A program made the translations under genes and the position numbers. Under the pieces are notes generated by a model. That model did not search any database, had not been told where the DNA came from, and saw only the letters and a program-made list of their open reading frames with translations. 64,000 nt of DNA from a virus (taxonomy: Duplodnaviria > Heunggongvirae > Uroviricota > Caudoviricetes). Positions 1 through 64,000 of the stretch are shown in pieces (positions within the stretch are counted from its first letter, which is position 1; each line of letters opens with the position of its first letter). The stretch is from the IMG/VR virus record IMGVR_UViG_3300025413_000008; one strand, written 5' to 3'.

Positions 1-489
1 TGTCGCGTTGAATATCGTGTTCATTTGGTTTAACCAATTAGGGTTCGCCGGATCGTTCCATAAAACTGGAACGTTGCTCAAGTTCATACCGTCAATATCA
101 GTGATATTTTGCGTCGTAGATACACTAACAACCTTCAAATACCCCTGACCGGCTAGATTACGTTTTGGTACATAATTAACTAAGTTGGCCAATTTAATTA
201 CAGAATCTCGACGCTGTGCGGTATCAATAAAATTTTCGCGCGCGTTTAGATCAGACCTAAACGCAAGACCCTGACCCATAAATGCCATGACGTCCAATAA
301 TGCAATGAATTCCGAAGATTCAATATAATCATTGAATGTTTCCGGATAGTATACCTGCAAATAATCTATGAAACTCTTACGTAAGGTTTCATAGTCATAA
401 CTTTTAAAGTCAGCTTGGTTGAATGTCTGATATAATGATTGCCAATCATTCGCTCCAAACAATGCAGATTTTCTTGAACTAGTTGCCAT
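1..489 (-). CDS. Baseplate wedge protein, gp6/baseplate-J-like. This is the N-terminal part only; the gene runs off the window start.
   Basis: Minus-strand ATG at 489 with an AGGAG-like RBS. It lies downstream of a gp25-like gene, matching the gp5-gp25-gp6 order seen in T4-like phages. The call rests on position and the N-terminal sequence only. Confidence 0.4.
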   Translation of the reverse strand, partial: MATSSRKSALFGANDWQSLYQTFNQADFKSYDYETLRKSFIDYLQVYYPETFNDYIESSEFIALLDVMAFMGQGLAFRSDLNARENFIDTAQRRDSVIKLANLVNYVPKRNLAGQGYLKVVSVSTTQNITDIDGMNLSNVPVLWNDPANPNWLNQMNTIFNAT

Positions 490-539
490 TATTAACTCTC
501 TTTATAAATATATTTATCATTGATAAAAAGAGGGTTTTG

Positions 540-989
540 TTATTGTTGATATGCAGAATTGGTATTTTGATTGAAAAAAATTGTCAAGTTCTGGGGATTA
601 TTGAACGGAGTAATGGCTAACATTACTTCTAGTAGGATTCCATTTTCAGATGGGTAAGCCTGTATACTATTAATAATCATTCTTGGGTCTAAGCTCGCGA
701 CCCTTCTGATTTCATTCAATATAGCTTGTTGTGTATTTGAACTATTTGGTTCAAATATGAAATCCCAAATGTTTGTTCCATATGCAGGTTGACCGACTTT
801 TGATCCCTTTCGTATATTAAGTGCATTCAGTAAATCTTGAACTACAAGCTGCTCGTCATACAATACAAATTTCTTTCCTGAAACCAAGGGACGAAGAAAT
901 GAGCCAGTCCCGTTATCTGCCCCATTTGGAACATTAGTGGTTTGTGGTCTGTTTGCATTAATTGAGCTATATCCGATATAAGTTGACAT
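540..989 (-). CDS. Baseplate wedge protein, gp25/GPW family
   Basis: An internal Met (MSTYIGY) is preceded by a GAGGAG RBS. The segment ...IRKGSKVGQPAYGTNIWDFIFEP...RVASLDPRMIINSIQAYP... parallels the T4 gp25 core (TRKGSRPFDPEFGCDLSDQLFE...). 149 aa, close to gp25 size. Confidence 0.6.
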   Translation of the reverse strand: MSTYIGYSSINANRPQTTNVPNGADNGTGSFLRPLVSGKKFVLYDEQLVVQDLLNALNIRKGSKVGQPAYGTNIWDFIFEPNSSNTQQAILNEIRRVASLDPRMIINSIQAYPSENGILLEVMLAITPFNNPQNLTIFFNQNTNSAYQQ

Positions 990-1005
990 GGTATTATTTA
1001 TCTCC

Positions 1006-4000
1006 TCACGAACTAGTAATATCTGGCGGTGATAATATATTTGGTCCCGTAATTCCAGATAGCGAATTATTAATATCAGCCTCATTAGGCGTTACTGATG
1101 ACTGTAATGCTAACAACGAGTCTGAAGTCAATGATTTCGCAGTTTGATTTATAGTAGCTACCGAAATACCCTGAGCATCATATGTAAGTGATTTTAAATC
1201 ACTTACTGTTGAATTAATTGAACTTCCGATGCTACTTGATGTCAAGTCCGGTGCAACAGATTGCGCCGTTGAACCGATGAATAACTTATTAGTATTACTA
1301 ATAACATCCAGCGATTTTGATAAGGAATTATTATATGATTGTCCAGTAACAGAATTTAAAACACTCCCAAGCGTTGATGATATAGATTGTGTTGCGTCAG
1401 ATGCTGTTGTAGTTGCAACACTAGTAGCATCAAGTGCATTATTAGCATTTGTTAGTGCATCAAGTTGATCTAACGATGATTTATACGCAGAGTCATTGAC
1501 TAGTGTTATATATGCTTGATATGCCTGTTCAATAGCAGGATCGCCATCGGGTAGATTTTGCTCAACTTTGTAATATGCATCCAAAGCATCTTGAATTTTA
1601 ACCTGATATTGCGTTACTTGATCTTGAATTTTATAGGCAGAATCTGCCTGATCAACAATTTGCTGATAAGCATCTTCTGCCCCAGATGGAATCTCACCAA
1701 CCAAGCTGGGTGGCGGTATACCATTATCACCAAGAATATTTGTCATTTGTGCAGTTATTGTACTGCGGTCGGTAGTGTTAAATCCTACTGACGGTAGTTT
1801 TATTGATGATGTCCCACCAGCTATACTTGAAATAGCTGATTGTAGTTGTGCTATAGCGCCAACCGACAGTCCTGCGCTTGCAAGTGCTGTCAGTCCATTG
1901 GCCTGTGATTGTAAACTTGAGACTAAAGAAGATATTCCGCTTGACGGCAAATTCATGCCCATTGCGGCAGACTGTGCTTGATTAATCAAGCTGGTTAATT
2001 GTCCTGTTCCCGGTATAGAGTTTATTACTCCCTTTGCACGATTCAGGACTGATGCTACTGTATTGATGCCTCCCGGCAAATTGGATACTCCGGAGGCAGT
2101 GGCAGCGGAAAGTGATGCTGATGATCCTTGTTGTATTATTGACGCCGATGATGATAGAGAATTATAATCGCTTGAATTTGATGATGATGCCCCTGCAAGA
2201 CTACTAATAGTATTAATTGCGGAAGTAACTCCTCCAATTGTCGGATTTAATGGTGACGAAATTGTTGATCGTTTGGTTATGTTGCCAGAAATTGTGTTTG
2301 CAATTGCAGTAATACCCCCAATGGTGGTAGTAATAGAACTTGAACTCAATCCAGTCAATGAAGCAGACGTTGATAAGGCATTATTTACTTGATTAATTGA
2401 TCCTGTCACCCCAGCAATGCTATTATTAATTAATCCGGATACAGCATTCACTGATCCTAGCGCATTCGCTAAGGATGATGGTGAAGGGTTATTAGGAGAT
2501 AGTCCCGTAACATTCCCGGCAATAGAACTTAATGTGGATAATCCTGACTGCGATGGTATACCAGCTAATCCACTCAGTAATGATCCTCCCAGTTGAGTAG
2601 ATTGGCTTGCAACCGTAGCTACTTTAGCTGCATTTGCTTTGGCTATGGCATTTAAATTTTGTGGTATATTTGCTTGTAATGGAGTGAATGAATTTACAAT
2701 GGCTTTAAATGCTGATGCTGATACTCCATCTGCCAAACTTAATAATCCGGACAAGTTAGGAGAATTACCCATCGCAGTTAGTGCGCTCGCTATACCACCT
2801 AACCCACCGATAGCCGTTGATGCAAAAACTGCGGCTGCACCACCAGAACCTATTGCGCTTAATGCACTCTGTACTTGATTCACTGATCCGTAGATTGCTC
2901 CACTAGCACTGTTAACTGCACCAGAAGCCGTACCACTTATTGACCCTGCGGCACCTGATAATGCGTTGGATACCCCTGACAGCGCGCTGGATGCTCCATT
3001 TAATGATGTTAGTGCAGTTCCCGTTTTTCCAGTTACCTGTTGAATTGCTGCCAAGGTGGCATCTATTCCAACGGTAGACCCTGCTTGCACTAAGCCTGCT
3101 ACTTGAGTAGCAGACTCGGTGCCAGATATTACACCGGCCATACCCAGTGCTGTTTGTGCTTGTTGCATGGTAGTGACTACCGCTGAAGCCTGTGCGGTTG
3201 GGTTTGATACCAAGTTTATCAAATTTTCTGCACCGGATGTGCCAGTAAATATTGATGATGGCATTGCCTGTGTAATATTGGCTCCAGAATTTACGAGACT
3301 ATTAATTAACGTATCTGATCCTGGTTTTATTATTCCTGCACTTGCCAATTGGGATGGTGTAAGAGCAAATGAACCTATTGCGGCGACATTTCCGCTATCT
3401 GTGGCAACTACAGCAGAACCAAGTGTTACAGCAGAATTTAATGGGCCGTTTGATGCTGCCGTTGCTACAGCGGCAATCATTGCATTAGTGGTATCAGAAT
3501 CAATTGCACCTGAGATTGCATTTACTGATGGCGCAGAAGATATTGTTGCTATATTTGGTGGTTTTGCTGCCGGAGGATCGCCTGCTAATGCTGGGGTATT
3601 ACTGGTGAGTCCGGGAGTTCCTCCTTGTCCACCGCCTGATAGTGCTGCTTGATTGGTTTGTTGAACAGATGGATTCGGTGATGATGGGAGATTTGATCCT
3701 GCATCCATACTATTCTTTATATCAACTCCTTGACCGGCATTTGCCCATGGGGCATGGGATGGTGCTCGCGAAGCAATAGTTAATAGCTTACCGGGGGCGG
3801 CGGCGAAACCTTTATCTGGATCATGTAATGTATCAGTCTGAGCAATTAGCGGAATAATTGGAACTTCTTCTGGATTTGTACTTGGTGAACCGCTGTTTAA
3901 ATTAACCTTTGACCCATTAATATATGTATCACCAGCGCCGACTAGCGAGGCTTCTGCGCCAGAACTAAATGCAATTGCATCCTTTATTTTAGCTGTAAAC

Positions 4001-5130
4001 TTTTGCAAAGAAGTTATCAGAAAGTCTTGACCTGAACGAAATTTAGTTTTTTCTTCAGAGTTGAATTGTATATTTTTAGCTTGTACTCTAAAATTTTCCA
4101 TTGCCTGAATATTAACATCGCGGTCGGCGTGAAGGTTGATATCACCCTGTGTTCTCATATTAACAGAGTTTGTGGTAAATATATCTACTGTTCCTTCTTT
4201 ACCCAATTCAATATATGATTGTCCATTTGAATGTAATAACATTAATGTTTGACCATCATCACTCATCATCAATTGATGACCCAAAGATGTCCGTATATGT
4301 ATACCTTGGTCTTTTCCAACAACGTCACCATCGTCCATTGTAATGCTATGTCCCGTTCTCCGAGACACTACTTGTAGTTGCTGTGGGTTTGCAGTTGCTA
4401 AATTTTGTGGTAGAGTAGCGTCATCATACCCTCCACTATAAATTGGTCTACCGGGCGAATTAACACCCCACCCAACACGACTGGGAGACTCGCGAGAAGC
4501 ACTTGATGATTTTGGTCCGCGCACTGTGTCTCTTACTGTTCCCTGTTGCGTATGGATCGCTGCTGAATAGCTATGAACTGGTCTGGGTGTGGAATTAAAT
4601 TCTGCACTATCAGTTGTTGCAGCGTCATTGGTATTCATATTAGTCACGGGTAGACGAGTAGAACCGCCTAAACTGTTTGCTTCACCATTATTGGCAACAA
4701 TATTATCTGATGTACCAATTGATGGGATGGAGTGCATCGCCTCTGCGTCATGAGCAACTCCAATGTAATATCCATAATTTACGTCGCCATTAATAAAAAT
4801 TACGACGACTTTACTGCCGATTTCAGGAGGAGAATTTGTTTGACCAAATGAACTAGGGTTATTTTTATATGAACCCGTCCCCGTATTACCCCCGGATGCT
4901 CCTGTAGTTCCGCCAAATGGACTCAGGTAACTTACTGTTAGCCAATTTGATGAATCATCCGAGTCTTCTGGCGTTTTGTCACCGAGAAGAACTCTGATTC
5001 TTCCTGAATTATTTGGATCAATATTATCCTTAACCGTTGCAAGGATAGGATACATTTTGGTGTCACCACCACCCACACTTGGATTAGCTGATTTTAGTTT
5101 ACCTTTTAATTTTGAAATATTTTGTGCCAT
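1006..5130 (-). CDS. Giant baseplate hub/spike protein, gp5-like. It has an N-terminal OB fold, VgrG-like beta-repeats and a long Ala/Gly/Ser/Thr low-complexity region.
   Basis: N-terminal YPILATVKDNIDPNNSGRIRVLL resembles the gp5 OB domain (VVEDVMDPSLIGRVRVRV). The segment HIRTSLGHQLMMSDDGQTLMLLHSNGQSYIELGKEGTVDIFTTNSV is VgrG/gp5 beta-helix-like. About 700 aa are low complexity. The gene sits directly upstream of gp25. Confidence 0.5.
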   Translation of the reverse strand: MAQNISKLKGKLKSANPSVGGGDTKMYPILATVKDNIDPNNSGRIRVLLGDKTPEDSDDSSNWLTVSYLSPFGGTTGASGGNTGTGSYKNNPSSFGQTNSPPEIGSKVVVIFINGDVNYGYYIGVAHDAEAMHSIPSIGTSDNIVANNGEANSLGGSTRLPVTNMNTNDAATTDSAEFNSTPRPVHSYSAAIHTQQGTVRDTVRGPKSSSASRESPSRVGWGVNSPGRPIYSGGYDDATLPQNLATANPQQLQVVSRRTGHSITMDDGDVVGKDQGIHIRTSLGHQLMMSDDGQTLMLLHSNGQSYIELGKEGTVDIFTTNSVNMRTQGDINLHADRDVNIQAMENFRVQAKNIQFNSEEKTKFRSGQDFLITSLQKFTAKIKDAIAFSSGAEASLVGAGDTYINGSKVNLNSGSPSTNPEEVPIIPLIAQTDTLHDPDKGFAAAPGKLLTIASRAPSHAPWANAGQGVDIKNSMDAGSNLPSSPNPSVQQTNQAALSGGGQGGTPGLTSNTPALAGDPPAAKPPNIATISSAPSVNAISGAIDSDTTNAMIAAVATAASNGPLNSAVTLGSAVVATDSGNVAAIGSFALTPSQLASAGIIKPGSDTLINSLVNSGANITQAMPSSIFTGTSGAENLINLVSNPTAQASAVVTTMQQAQTALGMAGVISGTESATQVAGLVQAGSTVGIDATLAAIQQVTGKTGTALTSLNGASSALSGVSNALSGAAGSISGTASGAVNSASGAIYGSVNQVQSALSAIGSGGAAAVFASTAIGGLGGIASALTAMGNSPNLSGLLSLADGVSASAFKAIVNSFTPLQANIPQNLNAIAKANAAKVATVASQSTQLGGSLLSGLAGIPSQSGLSTLSSIAGNVTGLSPNNPSPSSLANALGSVNAVSGLINNSIAGVTGSINQVNNALSTSASLTGLSSSSITTTIGGITAIANTISGNITKRSTISSPLNPTIGGVTSAINTISSLAGASSSNSSDYNSLSSSASIIQQGSSASLSAATASGVSNLPGGINTVASVLNRAKGVINSIPGTGQLTSLINQAQSAAMGMNLPSSGISSLVSSLQSQANGLTALASAGLSVGAIAQLQSAISSIAGGTSSIKLPSVGFNTTDRSTITAQMTNILGDNGIPPPSLVGEIPSGAEDAYQQIVDQADSAYKIQDQVTQYQVKIQDALDAYYKVEQNLPDGDPAIEQAYQAYITLVNDSAYKSSLDQLDALTNANNALDATSVATTTASDATQSISSTLGSVLNSVTGQSYNNSLSKSLDVISNTNKLFIGSTAQSVAPDLTSSSIGSSINSTVSDLKSLTYDAQGISVATINQTAKSLTSDSLLALQSSVTPNEADINNSLSGITGPNILSPPDITSS

Positions 5131-5135
5131 ATTTT

Positions 5136-7865
5136 TTATCCATATGCTCCAGCACCACCGAATCCACCAGTAAGTATGTCAGAATTAGAAGGTATGTTTT
5201 GTGGAGGGTCTTTTACGGTTCCAGTAGTCTTAGTTGTAGATTTTGTTTTTTTAGGTGCTTTACCCGTTTTGTTAGCTCCAATTAACTCCGCCAAATTAGT
5301 GGCACCGTTCATTTGAATTTCTTGTTCAAATACACCATTATTAAACATGCTAGTAACAGATGTTACATAGTATGGCATGCCTTGTATTAAGGGATTTCCA
5401 TAAACATCGGTAGCTTGTGCAAGTTCTTTGGGAATAGGAAAGAAATATATACTATCATTTAAACTCATTGTGCCAGACGTATTATCATAATCAATAGCTT
5501 CTACTATATCCACTTCAATTATTACCTGAGATGCTTGTGAATTAATTTGATGTTTTTTTGATTGATAATACTTTGAATATACAGCATCTGGGGAGTTCGC
5601 ATTCGGATTTATCAAGAAATCAGGATCACCAAAAATTTTTAGATGTGCTTTAGTATATGCACCAGAATTATTTAAAGACGTAATATAATCATTTTGCGAT
5701 TCTAGCGCCGGTCCTTTCCCGCCTGTTCTAGATTCGCTGGTTTGTTTTCCCGGCACCCGAGGAGTATCGGTAGGATCACTAATATCCGGTGAACTAGTAC
5801 CATCACTATTTTGTTTTGTTTTATCCGTCTCATCTGGAATTTGAGTAACAGTCTGAATATAATCATTATCAAATGCCAATGAAAATTCTTTTACTTCTGT
5901 GTTTTTACCAGTATACCAGTATTTATATCGTTTATATGGACCTGGATAAGTTGTTCCAGTTTTCTTATTTGCATATATACTATCATTTACTGGAGTATCA
6001 TACTCCGTAATTACATAGCATATATCATACGCCCATGATTTCGTTTTATTATCCCATTGAGGATTTGTTACTTGAGGAGTAACATTAAACCAACTTATTT
6101 GTGGATTGTTCCCTCCGGGCTGCTGATTTAAATCGCCTTTGTCAGGATTAGCTTGGATATCACTATCATAAATAACCTTTAGTGCATCTCTTAAATAACT
6201 GCTTTGTTGAATAATATTGTTGATTCCTTGCAACAATGCCATCCCATGTCCAATATGAATTGTTCTGGATTTGTTGTTTGGTTTAGCTTTAGCTGCAGTT
6301 TTAGGATTAGATGCTTTTGTACTAGTTGCACCACTACCGGCCCATTTTGATTTATCCAAGTCAGCAGGAGAAACAATAGTTGCATTCTGAATTCTTTCTG
6401 TTCCCGGTTCCCATCTGATGGAATAATTGTTTCCAATCGTTCTGCTGTTATTTTTTACTTGTTTTTTATGTGCTTTTGTTTGATTGGCCATCAATTGGTT
6501 TATCGCATCGGAGACCGTGTTTGCTGTTATTGACTGAGTATCGAGTGTAGTGCCATTGGCAGTACCTAATCCCACACTGTGTCCAGTTGGCGTGGCTGCG
6601 AAATGATATCGTGCAGGGCTACCATCCAAGGTGAATTTCATACGATTAATAGTTAAATCAATATAATATTGAAAAGTATCCACTGGATCGGCATTTACTC
6701 CACTTGGGTCAAGTATACCACCATCAAAAGGGGAATTACTTAGCATTATGTTCCCATTAGCATCATATCCTATGAATTCAATTCCCAACACATAGTGAAA
6801 TCTTAATGCATTGTTAGGTAATGATATGCCAGATTTTGAGTTCTTCTTAGCCTGTTTGCCTAGTGTTTCGCAAGTCTTTCTTAACTTAGTACCAAAAGAA
6901 AATCCATATGGTTCAACAATGTCAAAAGTTATTGTGTGTTCCTGTGCTGATGCTCCAGTACCTTTTGAGCTAATAATACTCTCTATCTTTAAATTATCAA
7001 TATAATAATCAAGATCAAAATATGGAGCGCGAGTAGCGTTTTGATTATTAACTCCTCCAGACTGAGCTAATAAAAATGCCCCCTGATTGTCCTTGAGATT
7101 TGGGTTATCCGGATTTGAACTATTATTTACTGCATCTCTTAGTGCATTTACATTCTTATTCCCACTCTTTACGAATGCGGTATATGCATCCGGACTTAAT
7201 ATATATAAACTTAGTATGTAGTTATAACTTGAAAATTGTCCTAATGGATTTTGCAATCTTTTACCCGGTAAAGTATTATCGCTTCCATTATTGTTTACTG
7301 TCGTGACATTTTCAGCATTGCTATAGTTGAATTCTGGTAGTAATTCTTCATCTCTTGGCAATGCTGGAACATCCGTTGGAGGTATAATTGGTCCATTTGC
7401 GTCTGGAATAGTACCGGCAGGATTTGATGAAATGTCACCACTGTCATCATTTACTGAACCGGTCGCGGATGGAGGAGGAGGCGCGAGTGGTGTTTCCATT
7501 GGGGGCACTAAAGGTGCGGGTTTTAGAGTTTGTGTTTGGTCAATCAATGCTCGTAAATCACTGTTACCATTACTGGTTAGATAATTACTAGCATCAGTTG
7601 CGGCGGCCAAAATTTGCTGTGCTGATTGTATTTGTTCTGGAGTAGATGCTGGATTGTTAATGACTCTTTGCGCGTCTCTAATTTTTCTGTTTAACTGATC
7701 CTGTGCTTCGCTTAACGCAGCACCAGTATTGTATCCAGATGGTTCAAAAACAGAAGCAAACGTTTGTCCAGTGGAACTATCAGCCACTGTTATCGTAATT
7801 GATCCGGAAGAATCTACTGAATATCTGATATAAGTATTGCCTACTGTTACAGTATTACTTGCCAT
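5136..7865 (-). CDS. Large baseplate/tail structural protein (909 aa); family not recognised
   Basis: Long ORF with a tight 1-nt junction to the gp53-like gene, embedded in the baseplate module. Asn/Ser/Thr-rich. Confidence 0.4.
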   Translation of the reverse strand: MASNTVTVGNTYIRYSVDSSGSITITVADSSTGQTFASVFEPSGYNTGAALSEAQDQLNRKIRDAQRVINNPASTPEQIQSAQQILAAATDASNYLTSNGNSDLRALIDQTQTLKPAPLVPPMETPLAPPPPSATGSVNDDSGDISSNPAGTIPDANGPIIPPTDVPALPRDEELLPEFNYSNAENVTTVNNNGSDNTLPGKRLQNPLGQFSSYNYILSLYILSPDAYTAFVKSGNKNVNALRDAVNNSSNPDNPNLKDNQGAFLLAQSGGVNNQNATRAPYFDLDYYIDNLKIESIISSKGTGASAQEHTITFDIVEPYGFSFGTKLRKTCETLGKQAKKNSKSGISLPNNALRFHYVLGIEFIGYDANGNIMLSNSPFDGGILDPSGVNADPVDTFQYYIDLTINRMKFTLDGSPARYHFAATPTGHSVGLGTANGTTLDTQSITANTVSDAINQLMANQTKAHKKQVKNNSRTIGNNYSIRWEPGTERIQNATIVSPADLDKSKWAGSGATSTKASNPKTAAKAKPNNKSRTIHIGHGMALLQGINNIIQQSSYLRDALKVIYDSDIQANPDKGDLNQQPGGNNPQISWFNVTPQVTNPQWDNKTKSWAYDICYVITEYDTPVNDSIYANKKTGTTYPGPYKRYKYWYTGKNTEVKEFSLAFDNDYIQTVTQIPDETDKTKQNSDGTSSPDISDPTDTPRVPGKQTSESRTGGKGPALESQNDYITSLNNSGAYTKAHLKIFGDPDFLINPNANSPDAVYSKYYQSKKHQINSQASQVIIEVDIVEAIDYDNTSGTMSLNDSIYFFPIPKELAQATDVYGNPLIQGMPYYVTSVTSMFNNGVFEQEIQMNGATNLAELIGANKTGKAPKKTKSTTKTTGTVKDPPQNIPSNSDILTGGFGGAGAYG

Positions 7866-7866
7866 T

Positions 7867-8202
7867 TTATACTCCCAAAACTTCTCTCAATGTAGCCAGA
7901 GTAGGTATATATATCCCCGTGCCTGCTGTAAATTTAAAGTATGGATCGGGTCCTAAGGTATTAGGATTTCTCCCAGCAAACACCCACCAAAGTTTTGAAT
8001 CGTTATACAAATCATATGCTAATAAATCAGGTCTATATTCATATGTTTGAGTTATAATCATATATACGTCCGTAGGATTCAGTGGAATAGTCCTATATAC
8101 CAGTAAATCCAAATATTTATTATTAATTATATCTGTATTATAGTAAGGGCTTGAAGCAGGGTATATTACCTGATTAGATGATTTTGTAGAACTCATTACC
8201 AA
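7867..8202 (-). CDS. Baseplate wedge protein, gp53-like
   Basis: YRPDLLAYDLYNDSKLWWVFAGRNPNTLGPDPYF parallels T4 gp53 (AIYGNPQLYWVLLMCNDNYDPYYGW). Confidence 0.45.
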   Translation of the reverse strand: MVMSSTKSSNQVIYPASSPYYNTDIINNKYLDLLVYRTIPLNPTDVYMIITQTYEYRPDLLAYDLYNDSKLWWVFAGRNPNTLGPDPYFKFTAGTGIYIPTLATLREVLGV

Positions 8203-10172
8203 ATTCCCGTATTGATACTATTTTGCTCATTAATGGATGGAAACAATCTTCCACTTGAATAATCCCTGAGACTAAATTTGTTTGAAATATCATTTCTACT
8301 GACCATGGGAACAGCGATGATTTGCATTTGTATTTTTGTCGGTACCCAAGTGGTAGGAACATTTGCCGTTTTTGGTGTAGCAGGAAATACTGGAGGTGCA
8401 CCAATACCCCCTTTACTGACATTTGCAGGAAGGCGACTTGCACTCTGACTTCCACCCCCGGTTGTTCTTTTATTATTTACGATAGATTCAGGAATTCCTG
8501 CGGCAGAAGGCGCAGTTGTCATGATGTAATCCACATCTGGTGGCAAAACGTACCCAAATGACTGTATTGCTAATGGATGATTATCAAACTGCCAGCCACC
8601 GAAACCGTGTAGATAGCACAATGGGGGAGGAGTTCCATTTTTCGGATTATCATCCTGTCCATAAAACATTTTAGTAACTGATTTAAAAAAATGAATAACC
8701 GCCAACAAATAATTGGCTTCAAATGTGTCTTGTGCAGTAAACTCTGCAGTTATATTTATAGAATCAACGTAGCTACTTTTGTATTGATATATTCTATAGT
8801 TACTGTGTGTCAGTGTTTGTGGTTGATAGTCTGCTGCATAATTTACACTAATACCTGGTGTATACGGAAATATAACTCCGTTTGTTTGTACTAAGGGTTC
8901 TAATATACCCGGTTCAGAAGCCATATACAAGTAGTCAGCATCTGATGCTAAAGTAAGACGTACTCGCCAATCTACTGCTGATGTATAATTGCTTTGGACT
9001 TGTGCCGTTGCTTGTCCCTGTGTGGTGGCCTTAAGTCCCGTAGGCGCAGTTACTGTCAAGGAACCATCTGGGTTTGTTGTCGCTGCATTTCCTGGCCCGG
9101 TATACGTATATCCTAATTGATCTGCACGTGCTCGCTGATCTCCCGGACTCAAAGATGCTACTTGTTCCGGTGTTAAATTTGGATCATATATATCTGAAAT
9201 ATCATTACCTAGCGGTAAAGGTATATTTTGTGGTTCCTGAATAGGTGGAGGCGGTGGATCACTCAATGCAGCATCATTGATTTGTCCTATTGGTGTTGAT
9301 TCAGCTATGGTTACTACGGGTTCTGGTGTTTTTGTTAAATCATTATTAATATTGAGTGCAGCATCATTGATTTGTCCTATTGGTGTTGATTCAGCTATGG
9401 TTACTACGGGTTCTGGTGTTTTTGTTAAATCATTATTAATATTGAGTGCAGCATCATTGATTTGTCCTATTGGTGTTTGAATGATGGAATTATCCGGATT
9501 AGGTGCTCCGCCTTCATCAGGATTCCATGGCACCGGTTCAGAAATTATTGCTGGGCCTGGTAACATGGACGAATCGGTTAATGTTAATACCTTGACTATA
9601 GAAGTTTGATTAGCTATTTCATCTTGTGCGATTGTTTGTTGCGCTTCAACATTACTGTTTCCGACTCTGCTTGTGTTGTAAGCATCTAATTCTTTGGGAT
9701 CGATCGGTGGCGCGCCGTAATAGATTTGACCTGTATCAGGATTTACTTTCTGATAATTGGCAAGTCCGTCTATCTGATCTGGTGGGATGTTAGTTGTTTG
9801 CGCCTCAATTAATTGTGGTGGATTACCAGATGAAGACAGTGAATTTGGATCAGTACCGGACGTTGCTTGTGTTATTATGGATTTATTTACAGATTGAGCA
9901 GCTATACCTAAATTTGAAATAACAGATAAGGCTTGCTCTTTTGGGAGATTTATAATGGATTGTCCGATTTGTATTGTTGATGTGGCACTGCTTATACCAG
10001 TGGTACTGTCCGGGGGATTGGTAACAGTTATATTTGATATATCATTTTCAGAAAGACCAGATATGGTTTGTCCATTAATTGTTACTGCATATGTAGTTGG
10101 TGCAGAATCAGGGTCTGGAGTTGTGCCAGTTATAGTCGCTGTTGGGGTTATATATCTGGTTGCAGTTGGCAT
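8196..10172 (-). CDS. Baseplate/tail structural protein (658 aa) with an internal 30-aa tandem repeat
   Basis: Long ORF whose start lies about 35 nt downstream of a minus-strand ATAAATAC motif. Contains a 2.4x tandem repeat TPIGQINDAALNINNDLTKTPEPVVTIAES. Confidence 0.4.
   Translation of the reverse strand: MPTATRYITPTATITGTTPDPDSAPTTYAVTINGQTISGLSENDISNITVTNPPDSTTGISSATSTIQIGQSIINLPKEQALSVISNLGIAAQSVNKSIITQATSGTDPNSLSSSGNPPQLIEAQTTNIPPDQIDGLANYQKVNPDTGQIYYGAPPIDPKELDAYNTSRVGNSNVEAQQTIAQDEIANQTSIVKVLTLTDSSMLPGPAIISEPVPWNPDEGGAPNPDNSIIQTPIGQINDAALNINNDLTKTPEPVVTIAESTPIGQINDAALNINNDLTKTPEPVVTIAESTPIGQINDAALSDPPPPPIQEPQNIPLPLGNDISDIYDPNLTPEQVASLSPGDQRARADQLGYTYTGPGNAATTNPDGSLTVTAPTGLKATTQGQATAQVQSNYTSAVDWRVRLTLASDADYLYMASEPGILEPLVQTNGVIFPYTPGISVNYAADYQPQTLTHSNYRIYQYKSSYVDSINITAEFTAQDTFEANYLLAVIHFFKSVTKMFYGQDDNPKNGTPPPLCYLHGFGGWQFDNHPLAIQSFGYVLPPDVDYIMTTAPSAAGIPESIVNNKRTTGGGSQSASRLPANVSKGGIGAPPVFPATPKTANVPTTWVPTKIQMQIIAVPMVSRNDISNKFSLRDYSSGRLFPSINEQNSINTGIW
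9265..9480. repeat. 90-bp tandem direct repeat, about 2.4 copies, in-frame within the 8196..10172 gene
   Basis: The string gcatcattga recurs at 9271, 9361 and 9451. The flanking 90-nt units are essentially identical. Confidence 0.85.
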
Positions 10173-10244
10173 AATTTTCCTTTGATAAATACTTTCCTAA
10201 TTGTATTTATCGCACAAAAATACCCGATTTTTTACCCATAACTG

Positions 10245-10274
10245 TTGCATTAATGCAACATATTGTGGTATAAT
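10245..10274 (+). promoter_or_regulatory. Sigma70-type (early) promoter, TTGCAT-N18-TATAAT, overlapping a perfect 16-bp palindrome GTTGCATTAATGCAAC
   Basis: Read directly: ttgcat at 10245-10250 and tataat at 10269-10274, upstream of the gp55 gene. The palindrome spans 10244-10259. Confidence 0.4.
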
Positions 10275-10298
10275 TATTGTTAACGTAAAGGAACACAC

Positions 10299-11204
10299 GT
10301 GGCAACAACACCAATCACAAAACCGACTAAGAAGGTAAATTATCTAAACAATCGCGACATTCTTAAAGAAATACACAAAAGCAAGACTACCTATTGCTAT
10401 TTCACTGATCCAGAATATCATGCATATGATCTGATCATTGATGCTCCTGAAAGTTCAATTGAATTTGCTCTTGAGTATGCATTAAAGCCCGAACAGGTTC
10501 AGTCCGCAAAGACATCACGAGCGGCAAGATTAACATTAGAGTCGGGTGAAAAAATTCTCCCTGAATCAATTCCAACAGAGGATTTAGTATTTCGTGTGAT
10601 GACTTGGGACCACATTCCTGTTTCACAGAAGCAACCAAGAAAAACAAACCGAAAGAAAACTGCAAAAGATATCATTGTATTTGATGAAGATGAAGGCGAA
10701 GATTTCTCTGATTTAGAAGATAAGACCACTAAAGGTGAAGTAGACGACATGGTTCATGTCAAAGTAAACTTTCCACCATTCCAACATTTTAAACTTGATG
10801 AAACAAATACGTTCAGATGTGTAGGTAAGTCTCATTGGGTTGATGGGTTGGAGAATGGACATTTCTCAAAGGATCATGGCAACATCACCAATAAACTGGC
10901 GAGAATGTATATGATGCTATGTGAAAAGTATGCAATGAAGTTTAACTGGCGTGGATATACATACAACGATGAAATGAAAGCCAGTGCGGTCCTACAATTG
11001 ACTTATGTTGGACTCAGATTTAACGAAGCGAAATCAGCTAATCCATTTGCTTATTATACCGCTGCTATCACAAATAGTTTCTGCCGAGTGCTAAACACCG
11101 AAAAGCGTAACCAAAATATCCGCGATGACATCTTGGAAATTAATGGGCTGAACCCTTCGTTCTCGCGACAGATGAGGGAAAATAAAACAACAGTTTTGGA
11201 CTAA
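10299..11204 (+). CDS. 55: Late-transcription sigma factor gp55
   Basis: KVNYLNNRDILKEI matches KYNYVNNKELLQAI. KFNWRGYTYNDEMKASAV and NPFAYYTAAITNSFCRVLNTEKRNQ match T4 gp55 [20 protein letters not shown] and [24 protein letters not shown]. There is an inserted acidic segment. Confidence 0.75.
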   Translation: MATTPITKPTKKVNYLNNRDILKEIHKSKTTYCYFTDPEYHAYDLIIDAPESSIEFALEYALKPEQVQSAKTSRAARLTLESGEKILPESIPTEDLVFRVMTWDHIPVSQKQPRKTNRKKTAKDIIVFDEDEGEDFSDLEDKTTKGEVDDMVHVKVNFPPFQHFKLDETNTFRCVGKSHWVDGLENGHFSKDHGNITNKLARMYMMLCEKYAMKFNWRGYTYNDEMKASAVLQLTYVGLRFNEAKSANPFAYYTAAITNSFCRVLNTEKRNQNIRDDILEINGLNPSFSRQMRENKTTVLD

Positions 11205-11255
11205 GTGAATGATAATGTTTGCTTTTTTCAATGACTTATAGTATAGTTAGAACAT

Positions 11256-12272
11256 ATGAAAAACCTATTCAAAAAAGCAGCAGTGTTCACTGATATACAT
11301 TTCGGACTAAAGAGTAACAGCCTACAGCACAATCAAGATTGCGCAGATTTCGTTGATTGGTTTATATCAAAGGCAAAAGAGGAGGGGTGTGAAACATGTT
11401 TGTTTCTTGGTGATTGGAATCATCATAGAGCAAGTATAAACATTCACACCCTTCAATTTGGGTTACGTGCTTTAGAAAAATTAAACAATGCATTTGAGCG
11501 TGTTTTATTCATTCCGGGAAACCATGATCTTTATTACCGTGATCGCAGAGACATTCACTCGGTAGAGTGGGCATCACATCTTCCCAATATCACAATCGTT
11601 AATGATTGGTTTTGTGAAGGGAATGTTGTCATTGCGCCATGGCTTGTTGGTGATGATTATAAGAAGTTACCAAAATTAAAAGGCAAATATATGTTTGGGC
11701 ACTTTGAACTGCCAAACTTCTACATGAACGCAATGGTTCAAATGCCTGATCATGGAGAACTTAACTTAGACCATATTCAGCAATTTGATAAAGTATTCTC
11801 CGGTCACTTTCATAAGAGACAGGCAAGAAGGAACGTATGGTACATTGGAAACGCGTTTCCCCATAACTATGCGGACGCTGGTGACGATGCCAGAGGAATG
11901 ATGGTACTTGAGTGGGGAGAAGAGCCTGAGTTTCATGCATGGCCACAACAGCCGCTATTCAGAGTATACAAACTCAGTGACGTTCTGGACAATCCTGATG
12001 GGTTACTTCTTCCTAAGACAAACGTTCGTGTCCATCTTGACATTGACATTTCATATGAAGAGGCGAACTTCATTAGAGAAACTCTGATACCAACACATAA
12101 TCTTCGTGAAATGTCGCTCATTCCAATAAAGAATAGCGAGCACATTCAAGATTTAGAAACAGGTGAACTTAAGTTTGAATCAGTTGATCAAATAATTGTT
12201 GACCAAATTACCGCCATAGAGAGCGATTTCTATGATTCTAAACTTCTGTTGGCTATTTATGAGTCAATATGA
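11256..12272 (+). CDS. 47: Recombination endonuclease subunit gp47 (Mre11/SbcD-like metallophosphatase)
   Basis: Calcineurin-like phosphoesterase motifs FTDIHFG, LGDWNHH and GNHD. Adjacent to a Rad50-like gene as in T4. Confidence 0.8.
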   Translation: MKNLFKKAAVFTDIHFGLKSNSLQHNQDCADFVDWFISKAKEEGCETCLFLGDWNHHRASINIHTLQFGLRALEKLNNAFERVLFIPGNHDLYYRDRRDIHSVEWASHLPNITIVNDWFCEGNVVIAPWLVGDDYKKLPKLKGKYMFGHFELPNFYMNAMVQMPDHGELNLDHIQQFDKVFSGHFHKRQARRNVWYIGNAFPHNYADAGDDARGMMVLEWGEEPEFHAWPQQPLFRVYKLSDVLDNPDGLLLPKTNVRVHLDIDISYEEANFIRETLIPTHNLREMSLIPIKNSEHIQDLETGELKFESVDQIIVDQITAIESDFYDSKLLLAIYESI

Positions 12273-12376
12273 TTCTTTAGTTTCCATCCGTATGCGCGAT
12301 TTCTCTTTCCTTTACCGATATAATATGGGGTAAGATCAGATTTACGCAGGTATGCATAAACGTAATAAATATTCAT
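12257..12376 (-). pseudogene. Truncated GIY-YIG homing-endonuclease relic (39 aa) in the gp47/gp46 intergenic region
   Basis: The minus ORF MNIYYVYAYLRKSDLTPYYIGKGKRNRAYGWKLKNHIDS has an AAGGAG RBS. It carries the GIY, YIG and conserved Arg elements but stops before the catalytic Glu/Asn region. It overlaps the gp47 3' end. Confidence 0.45.
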
Positions 12377-12496
12377 TGCTGATAGCTCCTTCTTAGCAAT
12401 TAGAGTGGGTGGGGATTGCAGTCCCGTGACTCACATTTATTTATATATTTAACAAAAACCATTGATTTATACCTAACAGGATGTTATAATACTATC

Positions 12497-14584
12497 ATGT
12501 CAATCATTCTCAAAAATATAACCCTTCGTAACTTCCTTTCAATTGGAGCAGTTACCCAAGCAGTAAATTTTGACAGCAAAGAATTAACTCTTATCATGGG
12601 TCAAAATTTAGACCTTGGAGGAGATGGTGCAAGAAATGGAACGGGCAAAACCACTCTGATACAAGGGCTGGCTTATGTTCTATTTGGTTCACCAATTAAT
12701 AGCATTCGTAAAGATAACCTTATCAACCGCACCAATGGTAAAGGTATGATGGCTACTCTTGAATTTAGTGCTAATGGGATTGACTATAAGATTGAACGAG
12801 GAAGAAAACCAAACATCCTTAGGTTCTTCGTGAATAATAGTTTACAAGAGCATAAAGACGATTCCGCTCAAGGTGAAAACAAGGAAACTCAGGCTGCAAT
12901 TGAGCGCGCTATCGGTATGTCATCCGATATGTTCAAGCATATTGTTGCTTTGAATACGTATTCAGAGCCATTCCTTGCCCTTGGTTCAGGACCACAAAGA
13001 GATATTATTGAACAGTTGCTTGGTATTACCTTGTTGTCCGAAAAGGCTAAAGCCATAAAGGATAAACTGAATGTCAATAAAGATAATATCCAGCAAGAAG
13101 AATTCAAGGTCAAGGCTATTGAAGAAGCAAACAAAAGAGTTCAGGAACAAATTGAAAGCCTAAAACGTAGACAGTCTTTGTGGATCAAGAAACATGAGGC
13201 AGATTTAAATAGTCTTGTAACAGACTATGATGAACTAAGCAAGATTGATATTGAGGCGGAATTACAATCTCATAAAGACTTCTCTGTATATCAAGAAAAA
13301 AAGAAAAAGCAAGATGCAATCAGTGCGCTCGTCGCTAGACAAGTAGCATGGAAGCAAAAGCAGTCCAAGGATATTGCTGCTCTTCAAAGCACATATGATG
13401 CTCTGAGTCATATTGATATTGATGCGGAATTACAAGCCCACAAGTCCGTTGCCGAATGGAAGCATAAAAAGGCTGATGCCGATAAGTTCAACTTGACAAA
13501 GGCGAATCTAGAAAAGAATATTATTCGCGAAACCGGAATCATCAAGAAACTTTCAGAAGAAATTGCAACTTTGGAAAGTAACAGGTGCTATGCATGTGGT
13601 CAAGATTTTCATGATGAAAATCATGTAACCGTTTTGGACGATAAAAAGGCATTGCTTGCTTCTGCACAGAACGATCTTACCCAAAACCAAAATGATTTAG
13701 AAAAAATAAAAAATGCATTAAATGATTTGAATTTGGGTAAACAGCCATCCACTCATTATAAGACTGAATCCGAGGCGATCAAACACAGTTCCGAACTTGA
13801 AAACATTCAAAATAAAATTGCTTCTAAAAACCATGAGACCGATCCCTATGCTGAGCAAATTACAGAAAATGATACCTTAGAAGCCCTCGGACCCGTTCCA
13901 AAGACTATATACGATACTGAAGCGCAGGCGATTGAACATAGATCAACCGTGCATAACCTGCTGCAACAGATTGAACGTAAGGTAGCAGAAGTTGATCCCT
14001 ATGCTGAGCAGGTTATTGAAATGGAATCTAAAGCATTACAAGAAATTGATTTTGAAAAGATCAACGAGTTGTCACGTTATGGTGATCACTTGAAGTTTCT
14101 CATGGACCTATTGACCAGTAAAGACTCATTTATTCGTAAGAAGATCATTGATCAAAACTTGTCCTATTTAAACGCAAGACTTACTCATTATCTGGATAAA
14201 ATGGGACTGCCCCATACTGTTATCTTCAAGAATGACTTGTCGGTTGAAATTACTGAACTCGGGCGTGAGTTGGATTTTGATAATTTATCACGCGGTGAGC
14301 GGAACCGACTGATTCTTGGTCTTTCGTTTGCATTTAGAGATGTGTGGGAAAACTTGTATCGTCCTATTAATACTTTGTTCATTGACGAATTGATTGACTC
14401 GGGCTTAGACTCTATAGGAGTTGAAAACGCAATGGCTGTTCTCAAAGAAATGTCTCGTAACCGCAACAAGTCAATCTGGCTCGTTTCACACAGAGAAGAA
14501 CTTGCAGGGCGTGTTCCAAGTGTTCTCAAGGTTGTCAAGGAGGCTGGGTTCACCTCATATTCCACATCAACCGATATAGAATAA
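12497..14584 (+). CDS. 46: Recombination ATPase gp46 (Rad50/SbcC-like)
   Basis: Walker A GARNGTGKTTLIQ. Long coiled-coil middle with a CxxC zinc hook (CYACGQ). C-terminal signature/Walker B-like LFIDELIDSGLD. Start moved to the Met after the track start; TTGATT-N17-TATAAT lies just upstream. Confidence 0.8.
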   Translation: MSIILKNITLRNFLSIGAVTQAVNFDSKELTLIMGQNLDLGGDGARNGTGKTTLIQGLAYVLFGSPINSIRKDNLINRTNGKGMMATLEFSANGIDYKIERGRKPNILRFFVNNSLQEHKDDSAQGENKETQAAIERAIGMSSDMFKHIVALNTYSEPFLALGSGPQRDIIEQLLGITLLSEKAKAIKDKLNVNKDNIQQEEFKVKAIEEANKRVQEQIESLKRRQSLWIKKHEADLNSLVTDYDELSKIDIEAELQSHKDFSVYQEKKKKQDAISALVARQVAWKQKQSKDIAALQSTYDALSHIDIDAELQAHKSVAEWKHKKADADKFNLTKANLEKNIIRETGIIKKLSEEIATLESNRCYACGQDFHDENHVTVLDDKKALLASAQNDLTQNQNDLEKIKNALNDLNLGKQPSTHYKTESEAIKHSSELENIQNKIASKNHETDPYAEQITENDTLEALGPVPKTIYDTEAQAIEHRSTVHNLLQQIERKVAEVDPYAEQVIEMESKALQEIDFEKINELSRYGDHLKFLMDLLTSKDSFIRKKIIDQNLSYLNARLTHYLDKMGLPHTVIFKNDLSVEITELGRELDFDNLSRGERNRLILGLSFAFRDVWENLYRPINTLFIDELIDSGLDSIGVENAMAVLKEMSRNRNKSIWLVSHREELAGRVPSVLKVVKEAGFTSYSTSTDIE

Positions 14585-14598
14585 AAAAAATACGTGCG

Positions 14599-15192
14599 TT
14601 GGTAAAAGAGATAAATCAGTATATGACATCACCACAGAAAGCAAAAGGCTCTTCATTTGAACGCGAAGTAGCAAAATTCTTATCCGAAACATACAACGAA
14701 AGTTTTATCAGAGCGCCGGGTTCAGGTGCGTATGTGGGCGGCAAGAATCAAGCTCGTAAGGAGTTCCTTCATGAGGGACAGGTTCGCAGTTTCAAGGGTG
14801 ATATCGTGCCGGGACAGTCTTTTACAAAATTCAACGCAGAATGCAAATCTTATGCAGATTTCCCATTTCATCAGTTATTAACTGGCAATTGCAAAGTATT
14901 TGATACTTGGATTGAACAGCTTATGGCAGTGGCAGACGAAGGCGATTGTAACATTCTATTCATGAAGTTTAATCGTAAAGGTCGTTATGTAGCCGTTCAA
15001 GCTAAGTATACATGGATAACCGATTATTTCACTTACTATAGTTCACCTACAGTAGGTGATTGGATATTCATTGAATTTGACCATTTTTTTAAAAACAACA
15101 AAGACTTATTTAAATCATATTCAAGCTCAACATCCAGCACCGCAGACACCATGTCAGAACCCCCATCTAATATTCTCACCCTAAACATTTAA
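14599..15192 (+). CDS. Putative Holliday-junction resolvase-like nuclease (Hjc/PD-(D/E)xK fold) with a low-complexity C-terminal tail
   Basis: GSSFEREVAKFL ... KGDIV ... ECK resembles archaeal Hjc (G.AERE ... D ... E.K). Follows the gp47/gp46 recombination genes. Confidence 0.35.
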   Translation: MVKEINQYMTSPQKAKGSSFEREVAKFLSETYNESFIRAPGSGAYVGGKNQARKEFLHEGQVRSFKGDIVPGQSFTKFNAECKSYADFPFHQLLTGNCKVFDTWIEQLMAVADEGDCNILFMKFNRKGRYVAVQAKYTWITDYFTYYSSPTVGDWIFIEFDHFFKNNKDLFKSYSSSTSSTADTMSEPPSNILTLNI

Positions 15193-15239
15193 TCTAATAT
15201 CTAGCCCATTTAAACCTAACACAAAACCAACCCCACATT

Positions 15240-15700
15240 GATGTCTGGTGTACGTTCGTAGACCCTCCTTGAGGAAGCAGGATTTAAACCCCCTGTAGTC
15301 CGGATTCTGGAGTATGCCTGACCGAGAGGTCAGTGCCAGATTCAACATAGTCTGGTGGATGTTGATAGTAATATCAACCGCAAAACACTACACATCAATT
15401 GGTGTGTTGATTTGTGTTTAGGAATACCGACAGGGCAATCGTTAGTAGACGAACCCTGAATGAGTCTGTACCCTGTTTATCTCGTGGGAACAGAACATGC
15501 GTTGCCGAGGGGTCGGAAAGACCGATAGCCTCACTACACCTCCATAAATACCTTACAGGGCAACCGGTGGCGGTCAACAGCGATTAAAAGGCTAGTTGAC
15601 CGGGAGAGAGATAATAATGAATGACGGCCATGGCAAGTTGTAAATTAGTAGTGCTTTCTTACGGAAGCACTACTATGTCTTCAAACCGGCAATGCTATTT
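15240..15700 (+). ncRNA. Candidate structured non-coding RNA or cis element. Strand and ends are uncertain.
   Basis: No ORF longer than 60 aa on either strand from 15193 to 16092. GNRA-capped hairpins include ctgacc-GAGA-ggtcag (15318-15333) and gttgata-GTAA-tatcaac (15361-15378). A 10-bp hairpin lies at 15647-15674. Confidence 0.2.
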
Positions 15701-16092
15701 AAGAAGCACCTAAATGATCATTACTCTTCTTAAGAATAATAAAAAATAATCTAAAAAAATCAATTCTGAAAGAAATGAAAACGAACAAAGTGAGTTTTCA
15801 GATGAACGAAGTTCATCAATCATATTGAAACAATTGATGAACTTCTTATGGATTCCGGATAGAAATAATTAGAAGAATGGCATTTGAGTTTTTTTAGTAA
15901 CTTCGAGATTGCCATCAATTACTTCTTGTATTGCACCCCTCTCAGATTCAGACATATTGAGAATATCTTCGTATGATACCCCACCACGCATATACCAAGA
16001 CAGCGTTAATGCTGATTTCTTTACTGCCGCGACATCCTTTTCATATCCTTCTAGCAGCTTTCTAATCTCTTCGGGCTTAGAGTTTAGAAGCC

Positions 16093-17076
16093 TTACACGA
16101 AAAAATCTGATGGATTTAAAGTAAATGGTTGAGTGTATTCATGGTTACATTGTGGGCATTGCATGTTGAGAGGTTTAATTTCTCCTGCTTCCTTCAGTGA
16201 AGCATTATAATCTCTAAGTTTAACAAATAAATTTCTATCACAATTTTTTAAAAAATCAAGAATGAAAGTTTTATCTGTTACCTTTGTAGCAGGAGTTTGA
16301 ATATACTCAATAGTAGATGATAATAGTTCAAGAGTTAATGTTGTAATTTTTTCTAGCGCAGCATGACTTTTTTCGTCTCTTTCTTTTGCGTCTTCAATCA
16401 TGGTAATACTTGAAAACTCTCTCTGAATTTCAAATTGCTTCAATGAAACATCGTTTATTTCTCTATACGTGAGTGGTCTAAACTTTACATTTAGGTCTCC
16501 CGTATCATACAATGTGTTATAATCTGACACACCAAGAGTTGATAACATTCCCATGAGATTTACGCCAAATTTGGTTTCTTCGTCGCATCCGGGACAAGTA
16601 GTTTCAATTTCCATGTCTCCTGAACTACCCGCTGCTTTAATACCAATTAAAATTGCATCCAAATCAACATTAGTAACTGACCATGGGTCCTTGATATTTG
16701 GAATACAACTTCTAATCAATTCCGCAACGGCAGAACCGTTAAACAATGCATCAGGTGTTCTTGCCGTAATCTCGTCAATTGCAGTCATTGGGTATACTGG
16801 AAGTTCTCCCGTTTCTGGCATATCAATTGCACCAACAGGATACCCTATGCCACCACTCGGTAATTTAATATGAACAGTTGGTCTTCTAAAATATTGACGA
16901 AGTGGGTTAACATCTGATGGTGGTACTTGTGTTGGATTCATCGTCTGTGGTATAGGTGAATTTACAAATTGATCTGTTGTGTTTGTAGGTAGATCATTAT
17001 AAATTGGAGTGAATCCGGCTACTGGGATTCCCATATTTGTATTCTGGGTAGGTGGAATAGGAATGTTATTGTCCAT
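16093..17076 (-). CDS. Hypothetical protein with paired CxxC zinc-ribbon motifs, possibly a baseplate-hub assembly factor
   Basis: Contains CPGC...CPQC. Transcribed divergently from the tape-measure-like gene. A minus-strand ATAAATAC motif lies about 55 nt upstream. Confidence 0.4.
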   Translation of the reverse strand: MDNNIPIPPTQNTNMGIPVAGFTPIYNDLPTNTTDQFVNSPIPQTMNPTQVPPSDVNPLRQYFRRPTVHIKLPSGGIGYPVGAIDMPETGELPVYPMTAIDEITARTPDALFNGSAVAELIRSCIPNIKDPWSVTNVDLDAILIGIKAAGSSGDMEIETTCPGCDEETKFGVNLMGMLSTLGVSDYNTLYDTGDLNVKFRPLTYREINDVSLKQFEIQREFSSITMIEDAKERDEKSHAALEKITTLTLELLSSTIEYIQTPATKVTDKTFILDFLKNCDRNLFVKLRDYNASLKEAGEIKPLNMQCPQCNHEYTQPFTLNPSDFFV

Positions 17077-17170
17077 TTTTTTAATTTCCTCAAAATGATG
17101 GTTTTAGAAATGCTAAATACATAAGAGTATTTATTGTACAAAAATACCAAAATATATTTAGGTTGAGATA

Positions 17171-20100
17171 ATGGATATTGATCCAAATTTGTTGGAAGAT
17201 TTCAATGAGCAATTGCGACAGATGACTGACCTTATGGGACAGAATAATTCTGTTATGTCTTCGTATTTAAAGAGTCTTAATGATCTTACATCATCTACAT
17301 CTGACAGTACAAATGCTACGCAAAAAAATACTACTGCCAATAATAACGCATCACAGGCAGCACAAGACTTGGCAAATGCTGAAGAGTATTCTGCAAGAAA
17401 GATAAAAGAGGCACAAGCTAATCTTGAACTTTCATTTAGGTATGCATCCACTGGATTATTAGGGTTTGGTAGTGCGGCACTCAGTGGTAAAGAAGGGTTA
17501 GAAAAATATTCTGGATCATTAACTAATGCCGGAGTTGCTGCATCTAAGATTGCTGAAAACTTTGGACTACTAGGCACAGCAGTTGGCTTAGCTATCCAAG
17601 CACTTACTAAATTTGGCGCTGATGCGTTAAAATTAGTAGATCAAACTACAAATTTTAGAGACGAATTAGCAAAATCTACTGGTGTTGTTACTACCTCTTT
17701 AGAAAATATTGACCGATTCTCACGGGAAGCGAAATTTTCTGGAGAAAGAATGGCTATTCTTCAGAAAGCTACCAGTGGTCTAGGAACAAGTCTTACTGCG
17801 TTAGGTGGTTCTGCCGATCAGGGTGCCACCCAATTTATGAAAATGGCCTCATTGGGCAAAGATGCTGACGAAACCCGTAAACGATTTGGTATGATGGGCA
17901 TCTCACAAGAACGCTTAATAGACATGCAATCCAAATATATAGATTTGCAGGGTAAATCGGGTTCCGCATATGCATTGCAGCACATGACAATGGGACAATT
18001 ACAGAAACAGTCATTAGAATACGTAGAAAATTTAGCGCGAATGTCATCACTAACTGGTGAAAGTGCTGATAAATTACAATCCGACCGAGATTCTCTTGCT
18101 TCCACCCAAGCAGTGCAATTGGGACGCCGCCGAGAAATGCTTGATTTACAAGAAATAGGTAAGACTCAAGGAATTAAATCACAGGCATATCAAGATAAAT
18201 TAAAAGAAGTCAATGATCACGAAAAAATGTTGAGTTCATTGTCTGATAGATTTGGCGCAAAACAGGCTGCTGCTCTTGGTGAATATATGTATCAAGGCAT
18301 CAGTAAAAATAATGCATCACAAGTAGTTGGCTCTCCGGAAGTATTAACAGCCATAGATCGTGCTAAATCTGGTCAATTGTCTCCGGATCAGTTTGATTCA
18401 GCAGCAGTAAATGCAAGAAATGCTGCTGAAAATAGATTTGCATACAATCCTGGTGTAATGTACGGGGATAATCCGGAAAATTTAGGTTTTGATTTAGATA
18501 CACTTAAGAAATCCAATATTGGCTTAAGTGATAAAAATGCTGAGCAGACGAAAAAAGAATACGATGATCGCGTAAAATTAATAACTGATACAAATAAAAA
18601 CCCAATGGCATCTGGTGATGAAGATTTAAAGAGGCGCGAAAGAAATTTACAATCTTCTTATCAAGAGGGATTGGAAAAATTGATACACTTATTAGGTCCT
18701 CTTGGCTTAACGGGAGCAACTTTAGCGGCTACAGCCGCATTGTGGGGACTTAGTGGCGCAGCGGTGTTGGGCATTGGTCGCGGTGGATTGTTTGGAAGTA
18801 TTGGTAATAGACTTTTTGGTAATATGGGCGTAAAAGCCGCAGGCGCAGCAGAGGGGATCGGTGGAGCAGCAGAGGGGATCGGTGGAGCAGCAGAGGGGAT
18901 CGGTGGAGCAGGATTATTAGCATCTGGTGCAGAAATGGAAGCAGGTGGTGTTGCCGCAGATGCCACTGGTGTTGGGGCACCAGTTGGGATAGGAATGAAT
19001 ATTCTGGGTGCGGGCATGATGCTTGGTGGTGCTGGATTAATGGCATATAATTGGCTAACAGGAAGTGGCGATAATTCATCAGCACAACCAACAACGGCAT
19101 CCACATCAGATCAAGAAACTCCTCAAACCCCCGATATAACACGTGATAACGATAACCAAGATAGTGGAGGGAGTGTTGATCAATCCGCTATAGACGCAAG
19201 AATGCAAAATACCAGTGGAGGAGGACTGATAGCAGCATTCAGACGTTTGAATGAGTCTATAAATCGTCTCACACAAAGCGTAGATACGCTGTCAGAGCGG
19301 TATGGACAAGATAAAACCGAAGAAGAAGGAGGAGGAGGAGGAGGAGGAGCAGGAGGAGGAACACCAGCCGGTAACAGTGCAAATGCAGCCGAAGCAATGA
19401 AATTTTTTATTGGACAAGGATGGACAAAAAATCAAGCTGCTGGGATAGTAGGAAATCTACAGCAAGAATCTGGTGCCAATCTTGATCCAAACATTAGTAA
19501 TAGTATTGGTATGTATGGTATTGCTCAATGGGATACTTCCAGAAGAAAAGAATTTGAGAAAATTTATGGTAAATCAATATATGGTTCTAGCTTTGAAGAC
19601 CAACTGAAATATGTACAATACGAGCTAACAAATGGAAATCGTAAGGCAGCAGGGGATAGATTAAAACAAGCATCAAATGTAAATGATGCAGCGTCAATAG
19701 TTACTCGTTTATATGAAGGTGCGGCAGGACAGGATGATGCTAAAAGAATTGCTAATGCCCAAGCTCTTGCACAAAATACAGATACTAAACAAACAAATTT
19801 TGGCGGATTGTTTGGTGGTCTGCCCGGAATCGGAGGAGGATTTGGTTCAGAATATAACATAGACCCCGCAAATGCTGCACAATATATTAATTTTAGTGGG
19901 GCATCAGGTGGACTGCAAAACCTTAATGGACTCCAACCAAATGTAAAAGCTGCACTAATAAGAGCAGCGCAGCAGTATTATCAACAAACAGGTAGAAAAC
20001 TAACACTAAACAGCGGCGCGCGCTCACTTCAGGATCAACAGCGTTTATGGGACAATAGAGCTAATAATCCAAATCCAGTTGCGCCTCCTAATCCAAATTC

Positions 20101-21772
20101 ACCTCACGTGAGAGGTTCTGCCGTGGATATTGCTGAGTACAATAATCCTGCTGCATTAAATGCGTTACATTCTGCGGGCTTATATCAAACAGTAAGAGGT
20201 GATCCCGTACACTTTGCTTTACAAGCAGCTAACGGTGGTTTGTTCTCTGGTCCAGACTCTGGTTATCCCGCACTATTACACGGCACAGAAATGATTGTTC
20301 CAGTAGACAATGCTCAGCATAGGGCAGGTAGCAAACTAGAAGAACTTAACAATTACACTAAATCGGAAACATTAAAGCAATTTAGTAAAGTTGCTGATCC
20401 TGACACGACAAGACAGATGAAAGATTTGATGAATAGGAATTCATCTGTTTCAGGTCAGGGCGGAACACAGATTTATGATCCAGCCGCAGATAGAAATCTA
20501 AGATTAGCTACTGATGATAACAATCTTCTTAAAGAAATACGAGACGGCATCAACAAAATGCACGGTATTACTAACAAAAATGCAACTGAAAAAGCATCTA
20601 AAAAAAGTAAATCTACAGGTAGCAAAAATAAATCTGGAAAAGGCTATTTTGAACGGCATCCAACGAGAGCAGGTCCTGCTGCATATCTAGGTACTAAATT
20701 GCTCAGCCCGTTTCTCAGTAAAATTTCCTCTGCTACTGGTAAAGTTTTTTCTGCTGCTAAATCTAAATTAGGTTCCCTGAGCGAAATGCTTTTTGGAAAA
20801 ACTATCAAGCCTATCCCGGCAGAAGGAAGAGTAATAGATGGTGTTCGTGTTGGTGGAGGATTTAGAGCAGAAGCAACTCCTAATAGTCCATTAGGCAAGG
20901 CATTATTACAAAAAGAAGCAGAAGAATCAAAAGGGCTTTTACCTAAATTAGCTGAAAGAATTAGTACATTAACAAAAACCTCATTTGCAAGATTATCTGG
21001 CGCGGGAGAAAGCGTAAGCTTAGCAGCAAGTAAAGCATTTGAACCCATAACCCGAATGGCTAGTAAAATAACAGGACCTGTCGGGAAGTTAGTAGCGAAA
21101 GCTGGCGGCGGACTTGCTGGCGGAATATCTGGTATTTTCTCGGGATACGAAGAATATTCTGCTGATAAAAAGAAAGGTAATTCAACTAAAACTTCACTCA
21201 AAAAAGCTGGCACAGTTGGAACAGGTGCGGCAGTGGGTGCAGGCATTGGTGAATTAGCAGGCGGGACACTTGGATCATTGATTGGACCTGTTGGCACCGT
21301 ACTTGGCGCTACTGCCGGTGGTGCAATAGGTAGTTGGCTAGGAGAAAAGGGCGGCAAACTACTCGCTGATTATATGGTAAAGGATGATGCTAAGAAAAAA
21401 GCTACAGTGCATCCAATAAAGCATCCAATAAAGCATGAAGAAAATTCTGAATATATTAGAGATTTCAAAATACAACGTCAGCCCAGACTTCAATTGGCTG
21501 TTGCAACGCCATCTTTTGATAATTCTATAAATTCATATAGCCCTGCCAATACGTCTAGTAAAATCGGTAGGGAACAAAATACTCCACATAATATTGAACA
21601 GCATCGTCCTCAGGAGTATGTACAAAATCAACAAAATAATGAAACTTCAAGACATTTTGAAAAACTTAATGGAACAATGGAATCACAGTCTGCTAAGATA
21701 GATTATCTACACCGAGCGCAACAGGAAACTAATAATCACTTAGCTGCAATATATCGTCATATACGTGAGTGA
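17171..21772 (+). CDS. Giant tail tape-measure/hub-like protein (1533 aa) with a lysozyme-like tail-lysozyme domain and an M15 (VanY/LAS) peptidase motif
   Basis: Coiled-coil N-terminus with hydrophobic and Gly-rich segments. FIGQGWTKNQAAGIVGNLQQESG...GMYGIAQW is phage tail-lysozyme-like. SPHVRGSAVDI matches the H-x-x-G-x-A-x-D zinc peptidase motif. Contains 21-bp x3 and poly-GGA repeats. Confidence 0.5.
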   Translation: MDIDPNLLEDFNEQLRQMTDLMGQNNSVMSSYLKSLNDLTSSTSDSTNATQKNTTANNNASQAAQDLANAEEYSARKIKEAQANLELSFRYASTGLLGFGSAALSGKEGLEKYSGSLTNAGVAASKIAENFGLLGTAVGLAIQALTKFGADALKLVDQTTNFRDELAKSTGVVTTSLENIDRFSREAKFSGERMAILQKATSGLGTSLTALGGSADQGATQFMKMASLGKDADETRKRFGMMGISQERLIDMQSKYIDLQGKSGSAYALQHMTMGQLQKQSLEYVENLARMSSLTGESADKLQSDRDSLASTQAVQLGRRREMLDLQEIGKTQGIKSQAYQDKLKEVNDHEKMLSSLSDRFGAKQAAALGEYMYQGISKNNASQVVGSPEVLTAIDRAKSGQLSPDQFDSAAVNARNAAENRFAYNPGVMYGDNPENLGFDLDTLKKSNIGLSDKNAEQTKKEYDDRVKLITDTNKNPMASGDEDLKRRERNLQSSYQEGLEKLIHLLGPLGLTGATLAATAALWGLSGAAVLGIGRGGLFGSIGNRLFGNMGVKAAGAAEGIGGAAEGIGGAAEGIGGAGLLASGAEMEAGGVAADATGVGAPVGIGMNILGAGMMLGGAGLMAYNWLTGSGDNSSAQPTTASTSDQETPQTPDITRDNDNQDSGGSVDQSAIDARMQNTSGGGLIAAFRRLNESINRLTQSVDTLSERYGQDKTEEEGGGGGGGAGGGTPAGNSANAAEAMKFFIGQGWTKNQAAGIVGNLQQESGANLDPNISNSIGMYGIAQWDTSRRKEFEKIYGKSIYGSSFEDQLKYVQYELTNGNRKAAGDRLKQASNVNDAASIVTRLYEGAAGQDDAKRIANAQALAQNTDTKQTNFGGLFGGLPGIGGGFGSEYNIDPANAAQYINFSGASGGLQNLNGLQPNVKAALIRAAQQYYQQTGRKLTLNSGARSLQDQQRLWDNRANNPNPVAPPNPNSPHVRGSAVDIAEYNNPAALNALHSAGLYQTVRGDPVHFALQAANGGLFSGPDSGYPALLHGTEMIVPVDNAQHRAGSKLEELNNYTKSETLKQFSKVADPDTTRQMKDLMNRNSSVSGQGGTQIYDPAADRNLRLATDDNNLLKEIRDGINKMHGITNKNATEKASKKSKSTGSKNKSGKGYFERHPTRAGPAAYLGTKLLSPFLSKISSATGKVFSAAKSKLGSLSEMLFGKTIKPIPAEGRVIDGVRVGGGFRAEATPNSPLGKALLQKEAEESKGLLPKLAERISTLTKTSFARLSGAGESVSLAASKAFEPITRMASKITGPVGKLVAKAGGGLAGGISGIFSGYEEYSADKKKGNSTKTSLKKAGTVGTGAAVGAGIGELAGGTLGSLIGPVGTVLGATAGGAIGSWLGEKGGKLLADYMVKDDAKKKATVHPIKHPIKHEENSEYIRDFKIQRQPRLQLAVATPSFDNSINSYSPANTSSKIGREQNTPHNIEQHRPQEYVQNQQNNETSRHFEKLNGTMESQSAKIDYLHRAQQETNNHLAAIYRHIRE

Positions 21773-21806
21773 TACTAAATAGTCTATAACTAAGAGAAAT
21801 AGGTTC

Positions 21807-23603
21807 ATGGCATATAAAAAGAAATTTGTAAATAAGAGCGGGGTTTCTTCGCCAATCTCTGGTGCAAACAGTAATGCAGGCGCTTGGAATGGCTCGCCCG
21901 GTCAAAACGGAATGCCAACTGGTGGCTGGAACAACGATGACTTTGGGTATAAGAACTACATGTCTAGGCTTCCAGAAGTCTACACAGGTCACCCAAATAG
22001 AGTTGAACGTTACAATCAGTATGAAATGATGGATGTTGATGCTGAAATCAACGCCTGTTTAGACATTCTTGCTGAATTTTCTACTCAGCGCAATGAACAT
22101 AACAAGACTCCATTTGAAATTGAATTTAAAGATGATCCAACTCCCCACGAAGTAGAATTGCTTACTAAACAGTTGCAACAGTGGTCAAAACTAAATGAAT
22201 TTGACGTTCGCATGTTCAAGGTATTCAGAAACGTGGTAAAGTATGGCGATCAGGTTTTCGTGCGTGACCCAGAAACATTTAAATTATTTTGGATTGACAT
22301 GGTTAAGGTTATCAAGGTCATTGTTAATGAATCCGAAGGTAAGAAACCAGAACAATATGTAATTAAAGACATCAATATCAATTTACAAAACCTCAGCGCG
22401 GCACAGAAGACTAATACTGACTTTGCTGCTAATCCCGCAACTGGTCTTGGTGGTTCTGGTGGAGGAACCAATACTCCATATACTGTTCCAGCAATGCCTT
22501 ACAATACCTCTGGATCAAGATTTACTCTTGGACAGTCTGAATCGGCAATTGATGCTAAGCACGTAGTTCACCTATCATTGACAGAAGGACTTGATCGTTT
22601 CTGGCCATTTGGGCAGTCTATTCTTGAAAACATCTTCAAGGTTTACAAGCAAAAAGAACTGCTTGAAGATGCAGTCCTTATCTATCGTGTTCAAAGAGCA
22701 CCAGAACGAAGAGTATTTAAAATTGACGTAGGTAATATGCCATCACACATGGCAATGGCATTTGTTGATCGCGTCAAGAATGAAATTCACCAAAGACGTA
22801 TTCCTTCTGTTTATGGTGGATCATCTGTAGTTGACGCAAGTTATAATCCACTCTCAATGAACGAAGATTATTTCTTTCCAGTTACAGCAGAAGGTCGCGG
22901 TTCAACTGTTGATATTCTTCCGGGTGGACAGAATCTTGGTGAAATTGATGACTTGAAATATTTTAATAATCGTCTTGCGCGTGGTCTCCGTGTTCCAAGC
23001 TCATATCTACCAACTGGACCCGATGATAATACTACTCCAATGAATGACGGGCGTGTTGGCACAGCGATGATTCAGGAATTTAGATTTAACCAATACTGTG
23101 AACGACTGCAAAATTATATTTGTTTGAAATTGGATGAAGAGTTTAAACTTTTCCTCCGTTGGAGAGGATTTAATATTGATCCCGGTTTATTTGGTATTAA
23201 ATTTAACGCACCACAAAATTTTGCGTCATATCGTCAATCAGAAATGGATAGTGCTCGCGTTTCAACTTTTGCAACAATGGAATCCTTTCCGTATATATCA
23301 AAACGCTTTGCTCTTGAAAGATTCTTAGGTCTTACCGAAGAAGAAATTAAGAAAAATGAAAAGATGTGGAATGAAGAAAATGCTGATGATATGCTTAATG
23401 AACCACAAGGTTCTGATTTGAGAAACATTGGTATATCTACTGGTGATTTCCAAGCAGATTCAGATACGGCAGATCAGATTGACCAAGCATCGCAACAAGG
23501 ACCAGAAAGTGAAATGGGAGTAGCTGGGCCAGTTGCGTCCGATGTTGGTGGTGCAGTTGCCGCAGGCGGCGGCGCAGCCGCTGGTCCATTGGGGAATAGT
23601 TAA
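21807..23603 (+). CDS. 20: Portal vertex protein gp20
   Basis: LLEDAVLIYRVQRAPERRVFKIDVGNMP and MNEDYFFPV match T4 gp20 [28 protein letters not shown] and MTEDYWL. Confidence 0.85.
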   Translation: MAYKKKFVNKSGVSSPISGANSNAGAWNGSPGQNGMPTGGWNNDDFGYKNYMSRLPEVYTGHPNRVERYNQYEMMDVDAEINACLDILAEFSTQRNEHNKTPFEIEFKDDPTPHEVELLTKQLQQWSKLNEFDVRMFKVFRNVVKYGDQVFVRDPETFKLFWIDMVKVIKVIVNESEGKKPEQYVIKDININLQNLSAAQKTNTDFAANPATGLGGSGGGTNTPYTVPAMPYNTSGSRFTLGQSESAIDAKHVVHLSLTEGLDRFWPFGQSILENIFKVYKQKELLEDAVLIYRVQRAPERRVFKIDVGNMPSHMAMAFVDRVKNEIHQRRIPSVYGGSSVVDASYNPLSMNEDYFFPVTAEGRGSTVDILPGGQNLGEIDDLKYFNNRLARGLRVPSSYLPTGPDDNTTPMNDGRVGTAMIQEFRFNQYCERLQNYICLKLDEEFKLFLRWRGFNIDPGLFGIKFNAPQNFASYRQSEMDSARVSTFATMESFPYISKRFALERFLGLTEEEIKKNEKMWNEENADDMLNEPQGSDLRNIGISTGDFQADSDTADQIDQASQQGPESEMGVAGPVASDVGGAVAAGGGAAAGPLGNS

Positions 23604-23621
23604 TCAGGGATAAATAGTTAT

Positions 23622-23864
23622 ATGAAACTAAATGAAATGTTTGCACCACCAATAAATGGTTTACAGGATGTCAACTCTGACAATAGCAGACCCGCGTGGA
23701 GAACATCCCGTAAAACTAAATTAACATTAACGCAAATACGTAAACTACGCCGTATGTTAGATTTAAGAAATTACGAGCGTAAAAAACACTTAGAAAAAGT
23801 GCGTAAACAATATGGTGCTAAGCCAGAAGTCGGAGCAAGTATGGCTCCTCCAGCAATTGCATAA
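23622..23864 (+). CDS. Small basic head-module protein (80 aa), possibly a prohead core component
   Basis: Position between portal and acidic prohead-core genes. A GATAAATAG motif lies upstream. Confidence 0.3.
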   Translation: MKLNEMFAPPINGLQDVNSDNSRPAWRTSRKTKLTLTQIRKLRRMLDLRNYERKKHLEKVRKQYGAKPEVGASMAPPAIA

Positions 23865-23957
23865 TCATAAAAATCAAAAAACACACACTTATTGAGTTGT
23901 TTTCTTGCATATGGGTTAAATATATTCACAAAGCCATTTGTATCAGGAGACAATTTA

Positions 23958-24803
23958 ATGGATATTAGAAAATACGAAAAGTTGATCAATTTAGTTATCA
24001 ACGAAGACCAAGCAGCAGCAGACGCACTTTTCCACGAAATCGTAGTTGAAAAATCACGCGAAATCTTTGAATCAATCATGGCTGACGAAGACATGATGGA
24101 CGAAGGTATGGGTGGACAAGTTGGCGATATGCTTGACGAAATTAATGCCGAAGAAGCAGGTGTCACCGAAGAAGAAGATATTGACTTTGATCAGGACATG
24201 GAAATGGACGACATGGACGACATGGACGGCATTGATATGGATGATGAACACGAAGACGACATGGGACACATGGAACATGAAGAAATTGAAGATGCCGTAA
24301 TTCGCATTGAAGACAAACTTGACCAGTTGATGGCTGAATTTGAAGACATCATGGGCGGCGACAAAATGGACCACATGGATGATGAAGACGAAGATGCTGA
24401 CATGGGAGACGATGATCAGGACTTTGGTAACGACGAAGAAGAACCAATGATGGAAAACGTCAATCTTCATAAAGTTTCAGTAACTCACGGCGACAACGGT
24501 CAAAACACCAAGTCTACTGTAGCATTTAACTCAGGCCAATCAGGAATGGACAGTCGTCCAGTTAAGTTCTCTGGCGATGCAGAATCAGTCCCTACCAGCC
24601 CTAAGAAGCCAAGTGATTACTTGACCAAAGGCGAAGGAAATCTTCCGGGCGCAGGAAATTTCAAAAACGTACCGGGAAAGAATAATTTCAAAGAAAAGGG
24701 CGACACTGCACCTAAGCCAAAGCATGGTGATGATGGATCAAACTTCCGTAGTCCAGTAGCAGAATCACGTAATCGTGCTCCTACTCGTAGACCACAGCGT
24801 TAA
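23958..24803 (+). CDS. Highly acidic prohead core/scaffold protein (gp67/gp68-like)
   Basis: Asp/Glu/Met-rich DMDDMDG-type low complexity, as in T4 prohead core proteins. Located between the gp20 and gp21 homologs. Start chosen at the Met preceded by an AGGAGA RBS. Confidence 0.45.
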   Translation: MDIRKYEKLINLVINEDQAAADALFHEIVVEKSREIFESIMADEDMMDEGMGGQVGDMLDEINAEEAGVTEEEDIDFDQDMEMDDMDDMDGIDMDDEHEDDMGHMEHEEIEDAVIRIEDKLDQLMAEFEDIMGGDKMDHMDDEDEDADMGDDDQDFGNDEEEPMMENVNLHKVSVTHGDNGQNTKSTVAFNSGQSGMDSRPVKFSGDAESVPTSPKKPSDYLTKGEGNLPGAGNFKNVPGKNNFKEKGDTAPKPKHGDDGSNFRSPVAESRNRAPTRRPQR

Positions 24804-24946
24804 TAGGAATCTGAAAGCAGATGGCTTTGCTGTATCAGAGAAATGAGAAACAGACAACCGCTAAGTCGGGGCTGTTTACGAGTGAATGGGTCCGTATTAA
24901 TACGGACCCATATGCTCTATCTGATCAGAAATCAAAGGAAATTTAC

Positions 24947-25589
24947 AATGATTCCTAATAGAAAAATATTACAAGAATTCTTGTCACCGTTAGCATCAAA
25001 CACGATAATTGAATCGGTTGATACAGGTAACGGAAAAAATTTATACATGAAGGGTATATTCATTCAGGGAAACGTCAAGAACGCAAATGAAAGAATATAT
25101 CCAGTTGAAGAAATCAACAGAGCAGTCAGAACACTAAACGAACAAATAACCAATGGATATTCTGTTTTAGGTGAAGTTGACCATCCTGATGATCTTAAAA
25201 TTAACCTAGACCGCGTTAGTCACTGCATTACCACTATGGATATGGATGGACCAAACGGCGTAGGTAAATTAAAAATTCTCCCAACTCCAATGGGTGATCT
25301 TGTCAAGACAATGTTGGAGTCGGGTGTCAAGCTAGGTGTATCAAGTCGTGGTTCGGGTAACGTAAGCGACATGGATGGCCGCGTCAGTGATTTTGAAATA
25401 ATCACTGTAGATATTGTTGCACAACCAAGTGCTCCAAACGCATATCCCAAGGCAATTTATGAAGGACTTCTGAATATGAAGTACGGACATAAGGCACTTG
25501 AGATTGCCAAAGAAGCACAAGGCAACAAACAAGTACAGAGATACCTTGCTGAGGAAGTAAAACGCCTCATCAATGATCTTAAATTATAA
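24947..25589 (+). CDS. 21: Prohead core protease gp21
   Basis: Sits between portal/core genes and scaffold/capsid genes. LGEVDHPDD...RVSH contains His and Ser, consistent with the T4 prohead protease family. Confidence 0.55.
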
Positions 25590-25601
25590 AGGGGACTAAG
25601 C

Positions 25602-26708
25602 ATGCTAGATGCCATAAAGCCATTACTAGAAAGCGGTCTTATCAACGAAGACGTAGGCAGAGAATTAAACGAAGCCTGGGAATCTAAGTTGAATGAAGCC
25701 CGTAATCAAGTTCGTGCAGAACTTCATGAAGAATTTGCACAACGCTATGAACACGATAGAATGGTTATGGTAGAATCCCTTGATAAGATGATTACCGCTC
25801 ATCTCGCAGATGAAATTTCAGAATTCGCATCTGAGAGAGCAGCAATGAATGAAGACAGAGTAAAAAATCAAATTAAACTGCGTGAAAGTGCAACTAAGTT
25901 CAATGATTTCATGGTTACTAAATTAGCCGAAGAAATTCGTGAACTTCGTTCAGATCGTAAAGTTCAGATGGAAAATCAGAAGAAGTTGGAACAATTTATT
26001 GTTCATGCTTTGGCTCGTGAAATCAAAGAATTTGCTATTGATAGAGAAGCAGTTGTTGAAGCAAAAGTCAAGCTCGTTGCTGAAGGTCGCCAACAAATTG
26101 AAGCACTTAAGGACAAATTCGTTACTGAAAGTGCCAAGAAAGTCAGCACCATGGTTGGAAATCACCTCAAGGGTGAACTATCACAACTAAAAGAAGACAT
26201 TAAAATCGCAAGAGAAAACAATTTCGGTCGCAAGATTTTCGAATCCTTCGCAAGTGAATTCTCAGTAACTTATCTAAATGATAAGGCTGAAACTCGCAAG
26301 GTAATGAATGCTCTTGTAGCAAAAGACCGTCAACTTGCAGAAGCCAAATCTCAGTTGCAGAAAGCAGCTAAGATCGTTGAAAGCAAGGAACGTGAAGTTC
26401 GCATTATTAAGGAATCAACTCAACGTGAGAAGACAATGGAAGACCTATTGTCAACTCTCAATGACGAAAAAGCCTCAGTAATGAGAAGTTTACTTGAAAG
26501 CGTTCAGACACCTAAATTGAAGAACGCATTCGACAAATATTTACCAGCGGTACTTAATACCGGTTCAACACAAAAGGCCCAAAAGACCTCATTGACTGAA
26601 TCCGTTATTGCAGAGGCAACTGGTAATAAAACTGTCCAGAAACCAATTGAGATTGATACATACGAAAAAGATAACGTAATCGATCTTAAGCGCCTGGCAG
26701 GGCTATAA
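25602..26708 (+). CDS. 22: Prohead scaffold protein gp22
   Basis: Charged, coiled-coil-rich, Glu/Lys/Ala-rich protein immediately upstream of the major capsid gene. Confidence 0.55.
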   Translation: MLDAIKPLLESGLINEDVGRELNEAWESKLNEARNQVRAELHEEFAQRYEHDRMVMVESLDKMITAHLADEISEFASERAAMNEDRVKNQIKLRESATKFNDFMVTKLAEEIRELRSDRKVQMENQKKLEQFIVHALAREIKEFAIDREAVVEAKVKLVAEGRQQIEALKDKFVTESAKKVSTMVGNHLKGELSQLKEDIKIARENNFGRKIFESFASEFSVTYLNDKAETRKVMNALVAKDRQLAEAKSQLQKAAKIVESKEREVRIIKESTQREKTMEDLLSTLNDEKASVMRSLLESVQTPKLKNAFDKYLPAVLNTGSTQKAQKTSLTESVIAEATGNKTVQKPIEIDTYEKDNVIDLKRLAGL

Positions 26709-26733
26709 TAAAGACATATTAGGAGATATAAAC

Positions 26734-27930
26734 ATGTCAAAAGTACTATTAGAAAGCCGTTGGGGCGAAACAAAAGATGCTCTGCTTGAAGGCTTAAAGG
26801 GCAATCGTCGCTCAACAATGGGTGTTATCCTTGAAAATACTAAAAAGCAGTTGCTTGCAGAATCTTCTGCTGGCACGACTACTGCTGGTAATATCGCAAC
26901 TCTAAACCGCGTTATTCTTCCAGTTATTCGCCGTGTTATGCCAACTGTTATTGCAAACGAACTCGTAGGCGTTCAGCCAATGACTGGTCCAGTTGGACAG
27001 ATTCACACTCTTCGTGTTCGTTACGCTCAGTCATTGACTGACAACTCAGCAGCACAGACTTCGGTCGTTGCTGGTGAAGAAGCACTTTCACCATTCAAGA
27101 TCGCGCAGGCATATTCCCGCGTACCAGCAGCAACTACAAGCACTAATTATTACACTGGTGCGGACACTGCTTCACTTGAAGGCGACGGTGGTAAGCAGAT
27201 CAGCGTACAAATCCTCAGACAGGCTGTTGAAGCCAAGTCACGTAAATTGCAAGCACGTTGGACTTTTGAAGCTGCTCAGGACGCTCAATCACAACACGGG
27301 ATTGACGTTGAAGCAGAAATCATGGCAGCACTTGCACAGGAAATTACTGCTGAAATCGATCAGGAAATCTTGCTTTCATTGGCAACTCTTGCATCAACTG
27401 AATACACCTTCAACCAAGCAACTGTTTCAGGTACTGCTACTTACGTTGGTGACGAACATGCTGCTCTTGCTGTTCTTATCAACCGCGTTGCAAACTTGAT
27501 CGCACAGCGCACTCGTCGCGGTGCAGGTAATTGGGCTGTTGTTTCACCAGCATCATTGACTGTTCTTCAATCAGCAACTACTTCTGCATTTGCACGTACA
27601 ACAGAAGGTACATTTGAAGCTCCAACTAACACCAAGTTCGTTGGTACTTTGAATGGTGCAATGCGCGTATTCGTTAACTCATATGCACCTGACACTCAGC
27701 CAGTATTGGTTGGTTATAAGGGTTCATCTGAAACTGACGCAGCAGCGTTCTATTGCCCATACATTCCGTTGATGTCATCTGGCGTTGTCCTTGATCCGTC
27801 AACTTTCGAACCAGTCGTAAGCTTTATGACGCGCTACGGATATATCGAGCTTACCAACACTGCCTCAAGTTTTGGGAATGCTGCGGATTACGTTGGAGAA
27901 ATTGCGGTCCAAAATTTGACGTTCCAATAA
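26734..27930 (+). CDS. 23: Major capsid protein gp23
   Basis: Classic gp23 motif ELVGVQPMTGPVG. Size and position after the scaffold gene. Confidence 0.85.
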   Translation: MSKVLLESRWGETKDALLEGLKGNRRSTMGVILENTKKQLLAESSAGTTTAGNIATLNRVILPVIRRVMPTVIANELVGVQPMTGPVGQIHTLRVRYAQSLTDNSAAQTSVVAGEEALSPFKIAQAYSRVPAATTSTNYYTGADTASLEGDGGKQISVQILRQAVEAKSRKLQARWTFEAAQDAQSQHGIDVEAEIMAALAQEITAEIDQEILLSLATLASTEYTFNQATVSGTATYVGDEHAALAVLINRVANLIAQRTRRGAGNWAVVSPASLTVLQSATTSAFARTTEGTFEAPTNTKFVGTLNGAMRVFVNSYAPDTQPVLVGYKGSSETDAAAFYCPYIPLMSSGVVLDPSTFEPVVSFMTRYGYIELTNTASSFGNAADYVGEIAVQNLTFQ

Positions 27931-27968
27931 GTTTAACACAACTTATTACGAAAGTAAAGCAAAAAAAT

Positions 27969-28007
27969 GGAAAAGGAGAGAAGAAATTCTCTCCTTTTCT
28001 TTTGTTT
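27969..28007 (+). terminator. Rho-independent terminator after gp23
   Basis: ggaaaaggagag-aagaaatt-ctctccttttc hairpin followed by ttttgttt. Confidence 0.6.
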
Positions 28008-28045
28008 ATAATTGACAAATGCTGCTGACTATGATAAATAAAAGT

Positions 28046-28846
28046 ATGAAACATTTTATTTACAAAACAACTCACAAAAACGGCAAATACTATATTGGCA
28101 GACATAGCACCGACAACATAGAAGATGGTTATGTTGGGTCAGGTAAATGGCCATTGTCCATTAAAGATAAATCATCACTGACTCGTGAAATATTGGAGTT
28201 TGTTGATGATTTTGACACGCTGGTTAAACGTGAAGGCGAATATCTCACAGAACATTATGGTAAACCCAATTGCATGAATAATAACATTGATCCCATTGGA
28301 TTTGATTCCGGTGATAATAATCCGATGCGAAATCCCGAGATAGCGGCAAAGATATCCGGAGATAATCACTGGCTAAAGCGAAATCCGGAAAGAAAAGAAG
28401 ATTTTAGGAACCAACAGCTTAATAGGGTTAAAGACGGGAGTCACAATTTTTTGGGAAACGATAATCCAAACAAAGATGGAAGAAACGCCAAATTGGCATA
28501 TGAACGTGGAACACACAATACCTTGACTAACAACCCATCAACCGTAAATGCTACTAATGGGACACACCATTGGCAAGATGGTAAAAGTCCAAACTACCAA
28601 GGAAAACTTAATAAAAGGTTAGTTGAAGAAGGTCGTCATAATTTCCTTGGTCCGGAGTTGAATCAGAAACGGATTGATGAAGGAAATCATAATCTTGTTG
28701 GATCAGACACGAATCTTAAAATGTTAGCCGAAGGTAAACATCCATCACAACAAAAGAAAACCTGTGAACATTGTGGAAAAACTGCGAGTGTTGGGATGTA
28801 TAAACGTTGGCACGGTGATAACTGTAAGAACAATAAGGACAAGTGA
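28046..28846 (+). mobile_element. GIY-YIG (Seg-like) homing endonuclease with NUMOD3-like repeats and a C-terminal CxxC..WHxDNC zinc motif
   Basis: MKHFIYKTTHKNGKYYIGRHS contains GIY and YIG. Repeated GDNNPMRNPE/GNDNPNKDGRN modules. C-terminal CEHCGK...WHGDNCK. TTGACA-N17-TAAATA lies upstream. Inserted immediately after gp23. Confidence 0.7.
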
Positions 28847-28999
28847 ATATGAATGAAGAAGAGCCAATCAACGAATATAAAAAGGAACCACAGATGCTCA
28901 CTAAAGAGTTCTGTGAAGAATTGGTGCGGAGAGGAAAAGAAAATATAGAAAAATCTACACAAGCACTTAAGGAACTATATCAAGAACTGGGAATTTCGG

Positions 29000-29296
29000 A
29001 TGAAGATCAATGAAATTACTGAAAAGAATATGGTTTGGAAAAATCTTATGGAGTTTGACTTTGACTTTGATACAGAATATAACAATGCAGAAAATTTCTC
29101 ACGAATAGTACTTAAGGTTAAACACCGAAACAAATATCAGATAGCACATGAGTTAATGGATCACTTCAATAGCCGCGCCAAAGATTTCATTGATGCTAAC
29201 CCATTTGATCCTACTGACCCAGATATCATTGCGCTACAAAATAAAGTGAGAAAGATGATTGCCAATTTGAATCAACTTGCTACGCAACTTATTTAA
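29000..29296 (+). CDS. Hypothetical protein (98 aa)
   Basis: ORF with N-terminus MKINEIT, shared with three downstream genes. Confidence 0.4.
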   Translation: MKINEITEKNMVWKNLMEFDFDFDTEYNNAENFSRIVLKVKHRNKYQIAHELMDHFNSRAKDFIDANPFDPTDPDIIALQNKVRKMIANLNQLATQLI

Positions 29297-29564
29297 AGGA
29301 AAAGATGAAATGAAAGACAATGAGTGTGTTGAAATCCTTGAAGACGGAACAGTATATTACTTTGATCTGGATGTATGCAACAGAGAAGCAGAAAAGGCAA
29401 TTGAAGAACTTCACATGAAAGAAGGAGTACTTCCAAACTTTGACTATACTTCATCAATTTTCACTCTCTTTATAAGTTCCATTCAAATCCTTAGTCAGTC
29501 TGGCTGGACAACGGATGAATTACTACAGGAAGTTCTGAACCATTCAGAAGCCGAAGATGAGTAA
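29277..29564 (+). CDS. Hypothetical acidic protein (95 aa)
   Basis: ORF in tight operon spacing. The start could be the internal Met at 29300. Confidence 0.35.
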   Translation: MLRNLFKGKDEMKDNECVEILEDGTVYYFDLDVCNREAEKAIEELHMKEGVLPNFDYTSSIFTLFISSIQILSQSGWTTDELLQEVLNHSEAEDE

Positions 29565-30118
29565 TGAAAATCAGTGAAATGACAATGAGAGGACCAGACC
29601 TCTCAAAACAGGCAGAACAATTTGTACAAAACAATAAAGACCAATGGTATAAAAATGGTAAACATGTAGCAGACATTGAAGACTTTAAAGTCTTACATGA
29701 TGGTAGTAACTATTATTCATTGTGGGATGATACAGCTTTCGTGGCATGTTGTTCGCTAACAGACGAGAACACCGTAGATAACGTTTATGTTAGTCCAGAT
29801 TACAGAGGCAAGAAGATTTTGTCAATGTTATTGTGGTTTTTTAAGACCAGACTAAATCGTTCACCATTAATTTTGGGTAGTGTTCATTCTAAGGATATGC
29901 AGGAAGTTATCAAGGGACTATCACGTTTTAACAAATACTGGCACAATGTGAATACCGGAGAGAATGCGCCTTTTAGTATAGACACACTGGATAAATTTTA
30001 TAGCTATGTAGAGGTCACACCATGGCGTCTCGTATTGGAAAATGACGGTGAGTTTAACTGGCCGATGTATAATGGTGGTGGATTTGTTAAGGAGGCATAT
30101 GAGCCATACATAGACTAA
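29564..30118 (+). CDS. GNAT-family acetyltransferase-like protein
   Basis: VYVSPDYRGKKILSMLL resembles GNAT motif A (V..P.yRGkGig..L). Confidence 0.3.
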   Translation: MKISEMTMRGPDLSKQAEQFVQNNKDQWYKNGKHVADIEDFKVLHDGSNYYSLWDDTAFVACCSLTDENTVDNVYVSPDYRGKKILSMLLWFFKTRLNRSPLILGSVHSKDMQEVIKGLSRFNKYWHNVNTGENAPFSIDTLDKFYSYVEVTPWRLVLENDGEFNWPMYNGGGFVKEAYEPYID

Positions 30119-30125
30119 ATACATC

Positions 30126-30686
30126 ATGCGTATATCAGAACTCCTCACAGAATCAGAAATCTTGGATGAAATCAGTCGTCCTCATTTAATGGATGCAAGA
30201 GATATTCTTAGAAGAGCCGGATACAAACAATTAGGTTCCGGAACCTTTGCATATGTATACGCTAAACAGGATGCTCCAAATTGTCTTAAACTATTTGTAG
30301 CAAAGGACACGGCCTATATTGAATTTATTAATCTTGCAATGAGTAATCCCAATCCGCACTTTCCTAAGTTTAAAGGTAAGTTGATGAAGATAACAAATCA
30401 TTACTACGCCATTCAAATGGAAAGATTATCTCCCATTGACTATGTAGAAATGCGTACTATGATGTACGCAATTGACAATTATACCTCTGATATTTACTAT
30501 AGTGGCAAGGCAAGTGATGCTTCTTTAGCAAACATGGAAGAAGTTGAAAAGAAGCAGCCGGGAATTACTAAAGCTTGCGAGGCTATAGCAACAACCATCA
30601 CGCGTGGAAGATCGTTAGATATGCACCGTGGAAACTTCATGATGCGTGGAAATGTTCTGGTTATTACTGATCCGGTGGCATGTTAA
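30126..30686 (+). CDS. Mini protein-kinase-like protein, paralog A
   Basis: Gly loop LGSGTFAYVYAK, candidate beta-3 Lys (VAK), HRGNFMMRGN (HRD/catalytic-loop-like) and ITDPV (DFG-like). The protein ends right after the DFG-like motif. Confidence 0.35.
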   Translation: MRISELLTESEILDEISRPHLMDARDILRRAGYKQLGSGTFAYVYAKQDAPNCLKLFVAKDTAYIEFINLAMSNPNPHFPKFKGKLMKITNHYYAIQMERLSPIDYVEMRTMMYAIDNYTSDIYYSGKASDASLANMEEVEKKQPGITKACEAIATTITRGRSLDMHRGNFMMRGNVLVITDPVAC

Positions 30687-30687
30687 T

Positions 30688-31257
30688 ATGAAAATAACAG
30701 AACTCCTCACAGAATCAGAGATATTGGACGAAATAAGCCGACCAAAACGTTCAGAAGCACATAATATTCTTATGAATGCAGGCTATGAAATGTTGGGTTA
30801 TGGAATATTTGCTAATGTGTATGCTAAGCCCGGTGAAAATGGTGTCCTCAAACTTTTTGATTCCGAAGACGAAGCATATCAGAAATTTGTTTATATGGCA
30901 ATGAGTAATCCCAATCCGCACTTTCCTAAGTTTAAAGGCAAGATGATGAAGATAACGGACGAATACTACGCGATTCGTATGGAAAAATTGACTCCTTTAC
31001 CCGATACACCAGATACTGCATCATATGCAAAAAAGATTTCAGCATATGTTAAACTGATACAGAACAAATCGGGGCGAATACGATCTGATGCCGACGAATT
31101 GATAAGTGATATTGACGAGATTGAAAAAGAACAGCCCGGAATTAAATATGCCTGTAATATGATTGGGAACAGGTTTAAAGAAGAAATCATAGACATTCAC
31201 AACGATAATATCATGCTGCGAGGAAACATATTGGTTATAACTGATCCAGTTATCTAA
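30688..31257 (+). CDS. Mini protein-kinase-like protein, paralog B
   Basis: LGYGIFANVYAK, IHNDNIMLRGN and ITDPV. About 40% identical to paralog A, with a 100% identical AMSNPNPHFPKFKGK block. Confidence 0.35.
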   Translation: MKITELLTESEILDEISRPKRSEAHNILMNAGYEMLGYGIFANVYAKPGENGVLKLFDSEDEAYQKFVYMAMSNPNPHFPKFKGKMMKITDEYYAIRMEKLTPLPDTPDTASYAKKISAYVKLIQNKSGRIRSDADELISDIDEIEKEQPGIKYACNMIGNRFKEEIIDIHNDNIMLRGNILVITDPVI

Positions 31258-31333
31258 CCGTTTCGCGATTGTCTTTGCACTTCCTTAAATTTATACTAAG
31301 GCTAAATACAGTATAAGATAATGGAAGCAATAC

Positions 31334-32773
31334 ATGACATCACAGCCCTTTAACTCATTGAGTGGTTATACAGCAGGAATTCCTCCAGTAAGAATAGTAG
31401 ATGGCAACGGAAATGTTGTTACCAACGTCTTTACTTCTGGAAACGTTGCCGCTGGTGCCTTCTATTCTAATGATTATTTTTTAGCAAATGGTGCACCCTT
31501 TTCGGCTCCTGCTGGAGGCTCAAATACACAGATTCAATTTAATAATAATGGAATAAGTGGTGGTATTCCAAGCGTTACGTGGAATGGAAGTAAAATAAGT
31601 TTAGGTAACGTATCTAATGTTTCAATTGGTGGTGGTCTTAACGGCTATTTTTTACAGACTGATGGTTCTGGAAATCTAACATGGTCTCTCGGAGGAAGTG
31701 GAGGAAATGGATCACCGGGTGGTTCTAACACACAAGTCCAGTTTAATCAAAATGGTGCATTTGCTGGTGCTTCCGGGTTCACATATAATACGAATAATAA
31801 CACACTTTCTGTCACAGGAATAATAAATGCAGCAAATCTTGTTGCAACAAACATAAACACAACCGGAAATATCGTTAGTAACTATTTTTCTGGCAATGGG
31901 GCAGGACTTACTGGAATTACAACACAATATGCAAATTACGTAACATCAAATTCCCAGCCAAACATTACCAGCACTGGAACGCTAACAAACCTTTCAGTTT
32001 CAGGAAATATCATATCTTCACAGTATGTGAGTGCGGCAAATATCCAAACGGGTGGACAGACACAGACCGGAACATTAGTAGTTACCAATAATACTACCTT
32101 AAACGGCACTACGATTGGTCTTGGGCAGATAAACTTTACGAACTCGCCAAATATTTCACTCGGTCCAATCTCAAATTTGCATATTTCTGGTGGTCTTAAT
32201 GGCTATGTTCTCACTACCGATGGATTAGGCAATTTAAGTTGGGAAGTCGGCGGCGGGGGCGGCGGGGGAAACACTTCTCCCGGTGGGTCAAACTCACAGG
32301 TCCAGTTCAATTCAAATGGATTGTTTGGTGGAAGCCCATATCTTACATATGATAATTTTGCGCATGCTCTTACCGTTGGTGGAAACTTAATTGCAAATGC
32401 ATTACAAATTGGTTCTGGTGTATATGAATTCTCAACATCAGAGGTCTATTTTGCGTCAACTGTTAGCACAACTCCCAATCAAGTATTGTTTAGTATTCCG
32501 GTACAAAACATATCTGGTGTAGATTTCCATATTATTGCTACTGATACAATTGCCAACACAAGACAGTCAGCTAAAATTTCATCTTTATATTACGCCGGAA
32601 TGGTATCTTATACTGAATATGCAGGCTTACAAATCAATGGCGGAGTTGGGCAATTTGACGTTACTTATTATGCCGGAAATGTTATAACTCCCCCTGCCGT
32701 GCAGCTTTTGGTTAATCCAGATACGTCAAACTCCATTGTATATAGAATGCAAATCACCGTATATGCTGGATAA
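31334..32773 (+). CDS. Tail fiber protein (479 aa)
   Basis: Gly/Asn/Ser/Thr-rich with repeated GGSNTQ(I/V)QFN modules. First of four consecutive fiber-like genes. Confidence 0.55.
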   Translation: MTSQPFNSLSGYTAGIPPVRIVDGNGNVVTNVFTSGNVAAGAFYSNDYFLANGAPFSAPAGGSNTQIQFNNNGISGGIPSVTWNGSKISLGNVSNVSIGGGLNGYFLQTDGSGNLTWSLGGSGGNGSPGGSNTQVQFNQNGAFAGASGFTYNTNNNTLSVTGIINAANLVATNINTTGNIVSNYFSGNGAGLTGITTQYANYVTSNSQPNITSTGTLTNLSVSGNIISSQYVSAANIQTGGQTQTGTLVVTNNTTLNGTTIGLGQINFTNSPNISLGPISNLHISGGLNGYVLTTDGLGNLSWEVGGGGGGGNTSPGGSNSQVQFNSNGLFGGSPYLTYDNFAHALTVGGNLIANALQIGSGVYEFSTSEVYFASTVSTTPNQVLFSIPVQNISGVDFHIIATDTIANTRQSAKISSLYYAGMVSYTEYAGLQINGGVGQFDVTYYAGNVITPPAVQLLVNPDTSNSIVYRMQITVYAG

Positions 32774-32813
32774 GACCATAAAGATAAATAATTAGATAAA
32801 GGAATAAGCAAAA

Positions 32814-35800
32814 ATGGCAGTTAGACCCTTAAATTCAGTAGCAGGATTCTCAGTAGGAGAATATCCGTATTCGACTGTTATTCTGGCTAACGGGGATGTC
32901 ACTACCAATAACATTTCCACAACTGGCCTCGCAAATCTTAATGTGATTGGAAATGTAAAAATTAGTGGTGGTATCTCTGGACAAGTGATTACCACTGATG
33001 GTTTAGGAAATCTGTCATTTACGTCAATAAGCACTAACAGCCTGAATAGCGGAACCAGTAATATTCAAGTAATCAATAGTGGCAACATCACTATGAGTAG
33101 TGCAGGTGCATCTAACGTAGTTGTTGTTACCGCTTCTGGAATATATGTAAATGGCGTGGTCACAGGAAATGGTTCCGGACTGTCATCTATTAATGGTTCA
33201 AACGTTGTTGGTTCGGTGTCAAACGCCACTGCTGCTAACTCATTCCTCACCAACTCTTCAGTGGCAACCACTGCATATCCTACATTTGTAACTGTTGGAT
33301 CAAATGGTTGGTTCAGTGCTGTTACGTCAACCGGCATTAACGCTAATTTAGCAAATAACTCAATTACTGCTTCACAGTTCGTGGGTAGTCTTAATGGTAA
33401 CGTAGTTGCTAACGGTGTGAATGGCTATGTTACTGCTAACAATTTCAACGTTTCGGGTCAAGTAATTGGCAATAGCAATGTTCAAATTGTTACTTCTAAT
33501 TTTGGCATTCGTTCAGTATCTTCAACATATATAGATAATATCGCAACGCCAAGTTCAACTATAGCGAATGCCGCGATTCATGCGATTGCCGCGCCGACAC
33601 TTGCGGCAGCAAACACTGCGATTGTTGCAACAAACGCAGCAACATTCTTTATTCAGGGTGCACCTATTGCTACTGGCAATATGACTATTACCAATCCATA
33701 TGCACTGTTTGTTGGAAATGGAAATGTTTATTTTGCAAATGGACTCAACGTATCAGGAAATGCTAATGCAGGTAATATTGGCGCTGCAACTGGTGTATTT
33801 TCAACTTCCGTTAATACCGGAATTGTTCAGAATGGCAGTTCTAATGTGGCGATTGCTGCTGGCGGTAATATTAACCACTATGTTGGTGGGAACGCTACCT
33901 CTCAATTGGTAGTTTCCGCAACCGGTGTAAACGCAGCAGGTTATATAAATGCTTCTGGTAATATCGTTACTGGTTCGAATGTTATATCCAACTCCGTTTT
34001 AAGCACAGGCGCGATTACAATCGCAACTGGTGCTAACGGAAATATCAATCTTTCTCCTAATGGAAATGGTAATATCACTGTTGCCAATAGATATATTAAT
34101 AACCTGTCCGATCCAATTAATCTTCAAGATGCTGCCACAAAAAATTACGTAGATACTACAGCACAAGGTTTGGACGTTAAGCAAAATGTTACTCTTGCAA
34201 CTGCCGGAATACTTCCATCCTATACGTATAACAACGGATCAAGCGGAATCGGCGCGACCCTAACAGGCACCGCAAATGCTACATTAACTATTGATAGTAC
34301 TGCGGTCACCGCAAATGCTCGTGTGTTGATCAAAAATGAAGCCGGTGCAAATGCGCCATATAACGGTATCTATTTGGTATCTAATACAGGTAACTCAACA
34401 TCGGCATATGTTCTTACTCGTACCACCGACTTCGACCTAAATTCACCAAGCGCCCAAATTCCGGGTGCATTTACGTTTGTTACTGGCGGAACTACAAATG
34501 GTAATACGGGCTGGGTATGTACTACTCCGGCTCCAATTACACTTGGTACAACAAATATTACGTTTAGTCAGTTCTCTGGTGCTGGTACATATACTGCCGG
34601 AACCGGATTAACATTAACTGGAACAGTATTCAGTATTAGCAATACTTCTGTAACTTCTGGAAGTTACGGGACGGGTGATCGCGTCGCATCATTCACTGTA
34701 AATCAACAGGGTCAATTGACTGCTGCATCAAATACTCCGATTACGGCAAATGCTGCCAATTTAAGTGGAACCGTTCTTTCATCAACAGTTGTCACATCAA
34801 GTCTGACATCAGTTGGTAATCTCACATCACTGGTAGTATCAGGAAATACCACTTCCAGCAATGCAAATATCACAGGAACATTAACTGGAAATATCATCAG
34901 TGCTTCTGGTAATATTTCCGGTGCCAACTTAGTTGCAAACACTGGAGTATACGCAGGTAATACCGTTGGTAGAGCATTTATTGGATATGATAGTGCAAAC
35001 CTATCAGTTGCCGAATTTGCTGGAAACGTAAATAATTATATTGCAGTGTCAATGTTTAACTCAAATACAGGAACACAGGCGACGGCAGACTTTGCGATAT
35101 ATGATACTACTGGTCCTTTAAGTACAAATAATAATTTCATTGATATTGGTATTCTCGGTAATAATTATAGTAATGCCAATTGGACTATCAATAATCCGTC
35201 AGACGCGTACATTTATACTGGAAATACAAACCTATCTATTGGTACTCAATCATTAGGTGGTGGACAAAATTATATCAACTTCTTTACTGGAGGCGGTCTT
35301 GCATCAAATGAGCGCATGCGCATTGATGCAAATGGAAATATCGGTATTGGTAACACATCACCAACCAATACTCTTTCTGTAACTGGAACAGCATATGTTT
35401 CAGGTAATTTAAGAGTAGGAAATCTAAGTGCATCCATCGCCAATCTTACTGGTGCGAATATTTCTAACAATCTCATATTAGGAAACTCAACCTCAACTAC
35501 AGGAATTACTTGGGGAAGTGTAACAACTACGTCAGTTACTGCTAACCAAGCAATCGCAAGTATTCCAGTAACTGGAATAACTGGCGTTGAGTTCTTGGTC
35601 AAAGGTGTTGACCAAAATGGTATCGCCAATAAGTATAGTTTTTCTGGAATTCACGCAGTGACTGATGGTGTAAATAGCGATTGGTCAGCGTTTGGTGGGG
35701 TTTCGTTAGGTGGATATACTGGGTCATTTTCTGTTGCCGTATCTGGCTCCTTACTAAAATTACAAGTAACGCCAGCAAGTAGTAACTCTACGGTTTGGAC

Positions 35801-35822
35801 TACTCAATATAGATACCTATAA
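32814..35822 (+). CDS. Long tail fiber protein (1002 aa)
   Basis: Fiber-like composition with repeated GNxxxxNxVSG modules. Confidence 0.55.
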   Translation: MAVRPLNSVAGFSVGEYPYSTVILANGDVTTNNISTTGLANLNVIGNVKISGGISGQVITTDGLGNLSFTSISTNSLNSGTSNIQVINSGNITMSSAGASNVVVVTASGIYVNGVVTGNGSGLSSINGSNVVGSVSNATAANSFLTNSSVATTAYPTFVTVGSNGWFSAVTSTGINANLANNSITASQFVGSLNGNVVANGVNGYVTANNFNVSGQVIGNSNVQIVTSNFGIRSVSSTYIDNIATPSSTIANAAIHAIAAPTLAAANTAIVATNAATFFIQGAPIATGNMTITNPYALFVGNGNVYFANGLNVSGNANAGNIGAATGVFSTSVNTGIVQNGSSNVAIAAGGNINHYVGGNATSQLVVSATGVNAAGYINASGNIVTGSNVISNSVLSTGAITIATGANGNINLSPNGNGNITVANRYINNLSDPINLQDAATKNYVDTTAQGLDVKQNVTLATAGILPSYTYNNGSSGIGATLTGTANATLTIDSTAVTANARVLIKNEAGANAPYNGIYLVSNTGNSTSAYVLTRTTDFDLNSPSAQIPGAFTFVTGGTTNGNTGWVCTTPAPITLGTTNITFSQFSGAGTYTAGTGLTLTGTVFSISNTSVTSGSYGTGDRVASFTVNQQGQLTAASNTPITANAANLSGTVLSSTVVTSSLTSVGNLTSLVVSGNTTSSNANITGTLTGNIISASGNISGANLVANTGVYAGNTVGRAFIGYDSANLSVAEFAGNVNNYIAVSMFNSNTGTQATADFAIYDTTGPLSTNNNFIDIGILGNNYSNANWTINNPSDAYIYTGNTNLSIGTQSLGGGQNYINFFTGGGLASNERMRIDANGNIGIGNTSPTNTLSVTGTAYVSGNLRVGNLSASIANLTGANISNNLILGNSTSTTGITWGSVTTTSVTANQAIASIPVTGITGVEFLVKGVDQNGIANKYSFSGIHAVTDGVNSDWSAFGGVSLGGYTGSFSVAVSGSLLKLQVTPASSNSTVWTTQYRYL

Positions 35823-35859
35823 TTTAAACTGATAAATAATCACAGAGTGTAGGTAAATA

Positions 35860-38193
35860 ATGGCAGCAAGACAATTTAATGGTGAATATGGATTTTCAGT
35901 TGGCAATGCTGCTAACCTGAGTATTATAGCCGATGCCAACGGAAACGTGATTGCAAATTATTTAAGTGTTGCTAATAACGCAAATGTTAGTGGAAATATT
36001 TCCACCACAGGAAATGTCAGTGCTTCTTACTTTATTGGTAATGGTTCTCAGTTAACTGGAATTTCATCATCAGTCAGTGCGGGCGGCACCAATACACAAG
36101 TTCAATACAACAACTCAGGAAACTTCGCAGGTTCATCTGCGTTTACCTTTAATCAGACAACCAATGCTCTTTCTGTGACCGGTAATATTTCTGGCAATAA
36201 TTTAACAGTATCAAACAATGTGAGTATCAGTGGAAATTTAACAGCAAATACAACCTCTATAATTGTTGCTAATGCTTCCTCGTCTACTACCTATGGTCCT
36301 AGCGGAATCACCGCTGCCACGGGAAACACGTTATACTTGTTATCTTCCAACGGCTCTGGTGCCAATTTAACATTGTTAAGTACAGGAACTGTAAAATTAT
36401 CCGCAAACGGCATTTCTACTACTGCTTGGACAACTAATGGTATTGGTTTGATTCAATCTGCGGCAACGTGGACAGATAATACTTCAACAGGCAGCGCATC
36501 TATTACTGGCTACATTGCTGCTACAACACTTACCGTATCGTCTGTAGTGAGTGGTGTTCTTGCTATTGGTCAAACGATTGCTGGTGCTGGTGTTACTACT
36601 GGTACCACTATCACAGGCGGTAGTGGTACAACTTGGACTGTATCTGTAAGTCAGACAGTAGGTAGTGCTGGTAGCCCTATAGCTATTACAGCGACTACTG
36701 TTATTGGTTCTGCGTACATGAACTATTTCGCGCCGCAAACATATACTTCTGCAAATACTGTTACATTAAACAATATTTACGGAACATATTTTGCAGCACC
36801 TATTGGGGGCGCAAATACATCAACGTTAAACACGTATGCACTCGGAGCAGATAGTATGCGCGTAAGTGGCAAAGTCACGGTTGATAACTCTTTGACCGTA
36901 GGATTTGGTGTTACCTTTAACGCTACTACATCAAGCGTCACAGCCAACACTATGACTACAGGATCACTTATCCTTGGTGGACCTACACAGACTGGTGCGA
37001 TTACACTTGGACAGTCAACAGCCAACCAAACTGTAAATATTGCCAATGGTGCTACAACTTCTGGTAACACTAAAACAGTCAATATTGGTACTGCTGGATT
37101 ATCTGGTTCAAATACTACCATTTTTATTGGCTCTAACGTAGTCAATGCAAACTCAGTGACAACTATTTATGGGCAACACATTCTAAATCCAGTTGGTGGT
37201 AATGCTATTGCGTGGGCGACAAATGGAGTATCACTAATACAGAACGCAGCAACATGGACTGATACAACCACCGCAGCAAGCGGGACGGTCCCCACCGCCT
37301 ACATGAGCGTGTTTAACCCTCAGACTTATGCGGCTGCCAATACATCCGTTACCGTTAGCTCGCTTGTTGGAGCTTATTTTGCTGACCCAGTTGCTGGCAC
37401 GAACGTCACGGCTGGTCAAAAGTTTTCACTCAGAGCAGACAGCATTGTTTCCAATGGTTTTGTAAGACTAGACGGTACCGTCAATATGGGTACCGGGGTC
37501 AACTTTACCGGCACCACCACGAGCATTTTGGCGACGGGGCAAACCACCGGCTTGATTACCTTTGGTGGTACCACTGGTACCGGTGCAATCACTGTTGGTC
37601 AGTCAACAGCAAACCAAACAGTAAGTATTGCCAATGGCGCTACTGCCTCTGGCAACACAAAGACAGTTAACATCGGCACTGCTGGATTATCTGGTTCAAA
37701 TACCACTATTGTCATTGGCTCTAACGTAGCAAACGCAAACAGTATTACCACAATGAACGGAACAGTATCGTTTCCGGGAACTTCAAGTGCTATTGCCGCT
37801 ATTATGACAAACACTGCTGAACTTGTCAATATTGTGGCAGCAGCACCGGCAGCAACTCAAACTTTCTATGTAAACCTCGGTGCTGTTCAGTATTACACGG
37901 CAAATGCTACTACAAACTGGACACTAAACGTTGCGTTTTCATCAACACAAACATTTGCTAACGCTATAGCAGTTGGACAATCAGTAACTCTCGCGCTGCT
38001 TACTACACAGGGTGCAGCAGCTTTTTATAATAGTGCAGTTCAAATTGATGGCACGGCAGTTACTCCATATTGGCAAGGTGGTACAGCACCCACTTCTGGT
38101 AACGCTAATGTTATTGATGTTTATACATATACTATCATTAAAACTGCCGCAACGCCAACCTATACTGTCTTAGCATCTCAGACTAAGTTCTAA
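35860..38193 (+). CDS. Tail fiber protein (777 aa) with an internal segmental duplication
   Basis: Shares the GGTNTQVQYNNSG module with 31334..32773. Duplicated block TGAIT(L/V)GQSTANQTV...NTKTVNIGTAGLSGSNTTI at about 36990-37140 and 37580-37730. Confidence 0.55.
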   Translation: MAARQFNGEYGFSVGNAANLSIIADANGNVIANYLSVANNANVSGNISTTGNVSASYFIGNGSQLTGISSSVSAGGTNTQVQYNNSGNFAGSSAFTFNQTTNALSVTGNISGNNLTVSNNVSISGNLTANTTSIIVANASSSTTYGPSGITAATGNTLYLLSSNGSGANLTLLSTGTVKLSANGISTTAWTTNGIGLIQSAATWTDNTSTGSASITGYIAATTLTVSSVVSGVLAIGQTIAGAGVTTGTTITGGSGTTWTVSVSQTVGSAGSPIAITATTVIGSAYMNYFAPQTYTSANTVTLNNIYGTYFAAPIGGANTSTLNTYALGADSMRVSGKVTVDNSLTVGFGVTFNATTSSVTANTMTTGSLILGGPTQTGAITLGQSTANQTVNIANGATTSGNTKTVNIGTAGLSGSNTTIFIGSNVVNANSVTTIYGQHILNPVGGNAIAWATNGVSLIQNAATWTDTTTAASGTVPTAYMSVFNPQTYAAANTSVTVSSLVGAYFADPVAGTNVTAGQKFSLRADSIVSNGFVRLDGTVNMGTGVNFTGTTTSILATGQTTGLITFGGTTGTGAITVGQSTANQTVSIANGATASGNTKTVNIGTAGLSGSNTTIVIGSNVANANSITTMNGTVSFPGTSSAIAAIMTNTAELVNIVAAAPAATQTFYVNLGAVQYYTANATTNWTLNVAFSSTQTFANAIAVGQSVTLALLTTQGAAAFYNSAVQIDGTAVTPYWQGGTAPTSGNANVIDVYTYTIIKTAATPTYTVLASQTKF

Positions 38194-38207
38194 AAAGTGA
38201 GATAGTT

Positions 38208-39089
38208 ATGCCAAGAATTAGTACATTAGGTAATGGTAGCGCAAAAGGTTATGGATTCGGTGCTAAAGTAAGTTCTGGTGGCGGTGCTACAGGTTCAGTC
38301 ACATATTCTACTCCTGGTTCTTATTGCTGGACTGCTCCCGCTTGCGTAACATCTGTATCAGTAGTTGCTGTTGGCGGCGGCGGTGGTGGATCAAATCCAA
38401 CTAGAGTATGTATAGGCGGATGTTTTTGTTATGTAGACGGAGGCGGAGGCGGAGGCGGCGGATTAGGATATTACAACAACTATACCGTAATCCCAGGATC
38501 AAACTACAGGGTAGTGGTAGGAGCAAAAGGAACTGGCGGCAGTCCTGCAGGCTGTGGTAGTCCTCTTAAAAATGGTAATGCAGGCGGCGATAGTTATTTT
38601 GTAAGCACATCTCTCGTTAAAGGTGGTGGTGGTAGTGGTGGCACTACGGCAGCGGGCGGAACCGGTGGTGTTCATGTAGGAACTGGCGGCGGTAATGGCG
38701 GCAAAGGCGGCAACGGATGTTATAGTGGATGTGTACTGAATGTCACAGGTGGCGGCGCAGCAGGATATTCGGGAAACGGGGGAAATGGGAACTTTGCGGC
38801 ACCAACAGGAGGAGGCGCGGGTGGTGGATGTAGGTATGGTTTCTATCATGGCGGCGGCGGTGTCGGGTTATTAGGGCAGGGAACAAGTGGTGGTGTTGGA
38901 CGAGGCGGTTCTGGTGGAGGCAACGCCTCAGGAGGAACATATGGGACATGCGGTGCGCCCTACGGCGGCGGCGGCGGTGCTTCTAGATGCTTTACACTTC
39001 CGGGTTCAAACGGAGCATGTGGTGCAGTGCGTATCGTCTGGCCAGGTACGACTAGACAATTCCCATCAACTTGTGTTGGTGCACCATAA
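38208..39089 (+). CDS. Glycine-rich, cysteine-containing distal fiber/adhesin-like protein (gp38-like polyglycine motifs)
   Basis: Multiple GGGGG(G) runs separated by short variable segments, about 15 Cys. Last gene of the fiber cluster. Confidence 0.4.
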   Translation: MPRISTLGNGSAKGYGFGAKVSSGGGATGSVTYSTPGSYCWTAPACVTSVSVVAVGGGGGGSNPTRVCIGGCFCYVDGGGGGGGGLGYYNNYTVIPGSNYRVVVGAKGTGGSPAGCGSPLKNGNAGGDSYFVSTSLVKGGGGSGGTTAAGGTGGVHVGTGGGNGGKGGNGCYSGCVLNVTGGGAAGYSGNGGNGNFAAPTGGGAGGGCRYGFYHGGGGVGLLGQGTSGGVGRGGSGGGNASGGTYGTCGAPYGGGGGASRCFTLPGSNGACGAVRIVWPGTTRQFPSTCVGAP

Positions 39090-39140
39090 CTTATTAACAG
39101 GCTAAGATATAGATAATAAATACTTTCATATGATATAAAT

Positions 39141-39800
39141 TTGGGATGTGAAATTGTGACTGATCTTAAAGAAGACGATAATATACTTGTTAGTGAATTT
39201 TACTTCCCATCTGGGATTTATAAGATAAAAAAACCTGAATTCATTGAATCTGCAAAAAAGGTCATGAAAAACAGCCTCAGTTGCTGCAATGAAGAAGTAA
39301 ACGAAATTTATCCAATTTCACATACTTCACATATGTTTGATGAAGAATTGGCGGATTTACTGAATTACATAGCACAGACTGGATGGAACATTCTTGAATC
39401 TCAGGGATATGACATGTCACTATATGATACCAGCGTCACTGATTTTTGGGGACAAAAATTATTAAAACATGGACAACAACACGAACATATTCATGGGTTT
39501 GGTGCACAGTTGGTCGGTTTTTATTTTTTAAATGTTCCAGAAAAAAGTACCAGACCATTCATCGTTGATCCAAGACCAGCAAAAATTCAAATAAATTTGC
39601 CACAGACAAATGGGTCGCTTGCCACCTATGGATCAGACAAAGTAAATTTTGATGTCAACGCTGGCGATTTATTTTTCACTAATGCTTGGTTAGCACATGG
39701 ATTTGAACCTAATGCATCAGATGAGCCATTTGAGTTTATCCATTTTATTATACACGCTGTTCCTACTAAAAATACAAATGAAACTCCGGAGGTAATATGA
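39141..39800 (+). CDS. Cupin/2OG-Fe(II) oxygenase-superfamily-like protein
   Basis: His clusters HEHIHGFG and AWLAHGFEP. About 200 aa, reminiscent of the phage/cyanobacterial 2OG-FeII oxygenase-like family. Weak. Confidence 0.25.
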   Translation: MGCEIVTDLKEDDNILVSEFYFPSGIYKIKKPEFIESAKKVMKNSLSCCNEEVNEIYPISHTSHMFDEELADLLNYIAQTGWNILESQGYDMSLYDTSVTDFWGQKLLKHGQQHEHIHGFGAQLVGFYFLNVPEKSTRPFIVDPRPAKIQINLPQTNGSLATYGSDKVNFDVNAGDLFFTNAWLAHGFEPNASDEPFEFIHFIIHAVPTKNTNETPEVI

Positions 39801-40021
39801 TTGCGGAATATCACATACGCTTTAATAAAAGACATGGACAGCAAAATTGGGGAGACGTTGATAGTGTCTGGCGAGTAATCGGTGGAGGAAGAAACTTGAT
39901 AGTCAAACATGTCAAAATTAATGTTCCTTGTCGTGGAGAAAAAACTGGACATGATTGGAGTATGGTGTGTGATGGGACCCTTACTTTAGATGAAGAAACG
40001 TCTACGGCAACTATTGATTAA
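39797..40021 (+). CDS. Hypothetical protein (74 aa)
   Basis: Overlapping-start ORF within the operon. Confidence 0.3.
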   Translation: MIAEYHIRFNKRHGQQNWGDVDSVWRVIGGGRNLIVKHVKINVPCRGEKTGHDWSMVCDGTLTLDEETSTATID

Positions 40022-40061
40022 GGTGTTATTTTATGTATGTACGGATTAAAGGCAATTTATA

Positions 40062-41570
40062 ATGACAGTAACTTTTAGTAATTTGAATTTAATTCAAAAT
40101 CCGTTAACAACATACTGGACAAATTATTATTTCGGTATTGCTAATGCATTTTACCAGCCCCAGTTATTGGGGACGGACTCCAATTCAAATGTATATTTTT
40201 CTACGACAACAGGAGGATATATATCAAAAGTAAATAACACGGGTGATACTATATTATGGCAAAATCAGTTCCAAGTACCCTATGCTTATACAAATTACTT
40301 TTCAGCATCTCCCAGCGGAAATTATATAGCATATTCCAGTCCAGTTACAGTAACGGGAACGAATCCTAATCAATTAGCAACATATGGGTTGGCATTATTA
40401 AATTCTTCTGGAAGTGTAGTTTTTAGTTTGACCAGTCCGAGTATTGCTCTGAGTACATCTTCACAGCATGCTATAACACCTAAGGTTACATGCGATGACA
40501 ATGGCAATTTGTATGCGCTTTGGACAAATGGGCTATATAAATATAATTCATCAGGAACATTACAGTGGTCTTATCAATTTTCAACTAACAACACATATTA
40601 TAATACTGGCGTTTCCTCGAGTTTGGGGGATATGTTTGACATTGCAGTTGATCCTAGCGGAAATGTGTATATAGTAGTAGGAAATCCAAATATTCCTTAT
40701 GTCTCGGGTTCAATTCCAATATGCATAAGTAAATTTTCATCCACCGGAACATTGCTTGTATCTAAAGCAATAAGCAAATACACCGGCTCGCCCTATGAAA
40801 CCAACTCATCTTATTGGTATCAGAGTATTGTAAAACTTAATTATGATAGCGTGGCAAACGTATTATTCATTCAGTCAATTGCATACTATAGCTCTTTTCA
40901 AAACTACTATCAAGTAGTAATATCAACTGATACTAACCTCTCATCGTTTACTATATCCCGGCTATCTCAGGGGCTACTAACTGGATATTTCTTTTACCCA
41001 GACGGAACTGGTGGAGGATATATTCCGTTTACTTCGGCGGCCATAACGTTACCCCAATATACCTCTGGATTGCAGATTGCACACTTAAACTCAACTCTCA
41101 TAAATCCAACATACTATCAAATGACAGCATTTCAGACCAATTCCTATGCTGCAGGTGCTTGCTGTTCGGCACCCGGCTTCTCACCAACACGGATCATAAG
41201 CGGAAAAGCCGCCAATACATTGTATTTAAATTATTATACTGACGCATACAACAATGGCACTACAACTGCTTTTGTCTCGTTGGCGTCTACCTCAGGACCA
41301 CCCGCCGCAAACACGTATGCATACTATTATGCAAACAGTGCACCTGTAACCACTAAACAAAATGGAACAACTACTGCAAATGTCGTCTTTAAGGTATCAG
41401 AAACCGCAAACTCTACATATATTCCAACCCCAGTTATAATATCTAACGCTACTATAGCAACAGCCAATACAAGCACATCAAGCACTACGGTGTCATTTTC
41501 AGCAAATACACTGGTAGTGAACAGTTCTCCCGCCTACAGTTATTTTTCTACAGTTACTGGAATCGCCTGA
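40062..41570 (+). CDS. Hypothetical Ser/Thr/Tyr/Asn-rich protein (502 aa), possibly structural or carbohydrate-binding
   Basis: Long ORF with tail-fiber-like composition. Confidence 0.4.
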   Translation: MTVTFSNLNLIQNPLTTYWTNYYFGIANAFYQPQLLGTDSNSNVYFSTTTGGYISKVNNTGDTILWQNQFQVPYAYTNYFSASPSGNYIAYSSPVTVTGTNPNQLATYGLALLNSSGSVVFSLTSPSIALSTSSQHAITPKVTCDDNGNLYALWTNGLYKYNSSGTLQWSYQFSTNNTYYNTGVSSSLGDMFDIAVDPSGNVYIVVGNPNIPYVSGSIPICISKFSSTGTLLVSKAISKYTGSPYETNSSYWYQSIVKLNYDSVANVLFIQSIAYYSSFQNYYQVVISTDTNLSSFTISRLSQGLLTGYFFYPDGTGGGYIPFTSAAITLPQYTSGLQIAHLNSTLINPTYYQMTAFQTNSYAAGACCSAPGFSPTRIISGKAANTLYLNYYTDAYNNGTTTAFVSLASTSGPPAANTYAYYYANSAPVTTKQNGTTTANVVFKVSETANSTYIPTPVIISNATIATANTSTSSTTVSFSANTLVVNSSPAYSYFSTVTGIA

Positions 41571-41572
41571 CA

Positions 41573-41902
41573 ATGCTGAACACGTGTTGGGAAAAAGAAA
41601 ATGGAAAATATCAACTGCGCTGCATGTTTGACCATGTGGGCGATATGTTACCGATGCATACACATAACCCCATAACATTTCATGATATAAAAGTTATCAA
41701 GGGGAAGATAAGAGTGCGTGTTCAGGATTGGGCAGGAGAAATAATCGGAGAAACTGGTGATTTTATTGAATTGGTTCATTTTCAGTGTTTTAAACATCAA
41801 GTTGAGGCACTGGAAGATGATACCGAAATATTAAATATATACAGACATTCAACTCCCGATTTTGAAGAAAATGTGAAAAGAGATAATTCATCGTCCACTT
41901 AA
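41573..41902 (+). CDS. Small cupin-like protein
   Basis: GDMLPMHTHNPITFHDIKVIKG fits cupin motif 1 G(x)5HxH(x)3-4E(x)6G. Confidence 0.3.
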   Translation: MLNTCWEKENGKYQLRCMFDHVGDMLPMHTHNPITFHDIKVIKGKIRVRVQDWAGEIIGETGDFIELVHFQCFKHQVEALEDDTEILNIYRHSTPDFEENVKRDNSSST

Positions 41903-41920
41903 AATTGCTATAAGTAGTAG

Positions 41921-42367
41921 ATGATTAACGTATTCTTATCGGATTTTTATACCCGGCTGCGATCTTGGCACGCTCTTAAAGAAAAATTAACAGAAGCGGA
42001 CTTACAAACTATATGCGTTGAGGTTGACAACTTCTGGCAAAGATGCCCCATAACACCTCACTATCTTCACCCGGCAGACATTGAAGATTGGCCAAATCCA
42101 TGGGAATTGCTCAAAGACAATGACTACTGTCACTATGGCAGAGCACTCGGAATGATCTACACATTATTGCATTTGGGTATCAAAAACATTGACTTAGTGG
42201 ACGCAATAGACTATTGTGATGAACATGCTGTATTAGTCTTAGTTGACGACGCAAAATATGCGCTTAACTACTACCCCAACTCAGTGTTAAATATAGACCT
42301 AACTGAATTTAAAATCACAAGATTTATTGACATAAAACCATTAACAAAGAAAACAGGTAAAGAATGA
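41921..42367 (+). CDS. Hypothetical protein (148 aa)
   Basis: ORF that overlaps the nrdA start. Confidence 0.35.
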   Translation: MINVFLSDFYTRLRSWHALKEKLTEADLQTICVEVDNFWQRCPITPHYLHPADIEDWPNPWELLKDNDYCHYGRALGMIYTLLHLGIKNIDLVDAIDYCDEHAVLVLVDDAKYALNYYPNSVLNIDLTEFKITRFIDIKPLTKKTGKE

Positions 42368-44685
42368 TTAACGTAACCAAACGATCAGGAAAAGTCGTAC
42401 CACTGGACTTAGAAAAGTGGCAAGCACAGATTACAAAAATTTGTGCAGGAATAGCAGATGTAAGCCAGTCAATGGTAGAAATTAAAGCACAACCAAACTT
42501 TTTTGATGGCATTACTACTAGAGAAATTGACCAAATCACACTAAGAGCAGTAGTTGATTTGATTGACGCAGAGTCTAATCCTGACGTAGGTCACACTAAT
42601 TATCAGTATGTTGCCGGGAAACAGAGATTGTCTATGCTTCGCAAGGATGTTTATGGACAATTTGATCCTCCTCACCTATATGATATTGTAAAGAAAAACA
42701 TATCTGTTGGACTTTATACGCCTGAACTCCTAGAATGGTATTCTGAGGATGAATGGAACAAAATGAATGATATTATTGATCATTCAAAAGACGAACAGTA
42801 TTCATATGCGGCAGTTGAGCAACTTATTGAAAAATATCTTGTTCGCAATAGAGCCACTAAAGAAATTTATGAAACGCCTCAAGTCAGATATATTATTGCA
42901 GCAGCAACGGTCTTTCATAAAGAAGAGCCAAACACTGCAAGAATGCGCTATGTAAAAGATTACTATAATGCTGCTTCTGATGGTTTATTCACTTTGGCTA
43001 CTCCTGTTCTTGCTGGTCTTGGTACTCCCACAAAGCAATTCAGCAGTTGTGTTCTTATTCGTAGCGATGACGATCTGGACTCAATTTTTGCTTCAGGACA
43101 AATGATGGCCAAGTATGCCGGTAAACGTGCTGGCATTGGACTAGAAATTGGAAGACTTCGCTCGCTTGGATCACCTATTCGTGGCGGCGAAATTATGCAT
43201 ACTGGCATGATTCCCTTTCTTAAGAAATGGTTTGGCGATTTACGATCTTGCTCACAGGGTGGCATTCGTAATGCTTCATGCACAGTTTGGTTTCCTATTT
43301 GGCATCATCAATTTGACGATCTTATAGTGCTTAAGAATAATCAGGGAACAGAAGAGACCCGAGTCCGCCACATGGATTACGGAGTGGTTCTATCAGGTTT
43401 CTTCTGGCGAAGATTTAAGAACAAAGAGAACATCACCTTCTTTGATCCTAACGAAGTTCCTGACCTTTATGAGGCGTTCTATTCAAACACTGCTAAATTT
43501 GAAGAACTCTACGTAAAGTATGAAAAGCGTAAGGATTTACGCAAGAAGGTAATGAGTGCCGAAGAAGTCTTCAAGAGCGGCCTTCTCAAGGAGCGTACAG
43601 ATACTGGTCGCATATATTTAATGAATATAGATAATGTGATGAATCAAGGTCCATTTGATCCTGAATATCACAGTATCTATCAGAGCAATCTCTGTGCAGA
43701 AATAACCTTACCATCACGCCCATTTAAGAATCTTGAAGATGAAAATGGCAGAATTTCCCTTTGCACTCTTGGTAGTATAAATTGGGGAGCATTTAGAAAT
43801 CCAGAAGATATGCGTAGAGCATGTCGTCTTTTGCTGCGTAGTCTGAATAACATTCTTGACTATCAAGACTTTCTATCTATCCAGTCAAAACTTTCCAATG
43901 ATGAAATTCGGCCTATTGGCATCGGGATCACCAACCTTGCATACTGGCATGCCAAGCGCGGATTGAAATATGGAGAAAAGGATGCGTTACAGGAAGTCAA
44001 GTCTTGGATTGAACATCAAACATATTATTTGATGGAAGCTAATGTTGAACTTGCCAAAGAACGCGGTAAATGTATTGACTCTGATAAAACTCGTTATGGT
44101 CAGGGAATTTTTCCATGGGAACTTCGCGCAAAGGGTGTAAATGAATTAGCCGATTTCACACCTGAACTTGATTGGGAAACCCTACGTGAAAACATGAAGC
44201 AATACGGCGTTCGCAATACTACTGTTGGAGCAATCGCACCAGTTGAATCATCATCGGTTGTTATTAATTCAACCAATGGCATCGCAATGCCAATGAGTTT
44301 AATATCCATCAAGGAATCAAAGGCAGGATCGTTTGTTCAGGTAGTTCCCGATTATCATATACCCAAGGTTCGTAAGAACTATCAATTGATGTGGGAACAG
44401 ACGGACTGTGTTGGATATCTAAAGACAGCAGCGGTACTGGCTGCATACATAGATCAGTCCATATCTACTGATACTTTTTATTCTCCTAAGCATTTTCCTG
44501 ATCGTAGGGTTCCTACTACGCTTATTGCAAAAAATTTAATGCTATTCGCCAAATGGGGTGGAAAAACAAATTATTATAGTCTTATTGATAAGCGGGGGTC
44601 CAAAGAAGAAGCCGATGACGCACCTGGCATGTTAGAACCTATTGACTTTGATGATGACGGGGATTGCGAGAGTTGTAAGTTGTAG
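42364..44685 (+). CDS. nrdA: Ribonucleotide reductase class Ia large subunit NrdA
   Basis: N-terminal ATP-cone-like region. Active-site NLCAEI. C-terminal Cys pair DGDCESCKL. Confidence 0.85.
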   Translation: MINVTKRSGKVVPLDLEKWQAQITKICAGIADVSQSMVEIKAQPNFFDGITTREIDQITLRAVVDLIDAESNPDVGHTNYQYVAGKQRLSMLRKDVYGQFDPPHLYDIVKKNISVGLYTPELLEWYSEDEWNKMNDIIDHSKDEQYSYAAVEQLIEKYLVRNRATKEIYETPQVRYIIAAATVFHKEEPNTARMRYVKDYYNAASDGLFTLATPVLAGLGTPTKQFSSCVLIRSDDDLDSIFASGQMMAKYAGKRAGIGLEIGRLRSLGSPIRGGEIMHTGMIPFLKKWFGDLRSCSQGGIRNASCTVWFPIWHHQFDDLIVLKNNQGTEETRVRHMDYGVVLSGFFWRRFKNKENITFFDPNEVPDLYEAFYSNTAKFEELYVKYEKRKDLRKKVMSAEEVFKSGLLKERTDTGRIYLMNIDNVMNQGPFDPEYHSIYQSNLCAEITLPSRPFKNLEDENGRISLCTLGSINWGAFRNPEDMRRACRLLLRSLNNILDYQDFLSIQSKLSNDEIRPIGIGITNLAYWHAKRGLKYGEKDALQEVKSWIEHQTYYLMEANVELAKERGKCIDSDKTRYGQGIFPWELRAKGVNELADFTPELDWETLRENMKQYGVRNTTVGAIAPVESSSVVINSTNGIAMPMSLISIKESKAGSFVQVVPDYHIPKVRKNYQLMWEQTDCVGYLKTAAVLAAYIDQSISTDTFYSPKHFPDRRVPTTLIAKNLMLFAKWGGKTNYYSLIDKRGSKEEADDAPGMLEPIDFDDDGDCESCKL

Positions 44686-44693
44686 AGGCTAGA

Positions 44694-45383
44694 ATGGTGA
44701 TAAATACAGTTGCCGATCACGATACTGATAATATCTACCGGCTCTATAACACTGAGGAGTTACAGCAAATGTATTTAGATAATATTCCTGCCTATGTCTA
44801 TTATATTAGACATATACCTACTGGCAAGTTTTACTATGGTTCCAGATATAATCATATAAAGAAAGGCACATTGCCTGAAGATGATCTTTGGACATCATAT
44901 TTCTCATCTTCTAAAGAAGTGAAAAAGTTGATACAAGAAACAGGGAGCAGTTCGTTTGAAACTGTGATATTGTTTAAGGACTCAAATCCCGAACTTTGTT
45001 TTGAGTTTGAACAAAATATCATTAAAGAATATATAGCAGACACACTATGTATCAACAAACGATACTTCAATACCGCTAGTGGCAAATCATCATATTGTGT
45101 ATTCGGAAAAACTTTGTCATCAAAAGGAAAACCGAAAACAGAAGAAACTAAACAGAATATGAGAAAACCAAAATCAGTGTCTCATAAAGAAAACATTAGA
45201 AAAGCACAACTCGCAAACGGGGGCAATGGACCAAAGAACCACAGCGAAGAGTCAAAGTTGAAAAATGGAGACACGCACAGGCTTTTGATACGAGAAAAAG
45301 TAACTTGTCCGCATTGTAACAAAACGGGCGGCGCAATCGCAATGCCAAGATGGCATTTTGATAACTGTAAGGAAAAGAAGTAA
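44694..45383 (+). mobile_element. GIY-YIG homing endonuclease inserted between nrdA and nrdB
   Basis: AYVYYIRHIPTGKFYYGSRYN contains GIY and YIG. C-terminal CPHCNKTGGAIAMPRWHFDNCK. This is the position where T4 carries mobE. Confidence 0.65.
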
Positions 45384-45386
45384 ATC

Positions 45387-46520
45387 ATGTCTAAAGATCA
45401 ATACAATATCAGTAACGTTCCTAACTATCTAAAACGAAAGATGTTCTTGGATGGTGTAGTGACTGTTCAGCGATTTGAAGAATATCGTCAGCCCAAGCTT
45501 GCTAAGTTTGAAGAAATGCAGCGTGGATTTTTTTGGGTTCCCGAAGAAGTTAATTTATCTAAGGATGCCGGAGATTTTAAAGATTCCAGCGATACTGTAC
45601 GTCATATCTTTACTGCTAACTTATTGAGACAAACTGCATTAGATAGTATTCAAGGCCGCGCCCCGGTACAAATATTCTCTCCTGTTTGTTCTATTCCAGA
45701 ACTGGAATCATTGGTTTTAATATGGTCATCATTCGAAACAAATATTCACAGTCGCTCGTATTCACACATTATTCGCAATATCTACAATGTGCCGAAAGAA
45801 GTATTCAACACTATCCATGACACTCAGGAAATCATTGATATGGCTGCTAGTGTAGGTAAGTATTATGACGATTTACATGTGCTGAATTGCCGCAAGGAAC
45901 TGGTAGACAACTTTACAGGAGGCAATAAAGCTTGGGCAGATGCTATGGCCGTTCCTGAACAAGAGCACATTAATGCTATTTGGTTGGCACTTCATGCCTC
46001 CTATGCACTTGAAGCATTCCGCTTCATGGTATCATTTGCGACATCACTGGCAATGGTTGAGAATAAGATTTTCATGGGCAATGGTAACATCATCAGCTTG
46101 ATCCTACAGGATGAACTTCTACATAAAGAATGGACTGCTTGGATGATCAATCAGGTTGTCAAGGAAGACCCGCGATTCGTAACTGCTAAGACTACGTGCG
46201 AACAGGAAGTGCGAAAGATTTACGAAGATGTTATTCGTGAAGAAAAAGAATGGGCAAAATATCTTTTCAAAAAGGGTCCAGTTATCGGACTTAATGAACG
46301 CATCATGGTAGATTTTGTTGATTATAATGCAGTAGATGCTCTTAAACAGATCGGTATGAAATACTGGAATCCGGCACCAAAATCTACACCTATTCCATGG
46401 TTTAACAAGCACATGGACACATCTAAAAAGCAAACTGCCTTGCAAGAGTCAGAAAGCACATCATATGTTATTGGTATTATGTCTGACGTTCTTGACTACG
46501 ACGAACTTCCTGATCTTTGA
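45387..46520 (+). CDS. nrdB: Ribonucleotide reductase small subunit NrdB
   Basis: Ferritin-like di-iron protein directly following nrdA and the endonuclease. Carries E..H and HKEW-type motifs. Confidence 0.7.
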   Translation: MSKDQYNISNVPNYLKRKMFLDGVVTVQRFEEYRQPKLAKFEEMQRGFFWVPEEVNLSKDAGDFKDSSDTVRHIFTANLLRQTALDSIQGRAPVQIFSPVCSIPELESLVLIWSSFETNIHSRSYSHIIRNIYNVPKEVFNTIHDTQEIIDMAASVGKYYDDLHVLNCRKELVDNFTGGNKAWADAMAVPEQEHINAIWLALHASYALEAFRFMVSFATSLAMVENKIFMGNGNIISLILQDELLHKEWTAWMINQVVKEDPRFVTAKTTCEQEVRKIYEDVIREEKEWAKYLFKKGPVIGLNERIMVDFVDYNAVDALKQIGMKYWNPAPKSTPIPWFNKHMDTSKKQTALQESESTSYVIGIMSDVLDYDELPDL

Positions 46521-46567
46521 TTGACATCATACAAAAAATATGGTATGATGTGAATTAAGGAGAATTT

Positions 46568-47359
46568 ATGAAGAATGGTAACAGCGTAATCCTCAATACA
46601 ATTATTGAGGATTTGCGAGACGCGGATGGTGTTGTGATTCTTGCAGGAGCAGGCATGGGCGTAGATTCTGGTATTCCAGATTTTAGGGGAAACTCTGGAA
46701 TCTGGACAGCAGAGAAAGATGCATTCATCAAATATGCAACTGCTGACAGTTTTCATAATGCCCCATTAGACTCTTGGAACTTTTACATAAACAGATTTCT
46801 TATGTATAGTGAACTCTCACCTCATCGTGGGTATTATGAATTATTAAAATTGCCAAAAGATATTTTTGTCATAACTAGTAATGTGGATGGGCATTTTATC
46901 AAAGCAGGATATGATCGTGACAGACTATATGAAATTCATGGAAACTTAGAATATGTTCAATGTAGCCATGGATGTTGTGCAGATATTAAGCCTATGCCAA
47001 AATTTACACAAAAACTAACCCACATAGATGAAATACCAACGTGTCCACGCTGTCTTGCGGTATACCGACCATTAGTAATGATGTTCAATGATCCATGGTT
47101 TATTCCCTATAAGGTCAATGAGCAGGAACGCAATTATCTGAACTGGGAAAAGGATAAGAAAAAAATTATCGGGATTGAAATCGGTGCAGGTTTGGCAGTT
47201 CCAAGCATAAGAATGATGGGTGAAGAAAGAACAGACAGATTAATTCGTATCAACCCACATGATTATGCCATTAATCGTGCTTCTGATGTGTCAGTGCCAA
47301 CCGGAGCATTGAATGGAATTGATGTGGTTATGAAATTATTTAACGGAGAAATAGAATGA
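46568..47359 (+). CDS. Sir2-family NAD-dependent protein deacylase (sirtuin)
   Basis: GAGMGVDSGIPDFRG (canonical sirtuin NAD-binding motif). Catalytic HG. Zn-ribbon cysteines CSHGCC...CPRC. Confidence 0.7.
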   Translation: MKNGNSVILNTIIEDLRDADGVVILAGAGMGVDSGIPDFRGNSGIWTAEKDAFIKYATADSFHNAPLDSWNFYINRFLMYSELSPHRGYYELLKLPKDIFVITSNVDGHFIKAGYDRDRLYEIHGNLEYVQCSHGCCADIKPMPKFTQKLTHIDEIPTCPRCLAVYRPLVMMFNDPWFIPYKVNEQERNYLNWEKDKKKIIGIEIGAGLAVPSIRMMGEERTDRLIRINPHDYAINRASDVSVPTGALNGIDVVMKLFNGEIE

Positions 47360-47586
47360 AAGCAGTAGTATGGTCACGTGATAATTGCACTTATTGCACA
47401 CAGGCAAAGGTGCTTTTGACACAAAAGGGTATTGAATTTGAAGAACGTAAGATCGGTGAGGGATATACAAAAGAAGACCTTCTGGAAGCCGTTCCTGCCG
47501 CTCAAGCAATTCCGCAGATATTCATTGACGGTGAGTATGTGGGCGGCTTCAAAGAATTACGCAATAAGTTAACAGAAGTATTATAA
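47356..47586 (+). CDS. Glutaredoxin (NrdC-like)
   Basis: CTYC active site in a 76-aa thioredoxin-fold protein, in the nrd neighbourhood. Confidence 0.7.
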   Translation: MKAVVWSRDNCTYCTQAKVLLTQKGIEFEERKIGEGYTKEDLLEAVPAAQAIPQIFIDGEYVGGFKELRNKLTEVL

Positions 47587-47596
47587 AGGAAAAATA

Positions 47597-47908
47597 ATGA
47601 AGCATTTATCAGATTTAATTGGTCACGTGGTAACACTCAAGCTTGCGTCAGGAGAAGAATTGGTTACTAAAATTCTTGATATTCAGAATGGTGAAGTATT
47701 AATTCACGATCCACTAAGCGTGGCACCGGGTGCACAGGGTATTGGGCTTGTGCCAAGTTTATTTACAGCAGACCCCAAGGCCGATACAAAGCTCAATCTT
47801 AATAGCGTTGTGATTTATGCTCTTACTGATGAATCAGTAAAGAATAAATATATTCAGGCTACAACAGGATTGGTAATTCCCGATACTAAAAAGTTGATCC
47901 TCGGATAA
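47597..47908 (+). CDS. Hypothetical protein (103 aa)
   Basis: ORF with an RBS. Confidence 0.35.
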   Translation: MKHLSDLIGHVVTLKLASGEELVTKILDIQNGEVLIHDPLSVAPGAQGIGLVPSLFTADPKADTKLNLNSVVIYALTDESVKNKYIQATTGLVIPDTKKLILG

Positions 47909-47917
47909 GGAAACATA

Positions 47918-48184
47918 ATGGCGCAATTATCACGTAAGGGCGACCAGAATCAGGCTGGCGGCAAAATTATTAAGGGAGCATCAACCGTGTTCGCAAATGG
48001 TATTGCCGTTGGATTGCATGTAAGTGATATTACACCACACGGTGATGGGCCACATGCTGCCGCAAAAACTACTGACGGAAGTCCGACTGTTTTTGCAGAA
48101 GGAGTTGCCGTATTGCGTGTTGGATCAGGAGATACTTGTGGACATTCTATTTCACAAGGAAGCCCAAATGTTAATTGCCCATAA
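47918..48184 (+). CDS. PAAR-repeat spike-tip protein (gp5.4-like)
   Basis: TVFANGIAVGLHVSD...PH and TVFAEGVAVLRVGSGDTCGH are PAAR-like repeats with a His/Cys Zn site. 88 aa. Confidence 0.55.
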   Translation: MAQLSRKGDQNQAGGKIIKGASTVFANGIAVGLHVSDITPHGDGPHAAAKTTDGSPTVFAEGVAVLRVGSGDTCGHSISQGSPNVNCP

Positions 48185-48193
48185 AGGAATAAA

Positions 48194-51064
48194 ATGGCGG
48201 ATTCAGGTAATCAAAGCCCGTTAGGGATAAACGTATTAGGGTCAGTGTTGAACAACACTGGTTTAACTATTAATCCGGTAGCATCAGGCTATATGGGATC
48301 AAGCAAAACCAATGATTCCTATCAATTCGGTAGTATAATATCAGATACGGCATTGAGATTGTTGACATTTTCTATCAATGATGGATATAACCGAGGTCCT
48401 GCAAACGGTAATGCAACCCTAAGCAATGCCACATATAACAACTTAATTTCAATTGGAAGTTCATCTATTCCTGCTTTAGGAAATTCAGTTCCTCCCACAT
48501 ATGTAGTAAATGATCCTGCAAGTGTATGGGCTGGCCAAGCAACTTCTGGGTATGGAATCTCTGGTAATACTGGACAGGGACAGAGCGCGACATGGCTACC
48601 GTATGACACCAGTAATCCGAACATGTCCGTTACTCAATGGGGATACATAAGACTTCATGCGCTTCAAGCATGGAATGAGTTTAATTGGAATGCGACAAGT
48701 GTAACTCAATCCATACCAGACTATAAAGAATTTTGCTCATCGTTGATTACATTGAATGGAACAATGAATTCATCAAATAAATCCATAACCGCAGCGAGCA
48801 ATGCCAATACCTTCCTGAACGGCACATACAGTAATATGAACGATTTGATCAGTGCGGATGTTTCTGGAGTTAATTTATCAACTTTAACGTTTGGTGAAGA
48901 TTTAATAAATTTGGGTAATGCATTTGATTTAAAAAACATCGCCACTTTCGGATTACCATCAAATTTGCTTGTTAATTTGAGTAAAAATTCAGCAATTACC
49001 TCAGATTTGAATTTGGCATTATTATCTGCTGGAATGAGCACTTCTGAAATATCAGACATCGTTTCTGGAAAATCTGCAAATGTTATAGCTAGTCAGGAGC
49101 AAATGATATATGGTGCATTTCTGATTATTGCTGGGGAAAATCTAAAAACAATTTTGGCCGCATTACAGTGTAAAATACAAGGATTAACTACACTTGCTGA
49201 TTTATTAAATGTGAAAAAACTATTTCCAACTAGCTATTCATCATTAACAGTTCCAATTTATAATGGTGTTATGGGATTACCAACGAACAGTAAGACATAC
49301 TATTTAATATATATAAATGATGGAGTAAACCCTGCGATAGACACACCCATCATTCAAAGCTATGTGGGAACAATCATTCCGGCAGGAATTCCGCCAACAT
49401 TTTCAAGTACCCTAAACCCGTCAAATTATAATCAACTTCCAACTGGATTTGCGTCATATCTCGTTAATATTATCCCATACGATCAAGCACTTAGTGCTGG
49501 TGCATTTTCATATTCTATGCAACAAATACGAAATATTAAGAATTGTAATATTCAAAAATTTGCTAAAGTCGTAAAAGGAATTGAAAACACTTCCGACTTA
49601 CCTTTGGTTGCGGGAACAAGTAAACCAACGGATCAAACATCAAACGATATGGTCATCAGTGTCACTGCATTAGGTTCTGGACCAAATGGGACTTATACCA
49701 TGTCGGATTTCTTCGGATGCATGTCTGGTCTACCCTATTCATGGCAGCTAATACAGCAGAGAATCACACAGCTTCAAACCGCAAAATTATACAATATCTA
49801 TCAACAGATGTTATTAGCAGTAGAATGGGAACAGGCTACCGCAACGGTGCAATATACTACCAGCGTTATTGGTGGCACTACGTATTATACTACGACAGGC
49901 GTAATAATTAATGCTCCGGGCGGCGGATACGGCAGAGGCGGAGCACCAGCACCATCAATTACCATCTCTGATGGGTCAACTGCAACGTGCATTATAGATA
50001 CGAATGATACTAATGCGGGGTCAAACGACACTGGCACCTATGGAAGAGTAACCTCCATAACATTTGGAATTGCAGGAACACCGGGCACAACCATTCCTAC
50101 TGCAACAATTCAGGCTCCGCCAACAGCCGCCCTTCCCATTAATTCAGACGGAAGTGTTCCAACATCGGGAACAAATACTGCTTCTGGAACATCTGGATGG
50201 GCCACCATGAACACCGTAGTTCAGGGATATATTGATCAGGCAAATGCCGAAATTACAAACATTCAGCAAACTAATCCCGAAACATCTGTTTATTTACAAA
50301 CTTACTGGAATACGTGTGGTTCTCAGCTTCTGATTGAACAGCGAGCAAGATATACGAATTTGGTTCCAGTTCAGATTCCTAAAAATAATTTCCTTAACCC
50401 CTATCCATCGTCACTTGGTTTTTTCGTTGATTCTGTGCCATCAATGGCTCAAGATACTGGACCCCACATGAGTGCACAGACTCTTGAAGCAATCAGTGAT
50501 TTAAATACATTAGGTGGCCAAAGCCTTATCGCAATGATGAGACAGGAAAGAAACCAGTCAAGATTGCAATCTGTAGGCATTGACTTAGATAATAATATAC
50601 CCGGAACTTTGAGTCCATCACAGATTAAAACTCTCATAACAAATGGAACAATAGCAGGGGCAGTTACCGGCATTACAAGCCCTAATGGAAATGTTTATAC
50701 AAATCCATCTTGGGCAACAAATTTGCAAAATGATGTTACGGTTGGTCCTTCTCCTTTGGGAATATACCAGCCTACTACTGGTTTCCAGCCAACAAGTAGC
50801 GTAACTACGGGAGACATTACTCAGATACTAAATGGAACCAGCAATCCTGTAGTAAATTCTACTGTACCAGTAGGTCCTACTGCCACTATTGCTCCACCAA
50901 ATTCTGTAGTAATTATTGCTCCTCCTTCTGATCAAAATCCAACCAATCTTCCACCGAATCTTGATCCAAACTTTACGAACAGCACTTTGCTTCCCGCATC
51001 ACCGAGTGTGGCCAACGCAATTCATCATGTGACTACTTGCAACTGTGACTGTTGGATTTCTTAA
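48194..51064 (+). CDS. Large structural protein (956 aa), likely tail/baseplate-associated
   Basis: Asn/Ser/Thr/Gly-rich. Immediately follows the PAAR gene. C-terminal CNCDC. Confidence 0.4.
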   Translation: MADSGNQSPLGINVLGSVLNNTGLTINPVASGYMGSSKTNDSYQFGSIISDTALRLLTFSINDGYNRGPANGNATLSNATYNNLISIGSSSIPALGNSVPPTYVVNDPASVWAGQATSGYGISGNTGQGQSATWLPYDTSNPNMSVTQWGYIRLHALQAWNEFNWNATSVTQSIPDYKEFCSSLITLNGTMNSSNKSITAASNANTFLNGTYSNMNDLISADVSGVNLSTLTFGEDLINLGNAFDLKNIATFGLPSNLLVNLSKNSAITSDLNLALLSAGMSTSEISDIVSGKSANVIASQEQMIYGAFLIIAGENLKTILAALQCKIQGLTTLADLLNVKKLFPTSYSSLTVPIYNGVMGLPTNSKTYYLIYINDGVNPAIDTPIIQSYVGTIIPAGIPPTFSSTLNPSNYNQLPTGFASYLVNIIPYDQALSAGAFSYSMQQIRNIKNCNIQKFAKVVKGIENTSDLPLVAGTSKPTDQTSNDMVISVTALGSGPNGTYTMSDFFGCMSGLPYSWQLIQQRITQLQTAKLYNIYQQMLLAVEWEQATATVQYTTSVIGGTTYYTTTGVIINAPGGGYGRGGAPAPSITISDGSTATCIIDTNDTNAGSNDTGTYGRVTSITFGIAGTPGTTIPTATIQAPPTAALPINSDGSVPTSGTNTASGTSGWATMNTVVQGYIDQANAEITNIQQTNPETSVYLQTYWNTCGSQLLIEQRARYTNLVPVQIPKNNFLNPYPSSLGFFVDSVPSMAQDTGPHMSAQTLEAISDLNTLGGQSLIAMMRQERNQSRLQSVGIDLDNNIPGTLSPSQIKTLITNGTIAGAVTGITSPNGNVYTNPSWATNLQNDVTVGPSPLGIYQPTTGFQPTSSVTTGDITQILNGTSNPVVNSTVPVGPTATIAPPNSVVIIAPPSDQNPTNLPPNLDPNFTNSTLLPASPSVANAIHHVTTCNCDCWIS

Positions 51065-51067
51065 TAT

Positions 51068-51703
51068 TCAGTAATTTATAGAAATGAAGTGATCTAACAG
51101 TTCAACATCGTCTTTGCTTGCTGGCCTTCCGATATCTGTAAAAAACACGCAGTTTTGTCTAGGGAATACCATCGTTTGAGGCATGTAAACTATAACCTCT
51201 TTTTGACTAGTCATTTCAGTGACGGGTTTAGCGTCACGATCAAATTCTACTAAATCAATATACACATTCAAGTCTTTAGTGGGCGCAGAAAGAATTACAT
51301 ACGGTCTATTCCATCCATGCATAAACTCAATCACTTCCTCAATTGATGTTGACCAACTGACTAAGGGAAAAGATGGATCGGTGTGTATTGTTAAGTCTTC
51401 AGCATCTACTTTTTCGGGAGAAATAGTTATTCCACGAAATAAAACTTTCTGATAACACGGAAATCTTGATGCTTCTTTTTTGAGTGCCATCAAAATTGGC
51501 GTAGCTTTTTCGGTCTCTCCCATACCCCACAAACAAAGAGCATCTTCAAGTTCTCCAATGACCCCTTCATTTCTAATAGGTGATTGGCTCAGTCTTCCGC
51601 GCCTTTTGCCAGACAAAGGATCATCATTATCAATGGCACTTTCAAGAAGTTCATATATTCGCATCTTGTATTTATCTATCTCCAGTCTAAAATCACTTGA
51701 CAC
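51068..51703 (-). CDS. Hypothetical protein with an R-S-E-like ADP-ribosyltransferase signature (Alt/ModA/ModB-like?)
   Basis: VLFRGI (Arg), VSWSTSIEE (STS) and SQKEV (QxE) in plausible order and spacing. Lone minus-strand gene in a plus-strand block. Confidence 0.25.
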   Translation of the reverse strand: MSSDFRLEIDKYKMRIYELLESAIDNDDPLSGKRRGRLSQSPIRNEGVIGELEDALCLWGMGETEKATPILMALKKEASRFPCYQKVLFRGITISPEKVDAEDLTIHTDPSFPLVSWSTSIEEVIEFMHGWNRPYVILSAPTKDLNVYIDLVEFDRDAKPVTEMTSQKEVIVYMPQTMVFPRQNCVFFTDIGRPASKDDVELLDHFISINY

Positions 51704-51753
51704 GCAAATTCCTTTAGTCTATACCCAAAACAGATTCAAAGGAGATTGGTAAA

Positions 51754-52215
51754 ATGCGCATTAAAGTTGAGTATGAAGAGGATTGCGTCCACTCGTATTC
51801 CGAGGACAAGCAGTATGGTGAATGGGAAGAACGGTACGAGAGCCGTGTAACCAAAGCCTACCAGATCGCAGACGATGCCGATGTTCCTTATCGCAGCGAA
51901 TCGTTTGTCGTTCCCGATGATGCTGAATATGTCTATGTGGTATACATGATTTATGACACTGGGGATAGCTTCGGTCGCGCCTACGGCAAGATTGATATTC
52001 TCCATGCCACCATTTCGGAATCTGAAGCGGACAGGCTGGCCAAGAAGGTTACTGCGGACTCCGTTTCATATACCATCAAGTTCAAGGACGACTTCGGGCG
52101 TGATATTTCGATCAACAACGCCGGGGCAGGCTATTTCGAAAGCATTCAGTATGCCGGAGTCGAACGCTTTGCCATCGGGACTGGAATTTCCAAGAATCGT
52201 TATTACATCAACTGA
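51754..52215 (+). CDS. Hypothetical protein (153 aa) in a GC-rich island
   Basis: ORF with about 48-50% GC against a backbone of about 38-40%. Confidence 0.4.
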   Translation: MRIKVEYEEDCVHSYSEDKQYGEWEERYESRVTKAYQIADDADVPYRSESFVVPDDAEYVYVVYMIYDTGDSFGRAYGKIDILHATISESEADRLAKKVTADSVSYTIKFKDDFGRDISINNAGAGYFESIQYAGVERFAIGTGISKNRYYIN

Positions 52216-52228
52216 TTAGGAAAAAAAT

Positions 52229-52483
52229 GTGAAATTTGATTGTATTGGGCGTAAACTTAAAGTTGGCGATTATGTATCTTTCTTAATGTATTGGTCAGAT
52301 CAAAAAATGACCGTAGGTAAAATTACCAGACTGTGCAATTTTAATGTCAGGGTAACTGCTGATGCATCTGATTATTGGACAGACAAAAAAACCGATATGA
52401 AAAATTATTATGTTAATCCCTCATTTACCACGAAGATTGAAGACGGTCCCGATTTGTTGAAATACTTGATCACAAAGGATTAA
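52229..52483 (+). CDS. Hypothetical protein (84 aa)
   Basis: ORF only. Confidence 0.3.
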   Translation: MKFDCIGRKLKVGDYVSFLMYWSDQKMTVGKITRLCNFNVRVTADASDYWTDKKTDMKNYYVNPSFTTKIEDGPDLLKYLITKD

Positions 52484-52485
52484 AA

Positions 52486-52725
52486 ATGAACTTGAACGTA
52501 ACTGAATCAAAGTCAACGACTCGCTACAACGATATCTCATCAGTATATGCTGATCTGATTGAACCTGTGGTAGAAAACGAGCGTTATACTCGCAGTTGTG
52601 ATTATTTTTCCTGCTTTAGTAATCATTATTCAGTGGGAAAAGAACGCGAATTTATTGAGGCACTTGACAGTGCCAATCCCGGTAAGTATAAGGGCTATCG
52701 CATCACATGGTCGGATGCAAACTAA
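52486..52725 (+). CDS. Hypothetical protein (79 aa)
   Basis: ORF only. Confidence 0.3.
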   Translation: MNLNVTESKSTTRYNDISSVYADLIEPVVENERYTRSCDYFSCFSNHYSVGKEREFIEALDSANPGKYKGYRITWSDAN

Positions 52726-52736
52726 GGAGATTTCAA

Positions 52737-52982
52737 ATGAATTTGTTTCTGAATGGTCGTAAGGTTCTGTTTGCAGAAGTTGAAGGAGTTGACTTCAAGG
52801 ACTATCCCAAGTTTTGCGATGCGTATATCTCCTATGCTGAGTTTGAAAACGGTGCACCCTTGAATGATCGTCAGCTTGATCAACTTACGGAAGAAAACTA
52901 TGATTTTGTTCATGCTGAATGCATGGAACAAATGTTTGGTGCTGGTGATAATCATCGTGAATACACGAGTGAATGTGGCTAA
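52737..52982 (+). CDS. Hypothetical protein (81 aa)
   Basis: Internal Met with an AGGAG RBS. Followed by a 10-bp hairpin at 52995-53024. Confidence 0.3.
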   Translation: MNLFLNGRKVLFAEVEGVDFKDYPKFCDAYISYAEFENGAPLNDRQLDQLTEENYDFVHAECMEQMFGAGDNHREYTSECG

Positions 52983-53047
52983 AAAGTTATTGACCCTACA
53001 TTCTTTTGAGTGTAGGGTCACTTCACATTTAAACGAAAGAGATTGTC

Positions 53048-53263
53048 ATGAATAAGTATGAAATCGCCACTGCCGCCGTTGATGAATATATTTCTCTTCT
53101 TCATAAAAAATATGATGGAGATGAATTCAAATATCCTCGTATTGCAGGACATTTTCAAGAAGCTCTTATGTGGGTGGCGACGGACGGTGTGGAAGCCATT
53201 CAAATCCGCATTAACCGACTGAAAGCAGAACAGGAAACGATTGATGCATTGCGCCAAACGTAA
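53048..53263 (+). CDS. Hypothetical protein (71 aa)
   Basis: ORF only. Confidence 0.3.
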   Translation: MNKYEIATAAVDEYISLLHKKYDGDEFKYPRIAGHFQEALMWVATDGVEAIQIRINRLKAEQETIDALRQT

Positions 53264-53336
53264 AATACATATTACAAAATTTTTAATATATTGAAAGAAT
53301 GACTATTCATAAATAATACTCTTACAGGAGTAAAAT

Positions 53337-54176
53337 ATGAAAAAGTTACTGACGGTATTTGTGATGCTATTAGCATTATCGGTATCATTTACAACACCAT
53401 CATTTGCATGGAATCAGAGAGCACCTCTCCCACTTCAGCAATGTTCAATCCACGCACCTTTTGGTGCACCACAGTCTTCTCGTCCAGTAGAATTTATCTG
53501 CCGCGAAGCATATCTCGTGGGATTTGATCCCACTTCAAAAATTCCAGAATATGTTCAATGGACACTTACTCCACAGGCTGCATTGGGATGTGTGCCTCGT
53601 TCAAATGCATTTGCTACTGATATGAGCATTCAAGGAAGTGCAACTCCACAGGACTATGCAAGAACGGGTTACGACAAGGGACACATGGCACCAGATGGTG
53701 ATCAGTCGTGGAACCCGCAAGTTGAACTTGAATCATTTCTGATGACTAACATGACGCCACAGGCAGGTTCGTTAAACCGTGGTATTTGGAAATTACTGGA
53801 AACGTCATTTCGTGGTTGGGTATTTCAACAAAATCGTCCATTTACCGCAATTTCTGGTGCAATTTATGGACCATCTGATAAACGTATCGGAACTGGCGTG
53901 GTAGTGCCGCATGCGTTCTACAAGATTGTTATTGATGATCAAACTGGTTATGTTGCTGGGTGGTATTTCCCACATGTTGCACCATACCCCAATCTTGGTA
54001 ATGATTTAACTCGTTATCGTAGATCAATCGCGCAGATTGAACAAGAATCTGGTGTTCGTTTTGGGCTTCCAAACAATGCACAGGAAGTTCCTGTTGGTAA
54101 AGAATGGAGTGTAAATTTTGGTGCACTCACACAGTCCAAAAAAGCCAAGTGTGGCGCAAACGCATCTATTGACTAA
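53337..54176 (+). CDS. Secreted non-specific DNA/RNA endonuclease (Serratia NUC family)
   Basis: Signal peptide MKKLLTVFVMLLALSVSFTTPSFA. DKGHMAPDGD matches the DRGH beta-beta-alpha-Me catalytic motif. Confidence 0.6.
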   Translation: MKKLLTVFVMLLALSVSFTTPSFAWNQRAPLPLQQCSIHAPFGAPQSSRPVEFICREAYLVGFDPTSKIPEYVQWTLTPQAALGCVPRSNAFATDMSIQGSATPQDYARTGYDKGHMAPDGDQSWNPQVELESFLMTNMTPQAGSLNRGIWKLLETSFRGWVFQQNRPFTAISGAIYGPSDKRIGTGVVVPHAFYKIVIDDQTGYVAGWYFPHVAPYPNLGNDLTRYRRSIAQIEQESGVRFGLPNNAQEVPVGKEWSVNFGALTQSKKAKCGANASID

Positions 54177-54190
54177 ATTGGTAGGGCAGT

Positions 54191-54385
54191 GTGGCATTTA
54201 TATCACACTGCCCATTAAAGGATAACATAATGAATCTAAATCGCCTGAATAGTGGACGTAAACTTATTGACTTGCTCGTGAAAAACGGTAATATCAAAAA
54301 CATGGGATGGACGCCTCAGCAGCAACAAGAGAGGCTGGACACCCAACAAAACGTTCATAACCCTAACTCAAGGAAAAAAGAGTGA
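54191..54385 (+). CDS. Hypothetical protein (64 aa)
   Basis: ORF only. Confidence 0.25.
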   Translation: MAFISHCPLKDNIMNLNRLNSGRKLIDLLVKNGNIKNMGWTPQQQQERLDTQQNVHNPNSRKKE

Positions 54386-54636
54386 GCGATGATTTCAAAC
54401 GTTCTTCTCGCCGCGCCCGAACAGCAAATGCAATTGCGCGCCAAAAACGTATAGCAAAATCAGCGGGCGTAAATCATAATAAGAATCAGCCTCACCGATA
54501 TGCAAAGATGCATGCGTTAAATTGCGGTGATTCAAGCTGTGTAATGTGTGGCAATCCGAGGAAGTTTTTTAACGAGCCTACACTACAAGAAAAAATATCC
54601 ATAGAAAAATTCAAAGAAGACACAAAAAACATTTGA
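54382..54636 (+). CDS. Small basic Cys-containing protein (84 aa)
   Basis: CGDSSCVMCGNP could form a zinc finger. Confidence 0.3.
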   Translation: MSDDFKRSSRRARTANAIARQKRIAKSAGVNHNKNQPHRYAKMHALNCGDSSCVMCGNPRKFFNEPTLQEKISIEKFKEDTKNI

Positions 54637-54686
54637 CATATTGGCGATTAGTGTGTAATTCTCCCGTGTGTTAAAGGATTTTATAA

Positions 54687-55088
54687 ATGTCTGAACAGCC
54701 AATCATGACTATTACAGCAGATGGAACCAAGAAATGGTATCTGAACGGCAAATTCCATCGCGAAGATGGACCCGCTATTGAATATGCAGATGGAGCCAAG
54801 GAATGGTATCTGAAGAACAAACTCCATCGCGAAGATGGACCTGCTGCTGAATACTCAGATGGTTCCAAGTGGTGGTATCTGAATGACAAGCTCCATCGCG
54901 AAGATGGACCTGCTGCTGAATATGCAGATGGTTCCAAGTGGTGGTATCTGAATGACAAGCTCCATCGCGAAGATGGACCTGCTATTGAACGGGTAGATGG
55001 CTCTAAATGTTGGTATCTAAATGGAGAAGAAATAGATCAATTGGTTTTCTGGGTCACTACCAAGGAACGAATGAAGGAAACTTCTTGA
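54687..55088 (+). CDS. MORN-variant repeat protein with 4-5 tandem 23-aa repeats
   Basis: Repeat DG(S/A)K(W/E)WYLN(G/D)KLHREDGPA(A/I)EY, encoded by tandem 69-bp units. Confidence 0.5.
   Translation: MSEQPIMTITADGTKKWYLNGKFHREDGPAIEYADGAKEWYLKNKLHREDGPAAEYSDGSKWWYLNDKLHREDGPAAEYADGSKWWYLNDKLHREDGPAIERVDGSKCWYLNGEEIDQLVFWVTTKERMKETS
54762..55030. repeat. Tandem 69-bp repeat, about 4 copies; the two central copies differ at 2 nt
   Basis: Units start at 54762, 54831, 54900 and 54969 (gaagatggacc...ctccatcgc). Confidence 0.85.
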
Positions 55089-55154
55089 CATATACCCCTT
55101 CCAATGCTATACATGAGTTCTCTTAAACACATAAAAAGAGAGAAAAGAAAGAAA

Positions 55155-55361
55155 ATGAAAGTATTCCTAATGTTCGCGAGTATTCCTCTCGCGTTGTTTA
55201 TCATGTTTTTCGGTCTTCCACATTTGTTTGCGGGTTTAATCAACTCACATACAGATGCGGGGCTTATCGCAATGGTCATGCTGGCTTGCGGTATTGTCGG
55301 TTTTGTTGCCAGCAAAGTGTATAACCTCGTAAATAAGGAAACTAAGAATGAAAATTCGTAA
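55155..55361 (+). CDS. Small membrane protein (2 TM)
   Basis: Hydrophobic stretches FLMFASIPLALFIMFFGL and LIAMVMLACGIVGFVA. Confidence 0.35.
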   Translation: MKVFLMFASIPLALFIMFFGLPHLFAGLINSHTDAGLIAMVMLACGIVGFVASKVYNLVNKETKNENS

Positions 55362-56178
55362 TGCAATTCTACTCGGCGCAGCCGCACTTTCTCTTGCCGC
55401 ATGTTCTCGGGTTGAACCTGGCCATGTTGGCATTAAGGTAAACAATCTTGGTTCTGATGCTGGTGTACAGCCAGAAGCACTTGGTGTTGGTTATTACTTC
55501 GCAGGTCCGGGCACCAACATCTATGAATACCCGATTTATACCAATACGTATGTTTGGACTCAATCCGCACATGAAGGCAAGCCTATTAATGAAGAAATGA
55601 CCTTCTCGGATAAGAATGGTCTTCAGGTCACCGCTGATGTTGCTATTAGCTATCACGTTGACCAAGGATTGGCTCCTAAGCTGTTTACTACATACCGTGC
55701 AGATATGGATGCTATTCTTGCCACACAGGTTCGGCCCGCCGTTCGTGATGCCCTGAATAAGGTAGCAGGTAACATGACCGTAGAGGAAATCTATGGACCT
55801 AAGCGCGCCGAGCTTATTGATGCCGCACAGGCTCGTGTGCAGGCTATCTTCGCTACAAAGGGTCTGGTTGTTGAACGTCTGTATTTGGCAAGCCCGATCC
55901 GCCTTCCTGATTCAATCATGAAGCAGATCAATTTGCGTATGGCAAACGAACAGGCCGCACTTGCTGCCCAAGCTAATGTCGCAACCTCCGAAGCCGAAGC
56001 CCGCGCCCGCATCGCTAAGGCCGAAGGTGAAGCAAAGGCCACCCAGATTGAAGCAGAAGCACTTCGCACCAATCCTGCCATTCTTCAGCAGAAGTGGATT
56101 GACAAGTGGGATGGCCAGCTTCCTACCTATGTTGCTGGCGGTAACAGCAACATGATGTTGAATATCCCGAACAAGTAA
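55348..56178 (+). CDS. SPFH/Band-7 (prohibitin/HflKC-like) lipoprotein
   Basis: Lipobox LAAC. Band-7-like core. C-terminal Ala/Glu-rich coiled coil AEARARIAKAEGEAKA. About 49% GC. Confidence 0.55.
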   Translation: MKIRNAILLGAAALSLAACSRVEPGHVGIKVNNLGSDAGVQPEALGVGYYFAGPGTNIYEYPIYTNTYVWTQSAHEGKPINEEMTFSDKNGLQVTADVAISYHVDQGLAPKLFTTYRADMDAILATQVRPAVRDALNKVAGNMTVEEIYGPKRAELIDAAQARVQAIFATKGLVVERLYLASPIRLPDSIMKQINLRMANEQAALAAQANVATSEAEARARIAKAEGEAKATQIEAEALRTNPAILQQKWIDKWDGQLPTYVAGGNSNMMLNIPNK

Positions 56179-56462
56179 TGCGTAAGATTAGCCTGATCTT
56201 GATTGGCTTGTCTGTAATGTTGACGGGATGCGGTTCTGCTCCCGTCAACACTTCTACGGAAAACTCCACTACAACACCAACTGATCCTAATAATCCGGAT
56301 AGTTTTGAGATTACTCGTATATGTCACGATGGCACCAAAATTTACCATCTCGTCGGCGGTAATGCTAATGGTAGATATGCACTATGGATGGGAAATGGTG
56401 ACAACTATGCTTGGGTTCTTGTGCCCGAAGGTGCATCTCCTGAATCGGTATGTCTACAATAA
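56178..56462 (+). CDS. Small lipoprotein (94 aa)
   Basis: Signal plus lipobox LTGC. Translationally coupled to the SPFH gene. Confidence 0.4.
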   Translation: MRKISLILIGLSVMLTGCGSAPVNTSTENSTTTPTDPNNPDSFEITRICHDGTKIYHLVGGNANGRYALWMGNGDNYAWVLVPEGASPESVCLQ

Positions 56463-56516
56463 TTTTTACAAAAAAGTATTGCATTTAATATAAAATGTGA
56501 TATTATAGACTTATGT

Positions 56517-56591
56517 GCGTGTGTAGTATAATGGTTATTACAAGTCACTCTAAACGATGGAATGAGAGTTCAATTCTCTCCACACGCACCA
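56517..56591 (+). tRNA. tRNA-like element (possible tRNA gene or pseudogene; the anticodon arm is not canonical)
   Basis: 7-bp acceptor stem gcgtgtg/cacacgc. U8, A14 and a GG in the D-loop. Perfect T-arm gagag-TTCAATT-ctctc. Discriminator A plus an encoded CCA. The anticodon stem pairs poorly. Confidence 0.3.
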
Positions 56592-56612
56592 TTATTCAAT
56601 AGGAGAAATATA

Positions 56613-57155
56613 ATGACAGAAGCACTCCCAACAATAGTACCGGCAGTAGTGTTCAAAGTCCGAATCCGTGATGACAGTATTGATGGACCAAATCCATATT
56701 GTTGGCAGGACGTAACTTCTTACGACTACTTTGGTGGTAAGCGAGTAATTTTGTTCTCACTTCCTGGTGCATTTACGCCAACCTGTTCAACATACCAACT
56801 TCCCGGCTTTGAGAACAATTATGAGGCTTTCCGAGAACTTGGAATTGATGACATTTACTGCATTTCGGTGAATGATTCATTTGTAATGAACAAATGGGCA
56901 GCAGACCAAAACATTCAGAATATAAAATTTATTCCTGATGGTTCTGGTACTTTTACCAGTGCAATGAATATGTTGGTTTCCAAGGAAAATCTTGGTTTCG
57001 GCGTTCGCTCGTGGCGCTATGCTGCAATTATTAATAACGGCGTGATTGAAAAGTGGTTTATTGAGCCGGGTATTGAGCATAATTGTGCGACCGACCCATA
57101 TGGTGAATCATCGCCCGAGAATATTCTTAAGCATCTTCTTTCGCAGCAAGGATAA
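56613..57155 (+). CDS. Peroxiredoxin (Prx5-type)
   Basis: PGAFTPTCS peroxidatic-Cys motif. AGGAG RBS. Confidence 0.6.
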   Translation: MTEALPTIVPAVVFKVRIRDDSIDGPNPYCWQDVTSYDYFGGKRVILFSLPGAFTPTCSTYQLPGFENNYEAFRELGIDDIYCISVNDSFVMNKWAADQNIQNIKFIPDGSGTFTSAMNMLVSKENLGFGVRSWRYAAIINNGVIEKWFIEPGIEHNCATDPYGESSPENILKHLLSQQG

Positions 57156-57158
57156 TTT

Positions 57159-57539
57159 ATGAATATGGTATTATGGTTGCTGATCGCCTTGCAGGTCAAG
57201 CACTTTATTTTTGACTTCTATTGGCAACCACCAGTCATGTGGCAAAATAAAGGAACATTTGGACATTGGGGTGGAATCTCCCATTCATACTTCCATGCAT
57301 GTGCTACATTTATTATTGTTTCTTGTTTCTTGCCAATCAATAGTCAATTGGTTTATTTTATTCCTCTGTGTGAATTTGTCGTACATTATATGACAGATTG
57401 GGCGAAAATGAACATCAATCGCATTAAAGGTTGGGGTCCCACGACACATAATCAGTTCTGGCAGTTGACTGGATTTGATCAGCTTATACACCAACTGACA
57501 TACGTAGCAATTATTGTAGCAGTGTTTCAAAATAACTAA
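57159..57539 (+). CDS. Hypothetical membrane protein (126 aa)
   Basis: Multiple hydrophobic helices. Confidence 0.35.
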   Translation: MNMVLWLLIALQVKHFIFDFYWQPPVMWQNKGTFGHWGGISHSYFHACATFIIVSCFLPINSQLVYFIPLCEFVVHYMTDWAKMNINRIKGWGPTTHNQFWQLTGFDQLIHQLTYVAIIVAVFQNN

Positions 57540-57664
57540 ATACCTATAGCGGACCTGTAATCATATTCCGCTTCCGATGACACGAAAACAGGACGGGCTG
57601 TGCTCACGGGGTTTTGATAGTTTCCTGACACAAAAATAACTATCACCAAACTAAGGAATAATTT

Positions 57665-58063
57665 ATGCTTATCATGCCACTATTGGTATACAGATTTAGA
57701 GTAGTTTTAGATGAAAACATCGACCCAGAAGCAATATTTAGTAAAAACATTGAGAACATTGTTGCGGATTATAAGAATAAAACATTAGAACTTACGGTCA
57801 GACAACCATCTACTGATGAAAATATGTCACAGATAATTAATTATTTGTGCTCATCAGATTCATCTATTATTAGAGTTGAGGGACTGTCCGGGGGTACTGA
57901 ACCAGAATTCGCTAATGAATATATTTCTTGTTCTGTAGAAAAGCATAGATTTGCGCTCGCATACGGTATATCAGACGCGGCAAAACATGAACTTAAGATT
58001 AAATATGAAACATTTTATACCACAAAATGTACAAAAAAGGAGAAAGAAAATGGCATAGATTGA
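57665..58063 (+). CDS. Hypothetical protein (132 aa)
   Basis: ORF only. Confidence 0.3.
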   Translation: MLIMPLLVYRFRVVLDENIDPEAIFSKNIENIVADYKNKTLELTVRQPSTDENMSQIINYLCSSDSSIIRVEGLSGGTEPEFANEYISCSVEKHRFALAYGISDAAKHELKIKYETFYTTKCTKKEKENGID

Positions 58064-58094
58064 ATATTCTAGTATTATAGATAAATATATTATT

Positions 58095-58724
58095 ATGTTC
58101 AAACCTACCATTTTTTATATTAAACGTCATAGCCTAACCGGTTTAAAGTATTTCGGAAAAACTACCAATCTAATGGTAACAAATGGTCGTTACAGGGGTG
58201 GAGGGAAATATTGGAAAACCCATATCAAAAAACACGGTGTCAGATATGTTGAAACAATATGGAAATCGGAAGTTTTCACTGATAAAGATGAATGTGTGAT
58301 TTTCGGTTTGATATTTAGTAATCTGTTTACAATCGTAGAGTCATACGAGTGGGCGAACCTAGAACCCGAAAATGGCATAAACGGGTTTGTTCCAGGAAGC
58401 CCATCGGCGTTAAAAGGTCGCAAGTTGACCGAGGAACATAAAGAAAAAATTTCAAATTCTACTAAAGGCCGGTCTGCACCGAATAAAGGCTCCCCATCAC
58501 CACTGAAAGGTAGAGAGTCTCCATTAAAAGGACGAACTGGTAGAGCAATAAAAGGTAAACCTTCTCCAAAAAAAGGATTGCCTAATCCAGGAGCATCCGC
58601 AGCAAATAAAAATGTTCCTAAAAAGAAAGTCATTTGTCCGCATTGTAATAAAGAGGGCGGCGTAAATACAATGTATCGTTATCATTTTGATAACTGCAAA
58701 TTAATTGAAAAAGGAGTTAATTGA
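58095..58724 (+). mobile_element. GIY-YIG homing endonuclease (third intact copy)
   Basis: IFYIKRHSLTGLKYFGKTTN. Repeated SPLKGR NUMOD-like modules. C-terminal CPHCNKEGGVNTMYRYHFDNCK. Confidence 0.6.
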
Positions 58725-58761
58725 CATGTCATAGATTTTAGAATTAGCATGTAAAGATTTA

Positions 58762-59307
58762 GTGTTCCATTTTAATAAAGGGCACTTAACTGATCCTACC
58801 ATCCCTATGTGGGTAGTAAAAACACAGGGAAAATCCTTCTACGTAGAACACGTAGACTGTAGTAGACCGTGGTCTACCAAAGAAACCCCAGATAACCCAT
58901 CAACCAAAGGCAGTATCAAAGTCAAAGACTGTCTTCTCGTTATTGATGAGGAAAACTGTGCCAACATCACCAAACTTATGGAACATGATAAGATTCGTCT
59001 TCGTAATGAAGCGAAAGGTATTACGCGAATCGTGTATACGCGTAACGGTAAGAAAGATGTTGAAAACGCAATTAAACAGTCTAAGATCAAACACGGGACA
59101 TTCAAGACGATTGGTGGCAGATGTGGTACCACTTTCTATGTAACTGACATCATGAATAAATCGGAACTATCATTCCTGACACTATCAGCGGGTGATAAGT
59201 TTCGTGTCCTTATGCCAAATGAAAAACAATATCAAGATTATGATGATTTAAATCATGATCCGGATTGGTATTGGAAACAAATGAATGAGCACGATGAAGA
59301 AGATTAA
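58762..59307 (+). CDS. Hypothetical protein (181 aa)
   Basis: ORF only. Confidence 0.35.
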   Translation: MFHFNKGHLTDPTIPMWVVKTQGKSFYVEHVDCSRPWSTKETPDNPSTKGSIKVKDCLLVIDEENCANITKLMEHDKIRLRNEAKGITRIVYTRNGKKDVENAIKQSKIKHGTFKTIGGRCGTTFYVTDIMNKSELSFLTLSAGDKFRVLMPNEKQYQDYDDLNHDPDWYWKQMNEHDEED

Positions 59308-59491
59308 GTTTCACGTATCTTGGGATGCCTTTCGCGAAGTCAACACCGCGATCAGAAATTCAGGTGTAAAATACTATCCATATGTGAGAGCGGGCGGAGG
59401 ATATCATATTACTATTGAGCCAGCAGATCACCCAATTGTTTCATATTTAACTCTGGTTCATGATATTAAAGTTCTATCTTATTTTGAATAA
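59285..59491 (+). CDS. Hypothetical protein (68 aa)
   Basis: ORF only. Confidence 0.25.
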   Translation: MSTMKKIKFHVSWDAFREVNTAIRNSGVKYYPYVRAGGGYHITIEPADHPIVSYLTLVHDIKVLSYFE

Positions 59492-59514
59492 ATACTGTTG
59501 TAATCGGAGCCTTC

Positions 59515-60408
59515 ATGTCAGTCATTATTTTATCTAAACGTTTAGAAGAATACGAAAATCACCGTCTTCTTGAAAGTTTCGCGCATCACGATATAGATGC
59601 AAAGATCACTCATCCCGATAAATATGACATAGTAGTAAACCAAAGTGCCGAAACCGGTATCAAATATGAAGGTTCTGCAATTGAAAAACCAAAATTGTTT
59701 TTGACTCGTACTGGATCGGGAACAAATGGTTTTGCAAGAGCACTGATCCGCCAATTTGAACAAGAACAGATTCTCTGTGTAAACTCTGCCGATAGTATTG
59801 AAATTGCAAAAGATAAACTCAGAACATCTCAGATTTTATCAAGTAATCATATTCCTATTCCAACAACCATGCTCGTTCGCTTTCCGGTTGATATTGGTCT
59901 TGTAGACAACAAAATAGGATGGCCATGCATTGTTAAAGTTTTGAACGGTAGTTATGGTGAAGGTGTATATCTTTGTGAACGAAAAAAAGACTTTAAAAAG
60001 TTGATGGAATTTGTTGAAAGTTTGAGTAGTGCAAAGACATTGCTTGTGCAGGAATACGTAGGACACCGACCCGGAGAAGACCTTAGGGTATTTGTGGTTG
60101 GTGGTAAAGTAATTGGGGCAATGAAACGCGTTGCTCCAGTCGGTGACTTCCGCGCCAACATTTCAAATGGTGGACACGGAGAACGCTTTGAGGTCACCGA
60201 CGAAATTGATTATATTGCTCGTGAAACAGCAAGAGTTTGTGGATTGCAAATTGCGGGTGTTGACTTGTTATTTGCTGAAAATGGATATAAAGTTTGTGAA
60301 GCCAATTCAGCACCCGGATTTGAAGGATTTGAAAAGTATTGTGGCGTAAATATTGCAGATCACATTGCTGAGTTTGTAAGATTTAAATTGAATGGGATTA
60401 ATTCATAA
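59515..60408 (+). CDS. ATP-grasp ligase, RimK/glutathione-synthetase-like
   Basis: ATP-grasp core WPCIVKVLNGSYGEGVY...LLVQEYV...DLRVFVVGGKVIGAMKR...GVDLLF. Confidence 0.5.
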   Translation: MSVIILSKRLEEYENHRLLESFAHHDIDAKITHPDKYDIVVNQSAETGIKYEGSAIEKPKLFLTRTGSGTNGFARALIRQFEQEQILCVNSADSIEIAKDKLRTSQILSSNHIPIPTTMLVRFPVDIGLVDNKIGWPCIVKVLNGSYGEGVYLCERKKDFKKLMEFVESLSSAKTLLVQEYVGHRPGEDLRVFVVGGKVIGAMKRVAPVGDFRANISNGGHGERFEVTDEIDYIARETARVCGLQIAGVDLLFAENGYKVCEANSAPGFEGFEKYCGVNIADHIAEFVRFKLNGINS

Positions 60409-60643
60409 CATGCCAAAAATGTATACAAATAAGAGAATCGTAGAAACAGAAGACAATCTACTTCCGCTTCCAAAACAAACTGATTCTGAAAAAAGAATCA
60501 AGTATCTTGAGGAAAGAGTGAGAGTACTAAGTGAGCAGGTTCATCGCATGGCATCAGCACTTGAGCTAAACAACAAAACTATTCGCCGTCAAGGAAGCAA
60601 CATCAACACTTTGGGCAATGCTTTACGTAGTAAAAATGGGTAA
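60392..60643 (+). CDS. Small coiled-coil protein (83 aa)
   Basis: ORF only. Confidence 0.3.
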   Translation: MGLIHNMPKMYTNKRIVETEDNLLPLPKQTDSEKRIKYLEERVRVLSEQVHRMASALELNNKTIRRQGSNINTLGNALRSKNG

Positions 60644-60756
60644 GTCATATAAAGCATAAATATATCTGATAATACTAACGCGAATTAAAACAGTGGGCAC
60701 TTATTCCGTGTGCCGTTACAATAGTATTATCGTTCATCAAAAGGACGATAATAACT

Positions 60757-61497
60757 ATGAACAATATACCGTATACATATCTAATAGGATGGTCAACACA
60801 TAATCTCTGGTATTATGGAGTTAGATATGCAAAAGATTGTCACCCATCTGATCTTTGGGTTAAGTATAAAACCTCTAGTAAATATGTTGACAATACTGTA
60901 TCTCTATATGGAGAGCCTGATGTTGTGCAGATAAGACGGACATTCACATCTGAAAAAAAGGCTAGGATTTGGGAAGAAAAGGTCCTTCGTCGTATGAACG
61001 TGGTTACGATGGATCAATGGATAAATAAAACCTCAAATAGGGCATTTACTCCAATGTATGGAGACGCTAATCCCATGAGTAGACCGGAAATCATTGAAAA
61101 ACATAAACAGGTTGTTAACAGCGAACAATGGATAACACACAGACGCATTTCCGCAGCAGACCCGATTGTCAGAGCAAAAATATCCGGAGAAAACCATTAT
61201 TCCAAAAAGGATGGATATGAATGCAAGACAAAAGGAGATAACAGCCCCATGAAACGTCCAGAGGTTGCAAAAAAGGCAAAGGACAACCTTCCATCAAGGG
61301 TTGGGGAATTGAATGCACGATCAATATTAACAGAAAGTATGGTGCGTGATATAAGAAAAGAGTTAAAGGATGGACTTCCTGAAAATCCCAAATATGGACA
61401 AGCAGAACCGGTGTATGCAGCCATTGCCATGAAATATGGAGTCGGTGCCGGAACTATAAAATCCATTAGATTTAACCGAATCTGGAAACATATTTGA
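60757..61497 (+). mobile_element. GIY-YIG homing endonuclease (fourth intact copy) with NUMOD3 repeats
   Basis: YTYLIGWSTHNLWYYGVRY. GDANPMSRPEI and GDNSPMKRPEV modules. C-terminal HTH-like tail. Confidence 0.6.
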
Positions 61498-61559
61498 AGA
61501 AACCTCTTGACAACATAAAGTCTCCTTGTTACACGAATCATATAACAAGGAGACTGATA

Positions 61560-61754
61560 ATGAACAATCAGTACATTAAACGTAAAATCAAGGCTATCAT
61601 TGCAGCTAATGCCAAATACGTTAAGCGTGATTTTGGCATCGTTGTGAATGAACAGTCCGAGTTCAAACGCATCTATGCGGAATTTCAAGCAGGCATTATT
61701 CCTGTTGAAGAGATTGATGCCGGTTACGGAATTGTACAACAAGGAGACATGTAA
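61560..61754 (+). CDS. Hypothetical protein (64 aa)
   Basis: Internal Met with an AGGAG RBS. Confidence 0.3.
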   Translation: MNNQYIKRKIKAIIAANAKYVKRDFGIVVNEQSEFKRIYAEFQAGIIPVEEIDAGYGIVQQGDM

Positions 61755-61978
61755 TGGACAAGTATGTTGAGTTCCAAGATTATGTCAATTCGCTTGGTGG
61801 TGGATACCTCAAGGCATGGAAAGCAAACGGTATTCTTAATGGAATTCTCGGTAATCCTCTTGTTGCACAAGATAATTCTCGCATGTCTTCTTATCTTGAC
61901 AACTGCCTTCTGATGGAAGGCTTTCATGAGCATGATGTTGAAAAGATTCAGCGTTGGTTGATTGATAACGTTCTGTAA
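61754..61978 (+). CDS. Hypothetical protein, paralog 1 of a duplicated pair
   Basis: C-terminus EKIQRWLIDNVL. Paralogous to 62295..62525. Confidence 0.4.
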   Translation: MDKYVEFQDYVNSLGGGYLKAWKANGILNGILGNPLVAQDNSRMSSYLDNCLLMEGFHEHDVEKIQRWLIDNVL

Positions 61979-61992
61979 TAGGATATAGGAAT

Positions 61993-62283
61993 ATGACTGA
62001 CAATATGCTTGGAAAAATTGATATTGACACGCTGGAAGCAATCAAGGCTGAGTTGTTTGAAAAGGGCAACGATCCTCTTATGAATGATGCTTATCTGATG
62101 ATCAAAGAACTTGAAAATACTATTGTTACGATGACCCTCAATCACCAAGAATATTGCCGGTGGGCGGTCAAAGAAATCAAGCGGTATCAAGACCGCAGTA
62201 TTGAAGATAGTTGGACTCAAAACCCTGATCGTTCAGGTGGGCAGTTCACTGATGAAGAAATCAATCGTAGTAACAATTGGTAA
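61993..62283 (+). CDS. Hypothetical protein (96 aa)
   Basis: ORF between the two paralogs. Confidence 0.3.
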   Translation: MTDNMLGKIDIDTLEAIKAELFEKGNDPLMNDAYLMIKELENTIVTMTLNHQEYCRWAVKEIKRYQDRSIEDSWTQNPDRSGGQFTDEEINRSNNW

Positions 62284-62294
62284 GGAGACTAATC

Positions 62295-62525
62295 ATGGAC
62301 AAGTTTATCAAATTCCAAACTTATCTTAGTTCGTTTGAAGGCAAGCATCTTGTTCCTTGGAAGATGAATTACATTATTAAGACAATTGATGAAAATCCTG
62401 AAATTTTCCAAAATAATGCACACCTGCACAAGTATCTTAAAAATACTCTGCTTATGGATGGTTTCGGGTTTACCCAAGCTGACGCTGAAAAGATTCAATG
62501 TTGGTTGACTGATAACGTGCTGTAA
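62295..62525 (+). CDS. Hypothetical protein, paralog 2
   Basis: MDKFIKFQTYL...EKIQCWLTDNVL. The RBS context AGGAGACTnAT is also duplicated. Confidence 0.4.
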   Translation: MDKFIKFQTYLSSFEGKHLVPWKMNYIIKTIDENPEIFQNNAHLHKYLKNTLLMDGFGFTQADAEKIQCWLTDNVL

Positions 62526-62556
62526 AAACACAGCAATCAATAGAGGGAAATACAAA

Positions 62557-62874
62557 ATGAACGAAGACTATCGCAATGGCTGGGAGAACTCCCTCCAATT
62601 CCGCGCAGAATGGCGCAGGCTGCAACAGAGTAACGCCAATAATGGCATTCCGATCATGCTTTTGGGCGGTGTCTGGCTGACATGCATGACAGCAATGCTA
62701 TTCACTGTAGAACATATCTACCATTATCAACACTTGATCTGGAGCTACGGTTTCGGCATTGCGATTATGTTGGCCGGGTTTTTGATTGACAGGCGCGACC
62801 GCCGCGCATATAAGCAACGCTATGAGGCGTTCTGTCTCAAATGGGTAGACAAACTTCCTGACTGGAAAAAGTAA
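62557..62874 (+). CDS. Small membrane protein (2 TM)
   Basis: Hydrophobic helices IPIMLLGGVWLTCMTAMLF and YGFGIAIMLAGFLI. Confidence 0.35.
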   Translation: MNEDYRNGWENSLQFRAEWRRLQQSNANNGIPIMLLGGVWLTCMTAMLFTVEHIYHYQHLIWSYGFGIAIMLAGFLIDRRDRRAYKQRYEAFCLKWVDKLPDWKK

Positions 62875-62875
62875 A

Positions 62876-63100
62876 ATGCATACTGAAATTATCAACGGTC
62901 GCAAACTCGTATGTGGTTATATTTTTCCTATTGATGAAATTAAGGCTGGTCAGATTTGGGCACCTGCTGACGGTGGTGACCGTGAAGTTACCATCACTAA
63001 TGTTGATAATGATTATGTATATTATACTGATTCCAAATTTGGTGACTTTCGTAAGAATGCATTTGGGTTCCAGTGTCGTTATTGCAAAGTAGTTGATTAA
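62876..63100 (+). CDS. Hypothetical protein (74 aa)
   Basis: ORF only. Confidence 0.3.
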   Translation: MHTEIINGRKLVCGYIFPIDEIKAGQIWAPADGGDREVTITNVDNDYVYYTDSKFGDFRKNAFGFQCRYCKVVD

Positions 63101-63103
63101 TAT

Positions 63104-63140
63104 GGGGTGAAGGAAATTATTGACTTCACCCTGTTATTCG
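63104..63140 (+). terminator. Rho-independent terminator
   Basis: ggggtgaag-gaaattattgac-cttcaccc hairpin followed by tgttattcg. Confidence 0.5.
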
Positions 63141-63144
63141 TGTA

Positions 63145-63152
63145 TAAATAGA
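63145..63152 (+). promoter_or_regulatory. T4-type late promoter box TATAAATA upstream of the NadM-Nudix gene
   Basis: Exact TATAAATA about 55 nt upstream of the ATG at 63207, with an AAGGAG RBS in between. Confidence 0.35.
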
Positions 63153-63206
63153 CTTGTAGAGGGATAGACCTTCTATATAAAAACGCTAACAAGGAGTTTG
63201 TAGCAA

Positions 63207-64000
63207 TGGAAAAAGAATTTGACCTATTGGTCTTTGTGGGACGTTTTCAGCCCTTTCATAAAGAACATAAGCGTGTCATTGACATCGCACTAGAAAAATC
63301 CCGACATGTATTGATTCTCGTAGGTTCGGCAGGTAAGGCTCGCACGATCCGCAATCCGTTCACCTTTGATGAACGCAGGGATATGATCATTGAATCTTAT
63401 GCAGACGACTGGGATGCAATTGATCCTGAGGGCAAGACCGAGCGTCAACTGATTATTCGTCCCCTTTATGACAAGACCTACAATGATGCTGCTTGGGTCA
63501 AGCAGGTTCAGGAACTTGTCAAGGACACTACTTTGCAGGTAATGAATCCCGGTGGATTCATGGCATCTGGCTACAACGATGCTAAGGTAGGACTGATCGG
63601 CGCCAGTAAGGATGGCTCAAGCTACTATCTCAAGCTGTTTCCGCAGTGGAAGTCGGTGAATGTCGAGATTGAAGCTGACGTTCATGCTACCGAAATTCGC
63701 GAGACATATCTGGATCTTCCTCAGCCGCTTTGGGTTATGAATAATGTTGCAAAAAATATTCCTAATAGCGTGATGAAATTTTTAATTGACTTCGCTGAAA
63801 AGGAAGAATACAACCAGCTTCGACAGGAACTGCATTTTGTTCGAGCATATAAGAAGCAGTGGGAAGTTGCGCCTTATCCAGTAAAACATGCCACCGTTGA
63901 TACCGTGGTTGAACAGAGTGGTCACATTCTTCTCGTGAAGCGTAAGGCAGAACCGGGCAAAGGACTGTGGGCGCTGCCTGGCGGTCATCTGAACGAATAC
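63207..64000 (+). CDS. Bifunctional NMN adenylyltransferase / Nudix ADP-ribose pyrophosphatase (NadM-Nudix, NatV-like). Partial; the gene runs off the window end.
   Basis: LLVFVGRFQPFHKEH is the nucleotidyltransferase (H/T)xGH-type motif. C-terminal GKGLWALPGGHLNE is the Nudix box. About 47% GC. Confidence 0.65.

Follow-up and report, generated by a model that had tools for sequence, protein, structure and literature searches.

The 900 bp at positions 15193-16092 of the analysed DNA, a 64,000-nt stretch of a phage genome hereafter called the window, are three separate features: a gene for a structured RNA, a spacer with probable terminator hairpins, and the coding extension of a baseplate hub gene. 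The first of these, on the plus strand at 15236-15697, represents a previously undescribed RNA family that matches no known Rfam family. Conserved in over a hundred genomes of uncultured giant phages, it is confined to a single clade of T4-core jumbo phages and sits there at one fixed locus. It is probably the gene for a large non-coding RNA that acts in trans as a folded molecule, either as a catalyst or by binding a protein or ligand. The first-pass annotation, made from the sequence of the window, had treated the region as a single ORF-free, hairpin-rich feature of about 900 bp. This unity did not survive the analysis, and the absence of ORFs held for 15193-15868 but not for 15869-16092, where about 224 of the 900 bases lie in a conserved coding frame (−1). 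ORFs with canonical starts within the region do not exceed 60 aa; one 71-aa plus-strand ORF (15909-16124) runs beyond it.

Upstream, the RNA is preceded by a SbcD-SbcC-resolvase block, closed on the same strand by the gene for a PDDEXK_15 / T5 D14-like ('RusA-like') resolvase (14599-15192; Pfam PF24608, 1.8e-26; phrog_244), whose stop codon lies about 45 nt from the 5′ start of the RNA. Downstream, a gp26-like baseplate hub gene (16093-17076, minus strand; Pfam PF12322 T4_baseplate, 1.2e-12; phrog_150) converges on the RNA and is itself adjoined by a tape-measure-like gene (17171-21772). The order SbcC, resolvase, RNA and, in opposite orientation, hub extension and hub gene is constant across the loci apart from the resolvase, which lies on the same strand 5′ of the RNA in nearly all relatives and is replaced by a GIY-YIG-like ORF in three (L029, L030 and L109). 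Since the RNA is kept despite this swap, it is an independent unit. A Pfam search of 30 ORFs of the 64-kb window for a partner protein revealed no RT, Cas, RNA ligase, RNA-processing or obvious RNA-binding gene; a SegE-like homing endonuclease is present among the window ORFs.

The first-pass annotation had proposed looking for covariation in related phages. In an alignment of 21 sequences (A1), the 83 proposed pairs, arranged in 13 helices with pseudoknots included, are 95.9% canonical, and 51 of them show compensatory changes on both sides. Shuffles of A1 gave 84.2% pairing and 29 pairs changed on both sides, with none of 500 reaching either of the real values, while slid controls gave 31-41% pairing and 8-15 such pairs. 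The RNAalifold consensus comprises 79 pairs (50 with compensatory changes), and a mutual information (MI) analysis recovers every hairpin as well as the long-range helices PK1, PK2, H8 and Pa. Our own pair count over 99 sequences yielded 95 pairs, 89.8% canonical, 62 of them with double changes. The structure also exceeds chance expectation: the plus strand of 15236-15700 folds at −160.3 kcal/mol, compared with −129.8 ± 6.3 kcal/mol for shuffled sequences (z = −4.85; none of 100 as good). The complementary strand folds at −138.9 kcal/mol (z = −3.44), 21 kcal/mol less favourably. Moreover, G·U combinations make up 5.8% of the paired positions in the 99 sequences versus 1.5% for A·C, and this approximately fourfold excess assigns the RNA to the plus strand. 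Compensatory pairs thus exceed those of both shuffled and slid controls and the G·U bias is strand-specific, as is generally required of a structured functional RNA.

The region of the RNA does not vary like a protein-coding sequence. Three-base periodicity of variation is absent (phase entropies 0.82/0.83/0.85; period-3 power ratio 0.19), and all three stop codons are present in each frame. A hidden gene with a recoded stop codon could be imagined given the suppressor-type tRNA with a CUA anticodon at 56517-56591, the sole tRNA found in the 64 kb by ARAGORN and the Rfam gathering search, and the short palindromes reported by the first-pass annotation, which are indeed present (TTCTTAAGAA at about 15726-15735 and GATGAAC-GAA-GTTCATC at 15802-15818), could belong to a DNA-level element such as a pac site, origin iterons or a recombination hotspot. 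Against both stand the missing periodicity and the stop codons, as well as the compensatory RNA pairs, the one-strand G·U bias and the long-range pseudoknots, which are meaningless for duplex DNA; no repeated iterons were noted. Because of the covariation pattern, we consider this family of explanations effectively refuted. The origin or pac-like site offered by the first-pass annotation is not supported: conservation follows RNA pairs, and cumulative GC skew has no inflection in the region, a weak test given that only 64 kb could be covered.

An origin might alternatively act through RNA, as a primer transcript like ColE1 RNA II or the T4 oriF/uvsY R-loop that would enter the AT-rich tract at 15700-15770 as an unwinding element. 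The T4 oriF/uvsY R-loop transcript adjoins T4 genes 25/26, and the site between recombination genes and a gp26 homologue is reminiscent of T4 ori(uvsY); an AT-rich tract (GC 0.265-0.33) follows immediately downstream, and phage Phosso has an RNase HI gene in the equivalent region. However, cumulative GC skew changes monotonically along the 64 kb (again a weak test at this length), the AT-rich spacer is conserved neither in sequence nor in length, and the element is missing from the related phages PA5oct and Phosso and from the loci L037-L043. To our knowledge, primer RNAs do not require pseudoknotted cores of this kind. We therefore regard a primer transcript as very improbable.

The exact ends of the RNA are uncertain, since a helix closing its 5′ and 3′ ends ('P1') has no statistical support: complementary stretches occur in many sequences, with cognate duplex energies no better than non-cognate ones. 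Scans for sigma70 promoter and terminator consensus sequences gave nothing specific for the plus strand, and the motif CAGACACCAUGUCA, considered as a phage promoter, does not recur in the window.

In the window, the match to the nhmmer profile spans 15234-15697. The RNA is about 460 nt long there, 365-390 nt in most relatives and 365-470 nt overall. The 'structured sRNA' of the first-pass annotation was therefore right as to structure, with covariation and three pseudoknot helices at 15236-15697, and wrong as to size, the RNA being multi-domain and not small. By blastn and nhmmer the element was detected in 147 of 163 sequences (162 loci and the window), with at least 99 distinct full-length homologues, all from uncultured T4-core jumbo phages. 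A second, independent viral pattern scan added at least 35 further loci, and the matches listed in the viral pattern scans all come from the same clade, whose phages have genomes of 250-520 kb; contigs reach 524 kb. For part of the loci, retrieval relied on patterns derived from conserved motifs. Consequently, the invariance of GCGUUG, ACUACA and CAACCGGU in pattern-derived loci holds by construction, because these motifs served in the search patterns, and it is independent solely in the 21 sequences retrieved through proteins.

Outside this clade the RNA was not found. Among 50,697 records of cultured phages there was no blastn match; nhmmer searches of the syntenic regions of PA5oct, Phosso and SCTP-2 gave no RNA homology, nor did the RNA-seq-defined ncRNA001 and ncRNA002 of PA5oct (ncRNAs 003 and 004 lay outside this nhmmer comparison). 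A pattern scan of bacterial and archaeal genomes (596 Gb) returned at least 120 matches; none of those listed scored with the RNA profile, and they are fortuitous, as our estimate predicts for such a pattern in this amount of sequence. The more distant hub-locus relatives L037-L043 possess the hub gene with its extension and lack the RNA, which is absent also from PA5oct and Phosso.

The 5′ part of the RNA (all coordinates on the plus strand) begins with hairpin H1 (15247-15264), variable in sequence with pairing kept and compensatory changes in all seven pairs. It is followed by H2 (15265-15312), in which an invariant CUCC (15265-68) pairs with GGAG (15309-12); this helix is 100% paired, and double changes are rare. 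The CUCCUU at H2 is reminiscent of the anti-Shine-Dalgarno sequence of 16S rRNA. H2 encloses H3 (15273-15301), where nine of nine pairs covary, and the H2/H3 domain contains a conserved internal loop UUGA/GAUCU. Next comes a variable peripheral domain at the H4 position (15313-15421; alignments and blastn). The window and L002/L003 carry an expanded version, about 90 nt longer and folded into four hairpins; other lineages have a single hairpin or a different insertion here, and query positions 142-228 are missing from most relatives in blastn. Both hairpins with GNRA tetraloops singled out by the first-pass annotation, CTGACC-GAGA-GGTCAG (15318-15333) and GTTGATA-GTAA-TATCAAC (15361-15378), exist where it had placed them. 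They belong to this insertion, confined to the window and L002/L003, and lie outside the conserved core.

The core starts with an invariant GGAA and the 5′ strand of Pa, UACCG (15421-15429), which pairs with CGGUR (15565-15569) through four invariant Watson-Crick pairs and the covarying pair 118-261 (TA48, CG20, AT12, TG10). Hairpin H5 (15431-15458) has a conserved internal loop GC.AUCG/GCGAAC between an outer helix that is 99.8% paired, with three of five pairs covarying, and an inner helix that is 100% paired. In H6 (15460-15498) all eight pairs covary, and its loop (UUAUCU, 15477-15482) forms pseudoknot PK2 with AGAUAA (15609-15614), as seen from covariation at 171-304 (TA56/CG43), 173-302 (GC52/AT45) and 175-300 (CG78/TA19). 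PK1 joins GUUGCC (15501-15506) to GGCAAC (15559-15564) with covarying pairs 199-252 (CG86/TA13) and 200-251 (CG39/TA26/TG11). Pa, H5, H6 and PK1 form a four-way junction. Within PK1 lie hairpin H7 (15507-15532), variable in length and with double changes in four of four pairs on A1; the single-stranded ACUACA (15533-15538), invariant in the 21 protein-retrieved sequences; and the 5′ strand of H8 (15540-15606), whose CUCC (15540-43) pairs with GGAG (15603-06; 234-296 TA55/CG24/AT10/GC4, 235-295 CG85/TA8). H8 crosses both PK1 and Pa, which creates an H-type double pseudoknot with hairpin H9 (15571-15602; eight of ten pairs covary) enclosed. The unpaired nucleotides GGAA, AAUGAG, UGCG and ACUACA at the junctions are invariant, and position 261 shows Watson-Crick covariation with 118 as well as with 244.

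At the 3′ end, a module at 15631-15694 consists of the near-invariant hairpin H10 (15642-15678) between two short direct repeats, R1 (UGGCAAG, 15631-37) and R2 (CGGCAAUG, 15687-94). H10 contains the long stem that the first-pass annotation had counted as 10 bp; it spans 15646-15676. The repeat types alter in parallel between lineages, and GGCAAU, GGUAAU, AGUAAU, GAUAAU, GGUGAA, GUUGAA, AGCAAU, GGCAGR and GGCAUG all occur in both copies. A search of the RNA and of ±3 kb around it gave no consistent complement to R1/R2, and these ±3 kb contain no third copy. The sole recurrent complement, the 5′ strand of PK1, was rejected as a partner, as it does not track the variant repeat types.

The spacer region between the RNA and the hub extension (15701-15868) starts with a poorly conserved AT-rich stretch (15701-15772; GC 0.265-0.33), which includes the unconserved palindrome TTCTTAAGAA. 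It is followed by two conserved hairpins (15773-15818, minus strand), GAAAAC-GAACAAAGUGA-GUUUUC and GAUGAAC-GAA-GUUCAUC. Their stems covary among relatives (GAAAAC/GUUUUC, UAUACC/GGUAUA, UAGACC/GGUCUA), and the first loop, of 11 nt, is conserved. Read on the minus strand, the hairpins are positioned 3′ of the hub-extension stop codon and precede a U-rich tract (AUUUCUUUC here, AUUUUUCUAC in L031). They probably terminate the hub transcript and could function bidirectionally; their stems are AT-rich, and the terminator consensus scan did not report 15773-15818. A 16-bp inverted repeat (15806-15849, minus strand), seen by folding and specific to the window, overlaps the second conserved hairpin.

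That the RNA always follows the SbcCD-resolvase block at its 3′ end and faces the hub gene could also point to a cis-acting 3′-UTR element that blocks 3′ exonucleases and stabilises the end of the mRNA, or that controls whether polymerases from the recombination operon enter the convergent late hub gene and make antisense RNA, with alternative pairings serving as a switch. The pairing of 261 with both 118 and 244 and the R1/R2 duplicates around H10 are compatible with alternative conformations. Nevertheless, a length of about 370 nt, three pseudoknot helices and invariant junction nucleotides go far beyond the needs of known terminators, antiterminators and exoribonuclease-resistant elements, the RNA survives the swap of the upstream gene, and 70-100 nt of unconserved AT-rich spacer separate it from the probable terminator hairpins. 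A role in cis thus seems unlikely to us.

Our preferred reading is that of a trans-acting RNA, because its size, pseudoknots and invariant junction nucleotides resemble those of ribozymes and RNP scaffolds; by this analogy, the architecture suggests a ribozyme or RNP core. The RNA would be transcribed together with or just after the SbcD-SbcC-resolvase genes, and plus-strand transcription would end in the AT-rich spacer and hairpins ahead of the convergent hub gene. Covariation shows a 5′ domain of H1, H2 enclosing H3 and the variable peripheral domain, with its GNRA-capped hairpins in the window phage, a compact core in which the four-way junction is tied to the H-type double pseudoknot and to the pseudoknot between the H6 loop and the strand that follows H8, and the 3′ module around H10. 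The identical R1 and R2 segments may give a single external partner two equivalent sites to recognise. More speculatively, and on balance doubtful, the RNA could found a new class of large ribozymes or RNA-guided machines of this giant-phage clade, with the core as the active or protein-binding centre and R1/R2 as programmable sites for external nucleic acids (substrate or guide sites, or polymerase jump sites).

The distal part of the region belongs to a protein. On the minus strand, 15869-16138 is an 89-codon stop-to-stop frame without a usable start codon, whose product (...FFRVRLLNSKPEE...WYMRGGVSYEDILNMSESERGAIQEVIDGNLEVTKKTQMPFF*) would be a C-terminal extension of the hub protein. In tblastn searches this extension is conserved as a protein in every relative and adjoins the hub gene in all loci. 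The slippery heptamer U_UUU_UUC (16098-16104, minus strand; GAAAAAA on the plus strand) lies two codons ahead of the hub stop codon. Frame analysis found TTTTTTC in all 103 unique loci listed (102 by regex re-extraction), and in every case the −1 ORF continues open through it. The WYM motif, in the loci where it was detected, nearly always lies 32 codons from the hub stop, and 29 codons from it in two loci; start codons in the −1 ORF are inconsistent or come after this motif. PA5oct and Phosso have the same arrangement of heptamer and −1 ORF. Based on these sequence features, that is, a conserved X_XXY_YYZ heptamer and an open, conserved, start-less −1 ORF, we propose that U_UUU_UUC is a programmed −1 frameshift site that extends the gp26-like hub protein. 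Entry into the conserved frame by this frameshift makes about 224 of the 900 flagged bases coding. The first-pass annotation had foreseen that a conserved protein might be missed here through a sequencing frameshift; such a protein exists in the distal 224 bp only, and the frameshift, being conserved and apparently programmed, is no sequencing error. RNAalifold gave no consensus for a stimulatory structure downstream of the heptamer; a conserved GGCUUCU...AGAAGCU complementarity 6 nt after it is inseparable from amino-acid conservation.

A conserved −1 frameshift of the lambda G/GT type in tail-assembly genes was reportedly described by Xu, Hendrix and Duda in 2004. The present case resembles it in the X_XXY_YYZ heptamer near the end of a tail or baseplate assembly gene, in the start-less −1 ORF that is predicted to yield a C-terminally extended minor product, and in the proximity of a tape-measure-like gene (17171-21772). 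In contrast to lambda, the gene encodes a T4 gp26-type hub protein and no recognised tail assembly chaperone, and it is divergent from the tape-measure-like gene and not upstream of it. The sequence comparison suggests that these T4-core phages possess the conserved tail-assembly frameshift of other long-tailed phages. With this site, the gene models of many jumbo phages would need correction, among them that of PA5oct with its unannotated 224-nt 'gap'.

As for known RNAs, an Rfam 15 gathering search of the whole window retrieved only the tRNA at 56517. At E ≤ 10, three chance hits (mir-3047, snR40, OTKONC) appeared in 14900-16400, none inside the conserved RNA, and that to mir-3047 stems from the 16-bp inverted repeat at 15806-15849; the insertion-free relative L013:1340-1760 (421 nt) gave no hits. 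ARAGORN detected neither tRNA nor tmRNA in 15193-16092. The first-pass annotation, which could fold the region into neither tRNAs nor a group I intron core, is thus in agreement with ARAGORN and Rfam, and the degenerate tRNA/intron cluster that it had listed among its candidates is not supported, given the same empty searches, the lack of an interrupted gene and the missing group I hallmarks.

These hallmarks bear on whether the RNA could be a highly diverged representative of an established ribozyme class, a group I-like core being most plausible and an RNase P-like one second. From our own comparison of topologies, the PK1 5′ strand, H7, ACUACA, the H8 5′ strand, the PK1 3′ strand, H9 and the H8 3′ strand follow the same strand order as P3, P4-P6, J6/7, P7, P3′, P8 and P7′ of group I introns. 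In this way PK1 (195-200/251-256), H8 (234-237/293-296) and H9 provide a covarying P3-P7 pseudoknot with P8 in order. Peripheral GNRA hairpins are shared as well, and phages of this type carry homing endonucleases (SegE-like; GIY-YIG). A group I core is expected to have a J8/7 of about 6-7 nt, P7 followed directly by P3′, and a P4-P6 domain. Here, by contrast, J8/7 is missing (H9 and the H8 3′ strand are 0-1 nt apart), 13 nt separate H8 5′ ('P7') from PK1 3′ ('P3′'), a single hairpin, H7, stands for P4-P6, and Pa and PK2 have no counterpart. Exons are lacking too: the resolvase ends at its conserved C-terminus and stop codon, and no plus-strand ORF follows downstream. Neither RF00028 (Intron_gpI) nor GIR1 matched in Rfam at E ≤ 10.

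RNase P RNA and tmRNA, which huge phages sometimes carry, are of similar size to this RNA and, like it, combine several pseudoknots and long-range helices with invariant nucleotides at junctions. Of the conserved regions CR-I to CR-V of RNase P RNA, which form P4, there is no more than a faint resemblance of GGAAUACCG and ACAG..CCGG to CR-I and CR-V. The models of RNase P (at E ≤ 10) and tmRNA gave no Rfam score, and unlike tmRNA the RNA has no tRNA-like acceptor/T-arm, conserved tag reading frame (its alignments contain neither a conserved stop codon nor a conserved frame) or supported 5′-3′ terminal helix. With no Rfam family matched at E ≤ 10 on 421 nt and the departures from the group I plan described above, we judge membership of a known ribozyme class improbable.

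Large RNAs of this complexity are rare in bacteria and phages. The earliest ones (rRNA, RNase P, group I/II introns, tmRNA) are ribozymes or essential RNP cores, and later ones (OLE, GOLLD, ROOL, raiA) are still under study, with surprises that include RNA-only cages. The RNA described here is a further class of large complex RNAs, and a tractable one: it has a fixed locus in a well-sampled clade, more than 100 natural variants, a length of about 370 nt and pseudoknots defined well enough to be disrupted and rebuilt by mutation. It would provide a first way into the RNA-based functions of jumbo phages that have not been cultured.

Candidate structured RNAs from the same source, IMG/VR, based on the same type of covariation evidence in viral intergenic regions, are 29-151 nt long in the study by Fremin et al. 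2023 (PMC10690425); they could at most hold fragments of this RNA.

Covariance models of GOLLD, ROOL, OLE, raiA and HEARO do not match the RNA. GOLLD (800 nt) and ROOL (about 580 nt) are 'ornate' RNAs of phages and prophages. The RNA of jumbo phages differs from them in being smaller (365-470 nt), in not lying beside tRNA genes and in its restriction to one clade and one locus. It shares with GOLLD and ROOL a large (>350 nt), multi-domain, pseudoknotted and phage-borne form, a conserved core surrounded by variable peripheral hairpins, and discovery through comparative genomics of mostly uncultured sequences.

The window derives from a jumbo phage with a T4-type core, whose closest cultured relatives by protein similarity (30–45% identity) are also jumbo phages, namely, Phosso, Atu_ph07, PA5oct, SCTP-2 and the Rak2-like group. 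The plus strand carries genes for SbcD (11256–12272), SbcC (12416–14584) and a PDDEXK_15/T5 D14-like resolvase (14599–15192), which are met convergently by a gp26-type baseplate hub gene on the minus strand (16093–17076), followed by a gene for a tail-lysozyme/tape-measure-like protein of 1533 aa (17171–21772, plus). Farther along are genes for the gp20 portal, gp21 protease, gp23 capsid protein and ribonucleotide reductase, among others. A gene for a SegE-type GIY-YIG endonuclease (44694–45383, plus) sits between those for the large (42364–44685) and small (45387–46520) ribonucleotide reductase subunits, and Pfam matches to a Sir2-family protein, a non-specific DNA/RNA endonuclease and a RimK-like ATP-grasp enzyme lie at 46568–47359, 53337–54176 and 59515–60408 (plus). 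A UAG-reading tRNA (anticodon CUA; 56517–56591, plus; Rfam tRNA score 55.6 bits) is labeled ‘Pyl’ by ARAGORN; TAG is the least common stop among long ORFs (3/47).

The first-pass annotation described the interval between the resolvase and hub genes (15193–16092) as ORF-free and hairpin-rich, with an AT-rich distal half. Every hairpin it named was recovered in place, and G+C content is indeed 0.265–0.33 distally against 0.45–0.49 proximally and ~0.36 in the surroundings. The proximal half is real and more interesting than on that first reading, representing a new large RNA class, whereas the distal half appears ordinary, its sequence being explained by a putative terminator and a coding extension overlooked because of a predicted programmed frameshift.

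With the resolvase and hub proteins as queries, IMG/VR yielded 43 loci, in 36 of which the intergenic DNA is conserved (65–82% identity by blastn). A DNA pattern based on three invariant stretches retrieved at least 119 viral loci, including contigs of 244–524 kb, and another, built on different motifs, contributed at least 35 further loci, every one of which scores with the profile. The profile search of 163 sequences (162 loci and the window) produced 147 hits, 136 of them full-length and 99 distinct. The order of SbcC, resolvase, element and the convergent hub extension and hub gene is maintained throughout, except that tblastn detects no resolvase in three loci (L029, L030 and L109). Since the element is still there, it is not tied to that protein. 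In one of these loci (L030:7699–8142), a 147-aa ORF with a GIY-YIG-like motif recognized by eye (...YRITEISTGMEYVGKK...) occupies the resolvase position, and L029, of the same sub-lineage, has a corresponding region, suggesting homing-endonuclease traffic at the locus. Remoter relatives (L037–L043) carry the hub gene together with its extension and lack the element, which is also absent from cultured phages; none of the 120 listed pattern matches in bacterial and archaeal genomes scores with the RNA profile.

The region 15236–15700 folds with an energy of −160.3 kcal/mol (z = −4.85 against dinucleotide shuffles), compared with −138.9 kcal/mol (z = −3.44) for the complementary strand. For 21 protein-retrieved sequences, RNAalifold predicted 79 pairs, of which 50 show compensatory changes. 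Mutual information in the 99 distinct homologs recovered the same hairpins and four long-range helices: PK1 (GUUGCC/GGCAAC; pair 199–252 in alignment numbering is CG in 86 sequences and UA in 13), Pa (UACCG/CGGUA), PK2, formed by the H6 loop and the strand following H8 (171–304: UA 56, CG 43; 173–302: GC 52, AU 45), and H8 (234–296: UA 55, CG 24, AU 10, GC 4). A 95-pair model has canonical pairs in 89.8% of its cells and double changes at 62 pairs; G·U exceeds A·C (5.8% versus 1.5%), which assigns the RNA to the plus strand. In an independent count on the 21-sequence alignment with pseudoknots included, 95.9% of cells were paired versus 84.2% in shuffles, and 51 of 83 pairs were altered on both sides versus 29, with 0 of 500 shuffles as high in either case; sliding the 3′ partners left 31–41% paired and 8–15 pairs. 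Variation has no 3-base periodicity. Taken together, covariation, strand bias and lack of periodicity rule out both a site acting as DNA and a protein-coding stretch. They show a conserved fold with multiple pseudoknots, specific to one strand, that stays at the same locus whichever gene lies upstream. Thus, among the candidates proposed initially, a structured RNA holds for the proximal part, where covariation among relatives is specific to the plus strand. An origin of replication or pac-like site is not supported: conservation is of the pairing type, and the 64-kb window gives no GC-skew signal. The latter result, together with the lack of conservation of the AT-rich spacer, also makes it less likely that the RNA is an RNA II-like primer preceding the AT-rich tract.

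The RNA (15236–15697, all elements on the plus strand) begins with H1 (15247–15264) and H2, which joins invariant CUCC (15265–68) to GGAG (15309–12) and encloses H3 (15273–15301). The invariant CUCCUUGA at 15265–15272 (plus) resembles the anti-Shine-Dalgarno end of 16S rRNA, and the invariant GGAG with which it pairs (15309–15312, plus) is Shine-Dalgarno-like; in both, the sequence itself is conserved, beyond pairing alone. A variable peripheral domain follows (15313–15421), replaced in other lineages by one hairpin or a different insertion. Lineage-specific peripheral expansions are typical of large RNAs. The two GNRA hairpins of the first-pass annotation are real but belong to this domain and occur only in the window phage and two relatives (L002/L003). 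Next come GGAA with the 5′ strand of Pa (15421–15429), H5 (15431–15458), H6 (15460–15498, with the PK2 loop at 15477–82), the 5′ strand of PK1 (15501–06), H7 (15507–32), invariant ACUACA (15533–38), the 5′ strand of H8 (15540–43), the 3′ strands of PK1 and Pa (15559–69), H9 (15571–15602) and the 3′ strands of H8 (15603–06) and PK2 (15609–14). Pa, H5, H6 and PK1 meet in a four-way junction, where a single uninterrupted 3′ strand provides the partners of two separate 5′ strands, while PK1 and H8 constitute an H-type double pseudoknot. A helix closing the 5′ and 3′ ends of the RNA was sought but is unsupported.

Alignment position 261 shows Watson–Crick covariation with 118 (91% canonical) as well as with 244 (100% canonical), which are mostly identical to each other (window equivalents of 118, 244 and 261: 15425, 15552 and 15569). 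This suggests a base triple or alternative, mutually exclusive pairings. Near the 3′ end, the near-invariant H10 (15642–78) is flanked by direct repeats R1 (15631–37) and R2 (15687–94), GGCAAK in the window, the two copies of which vary in step among lineages (GGCAAU, GGUAAU, AGUAAU, GAUAAU, GGUGAA, GUUGAA, AGCAAU, GGCAGR and GGCAUG). No complement tracks them within the RNA or ±3 kb; being identical and not complementary, they may represent two equivalent sites recognized by a single external partner. In addition, a mini-hairpin, CAGAC-ACCNN-GUC(A), precedes H1 by ~80–95 nt; the window has it at 15144–15156 (plus), inside the resolvase C-terminus. It is retained despite protein change (a GUC...GAC swap in L013) and where non-coding (L029/L030), and is present in three copies in L026, with no further copy in the window. 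It may be a 5′ extension, processing site or promoter element of the RNA.

In the distal half, 15869–16092 (minus) is coding. The earlier statement that there is no ORF is correct for canonical ORFs but overlooked an 89-codon stop-to-stop minus-strand frame (15869–16138); a protein missed through a frameshift, envisaged at that stage, is thus found here, the frameshift being apparently programmed. The hub gene ends with the codon pair TTT TTC and a stop codon close behind in 103/103 unique loci, in nearly all as GAT TTT TTC GNN TAA. The heptamer T_TTT_TTC (16098–16104) is present in all 103 (102 by a later regex re-extraction), and the −1 frame runs through it uninterrupted in every locus. A conserved WYMRGG motif, where found, follows the hub stop after 32 codons in nearly all loci (29 in two). 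Canonical start codons of the −1 ORF are inconsistent among loci, and in the window and about a dozen others the only one lies downstream of the motif. In PA5oct, this arrangement falls in 224 nt left unannotated after the hub gene, and Phosso has the −1 ORF annotated as a gene of its own (77 aa), whose ATG start overlaps the hub stop codon. U_UUU_UUC is therefore predicted to be a conserved programmed −1 frameshift site within 16093–16138 (minus), adding ~75 aa to the gp26-like hub protein; a stimulatory structure was looked for there, and none was established. In sequence terms, the layout corresponds to the frameshift conserved in tail-assembly genes of long-tailed phages (Xu, Hendrix & Duda 2004, as cited in PMC9024508). 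On the minus strand, two hairpins at 15773–15818, with stems covarying among relatives, lie between the extension stop codon and a U-rich tract farther downstream. Transcription of the hub gene probably ends at these hairpins; a consensus terminator scan did not list them. The first (15773–15795) keeps an 11-nt loop, GAACGAAGUGA, across relatives while its stem covaries, which is unusual for a plain terminator.

The RNA would be produced from, or directly after, the recombination-gene transcript and would work as a folded molecule. Its size, pseudoknots and invariant junction nucleotides, which are the signature of ribozymes and RNP cores, make one of these its most likely identity; a cis role at the convergent junction, in controlling read-through or antisense RNA, is less likely. 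ARAGORN and Rfam found no match in the region, the sole Rfam hits at E ≤ 10 being chance ones (one, ‘mir-3047’, matches a window-specific inverted repeat at 15806–15849), and no gene is interrupted, so that the proposed degenerate tRNA/intron cluster is not supported. No existing Rfam family fits either the window or an insertion-free relative. For RNase P and tmRNA, model searches fail and defining features are missing. The four PA5oct ncRNAs defined by RNA-seq (PMC7318152) map away from the hub-locus position in that genome, and the two compared, ncRNA001 and ncRNA002, have no homology to the RNA. A published IMG/VR survey of candidate viral structured RNAs gives elements of only 29–151 nt (PMC10690425), so that the RNA as a whole is not described there. 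The double pseudoknot matches the strand order of the group I intron P3/P7/P8 core. However, the RNA interrupts no gene and lacks J8/7, 13 nt separate ‘P7’ from ‘P3′’, a single hairpin replaces P4–P6, and there are two additional long-range helices. For these reasons, the RNA is not assigned to group I.

Follow-up and report, generated by a model that had tools for sequence, protein, structure and literature searches.

The tandem genes kinA and kinB very probably encode stand-alone, probably catalytically competent kinases of the phage T7 gp0.7 (T7K) family, carried by a T4-superfamily jumbo phage and forming a conversion-patched pair drawn from two subclades. The window analyzed here is the whole 64,000-nt stretch of DNA, in which the two genes lie as follows.

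30126..30686, plus strand: kinA, 186 aa, putative stand-alone T7K-family (gp0.7-type) kinase with G-loop 36–41, K55, D165-x-H-x-x-N170 and D182-P-V
30688..31257, plus strand: kinB, 189 aa, paralogue of kinA with identical catalytic residues

A single nucleotide separates the kinA stop codon from the kinB ATG. The encoded proteins are 52% identical (BLASTP, E = 3e-64) and the genes share 60% nucleotide identity overall, in agreement with the original prediction of two tandem kinase-like genes on the basis of their open reading frames. The motifs quoted in that prediction are all found in both proteins, namely a Gly-rich loop at residues 36–47 (LGSGTFAYVYAK in kinA and LGYGIFANVYAK in kinB), the catalytic-loop strings DMHRGNFMMRGN and DIHNDNIMLRGN, and a C-terminal ITDPV. 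Two details required correction: a conserved Lys does exist, but the invariant one is K55 on β3 (LKLF) and not the K of ‘YAK’; likewise, an HRD-like loop is present, but the string proposed for it lacked the catalytic Asp, D165, which precedes the His. In full, these elements read D165-M-H-R-G-N170 ... T-D182-P-V in kinA and D-I-H-N-D-N ... T-D-P-V in kinB, and the G-loop, Lys55, the D165-x-H-x-x-N170 loop and D182-P-V are intact in both proteins. After DPV, two residues are left in kinA and one in kinB. The two proteins are most alike in their leaders (85% identity); the N-lobes match at 60% of positions, the catalytic segments at 54% and the helical lobes at only 28%, a low value that fits a possible divergence of kinA and kinB in partner or substrate recognition.

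Profile comparisons placed both proteins in the T7K family. PHROG 15752 (‘protein kinase; inhibitor of host transcription’) matched kinA and kinB with E values of 4.6e-18 and 4.6e-12, respectively, and PF27024 (Phage_T7_kinase) appears in precomputed annotations of the window’s own proteins, weakly for kinB, and of many close homologues. PF27024 is newer than the Pfam copy that we scanned and enters this analysis through the precomputed annotations only; a scan of kinA and kinB with the older copy gave no significant kinase match, and sequence searches of the PDB with kinA and with the family profile returned nothing significant. Using a profile of 30 relatives, hhalign aligned residues 64–219 of T7 gp0.7 to the family with 97.4% probability and an E value of 1e-11, pairing T7K FDMHSGNIMF..ITDPVS with kinA LDMHRGNFMMR..ITDPVAC. 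In T7K, DPV is the substitute for DFG (PMC13645617), and kinA G39 aligns with T7K G76, the residue altered in the catalytically dead G76F mutant (PMC13645617). Across relatives, G37, K55, H78-F79-P80, E99, D165, N170 and D182 are invariant and G39 is nearly so. kinA and kinB display every testable hallmark of the T7K family, comprising homology, the D-x-H-x-x-N and DPV motifs, and a kinase-like fold with a Gly-rich loop and a β3 Lys, while two further features, the Autographiviridae-specific shutoff/DNA-binding (SO) domain and the post-DPV inhibitory Ser (T7K Ser216), are both absent. Among GenBank phages, tblastn retrieved 39 records at 23–28% identity, almost all annotated as protein kinase and mostly from T7-like podophages, plus a few large myophages. 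No near-identical DNA was found among GenBank phages, and the lineage is known from metagenomes only.

Both proteins had been described in the original prediction as ‘half kinases’ that break off right after the DFG-like element, a reading that did not survive comparison with the family. An exhaustive profile search recovered 5,053 cluster representatives at E ≤ 1e-3, and most of the best 150 of these measure 175–200 aa and stop at the end of the profile. Stopping at the DFG equivalent is thus, as judged from these alignments, the normal architecture of the T7K-type family and not an anomaly of kinA and kinB, in which helices at residues 102–160 make up a remnant C-lobe. Members of the family also occur fused to GNAT-like, ART-PolyVal-like and ParB_N-like domains (weak Pfam matches) and as polyproteins with several kinase domains, such as P0034 with four. 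These fusions and polyproteins are consistent with a putative conflict-related toolkit.

Structure prediction led to the same assignment. The AF2 models of kinA and kinB have pLDDT values of 90.2 and 91.1 and pTM values of 0.83 and 0.84, respectively, share an identical topology, and contain the kinase N-lobe that had been proposed for them. After a low-confidence leader (residues 1–20) come a helix, the N-lobe with its five strands and αC helix, three helices and two short strands. The three helices, at about residues 108–157 in the models, lie N-terminal to the catalytic loop, which is carried together with DPV by the two short C-terminal strands, and H78-F79-P80 is located in a loop behind the helix at the αC position. 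The models match only structures of the kinase fold, specifically generic protein kinases and aminoglycoside phosphotransferases, as Foldseek against the PDB agrees; these neighbors do not bear out the suggested likeness to Bud32, RIO or Kdo kinases. Foldseek against BFVD retrieved phage ‘protein kinase’ entries with E values of 1e-10 to 1e-12.

By homology, ATP-Mg would bind in each protein between the Gly-rich loop with K55 on one side and N170 with D182 on the other, and D165 would serve as the catalytic base for phosphorylation of protein hydroxyls. T7K and the homologous enzymes of Autographiviridae have been described as dual-specificity, hyperpromiscuous kinases by which defences are disarmed; with no motif preference, T7K and close homologues phosphorylate Ser, Thr and Tyr in most of the proteome, which weakens defence systems (PMC13645617). 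Extrapolating from T7K, kinA and kinB would phosphorylate Ser, Thr and Tyr residues of many host (and phage) proteins, resulting in host takeover or blunted defence. However, kinA and kinB are located in a late structural region whereas the T7K gene is early, so the role of T7K may not transfer. Activity itself might also be questioned: the greater part of the C-lobe, with the activation segment and all that follows it, is absent, two divergent copies sit side by side, and their helical regions are only 28% identical. All of this would suit a reading of one or both proteins as pseudokinases or ATP-binding regulators, in which, for example, one copy would modulate the other or they would act as decoys for a host defence that senses phage kinases. 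We consider this very unlikely, given that no catalytic signature residue varies, either between the two copies or within the family, and that T7K has nearly the same architecture and yet is hyperactive (PMC13645617). A function as small-molecule kinases of the aminoglycoside- or choline-kinase type, acting on an antibiotic, nucleotide, sugar or defence signal rather than on proteins, appears highly improbable, as the sequence homology is to T7K and not to APH families and as T7K, a proven protein Ser/Thr/Tyr kinase, has a matching D-M-H-S-G-N loop (PMC13645617).

The two genes share a 41-nt stretch that is 100% identical. The identical pair noted in the original prediction is real and its second coordinate, 30898, is right, but its first, 30345, is 9 nt too high. 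The repeat and the surrounding tract of raised identity are located as follows.

30336..30376, plus strand: first copy of the exact 41-nt repeat (GCAATGAGTAATCCCAATCCGCACTTTCCTAAGTTTAAAGG), within kinA
30898..30938, plus strand: second copy of the repeat, at the equivalent position in kinB
30322..30427, plus strand: putative conversion tract, kinA side, 106 nt with 85.8% identity versus 51% in the rest of the genes (BLASTN)
30884..30989, plus strand: partner of the putative conversion tract, kinB side (BLASTN)

The repeat encodes AMSNPNPHFPKFKG, which in the model lies between helix 62–73 (αC position) and strand 82–88 (β4 position), and the window contains just two exact occurrences of it, compared with 0 expected from shuffles. 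Conserved degenerate codons are identical between the genes at 39 of 80 positions outside this patch and at 12 of 12 consecutive positions inside it, and the 12 include three different Pro codons (CCC, CCG and CCT). At the gene-wide rate, such a run has a probability of about 2e-4 (~0.49^12), which argues against chance. Within the 106-nt tract, identity is 86% between kinA and kinB, 78% between kinA and its orthologue, and 74–75% between kinB and its orthologues; this ranking is reversed in the rest of the gene, where the corresponding values are 51%, 70% and 65–69%. The same holds for the 41-nt core, in which the kinA–kinB pair alone matches at 41 of 41 positions and the next best comparisons, with orthologues that are closer than kinA and kinB are to each other everywhere else, reach 34, 32 and 31. 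Moreover, AMS and MKIT residues are common to kinA and kinB and are absent from the orthologues of either. The copies in the related contig L001 share all synonymous codons at their 5′ ends, indicating that such homogenization between copies recurs. Taken together, these comparisons, which draw on few genomes, support the gene conversion that had been suggested for the pair: the 41-mer is best explained as the still-perfect core of a short and fairly recent conversion in a tract of ~106 nt, an event that would have homogenized the segment encoding the most conserved peptide.

The original prediction had offered, as an alternative to conversion, a constraint on the nucleic acid itself. Under such a constraint, the 41-mer would be kept, for example, because it binds a protein, acts as an sRNA or mRNA structure, or signals recombination. 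The uninterrupted identity of the 12 degenerate codons, with their three different Pro codons, and the confinement of the exact 41-mer to the two kinase-gene sites would fit such selection. However, orthologues in sister phages differ at 7–10 of the 41 positions despite encoding a near-identical peptide, and the three tandem copies of L001 show synonymous differences from one another at this site. In addition, the raised identity runs over ~106 nt, as a conversion tract would, and recombination between the copies is directly visible in the deletion variants described below. Selection on the nucleic acid is accordingly not supported, and we regard it as extremely improbable. Its sRNA or structure version was rejected, because folding gave z-scores of −0.5 to +1.3 on either strand, corresponding to no unusual RNA stability, and an Rfam search returned no match.

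Besides the conversion tract, the genes resemble each other at their 5′ ends:

30132..30172, plus strand: conserved 5′ tract of kinA, ~90% identical to kinB 30694–30734, encoding the leader SELLTESEILDEIS
30694..30734, plus strand: partner tract in kinB, ~90% identical to kinA 30132–30172

The number of kinase genes at this locus varies among related contigs: L001 has three in tandem and L004 at least two, and a single gene is present in L003, in L010 and in L011. In an NJ tree, the only kinase of L010 grouped with kinA, those of L003 and L011 grouped with kinB, and the copies of L001 and L004 formed a clade of their own; these groupings were unchanged whether or not the converted segments were included. 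The phylogeny proposed for the two copies therefore assigns them to different subclades, and a recent local duplication giving rise to kinA and kinB was rejected on the basis of this tree and of sister-phage synteny. A sharp recombination boundary is visible in contig L010, whose identity to the window is 99% up to the end of the upstream GNAT gene and over the first kinase bases, drops to 55–70% in the kinase body, and is back at 93% in the last 40 nt. In two samples, short metagenomic contigs of 1.1–1.4 kb (L006 and L007) have just one kinase gene, a chimera that joins the start of kinA to the body of kinB, with the junction inside the 5′ tract and the crossover after window position 30161–30167. 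Both kinase genes are retained in L008, a further metagenome contig with 99.9% identity to the window. The chimeric genes indicate that tandem copies do recombine and, together with the single-copy sister phages, suggest that the kinA and kinB types are alternative occupants of one locus that have been combined here. We propose that unequal crossover in the conserved 5′ tract deletes one copy in natural variants. The locus is a recombination-prone variable block of one to three kinase genes, and each of the two subclades also occurs there alone in sister phages.

As judged from its relationships, the window is part of an uncultivated T4-superfamily jumbo phage with a putative genome of ~330–360 kb. 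The capsid protein is 66–67% identical to its counterparts in PA5oct and Vibrio phage 2.275.O and 95–98% identical to those of uncultivated contigs of 333–361 kb. The genes that lead up to the kinases are given below.

21807–23603: portal, followed by an 80-aa ORF
24843–25589: T4 gp21-type protease, followed by a scaffold-like protein
26734–27930: capsid (Gp23)
27969–28000: strong terminator, followed by a homing endonuclease and small ORFs
29564..30118, plus strand: GNAT-like acetyltransferase gene, 7 nt upstream of kinA (Pfam Acetyltransf_1, 22.6 bits, cut-off 20.7)

Fibre-like genes lie downstream of kinA and kinB, which places the kinases in a variable block between capsid and fibres. The order portal, S77 protease, scaffold, Gp23, homing endonuclease, kinase(s) and fibres is syntenic, and sister contigs have a matching gene order with the Pfam domains Portal_T4, Peptidase_S77 and Gp23. 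The last 226 nt of the GNAT gene are 99% identical to L010, where a kinA-type kinase also follows. A Rosetta-stone tie between this upstream GNAT-like gene and the kinase-fused GNAT domains found elsewhere was rejected, as the two show no pairwise similarity; an association at the superfamily level is left.

One candidate transcription signal abuts the kinases:

30116..30122, plus strand: TAAATAC, putative late-type promoter (weak), which overlaps the preceding gene's stop codon and lies 3 nt ahead of the kinA ATG

TAAATAC is an imperfect copy of the T4-late-promoter-like motif ATAAATA, which occurs at most 60 nt upstream of 11 of the 48 genes in the window versus 1.8 expected. A perfect ATAAATAC stands 3–4 nt before the ATG of the first kinase gene of L001 and of the L003 kinase gene, and kinA and the L011 kinase gene have cTAAATAC before their ATGs. 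The exact T4 late promoter TATAAATA was not enriched in the window (6 occurrences versus 5.6 expected), and a scan for sigma-70-type promoters gave background levels. From the ATAAATA enrichment and the copies abutting kinase start codons, we infer that late transcription of kinA and kinB is plausible.

The 20-residue leader of the kinases is conserved between relatives yet disordered (low-confidence) in the AF2 models. It has the form M-(K/R)-I-x-(E/D)-(L/I/M), and a similar leader is present on non-homologous neighboring ORFs. In kinA, three L/IxE motifs fall within residues 1–15 and none in the other 171 residues, an arrangement that mirrors the capsid propeptide. Considering that the locus adjoins the head module and has a late-promoter-like motif, these features would be compatible with a role as packaged cargo: the kinases and their unrelated neighbors with similar leaders might be made late, trimmed at I/L-x-E by the T4-type prohead protease, packaged into the head and injected. 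Arguing against such a role, T7 is not known to have a prohead protease. Moreover, T7K itself begins MNITDIM and is made early in infection (PMC13645617), and the leader motif is also found in linkers of multi-kinase polyproteins, so the leader may simply belong to the kinase family. Because T7K has a similar N-terminus, we consider a capsid-targeting leader unlikely. Were it correct, an injected T7K-type kinase would act ahead of the transcription of any phage gene, and the conserved 5′ and 3′ tracts would provide handles for swapping kinase cassettes at the locus.

Because the T7K family was known beforehand, as were its fold and its likely role, the pair represents an extension and not a discovery. 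What is new is a well-resolved kinase locus that is variable in copy number and recombining in a jumbo-phage lineage, a clean gene-conversion tract, and a leader peptide common to the kinases and to unrelated neighbors. Divergence between kinA and kinB is greatest in the helical lobe, a part that may face the substrate, and the pair is suited to asking how small an active protein kinase can be, whether the SO domain is needed for promiscuity, and why divergent kinases are stacked.

The closest characterized system is T7K (gp0.7; UniProt P00513; PF27024; PHROG 2828/15752), a phage-encoded kinase with a homologous core. T7K shares with kinA and kinB the G-loop glycine at the position of the dead-mutant G76F substitution, the D-x-H-x-x-N loop and the replacement of DFG by DPV, and it likewise has no canonical C-lobe beyond DPV. 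In contrast to T7K, kinA and kinB have neither the 63-residue N-terminal extension nor the C-terminal SO domain and end 1–2 residues past DPV; the active T7K kinase construct comprises residues 1–242 with DPV at 213–215, leaving ~27 residues beyond it (PMC13645617). At the position of Ser216, the inhibitory autophosphorylation site in T7K, kinA has Ala and kinB has Ile; Ser is found in some relatives. The genomic setting also differs: T7K is encoded in the early region, whereas kinA and kinB are two adjacent divergent copies in the capsid-to-fibre interval of a jumbo, myophage-like genome, and T7-type phage kinases are only 23–28% identical to the query (tblastn).

Homologues of T7K without an SO domain have been reported in the jumbophages Munch (a Salmonella phage) and G17 (an Escherichia phage) and are stated to be uncharacterized (PMC13645617). 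They resemble kinA and kinB in being SO-less jumbo-phage relatives of T7K, but the Val of DPV is less conserved among them whereas DPV is kept in kinA and kinB (PMC13645617). Searches by tblastn with kinA and with the family consensus picked up no Munch/G17-type homologues, suggesting that these form a different, distant subclade. Among the SO-less jumbophage homologues, kinA and kinB offer a defined minimal case of 186–189 aa that ends at DPV and lacks the inhibitory Ser.

Loss of the whole C-terminal subdomain with retention of the active site has also been described for Kinase-PolyVal, a clade found in the polyvalent proteins of phages (Iyer et al. 2017, PMC5512222). That clade (PF18762) is comparable in its co-occurrence with GNAT and ART domains, and recombining cassettes have been proposed there (PMC5512222), but its kinases are domains of giant polyvalent proteins and not stand-alone proteins as here; the PF18762 match in our search stayed below the gathering score and was confined to the C-terminus of kinB (E = 0.64, 10.4 bits versus a cut-off of 27). 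The nearest parallel to the tandem arrangement is in the cultured Rhizobium phage RHph_I1_18 (MN988519, 171 kb), whose adjacent genes EVB91_001 and EVB91_002 each encode a T7K-type domain. These proteins are 24–29% identical to those studied here, the first has an N-terminal extension of ~190 aa, and the pair is located at the genome start beside metabolic and tRNA genes, in contrast to the head–fibre block that houses kinA and kinB.

Kinase domains of the T7K type, named after the gp0.7 protein kinase of phage T7, are also found joined in one polypeptide. Among the family members recovered by an exhaustive profile search of cluster representatives, P0034, P0045, P0038, P0032 and P0043 each carry two to five tandem kinase domains, and the short linkers between these domains retain an 'ESEQLDEL'-type leader motif. 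No internal start-like methionines were detected in these polypeptides, which, judged by sequence, look like genuine multi-kinase polyproteins. In the cultured Rhizobium phage RHph_I1_18 (MN988519.1), EVB91_001 (41-1866) is annotated as 'hypothetical protein', but the C-terminal half of its product comprises a kinase domain of the T7K type; the gene overlaps by 4 nt with EVB91_002, annotated as 'putative protein kinase'. On this sequence evidence, the two genes constitute an adjacent kinase pair that is not annotated as such.

Alignment of window positions 29900-30160 with positions 3-260 of L010, a sister-phage contig, revealed 99% nucleotide identity in the GNAT-like gene, and the kinase that follows shares only 66% protein identity. 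The resulting mosaic boundary is sharp and lies at the kinase 5' tract. Two features follow the capsid gene:

27969-28000, found on both strands: terminator-like hairpin with a 14-bp stem, directly 3' of the capsid gene
28019-28846: homing endonuclease gene (phrog_314), next after the hairpin

NUMOD3 is present in relatives. The endonuclease may be one source of the variability seen in the block downstream.

An internal duplication (...GGLNGYFLQTDGSGNLTWSLGG...SPGGSNTQVQFN... and ...GGLNGYVLTTDGLGNLSWEVGG...SPGGSNSQVQFN...) is present in the first fibre-like protein (31334-32773). This protein has no PHROG match and shares only 42-49% identity with its sister-phage counterparts, against 95-98% for the capsid proteins of the same phages. 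Between the portal and prohead protease genes, 23892-24803 encodes an extremely acidic, Asp/Glu/Met-rich protein, likewise lacking a PHROG match; because this ORF is listed from a TTG, its true start is uncertain.

Of the 48 window genes, 11 have ATAAATA, a motif similar to the T4 late promoter, in the 60 nt upstream, compared with an expectation of 1.8. Window-wide examples are:

23610, 32784, 35832, 39116, 53309, 58081 and 59488, plus strand: ATAAATA
51675, minus strand: ATAAATA

At the genes 23622, 51664 (minus strand) and 58095, and at kinase genes of sister phages, just 3-7 nt separate the end of the motif from the ATG, which would imply that the mRNAs of these genes have very short leaders or none.

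The pattern M-[RK]-[ILV]-x-[ED]-[ILMV] was identified at the N-terminus of six real window ORFs versus one in the reversed-sequence control:

29000, 29564, 30126, 30688 and 23622, plus strand: ORF starts with the leader motif
51664, minus strand: ORF start with the leader motif

Four of the six form an unbroken row, which runs from a 98-aa ORF through the GNAT-like gene to kinA and kinB. In the sister-phage contig L003, a 102-aa ORF (3638-3946) upstream of the kinase and unrelated to it starts with MKISDLLTES; the Leu codons of its leader differ from those of the kinases. T7K itself has an N-terminus, MNITDIM, that is comparable to the leader motif of the window ORFs.

Follow-up and report, generated by a model that had tools for sequence, protein, structure and literature searches.

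Introduction

The Seg enzymes of phage T4 (SegA-G) are encoded by free-standing genes that lie between conserved phage genes, and they join an N-terminal GIY-YIG nuclease domain to a C-terminal DNA-binding region. Genes of this type are expected to spread by 'intronless homing', with co-conversion of flanking markers (PMC2790892, PMC2988022). None of the T4 seg genes lies between the ribonucleotide reductase genes nrdA and nrdB. A review reports that T4 carries mobE in this slot, that hef takes its place in phage U5, and that both enzymes cut nrdB (PMC2988022). In the same review, which cites Sandegren et al. 2005, Hef is a precedent for a different slot endonuclease that targets nrdB; it is described there as a unique endonuclease family and not as a GIY-YIG enzyme, and it is by this description that we set it apart from the enzyme studied here (PMC2988022). 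MobE, which has an HNH nuclease domain, nicks a single strand of T2 nrdB at nt 122-126, whereas the usual product of a GIY-YIG enzyme is a double-strand break (PMC2790892).

Two further systems bear on what follows. I-TevI, encoded in the td intron of T4, follows a 'beads on a string' plan, and its non-catalytic part includes a zinc finger (PMC2988022). In vibriophages, T5orf172 enzymes provide examples of homologous DNA-binding regions carried by unrelated nuclease domains, and exchanged segments are bordered by nuclease genes (Barth et al. 2023, PMC10448857).

Here, we describe a Seg-like GIY-YIG homing endonuclease gene, a new family member in a place where genes of this sort have been found before. 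It comes from the window, by which we mean the whole 64,000-nt stretch of phage DNA that was analyzed (IMG/VR record IMGVR_UViG_3300025413_000008). Taken alone, the gene is one more Seg-like selfish endonuclease beside a reductase gene, as is well known from T-even phages. What it adds comes from about a hundred jumbo-phage loci that show every stage of the homing life cycle at one slot (empty, intact, 5'-truncated and pseudogene), and that also show three nuclease domains swapped on a near-identical module together with a sharply bounded target segment that travels with it.

Results and discussion

The endonuclease ORF runs from ATG to TAA on the plus strand (44694..45383) and encodes 229 aa. 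It carries the AYVYYIRHIPTGKFYYG motif and the CPHC...WHFDNCK tail, exactly as an earlier reading of this DNA (the original prediction) had described. Upstream lies an intact nrdA (42364..44685, plus strand) for a 773-aa class Ia large subunit (Pfam ATP-cone, Ribonuc_red_lgN and Ribonuc_red_lgC, the last at E=4e-103; PHROG 84). Downstream lies nrdB (45387..46520, plus strand) for a 377-aa small subunit (Pfam Ribonuc_red_sm, E=3.5e-40; PHROG 86), followed by a Sir2-family gene and then a glutaredoxin gene. Both flanking genes are complete ORFs, and the endonuclease ORF is fitted between them with 8 nt from the nrdA stop and 3 nt to the nrdB start. As no Rfam family, group I introns included, was found at E<=1 in 42000-47700, we regard the gene as free-standing.

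That a GIY-YIG homing endonuclease gene occupies the gap, as originally predicted, is supported by these short spacers and by profile and structure comparisons. Residues 18-127 match Pfam PF19835 (SegE_GIY-YIG; 36.2 bits against a cutoff of 25, E=8e-9, profile positions 3-121 of 123), and residues 34-228 match PHROG 314, 'homing endonuclease' (E=4.6e-25). In an AlphaFold2 model, the mean pLDDT is 81 and rises to 91-97 across residues 31-130. When this model was compared with the PDB by Foldseek, the top three matches were all to the I-TevI catalytic domain (1mk0, 1ln0; probability 1.00, target TM 0.61-0.62, E=2e-3 to 1e-2). Thus, the fold on which the prediction depended was recovered by both HMM and structure prediction. 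Together with a 53-member alignment, these comparisons place the nuclease domain at 44784..45098 (plus strand, about residues 31-135). Single-sequence (phmmer) and family-profile searches of PDB sequences gave nothing meaningful, so that I-TevI was recovered by fold comparison only. The two enzymes share a layout of two tethered domains, but I-TevI is intron-encoded and uses a zinc finger in its linker as a distance ruler, whereas the window gene is free-standing and its finger is C-terminal.

At E<=1e-5, the protein has 199 homologues, most with the same PF19835 domain, and the closest of them, a full-length copy, is 94% identical. Across the 53-member alignment, Y36, Y47, G49, R51 and E106 are invariant, and N121 is present in at least 90%. 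Read from the sequence, the two tyrosines are 11 residues apart, the glutamate and asparagine 15, and R51 lies 4 residues past the second tyrosine. I-TevI has the same Tyr-Tyr (11) and Glu-Asn (15) spacings, with its arginine about 10 residues past the second tyrosine; the active-site geometry is thus not strictly canonical. From conservation, we infer that the enzyme is active as an endonuclease, as the conserved residues fit an intact nuclease site and a CCHC zinc finger.

Among described proteins, the closest in architecture are the T4 Seg enzymes, especially SegE and SegD, and the products of genes annotated segD in vibriophages nt-1 and KVP40, which align over 85% of the window protein, zinc-finger tail included. 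Identity to any isolate-phage protein is only 24-37%.

The remainder of the protein (45111..45383, plus strand, residues 140-229) is predicted to be a DNA-binding module in which a CCHC zinc finger (C205, C208, H221, C225) follows a basic NUMOD3-like helical linker. Among 53 homologues, C205 and C208 never vary, and at least 90% keep H221 and C225; the finger is modelled with a pLDDT of 88-93, and some homologues match Pfam NUMOD3 (PF07460). The original prediction had noted that the T4 slot holds mobE, and we find mobE between nrdA and nrdB in the T4-type phage RB59; it had also called the window enzyme unrelated to mobE. This holds for the nuclease domain, which is GIY-YIG in place of HNH: residues 1-135 have no HNH match in Pfam or PHROG and no HNH motif, and a match to PHROG 655 is confined to residues 122-228. 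It does not hold for the C-terminal half. BLASTP against RB59 MobE aligned the C-terminal halves only, with window residues 140-226 at 34% identity over 98 aa (E=9e-12), and the RB59 finger, CPHCGKKVNKGNALRWHYDKCK, aligns with the window tail (shared CPHC...RWH[FY]D.CK). We considered a kinship of the module with MobE in particular, and downgraded it when the module turned up, 38-47% identical, in numerous Seg and Mob genes that many phages carry at other loci. The likeness to MobE is therefore at the level of a family, and is not in itself a reason to assume a common target.

The window encodes portal, baseplate hub, tape-measure-like and SbcC-like genes. A megablast of the nrdA-to-nrdB region found no match in 50,697 phage records, leaving no close cultured relative that could be used. 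The best NrdA match among isolates is that of Xanthomonas phage X1 (58%), followed by Ralstonia RSP15 and the Stenotrophomonas Menderavirus group, and the portal is closest to those of PA5oct-like jumbo phages (52%). The source phage belongs to an uncultured jumbo-phage clade and not to the Tevenvirinae, and it is not T4-like in the narrow sense. As the source is no T-even phage, what it shares with T4 is an analogous position within an nrdA-nrdB pair that is itself widely conserved, and not synteny within one family.

We compared the slot across about 100 IMG/VR loci, on contigs up to 364 kb, with NrdA 68-92% identical to that of the window. The slot is empty (an overlap or at most 23 nt) at about 32 of these, or about a third, with nrdA and nrdB overlapping in 16 empty alleles; the others have 150-2738 nt inserted. 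Isolates X1 and Moby have the two reductase genes side by side with nothing encoded in between, and RSP15 has a 57-aa unclassified ORF (ORF060) in a gap of ~320 nt. Members of the window's own family number 12 full copies among the relatives, all in the nrdA-nrdB slot; orthologues 58-75% identical lie between the two genes at every locus inspected (L084-L091, L165-L168). This presence/absence polymorphism fits the class of free-standing homing endonucleases.

Clustering and profile searches of the inserted ORFs revealed two other kinds of endonuclease in the slot: Mob-like HNH genes (PHROG 655, E=1e-57), which match T4-type mobE in tblastn, and a second GIY-YIG family. Other cargo, identified by profile search, comprises a class II aldolase, IscA/ErpA- and IscU/NifU-type iron-sulfur proteins, an Fe/Mn superoxide dismutase, a methyltransferase and a deoxyribonucleotidase; an isocitrate lyase, a serine hydroxymethyltransferase and an aminotransferase were assigned by sequence reading only. 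The proposal that the site is a recurrent landing pad for different endonuclease families is directly supported by these Seg-like, Mob-like and second GIY-YIG occupants, although it has already been published for T-even phages (PMC2988022).

In the window's clade, we find that the last ~90 residues are 61-78% identical across proteins with differing N-terminal domains. The partners of the module are a Mob-type HNH domain (P0079, P0089, P0090, P0096), a canonical GIY-YIG domain (P0103) and, in the window, a SegE-type GIY-YIG domain. At every locus recovered for these module-bearing proteins, the gene lies 0-9 nt upstream of nrdB. The exchange can be seen in a close relative, L171, which shares the Sir2, glutaredoxin and PAAR neighbourhood with the window. 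Nucleotide homology between the two ends in the 3' end of nrdA, restarts at 45123 (endonuclease residue 143) and continues through nrdB at 81%, which reads as a cassette exchange of the nuclease domain alone.

At several other loci (L092, L099-L106, L108/109), only the 3' 60-86 codons are left, directly upstream of nrdB. We had taken these pieces for remnants of GIY-YIG genes, a view that we rejected for L092 and for the 78-aa ORFs of L099-L106; both are products of deletion or decay of the HNH-plus-module form. L082 was left out of the module-linked set, because its match consists only of the 29-aa finger of an intact HNH gene.

We compared 72 distinct nrdB alleles, 12 module-linked and 60 others. 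All 12 of the module-linked alleles are set apart from 56 of the 60 others by each of three NrdB residues, 45 (Q vs A), 94 and 112 (Fisher 1e-10). The strongest associations all fall within NrdB residues 7-115, save one weaker nrdA site (residue 700, 4e-8), and none as strong was found elsewhere in NrdB or in NrdA residues 454-773. At the nucleotide level, association is limited to nrdB nt 1-360 and collapses past nt ~360, and the last 600 nt of nrdA show no association with the module. Altogether, the Q45-type 5' segment is present in all 14 distinct module-linked alleles and in 4 of the 60 others (L029, L039, L078 and L083 have it without the module). As an out-of-sample check, HNH or canonical GIY-YIG loci fetched later all carry the Q45-type segment.

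Trees of the segments agree with this, with the proviso that they are neighbour-joining (NJ) trees on 345-790 nt and noisy. On nrdB nt 1-345, an exact 16-taxon bipartition groups the linked alleles with L029, L039, L078 and L083; on trees from nt 346-1131, the module-linked alleles are scattered. By Fitch parsimony, the module trait needs only 1 step on the tree of the 5' segment, against 10-12 on the other trees and about 16 when labels are shuffled. When the window was compared pairwise with single relatives (65-77% identity) by sliding-window identity, no clear signal of co-conversion emerged; the signal is seen only in the population-level association and segment-tree analyses. As an indirect comparative proxy, the result that nt 1-345 form one clade and the rest do not supports co-conversion of the nrdB flank with the gene, and we mark nrdB nt 1-345 (45387..45731, plus strand) as the putative co-conversion tract. 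The linkage is the pattern expected if module-bearing genes move with the first third of nrdB, and co-segregation of this kind implies a break inside nrdB and not inside nrdA. The 345-nt linkage is adjacent to the module, and could instead reflect ordinary recombination of a tight block, with crossover favoured at the invariant stretch that encodes ETNIHSRSY and no endonuclease breaks.

A single metagenomic contig, L092, points to a position within this tract. Here, an A45-type nrdB ends at ...GCAAGAGGATT, window-equivalent nt ~143, where a 7-nt microhomology (GAGGATT) joins it to the end of a donor-type nrdA, of which the last ~21 nt remain (GATTGTTTGGCCTGTAAACTATG, shared with L101 and L102). 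Past this junction lie a decayed HNH-plus-module pseudogene and then a complete Q45-type nrdB, and the arrangement looks like a failed or illegitimate homing event. When the FFW motifs are aligned, the MobE nick in T2 corresponds to window-equivalent nrdB nt 128-132, 11-15 nt from the L092 junction and just ahead of polymorphic codon 45 (45519-45521, plus strand), which encodes Q in the window and A in 56 of the 60 alleles without the module. MobE occupies the same slot, has a homologous C-terminal half and acts at the nrdB 5' end near the position suggested here. From the L092 junction and the MobE nick, the enzyme's target probably lies around nrdB nt ~120-160 (45506..45546, plus strand, codons E42 to E54, ...EEMQRGFFWVPEE), and should certainly lie within the first ~350 nt.

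Another possibility is that the enzyme targets the empty nrdA/nrdB junction, where stop and start overlap or abut, and that the linked nrdB segment merely hitch-hikes. Intron-encoded endonucleases usually cut at or next to their own insertion site, and the 16 empty alleles with overlapping genes do present a defined junction. Nevertheless, linkage is confined to one side: it is strong over nrdB nt 1-345, whereas the final 600 nt of nrdA show none. Empty alleles also show little conservation of the junction sequence, L092 has its junction 143 nt into nrdB, and MobE, from the same slot, acts within nrdB. We consider a junction target rather unlikely.

Collectively, the data make likely a model in which the gene is a two-domain homing gene of the Seg class, with a SegE-type GIY-YIG domain and a NUMOD3-like/CCHC module, that would cut the 5' third of nrdB and spread by co-conversion. 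On co-infection with a relative that lacks the gene, the enzyme would bind the rival nrdB and cut it in its first third, most likely around the codons for ...A-R-G-F-F-W-x-P-E-E (nrdB nt ~130-150). Repair of the break from the endonuclease-carrying genome would copy the endonuclease gene and the first ~345 nt of nrdB into the rival, and the linked Q45-type allele would protect the carrier genome from its own enzyme.

A broader reading, which we offer tentatively and as a whole, is that one ~90-aa module (NUMOD3-like linker plus CCHC finger) specializes in a site within the 5' third of nrdB, and that at least three mutually unrelated nuclease domains (SegE-type GIY-YIG, canonical GIY-YIG and Mob-type HNH) have been joined to it by recombination within the slot. 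T4 MobE would then be a distant member of the same targeting lineage, with specificity for the codons just upstream of FFWxPEE retained from T-even phages through to uncultured jumbo phages even as one catalytic domain could replace another, and the change from A45 to Q45 would be an immunity variant. Compared with the T5orf172 enzymes of vibriophages, what we see here is three nuclease domains from two superfamilies in one slot, with a linked allele of the target gene. The category of element is unchanged; the gain over what was known is the inference of a target, which is well supported, the exchange of domains in place and the junction fossil. Besides a testable prediction of the recognition region, the loci offer a naturally occurring set of GIY-YIG and HNH enzymes matched by their shared scaffold, of use for questions of modularity and for engineering.

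The spacer behind nrdA (44685..44693, plus strand) has a Shine-Dalgarno-like GAGG at 44685-44688, 5 nt ahead of the endonuclease ATG; an alternative start, Met26, has GAGGAG upstream and is the start used by some orthologues. A scan of the plus strand between nrdA and nrdB found no convincing promoter or terminator, and neither a notable hairpin nor one that would sequester the start codon was supported near the endonuclease start (RNA fold z-score -0.19). The gene is therefore probably expressed by read-through of nrdA transcripts. For MobE, read-through transcription from nrdA is needed, and the junction with nrdA is tight (PMC2988022). At the other end, the ribosome-binding region of nrdB, AAGGAAAAGAAG, is carried by the last endonuclease codons (AAGGAAAAGAAGTAA), and this role may explain why the 3' end is so precisely retained in decayed copies.

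Such retention raises the alternative that the gene no longer homes, and is either a decaying or domesticated remnant kept for the translation signals of nrdB, or a DNA-binding regulator of nrd expression. That the surviving 60-86 codons always stand directly upstream of nrdB suggests selection on that end, and I-TevI is known to act also as a repressor (PMC2988022). The window copy, however, is full length, with all family-invariant residues of both domains intact and a nuclease domain modelled at high confidence, and the 94% identical copy elsewhere is full length as well. Loss of homing is in our view unlikely for this gene.

The original prediction placed the recognition site in nrdA, at the NLCAEI codons (442-447; 43687..43704, plus strand) about 1 kb upstream of the endonuclease gene, which are uninterrupted in the window. 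The site is highly conserved, and in relatives nrdA is indeed split right after it: L082, L108, L166-168 and L171 are all interrupted directly after NLC[AC]EI, and nucleotide homology of the window is lost at 43682 against both L171 and L082, with 43746 and 43762 as the points where it picks up again. L108 has a 420-nt insert; in L082, L166-168 and L171, the inserts are GIY-YIG genes of 254-258 aa that split nrdA into two ORFs with new termini. These are, however, different GIY-YIG genes, in which tblastn with the window nuclease domain finds nothing. Moreover, L166-168 carry both a GIY-YIG gene inside nrdA and an orthologue of the window gene in the intergenic slot, which makes them distinct elements, each with a site of its own. 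At 1 kb, NLCAEI is also farther away than the distant-site precedent for SegG, which is about 330 bp.

In the association scans, which took in NrdA from residue 454 to 773 and, at the nucleotide level, the final 600 nt of its gene, and so ended just short of NLCAEI, no nrdA site was as strong as the best sites in nrdB; the case against NLCAEI thus rests on the nrdB-side evidence. Given the linkage of nrdB nt 1-345 and an L092 junction within nrdB and near the MobE nick, we favor the nrdB 5' end as the likely target and regard recognition of NLCAEI by this enzyme as highly improbable. For other endonuclease genes, NLCAEI is a real insertion hotspot, and the split nrdA genes that result recall the reductase of phage Aeh1, reportedly also encoded by 'genes in pieces'.

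Interrupted nrdA genes in relatives

Directly after the active-site motif NLC[AC]EI, nrdA is broken into two ORFs in five nrdA-nrdB loci of related uncultured phages (L082:1998-5301; L171:649-3986; L166:1176-4999, which has an additional 173-aa ORF; L167; L168), and the gene that splits it encodes a GIY-YIG endonuclease of 254-258 aa. A sixth locus, L108, has nrdA likewise interrupted right after this motif. The split site corresponds to 43683-43745 in the window, whose own nrdA is unbroken. Both nrdA halves carry new terminal extensions in the split relatives, a layout resembling the reductase of Aeromonas phage Aeh1, which reportedly has a 'genes in pieces' arrangement.

Locus L083 carries a fractured nrdA (L083:2292-6667), broken at about residue 296 by a gene for a 540-aa endonuclease (PHROG 3339, E=3e-123) that is flanked by the intein-like ends ...LRSC/CVTPDTWVEV and ...VLTHN/SQGG. 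It is of the 'fractured gene with split intein' type, an arrangement said to have been described by Dassa et al. in 2009.

Variable contents of the slots flanking nrdB

The nrdA-nrdB slot also holds cargo other than endonucleases in L011, L020, L025, L034, L040, L042, L054, L056, L057, L067, L083, L108 and others. Profile searches identified iron-sulfur assembly proteins (IscA/ErpA-type and IscU/NifU-type), Fe/Mn superoxide dismutase, class II aldolase, methyltransferase and 5'-3' deoxyribonucleotidase; isocitrate lyase, serine hydroxymethyltransferase and aminotransferase were identified from sequence reading only. Several of these genes, which adjoin a di-iron enzyme gene, are related to iron or oxidative stress.

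Four lineages (L029, L039, L078/L079 and L083) have the Q45-type nrdB 5' segment, the allele linked to the DNA-binding module of the studied endonuclease, without that module, and the slot is almost empty in two of them (18 and 73 nt). These lineages may have lost the endonuclease gene and retained the linked nrdB allele; alternatively, they may represent the source lineage.

On the other side of nrdB, between it and the glutaredoxin gene, the window carries a Sir2-family gene (46568-47359, + strand; Pfam SIR2 E=2e-17; PHROG 2162). Among the relatives examined, only L004 and L171 have this gene, and the nrdB-glutaredoxin slot is therefore variable too.

Other endonuclease-like ORFs in the window

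Three further endonuclease-like ORFs lie on the + strand at 28019-28846, 58095-58724 and 60757-61497, with PHROG 314/655 matches among the three. The first two terminate in a CCHC finger related to the studied gene's tail (50-67% identity over 27-30 aa). Homing-endonuclease genes are abundant in this phage. A 39-aa ORF (12257-12376, - strand), flanked by an SbcC-like gene (12416-14584, PHROG 77) and by a gene that resembles Mre11/SbcD judging by its sequence only (11256-12272), encodes the N-terminal piece of a GIY-YIG domain of the canonical kind. Over 26 aa it shares 73% identity with P0103, a protein from the relatives' slot that joins such a domain to the DNA-binding module of the studied gene; this ORF probably represents a decayed endonuclease gene.

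Follow-up and report, generated by a model that had tools for sequence, protein, structure and literature searches.

Here, we describe a gene that an uncultured jumbo myovirus carries in an accessory (moron or auxiliary metabolic) role and whose product is probably an active NAD+-dependent protein lysine deacylase, stand-alone and class III-like (CobB/Sir2Af1/SIRT5-like). The gene was found in a stretch of 64,000 nucleotides (IMG/VR record IMGVR_UViG_3300025413_000008), hereafter the window. The open reading frame (46568..47359, plus strand) runs from ATG to TGA over 263 aa, exactly where the first-pass annotation had placed it, and its identity as a Sir2-family protein is far beyond chance. 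It matched Pfam SIR2 (PF02146) at E=2e-17, with a score of 64.1 bits where the cut-off is 24, and PHROG 2162 'Sir2' (E=4.9e-38), and Sir2Af1 (1ici) aligned with it along the full length (E=8.5e-16), or with E=7e-32 when a profile of the clade was used. The AlphaFold (AF2) model (pLDDT 93.7, pTM 0.90) and a Foldseek search of that model against PDB, in which the top 50 matches were sirtuins throughout (TM 0.6-0.77), support a sirtuin fold composed of a Rossmann domain and a small Zn-binding domain.

The identical protein is encoded by over 20 contigs of several samples, and its clade comprises uncultured jumbo phages and, more distantly, giant-virus MAGs. The nearest GenBank phage Sir2 matches were all below 35% identity, and megablast of positions 45387-47600 against GenBank returned no near-identical phage. 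Among distant relatives, fusion partners include radical SAM, WYL and tandem SIR2 domains, which give no consistent functional clue.

Conserved catalytic, zinc and substrate-binding residues

A canonical Zn-containing sirtuin with a catalytic His and four Zn-ribbon Cys had been predicted, a claim that was to fall if key catalytic residues were missing on alignment. Counted over 39 relatives with 33-73% identity to the window protein, G27, A28, G29, N105, D107, H124, G125, C132, C159 and C162 were invariant, and C136, Y73, R76 and the Phe-Arg pair of the cofactor loop (F39, R40) were at least 90% conserved. The corresponding elements lie on the plus strand throughout. The NAD+-binding loop GAGMGVDSGIPDFRG (residues 27-41; 46646..46690) has G31 in the clade where canonical GAGxS has Ser, and the TSNVD motif (46874..46888) corresponds to canonical TQNxD, with Ser for Gln clade-wide. 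The catalytic pair H124-G125 (46937..46942), of which H124 sits within EIHGN (codon at nt 46937-46939), aligned with the HG of Sir2Af1 and CobB. In the Zn-binding module, C132-x3-C136 ... C159-x2-C162 (46961..47053), assigned from conservation, the first Cys pair is spaced as Cx3C, where Cx2C is usual, and the second reads CPRC.

Two further elements bear on the substrate. By alignment and conservation, the F173-N-D175 loop (47084..47092) corresponds to the FGE loop through which deacylase sirtuins bind their substrate; F173 and D175 are invariant in the clade and aligned with the WFGE of Sir2Af1 and CobB. Y73-x-x-R76 (46784..46795) represents the element with which class III sirtuins recognize acyl-lysines carrying a negative charge, and aligned with Y92/R95 of E. 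coli CobB and with the Tyr/Arg pair of Sir2Af1, named Y64/R67 (PMC4253809). That catalytic, Zn and substrate-loop residues are kept across such a range of identity implies purifying selection on an enzyme.

Relationship to known sirtuins

On sequence profiles, the window sirtuin appears nearest to the class III sirtuins Sir2Af1, SIRT5 and CobB, though by small margins: the clade profile scored 114 bits with Sir2Af1, 104 with SIRT5, 99 with SirTM, 98 with Sir2Af2, 92 with Sir2Tm and 79 with CobB. Class III members (Sir2Af1 1ici/4twi, human SIRT5, E. coli CobB) gave the best matches by sequence, profile and fold, and share with the window protein the Rossmann and Zn-module fold, the GAG, NxD and HG motifs, the Cys4 Zn site, the Tyr-x-x-Arg element for succinyl/malonyl-lysine and a single-domain size of ~250-280 aa, although identity is only 23-24%. 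In contrast to these proteins, the window clade is phage-encoded and departs from the NAD-pocket motifs (GAGMG for GAGxS, TSNVD for TQNxD and GAG for G(T/S)S), carries a Cx3C pair and has FND for FGE. The window sirtuin scored below every cut-off of the NCBIfam deacylase models (best NF001753, 119.9 versus 243), so that a CobB-like function is not guaranteed. Assignment as a CobB equivalog was rejected (NF040867, 106.6 versus a cut-off of 320; PRK00481 models were also below cut-off), and the literature that we searched yielded no characterized member of this sub-family. Clade-specific changes in the NAD pocket, sub-cut-off NCBIfam scores and the presence of SirTM among the top matches are counterpoints to reading the protein as a deacylase.

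Some of these counterpoints would fit an ADP-ribosyltransferase that either modifies host proteins, as a SirTM-like enzyme would, or removes RNA 2'-phosphates as predicted by Iyer et al. (2022, PMC9503650), who argued for ADP-ribosyltransferase activity in most viral sirtuins and predicted a role in RNA repair for the main phage clade. SirTM (PDB 5a3a) shares the sirtuin fold and its Zn domain, came fifth in the fold search and reached 98.8 bits with the clade profile; the noncanonical NAD-pocket substitutions and a nearby orphan gene with an ART-like triad point the same way. We nevertheless regard this alternative as unlikely. SirTM (class M) has QG in place of the catalytic HG and is linked to a macrodomain protein, GcvH-L and LplA2 (PMC4518038), whereas H124-G125 is invariant in the window clade and no Pfam domain of the macrodomain, GcvH-L or LplA2 type was found from ~10 kb upstream of Sir2 to the window end; SirTM identity was rejected on the HG pair and the missing macrodomain neighbor. 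Like the clade of Iyer et al. (Serratia phage BF, rV5, SP15), the window protein is a phage-encoded stand-alone sirtuin with no adjacent macrodomain. However, that clade is defined by RNA ligase, 2H, cREC, PIN, Nudix and HAD neighbors (PMC9503650), none of which adjoins the window Sir2; no macrodomain or RNA-repair gene lies within about 10-16 kb of it, and tblastn at E<=1e-5 matched none of the three exemplars. The YxxR element and the F-x-D loop point instead to acyl-lysine peptide substrates. The initial choice between deacylase and ADP-ribosyltransferase thus narrows to a class III-like deacylase, on H124-G125, YxxR and the lack of a macrodomain neighbor.

Sir2 domains are also common as NADase effectors, and an NAD+-consuming protein akin to the Sir2 domains of ThsA, DSR2, Sir2-HerA and pAgo, serving to exclude superinfection or to shut off the host, could have its NAD+ loss offset by NadM (and by NadV, if the genome encodes one). 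P0095, the bacterial homologue, sits on what looks like a mobile island of Paraburkholderia, together with H-NS and IS elements/transposases, which may lend this some color, though the context itself is uninformative. We consider such an effector highly improbable. Defense Sir2 NADases (ThsA, DSR1/2, Sir2-HerA, SIR2-pAgo) belong to the same superfamily and use NAD+, but the window protein is a stand-alone 263 aa with neither sensor domain nor partner gene (no HerA, TIR, SLOG or pAgo gene adjoins it), and it keeps the Zn module, the peptide-binding loop and YxxR. A defense identity was rejected on the stand-alone architecture and on the lack of any PADLOC match at E<=0.01, and PADLOC was likewise negative for P0095 and for two fused relatives. 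A lytic jumbo phage would also be unlikely both to spend resources on NAD+ salvage and to burn NAD+ constitutively. The Pfam SIR2 match, Zn module, F-x-D loop, deacylase fold matches and negative PADLOC search together bear out the earlier view of a canonical Zn-containing sirtuin distinct from the defense type.

Sirtuins of cultured phages offer a further comparison. The KVP40-like ('schizoT4like') jumbo vibriophages phiSt2 and phiGrn1 encode Sir2/CobB together with nrdAB, NAMPT and NMNAT (PMC5107563), and the window phage resembles them as a large myovirus with a sirtuin, nrdAB and an NAD+ salvage gene, NadM-Nudix. FNE/INP-type motifs were noted in the KVP40-like sirtuins, which lack the Zn ligands (PMC5107563); in contrast, the window sirtuin keeps all four, and its gene is located differently. 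The KVP40-like and T5-type phage Sir2 proteins listed by Skliros et al. were not matched by tblastn at E<=1e-5, which further weakens the ADP-ribosyltransferase alternative and, for the KVP40-like sirtuins, suggests that the window sirtuin forms a separate lineage.

Genomic context in the nrd module

The first-pass annotation described the gene as embedded in an nrd/glutaredoxin operon, and it does lie between nrdB and the glutaredoxin gene. The gene order is nrdA (42364-44685); a GIY-YIG (SegE-like) homing endonuclease (44694..45383, plus strand; Pfam SegE_GIY-YIG, 36 bits; PHROG 314), which fills the cargo slot between nrdA and nrdB; nrdB, the class I RNR small subunit (45387..46520, plus strand; Pfam Ribonuc_red_sm, 138.6 bits), as the upstream flank of the slot that holds Sir2; Sir2; and glutaredoxin (grx; 47356..47586, plus strand; Pfam Glutaredoxin, 46.4 bits) as the downstream flank. 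Membership in a core operon did not hold up, since Sir2 was present in only 1 of the 80 closest nrdB-anchored IMG/VR loci. Most relatives have a gap of 12-15 nt between nrdB and grx, versus 838-1449 nt where cargo is present, and the two junctions flanking nrdB also carry HNH and GIY-YIG homing endonucleases, Aldolase_II, SHMT and SOD. Sir2 is swappable accessory cargo in a variable slot, not a core member of the nrdA-nrdB-grx operon.

Expression signals around the gene suggest that it may be transcribed both with its neighbors and by itself. The 47-nt spacer between nrdB and Sir2 holds a sigma-70-like promoter match, TTGACA-17 nt-(TG)TATGAT (46521..46549, plus strand), which is a consensus match with 11 of 12 positions and an extended -10, and the best on either strand within 41500-52000. 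A Shine-Dalgarno sequence, AAGGAG (46557..46562, plus strand), was read 5 nt 5' of the Sir2 ATG, and at its end Sir2 shares 4 nt (ATGA), stop codon included, with the start of grx. Three relatives (L001-L003) lack the promoter-like site, and Sir2 there overlaps the nrdB stop. An Rfam scan of 46000-58000 found nothing besides tRNA. Sir2 would thus be co-expressed with nucleotide-metabolism genes while possibly having its own sigma-70-like promoter and a strong Shine-Dalgarno sequence.

Such intimate placement raises the alternative that the sirtuin is a dedicated regulator of dNTP synthesis, deacylating phage or host RNR subunits or the adjoining glutaredoxin and thereby switching RNR on during infection. 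Every Sir2 copy that we found within this phage lineage is in the nrd module, in three arrangements (between nrdB and grx, between nrdA and nrdB, and after a divergent nrdA without adjoining nrdB or grx), and the gene overlaps grx in the window and nrdB in L001-L003. One relative (L030) carries a second sirtuin sub-lineage between nrdA and nrdB that is 36% identical and groups with the bacterial-type P0131; judged by sequence, it appears to be a separate capture, and the nrd module would then have taken up sirtuins at least twice. Repeated capture hints that location may matter, and there is a human precedent, as acetylation of RRM2 at K95 inactivates RNR and is reversed by SIRT2 (PMC6642173). 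Against a dedicated role, the same nrdA-nrdB-grx module runs without Sir2 in 79 of the 80 closest relatives, unrelated cargo occupies the same junctions, other jumbo contigs carry Sir2 homologues of ~50% identity away from nrd genes, and Sir2 persists in three relatives (L017-L019) without nrdB or grx; an IMG/VR-wide Sir2 motif scan turned up none of the large contigs (176-360 kb) of Sir2-free relatives.

A dedicated RNR regulator therefore seems improbable to us. We give slightly less credence still to the fuller version, in which an nrd module that captured sirtuins repeatedly (at least two unrelated sub-lineages, three positions) puts dNTP supply under post-translational control through deacylation, for example desuccinylation, of RNR subunits or glutaredoxin, though, if true, it would give phages a counterpart to the control of human RRM2 by SIRT2. 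With both nrdB-flanking junctions acting as cargo hotspots in this lineage, adjacency to RNR genes alone is no proof of functional coupling, and the position of Sir2 probably reflects insertion into one of these hotspots and not a dedicated RNR partnership.

Proposed mechanism and significance of the putative deacylase

Returning to the favored reading of a class III-like deacylase, we infer the enzymatic activity, acyl preference, targets and expression timing of the window sirtuin, taking the steps of its mechanism from conserved residues and established sirtuin chemistry. NAD+ would bind the Rossmann cleft via the GAG loop, N105 and D107, and the F173-x-D175 loop would dock the acyl-lysine of a substrate protein. 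H124 would then serve as general base for an attack of the acyl oxygen on C1' of the nicotinamide ribose, with release of nicotinamide and 2'-O-acyl-ADP-ribose. Y73/R76 should favor succinyl-, malonyl- and glutaryl-lysine as well as acetyl-lysine, and the YxxR element accordingly predicts activity of the desuccinylase/demalonylase type. The likeliest substrates would be acylated host proteins of high abundance, perhaps along with proteins of the phage itself; deacylation may restore these to an unmodified and typically active form while infection proceeds.

Annotations of phage sirtuins go back twenty years, and the literature that we searched held no report of their biochemical characterization. 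The sirtuin described here adds one more member to a kind of phage gene that is already known and is not a new system. Whereas the sirtuins of cultured phages (KVP40-like, T5-like) are divergent, the window clade keeps every class III deacylase feature, including the Tyr/Arg pair that recognizes succinyl-lysine, and thus offers a clean test case for whether phages remove acyl groups from host lysines in infection.

Other putative NAD+-related genes in the window

Sir2 had also been proposed as part of an NAD+-centered toolkit with an 'ART-like' gene at 51068 and a NadM-Nudix gene. The first of these is a minus-strand orphan (51068-51703) of no detectable family, which matched nothing in Pfam (even at E<10), PHROG, NCBIfam, PADLOC or PDB (phmmer), and nothing relevant by tblastn against phages at E<10. 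Two homologues were matched among 5.8 billion proteins, and a single-sequence AF2 model was unusable (pLDDT 37). The ART idea draws on motif-level resemblance to an R-S-E triad (defined as R / S-T-S / [QE]-x-E) at F-R89-G, S-T-S118 and Q-K-E167; the pattern, which was written post hoc, occurred in 0.07% of shuffles and in no other of the 46 window ORFs of at least 100 aa.

The NadM-Nudix gene (bifunctional NMN adenylyltransferase/Nudix; Pfam CTP_transf_like and NUDIX) is real, but starts at 63206 and not at 63207; it runs off the window end (63206..64000, plus strand), and the partial ORF scored 280 bits with NCBIfam NF003786 (bifunctional NMNAT/Nudix). Of two sister contigs, L057 carries the full 360-aa gene with NadV/Nampt 2.6 kb downstream and L056 has NadV replaced, and the window sequence diverges from both after 63687. 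NadM-Nudix could possibly recycle the nicotinamide and ADPr products of the sirtuin, a link that we infer. The three genes are 4-16 kb apart and vary independently among relatives, and joint action is nowhere indicated, which does not favor a toolkit. NARP2 is defined as a type of phage NAD+ reconstitution through NadV/Nampt and NMNAT (PMC13464706). NadM-Nudix in the window and NadV nearby in L057 resemble it, whereas NadM-Nudix forms a separate locus ~16 kb from Sir2 and NadV is known from L057 only. Nor would a toolkit be new: the combination of Sir2 and NAD+ salvage is already known from KVP40-like vibriophages, for which host-protein deacetylation with nicotinamide recycling was proposed in 2016 (PMC5107563).

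Identification of a jumbo phage sirtuin

The ORF at 46568-47359 (+) runs from ATG to TGA and encodes a 263-aa protein with GAGMGVDSGIPDFRG at residues 27-41, TSNVD at residues 103-107, the catalytic pair H124-G125 and four cysteines arranged as C132-x3-C136 and C159-x2-C162. It matched Pfam SIR2 (PF02146) at 64.1 bits (cut-off 24) and PHROG 2162 'Sir2' at E=4.9e-38, and aligned over its full length with Sir2Af1, an archaeal sirtuin (1ici/4twi; E about 1e-15). An AlphaFold2 model built from a 39-sequence alignment reached pLDDT 93.7 and pTM 0.90, and a Foldseek comparison of the model with the PDB gave only sirtuins among the 50 best matches (TM 0.6-0.77), including Sir2Af1, SirTM, Hst2, SIRT5, SIRT3 and Sir2Tm. 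Motifs, profile matches and predicted fold thus all agree with the Zn-type sirtuin that the first-pass annotation had placed here, and its ORF coordinates were exact.

The surrounding genes, among them those for a major head protein, portal, tape-measure-like protein and baseplate hub, identify the window as part of a large myovirus. It had no near match among 50,697 GenBank phage records, and more than 20 contigs from metagenomes, up to 279 kb long, encode the identical Sir2 protein, which makes this an uncultured jumbo phage.

Class placement and predicted activity

Alignment with 39 relatives (33-73% identity to the window sirtuin) found G27, A28, G29, N105, D107, H124 and G125 invariant, together with C132, C159, C162, R167-P168, F173, D175 and N229, while C136, F39-R40, F72, Y73 and R76 were at least 90% conserved. 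Y73/R76 correspond to Y92/R95 in a direct alignment with E. coli CobB and, in a HMMER alignment, to the Tyr/Arg pair of Sir2Af1, which was numbered Y64/R67 by Ringel et al. (PMC4253809) and binds the succinyl carboxylate, as does Y102/R105 of SIRT5. A clade profile compared with solved structures placed class III on top (Sir2Af1, 114 bits; SIRT5, 104 bits), with lower scores for SirTM (99), Sir2Af2 (98), Sir2Tm (92) and CobB (79 bits). The clade nevertheless departs from canonical sirtuins in conserved positions, with GAGMG for GAGxS, TSNVD for TQNxD, IEIGAG for G(T/S)S, FND for FGE and a first Zn pair spaced Cx3C, and the window sirtuin fell below every NCBIfam deacylase cut-off (best 120 against 243 bits). 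Judged by these motifs and missed cut-offs, the clade stands apart as a sub-family of its own near class III, and the window sirtuin was rejected as a CobB equivalog. Relatives at 30-35% identity occur on giant-virus MAG contigs (L040-L043, L045, L051-L054), on a separate branch of the neighbor-joining (NJ) tree. The closest cellular homologue, about 40% identical, is encoded by a stand-alone gene on a Paraburkholderia chromosome (L010:5001-5834), within a mobile-looking island and adjoining an H-NS-like gene and IS66/rve transposases.

The analysis establishes the family and fold of the window sirtuin, the conservation of its residues, its gene context and its accessory status. On balance, we infer that it is enzymatically active as a class III-like, NAD+-dependent lysine deacylase, which would probably act on succinyl- or malonyl-lysine besides acetyl-lysine. 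It would be expressed together with the nucleotide-metabolism genes, and its targets would be abundant acylated host proteins, perhaps phage proteins too. That it works instead as an ADP-ribosyltransferase, the other activity initially suggested for this gene, seems unlikely to us.

Other known sirtuin types were also considered. PADLOC matched nothing in the phage protein or in one bacterial homologue, and neither a sensor domain nor a partner gene accompanies it; the initial view that this is not a degenerate defence Sir2 therefore holds, and a role as an NADase effector is very improbable. SirTMs carry QG in place of the catalytic HG and are macrodomain-linked (PMC4518038), whereas HG is invariant in our clade and no macrodomain was found nearby, so class M was rejected. 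The clade that accounts for the majority of viral sirtuins has a predicted role in RNA repair (Iyer et al. 2022), but its defining neighbor genes are all absent around the window Sir2, and at E<=1e-5 the window sirtuin hit none of the exemplar phages of that clade and none of the T5/KVP40-type phage sirtuins that Skliros et al. list; membership of the RNA-repair clade was rejected too.

The nrd module as a cargo hotspot

Sir2 lies in the order nrdA, GIY-YIG seg-like homing endonuclease, nrdB (45387-46520), Sir2, glutaredoxin (grx, 47356-47586), PHROG-527 protein, PAAR protein and 956-aa protein. The start of grx overlaps the Sir2 stop by 4 nt, and the nrdB-Sir2-grx order is kept in relatives with 60-73% identity. 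The 47-nt nrdB-Sir2 spacer holds the best sigma-70-like match within 41.5-52 kb (TTGACA, 17 nt, TG-TATGAT; 11/12, a consensus match only), followed by a Shine-Dalgarno AAGGAG before Sir2; the sigma-70-like match is missing from relatives whose Sir2 overlaps nrdB. This putative promoter and Shine-Dalgarno would fit a self-contained cassette. Downstream of grx, the PHROG-527 protein, PAAR-motif protein and 956-aa protein of no family (47597-51064, +) are conserved together with the nrd genes in almost every relative; they are likely a tail-spike/baseplate-tip set, an odd neighbor for nucleotide-metabolism genes.

Retrieval anchored on nrdB gave the 80 closest IMG/VR loci (NrdB 73-88% identical; shared synteny o148-nrdA-nrdB-grx-p527-PAAR), only one of which (L013) carried Sir2, and in most of which nrdB and grx lay 12-15 nt apart. 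Across all loci compared, the gap at nrdB|grx measured between 12 and 1449 nt, and that at nrdA|nrdB between -1 and 2437 nt. These two junctions (46521-47355 and 44686-45386 in the window; L058-L136 in relatives) house about a dozen unrelated insert families, which comprise a class II aldolase (Aldolase_II, 34 loci), HNH and GIY-YIG homing endonucleases, SHMT, Fe/Mn superoxide dismutase, an alpha/beta hydrolase, a PGDYG-like protein, unknowns and Sir2. A GIY-YIG endonuclease occupies the nrdA|nrdB slot of the window. An IMG/VR-wide exact-pattern motif scan for the Sir2 family, which a divergent copy could escape, matched no large Sir2-free relative (176-360 kb contigs). Sir2 is therefore cargo and not core in the nrd module: the adjacency behind its first-pass description as embedded in an nrd/glutaredoxin operon is real, but core membership is not.

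Within the lineage, every Sir2 copy found belongs to the nrd module, where three arrangements occur, as would suit a dedicated regulator of RNR/Grx. One sirtuin, between nrdA and nrdB of a syntenic relative (L030:3174-3935), is 36% identical to that of the window and 63% to the bacterial-type sirtuin P0131, and in a rough NJ tree it falls into another sub-lineage, one of bacterial type, indicating at least two independent captures into the operon, which also speaks for such a link. However, Sir2 homologues at ~50% identity in other jumbo contigs lie away from nrd genes, and we regard a dedicated regulator as unlikely.

Phage sirtuins and their pairing with NAD+ salvage were already known, and the fold and motifs are canonical. 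New here are a well-conserved Zn-containing, YxxR-bearing clade, so far only from uncultured jumbo phages (giant-virus MAGs hold distant relatives), and evidence that the site it occupies in the nrd module is a cargo hotspot.

NAD+ metabolism and neighboring genes

For KVP40-like vibriophages, a sirtuin with phage NAD+ salvage, nicotinamide recycling and host-protein deacetylation was proposed in 2016 (PMC5107563); the Zn ligands kept by the window sirtuin are missing from theirs. The bifunctional NMN adenylyltransferase NadM-Nudix, annotated initially at 63207, was borne out in identity (Pfam CTP_transf_like and NUDIX; NCBIfam NF003786, 280 bits though the ORF is truncated), with its start moved to 63206 (63206-64000, +). 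The window is 99.6% identical to sister contigs L056 and L057 up to 63687, followed by a stretch of no match and a 150-nt segment at 86% identity, so the gene is mosaic. NadV/Nampt lies 2.6 kb downstream of NadM-Nudix in L057, where L056 has other genes. A Sir2-free relative (L132) carries NadM near its nrd module, so NAD+ salvage does not depend on Sir2.

The supposed ART-like gene is a 211-aa orphan ORF (51068-51703, -) with two matches among 5.8 billion proteins, none in Pfam (even at E<10), PHROGs, NCBIfam, PADLOC, PDB or GenBank phages, and no counterpart in relatives L001-L003; its single-sequence structure model was unusable (pLDDT 37). An R-S-E-style triad is present (FRG 88-90, with R89; STS 118-120; QKE 167-169), a pattern that 0.07% of shuffles reproduce and that no other of the 46 window ORFs of at least 100 aa contains, but the pattern was set after the sequence had been read and is thus a lead rather than a finding; profile and structural support did not follow.

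Other auxiliary-looking genes encode a 2OG-Fe(II) oxygenase (39141-39800), a DNA/RNA non-specific endonuclease with a hydrophobic N-terminus (53337-54176), a Band_7 protein (55348-56178), an AhpC/peroxiredoxin (56613-57155) and a RimK-type ATP-grasp ligase (59515-60408). A tRNA with a CUA anticodon (amber-suppressor type; 56517-56591, +; labelled tRNA-Pyl by ARAGORN, Rfam tRNA 55.6 bits, CCA end encoded) overlaps the long version of the AhpC ORF, which therefore probably starts at 56613. TAG is the stop codon of 3 of the 58 ORFs of at least 80 aa, including nrdA.
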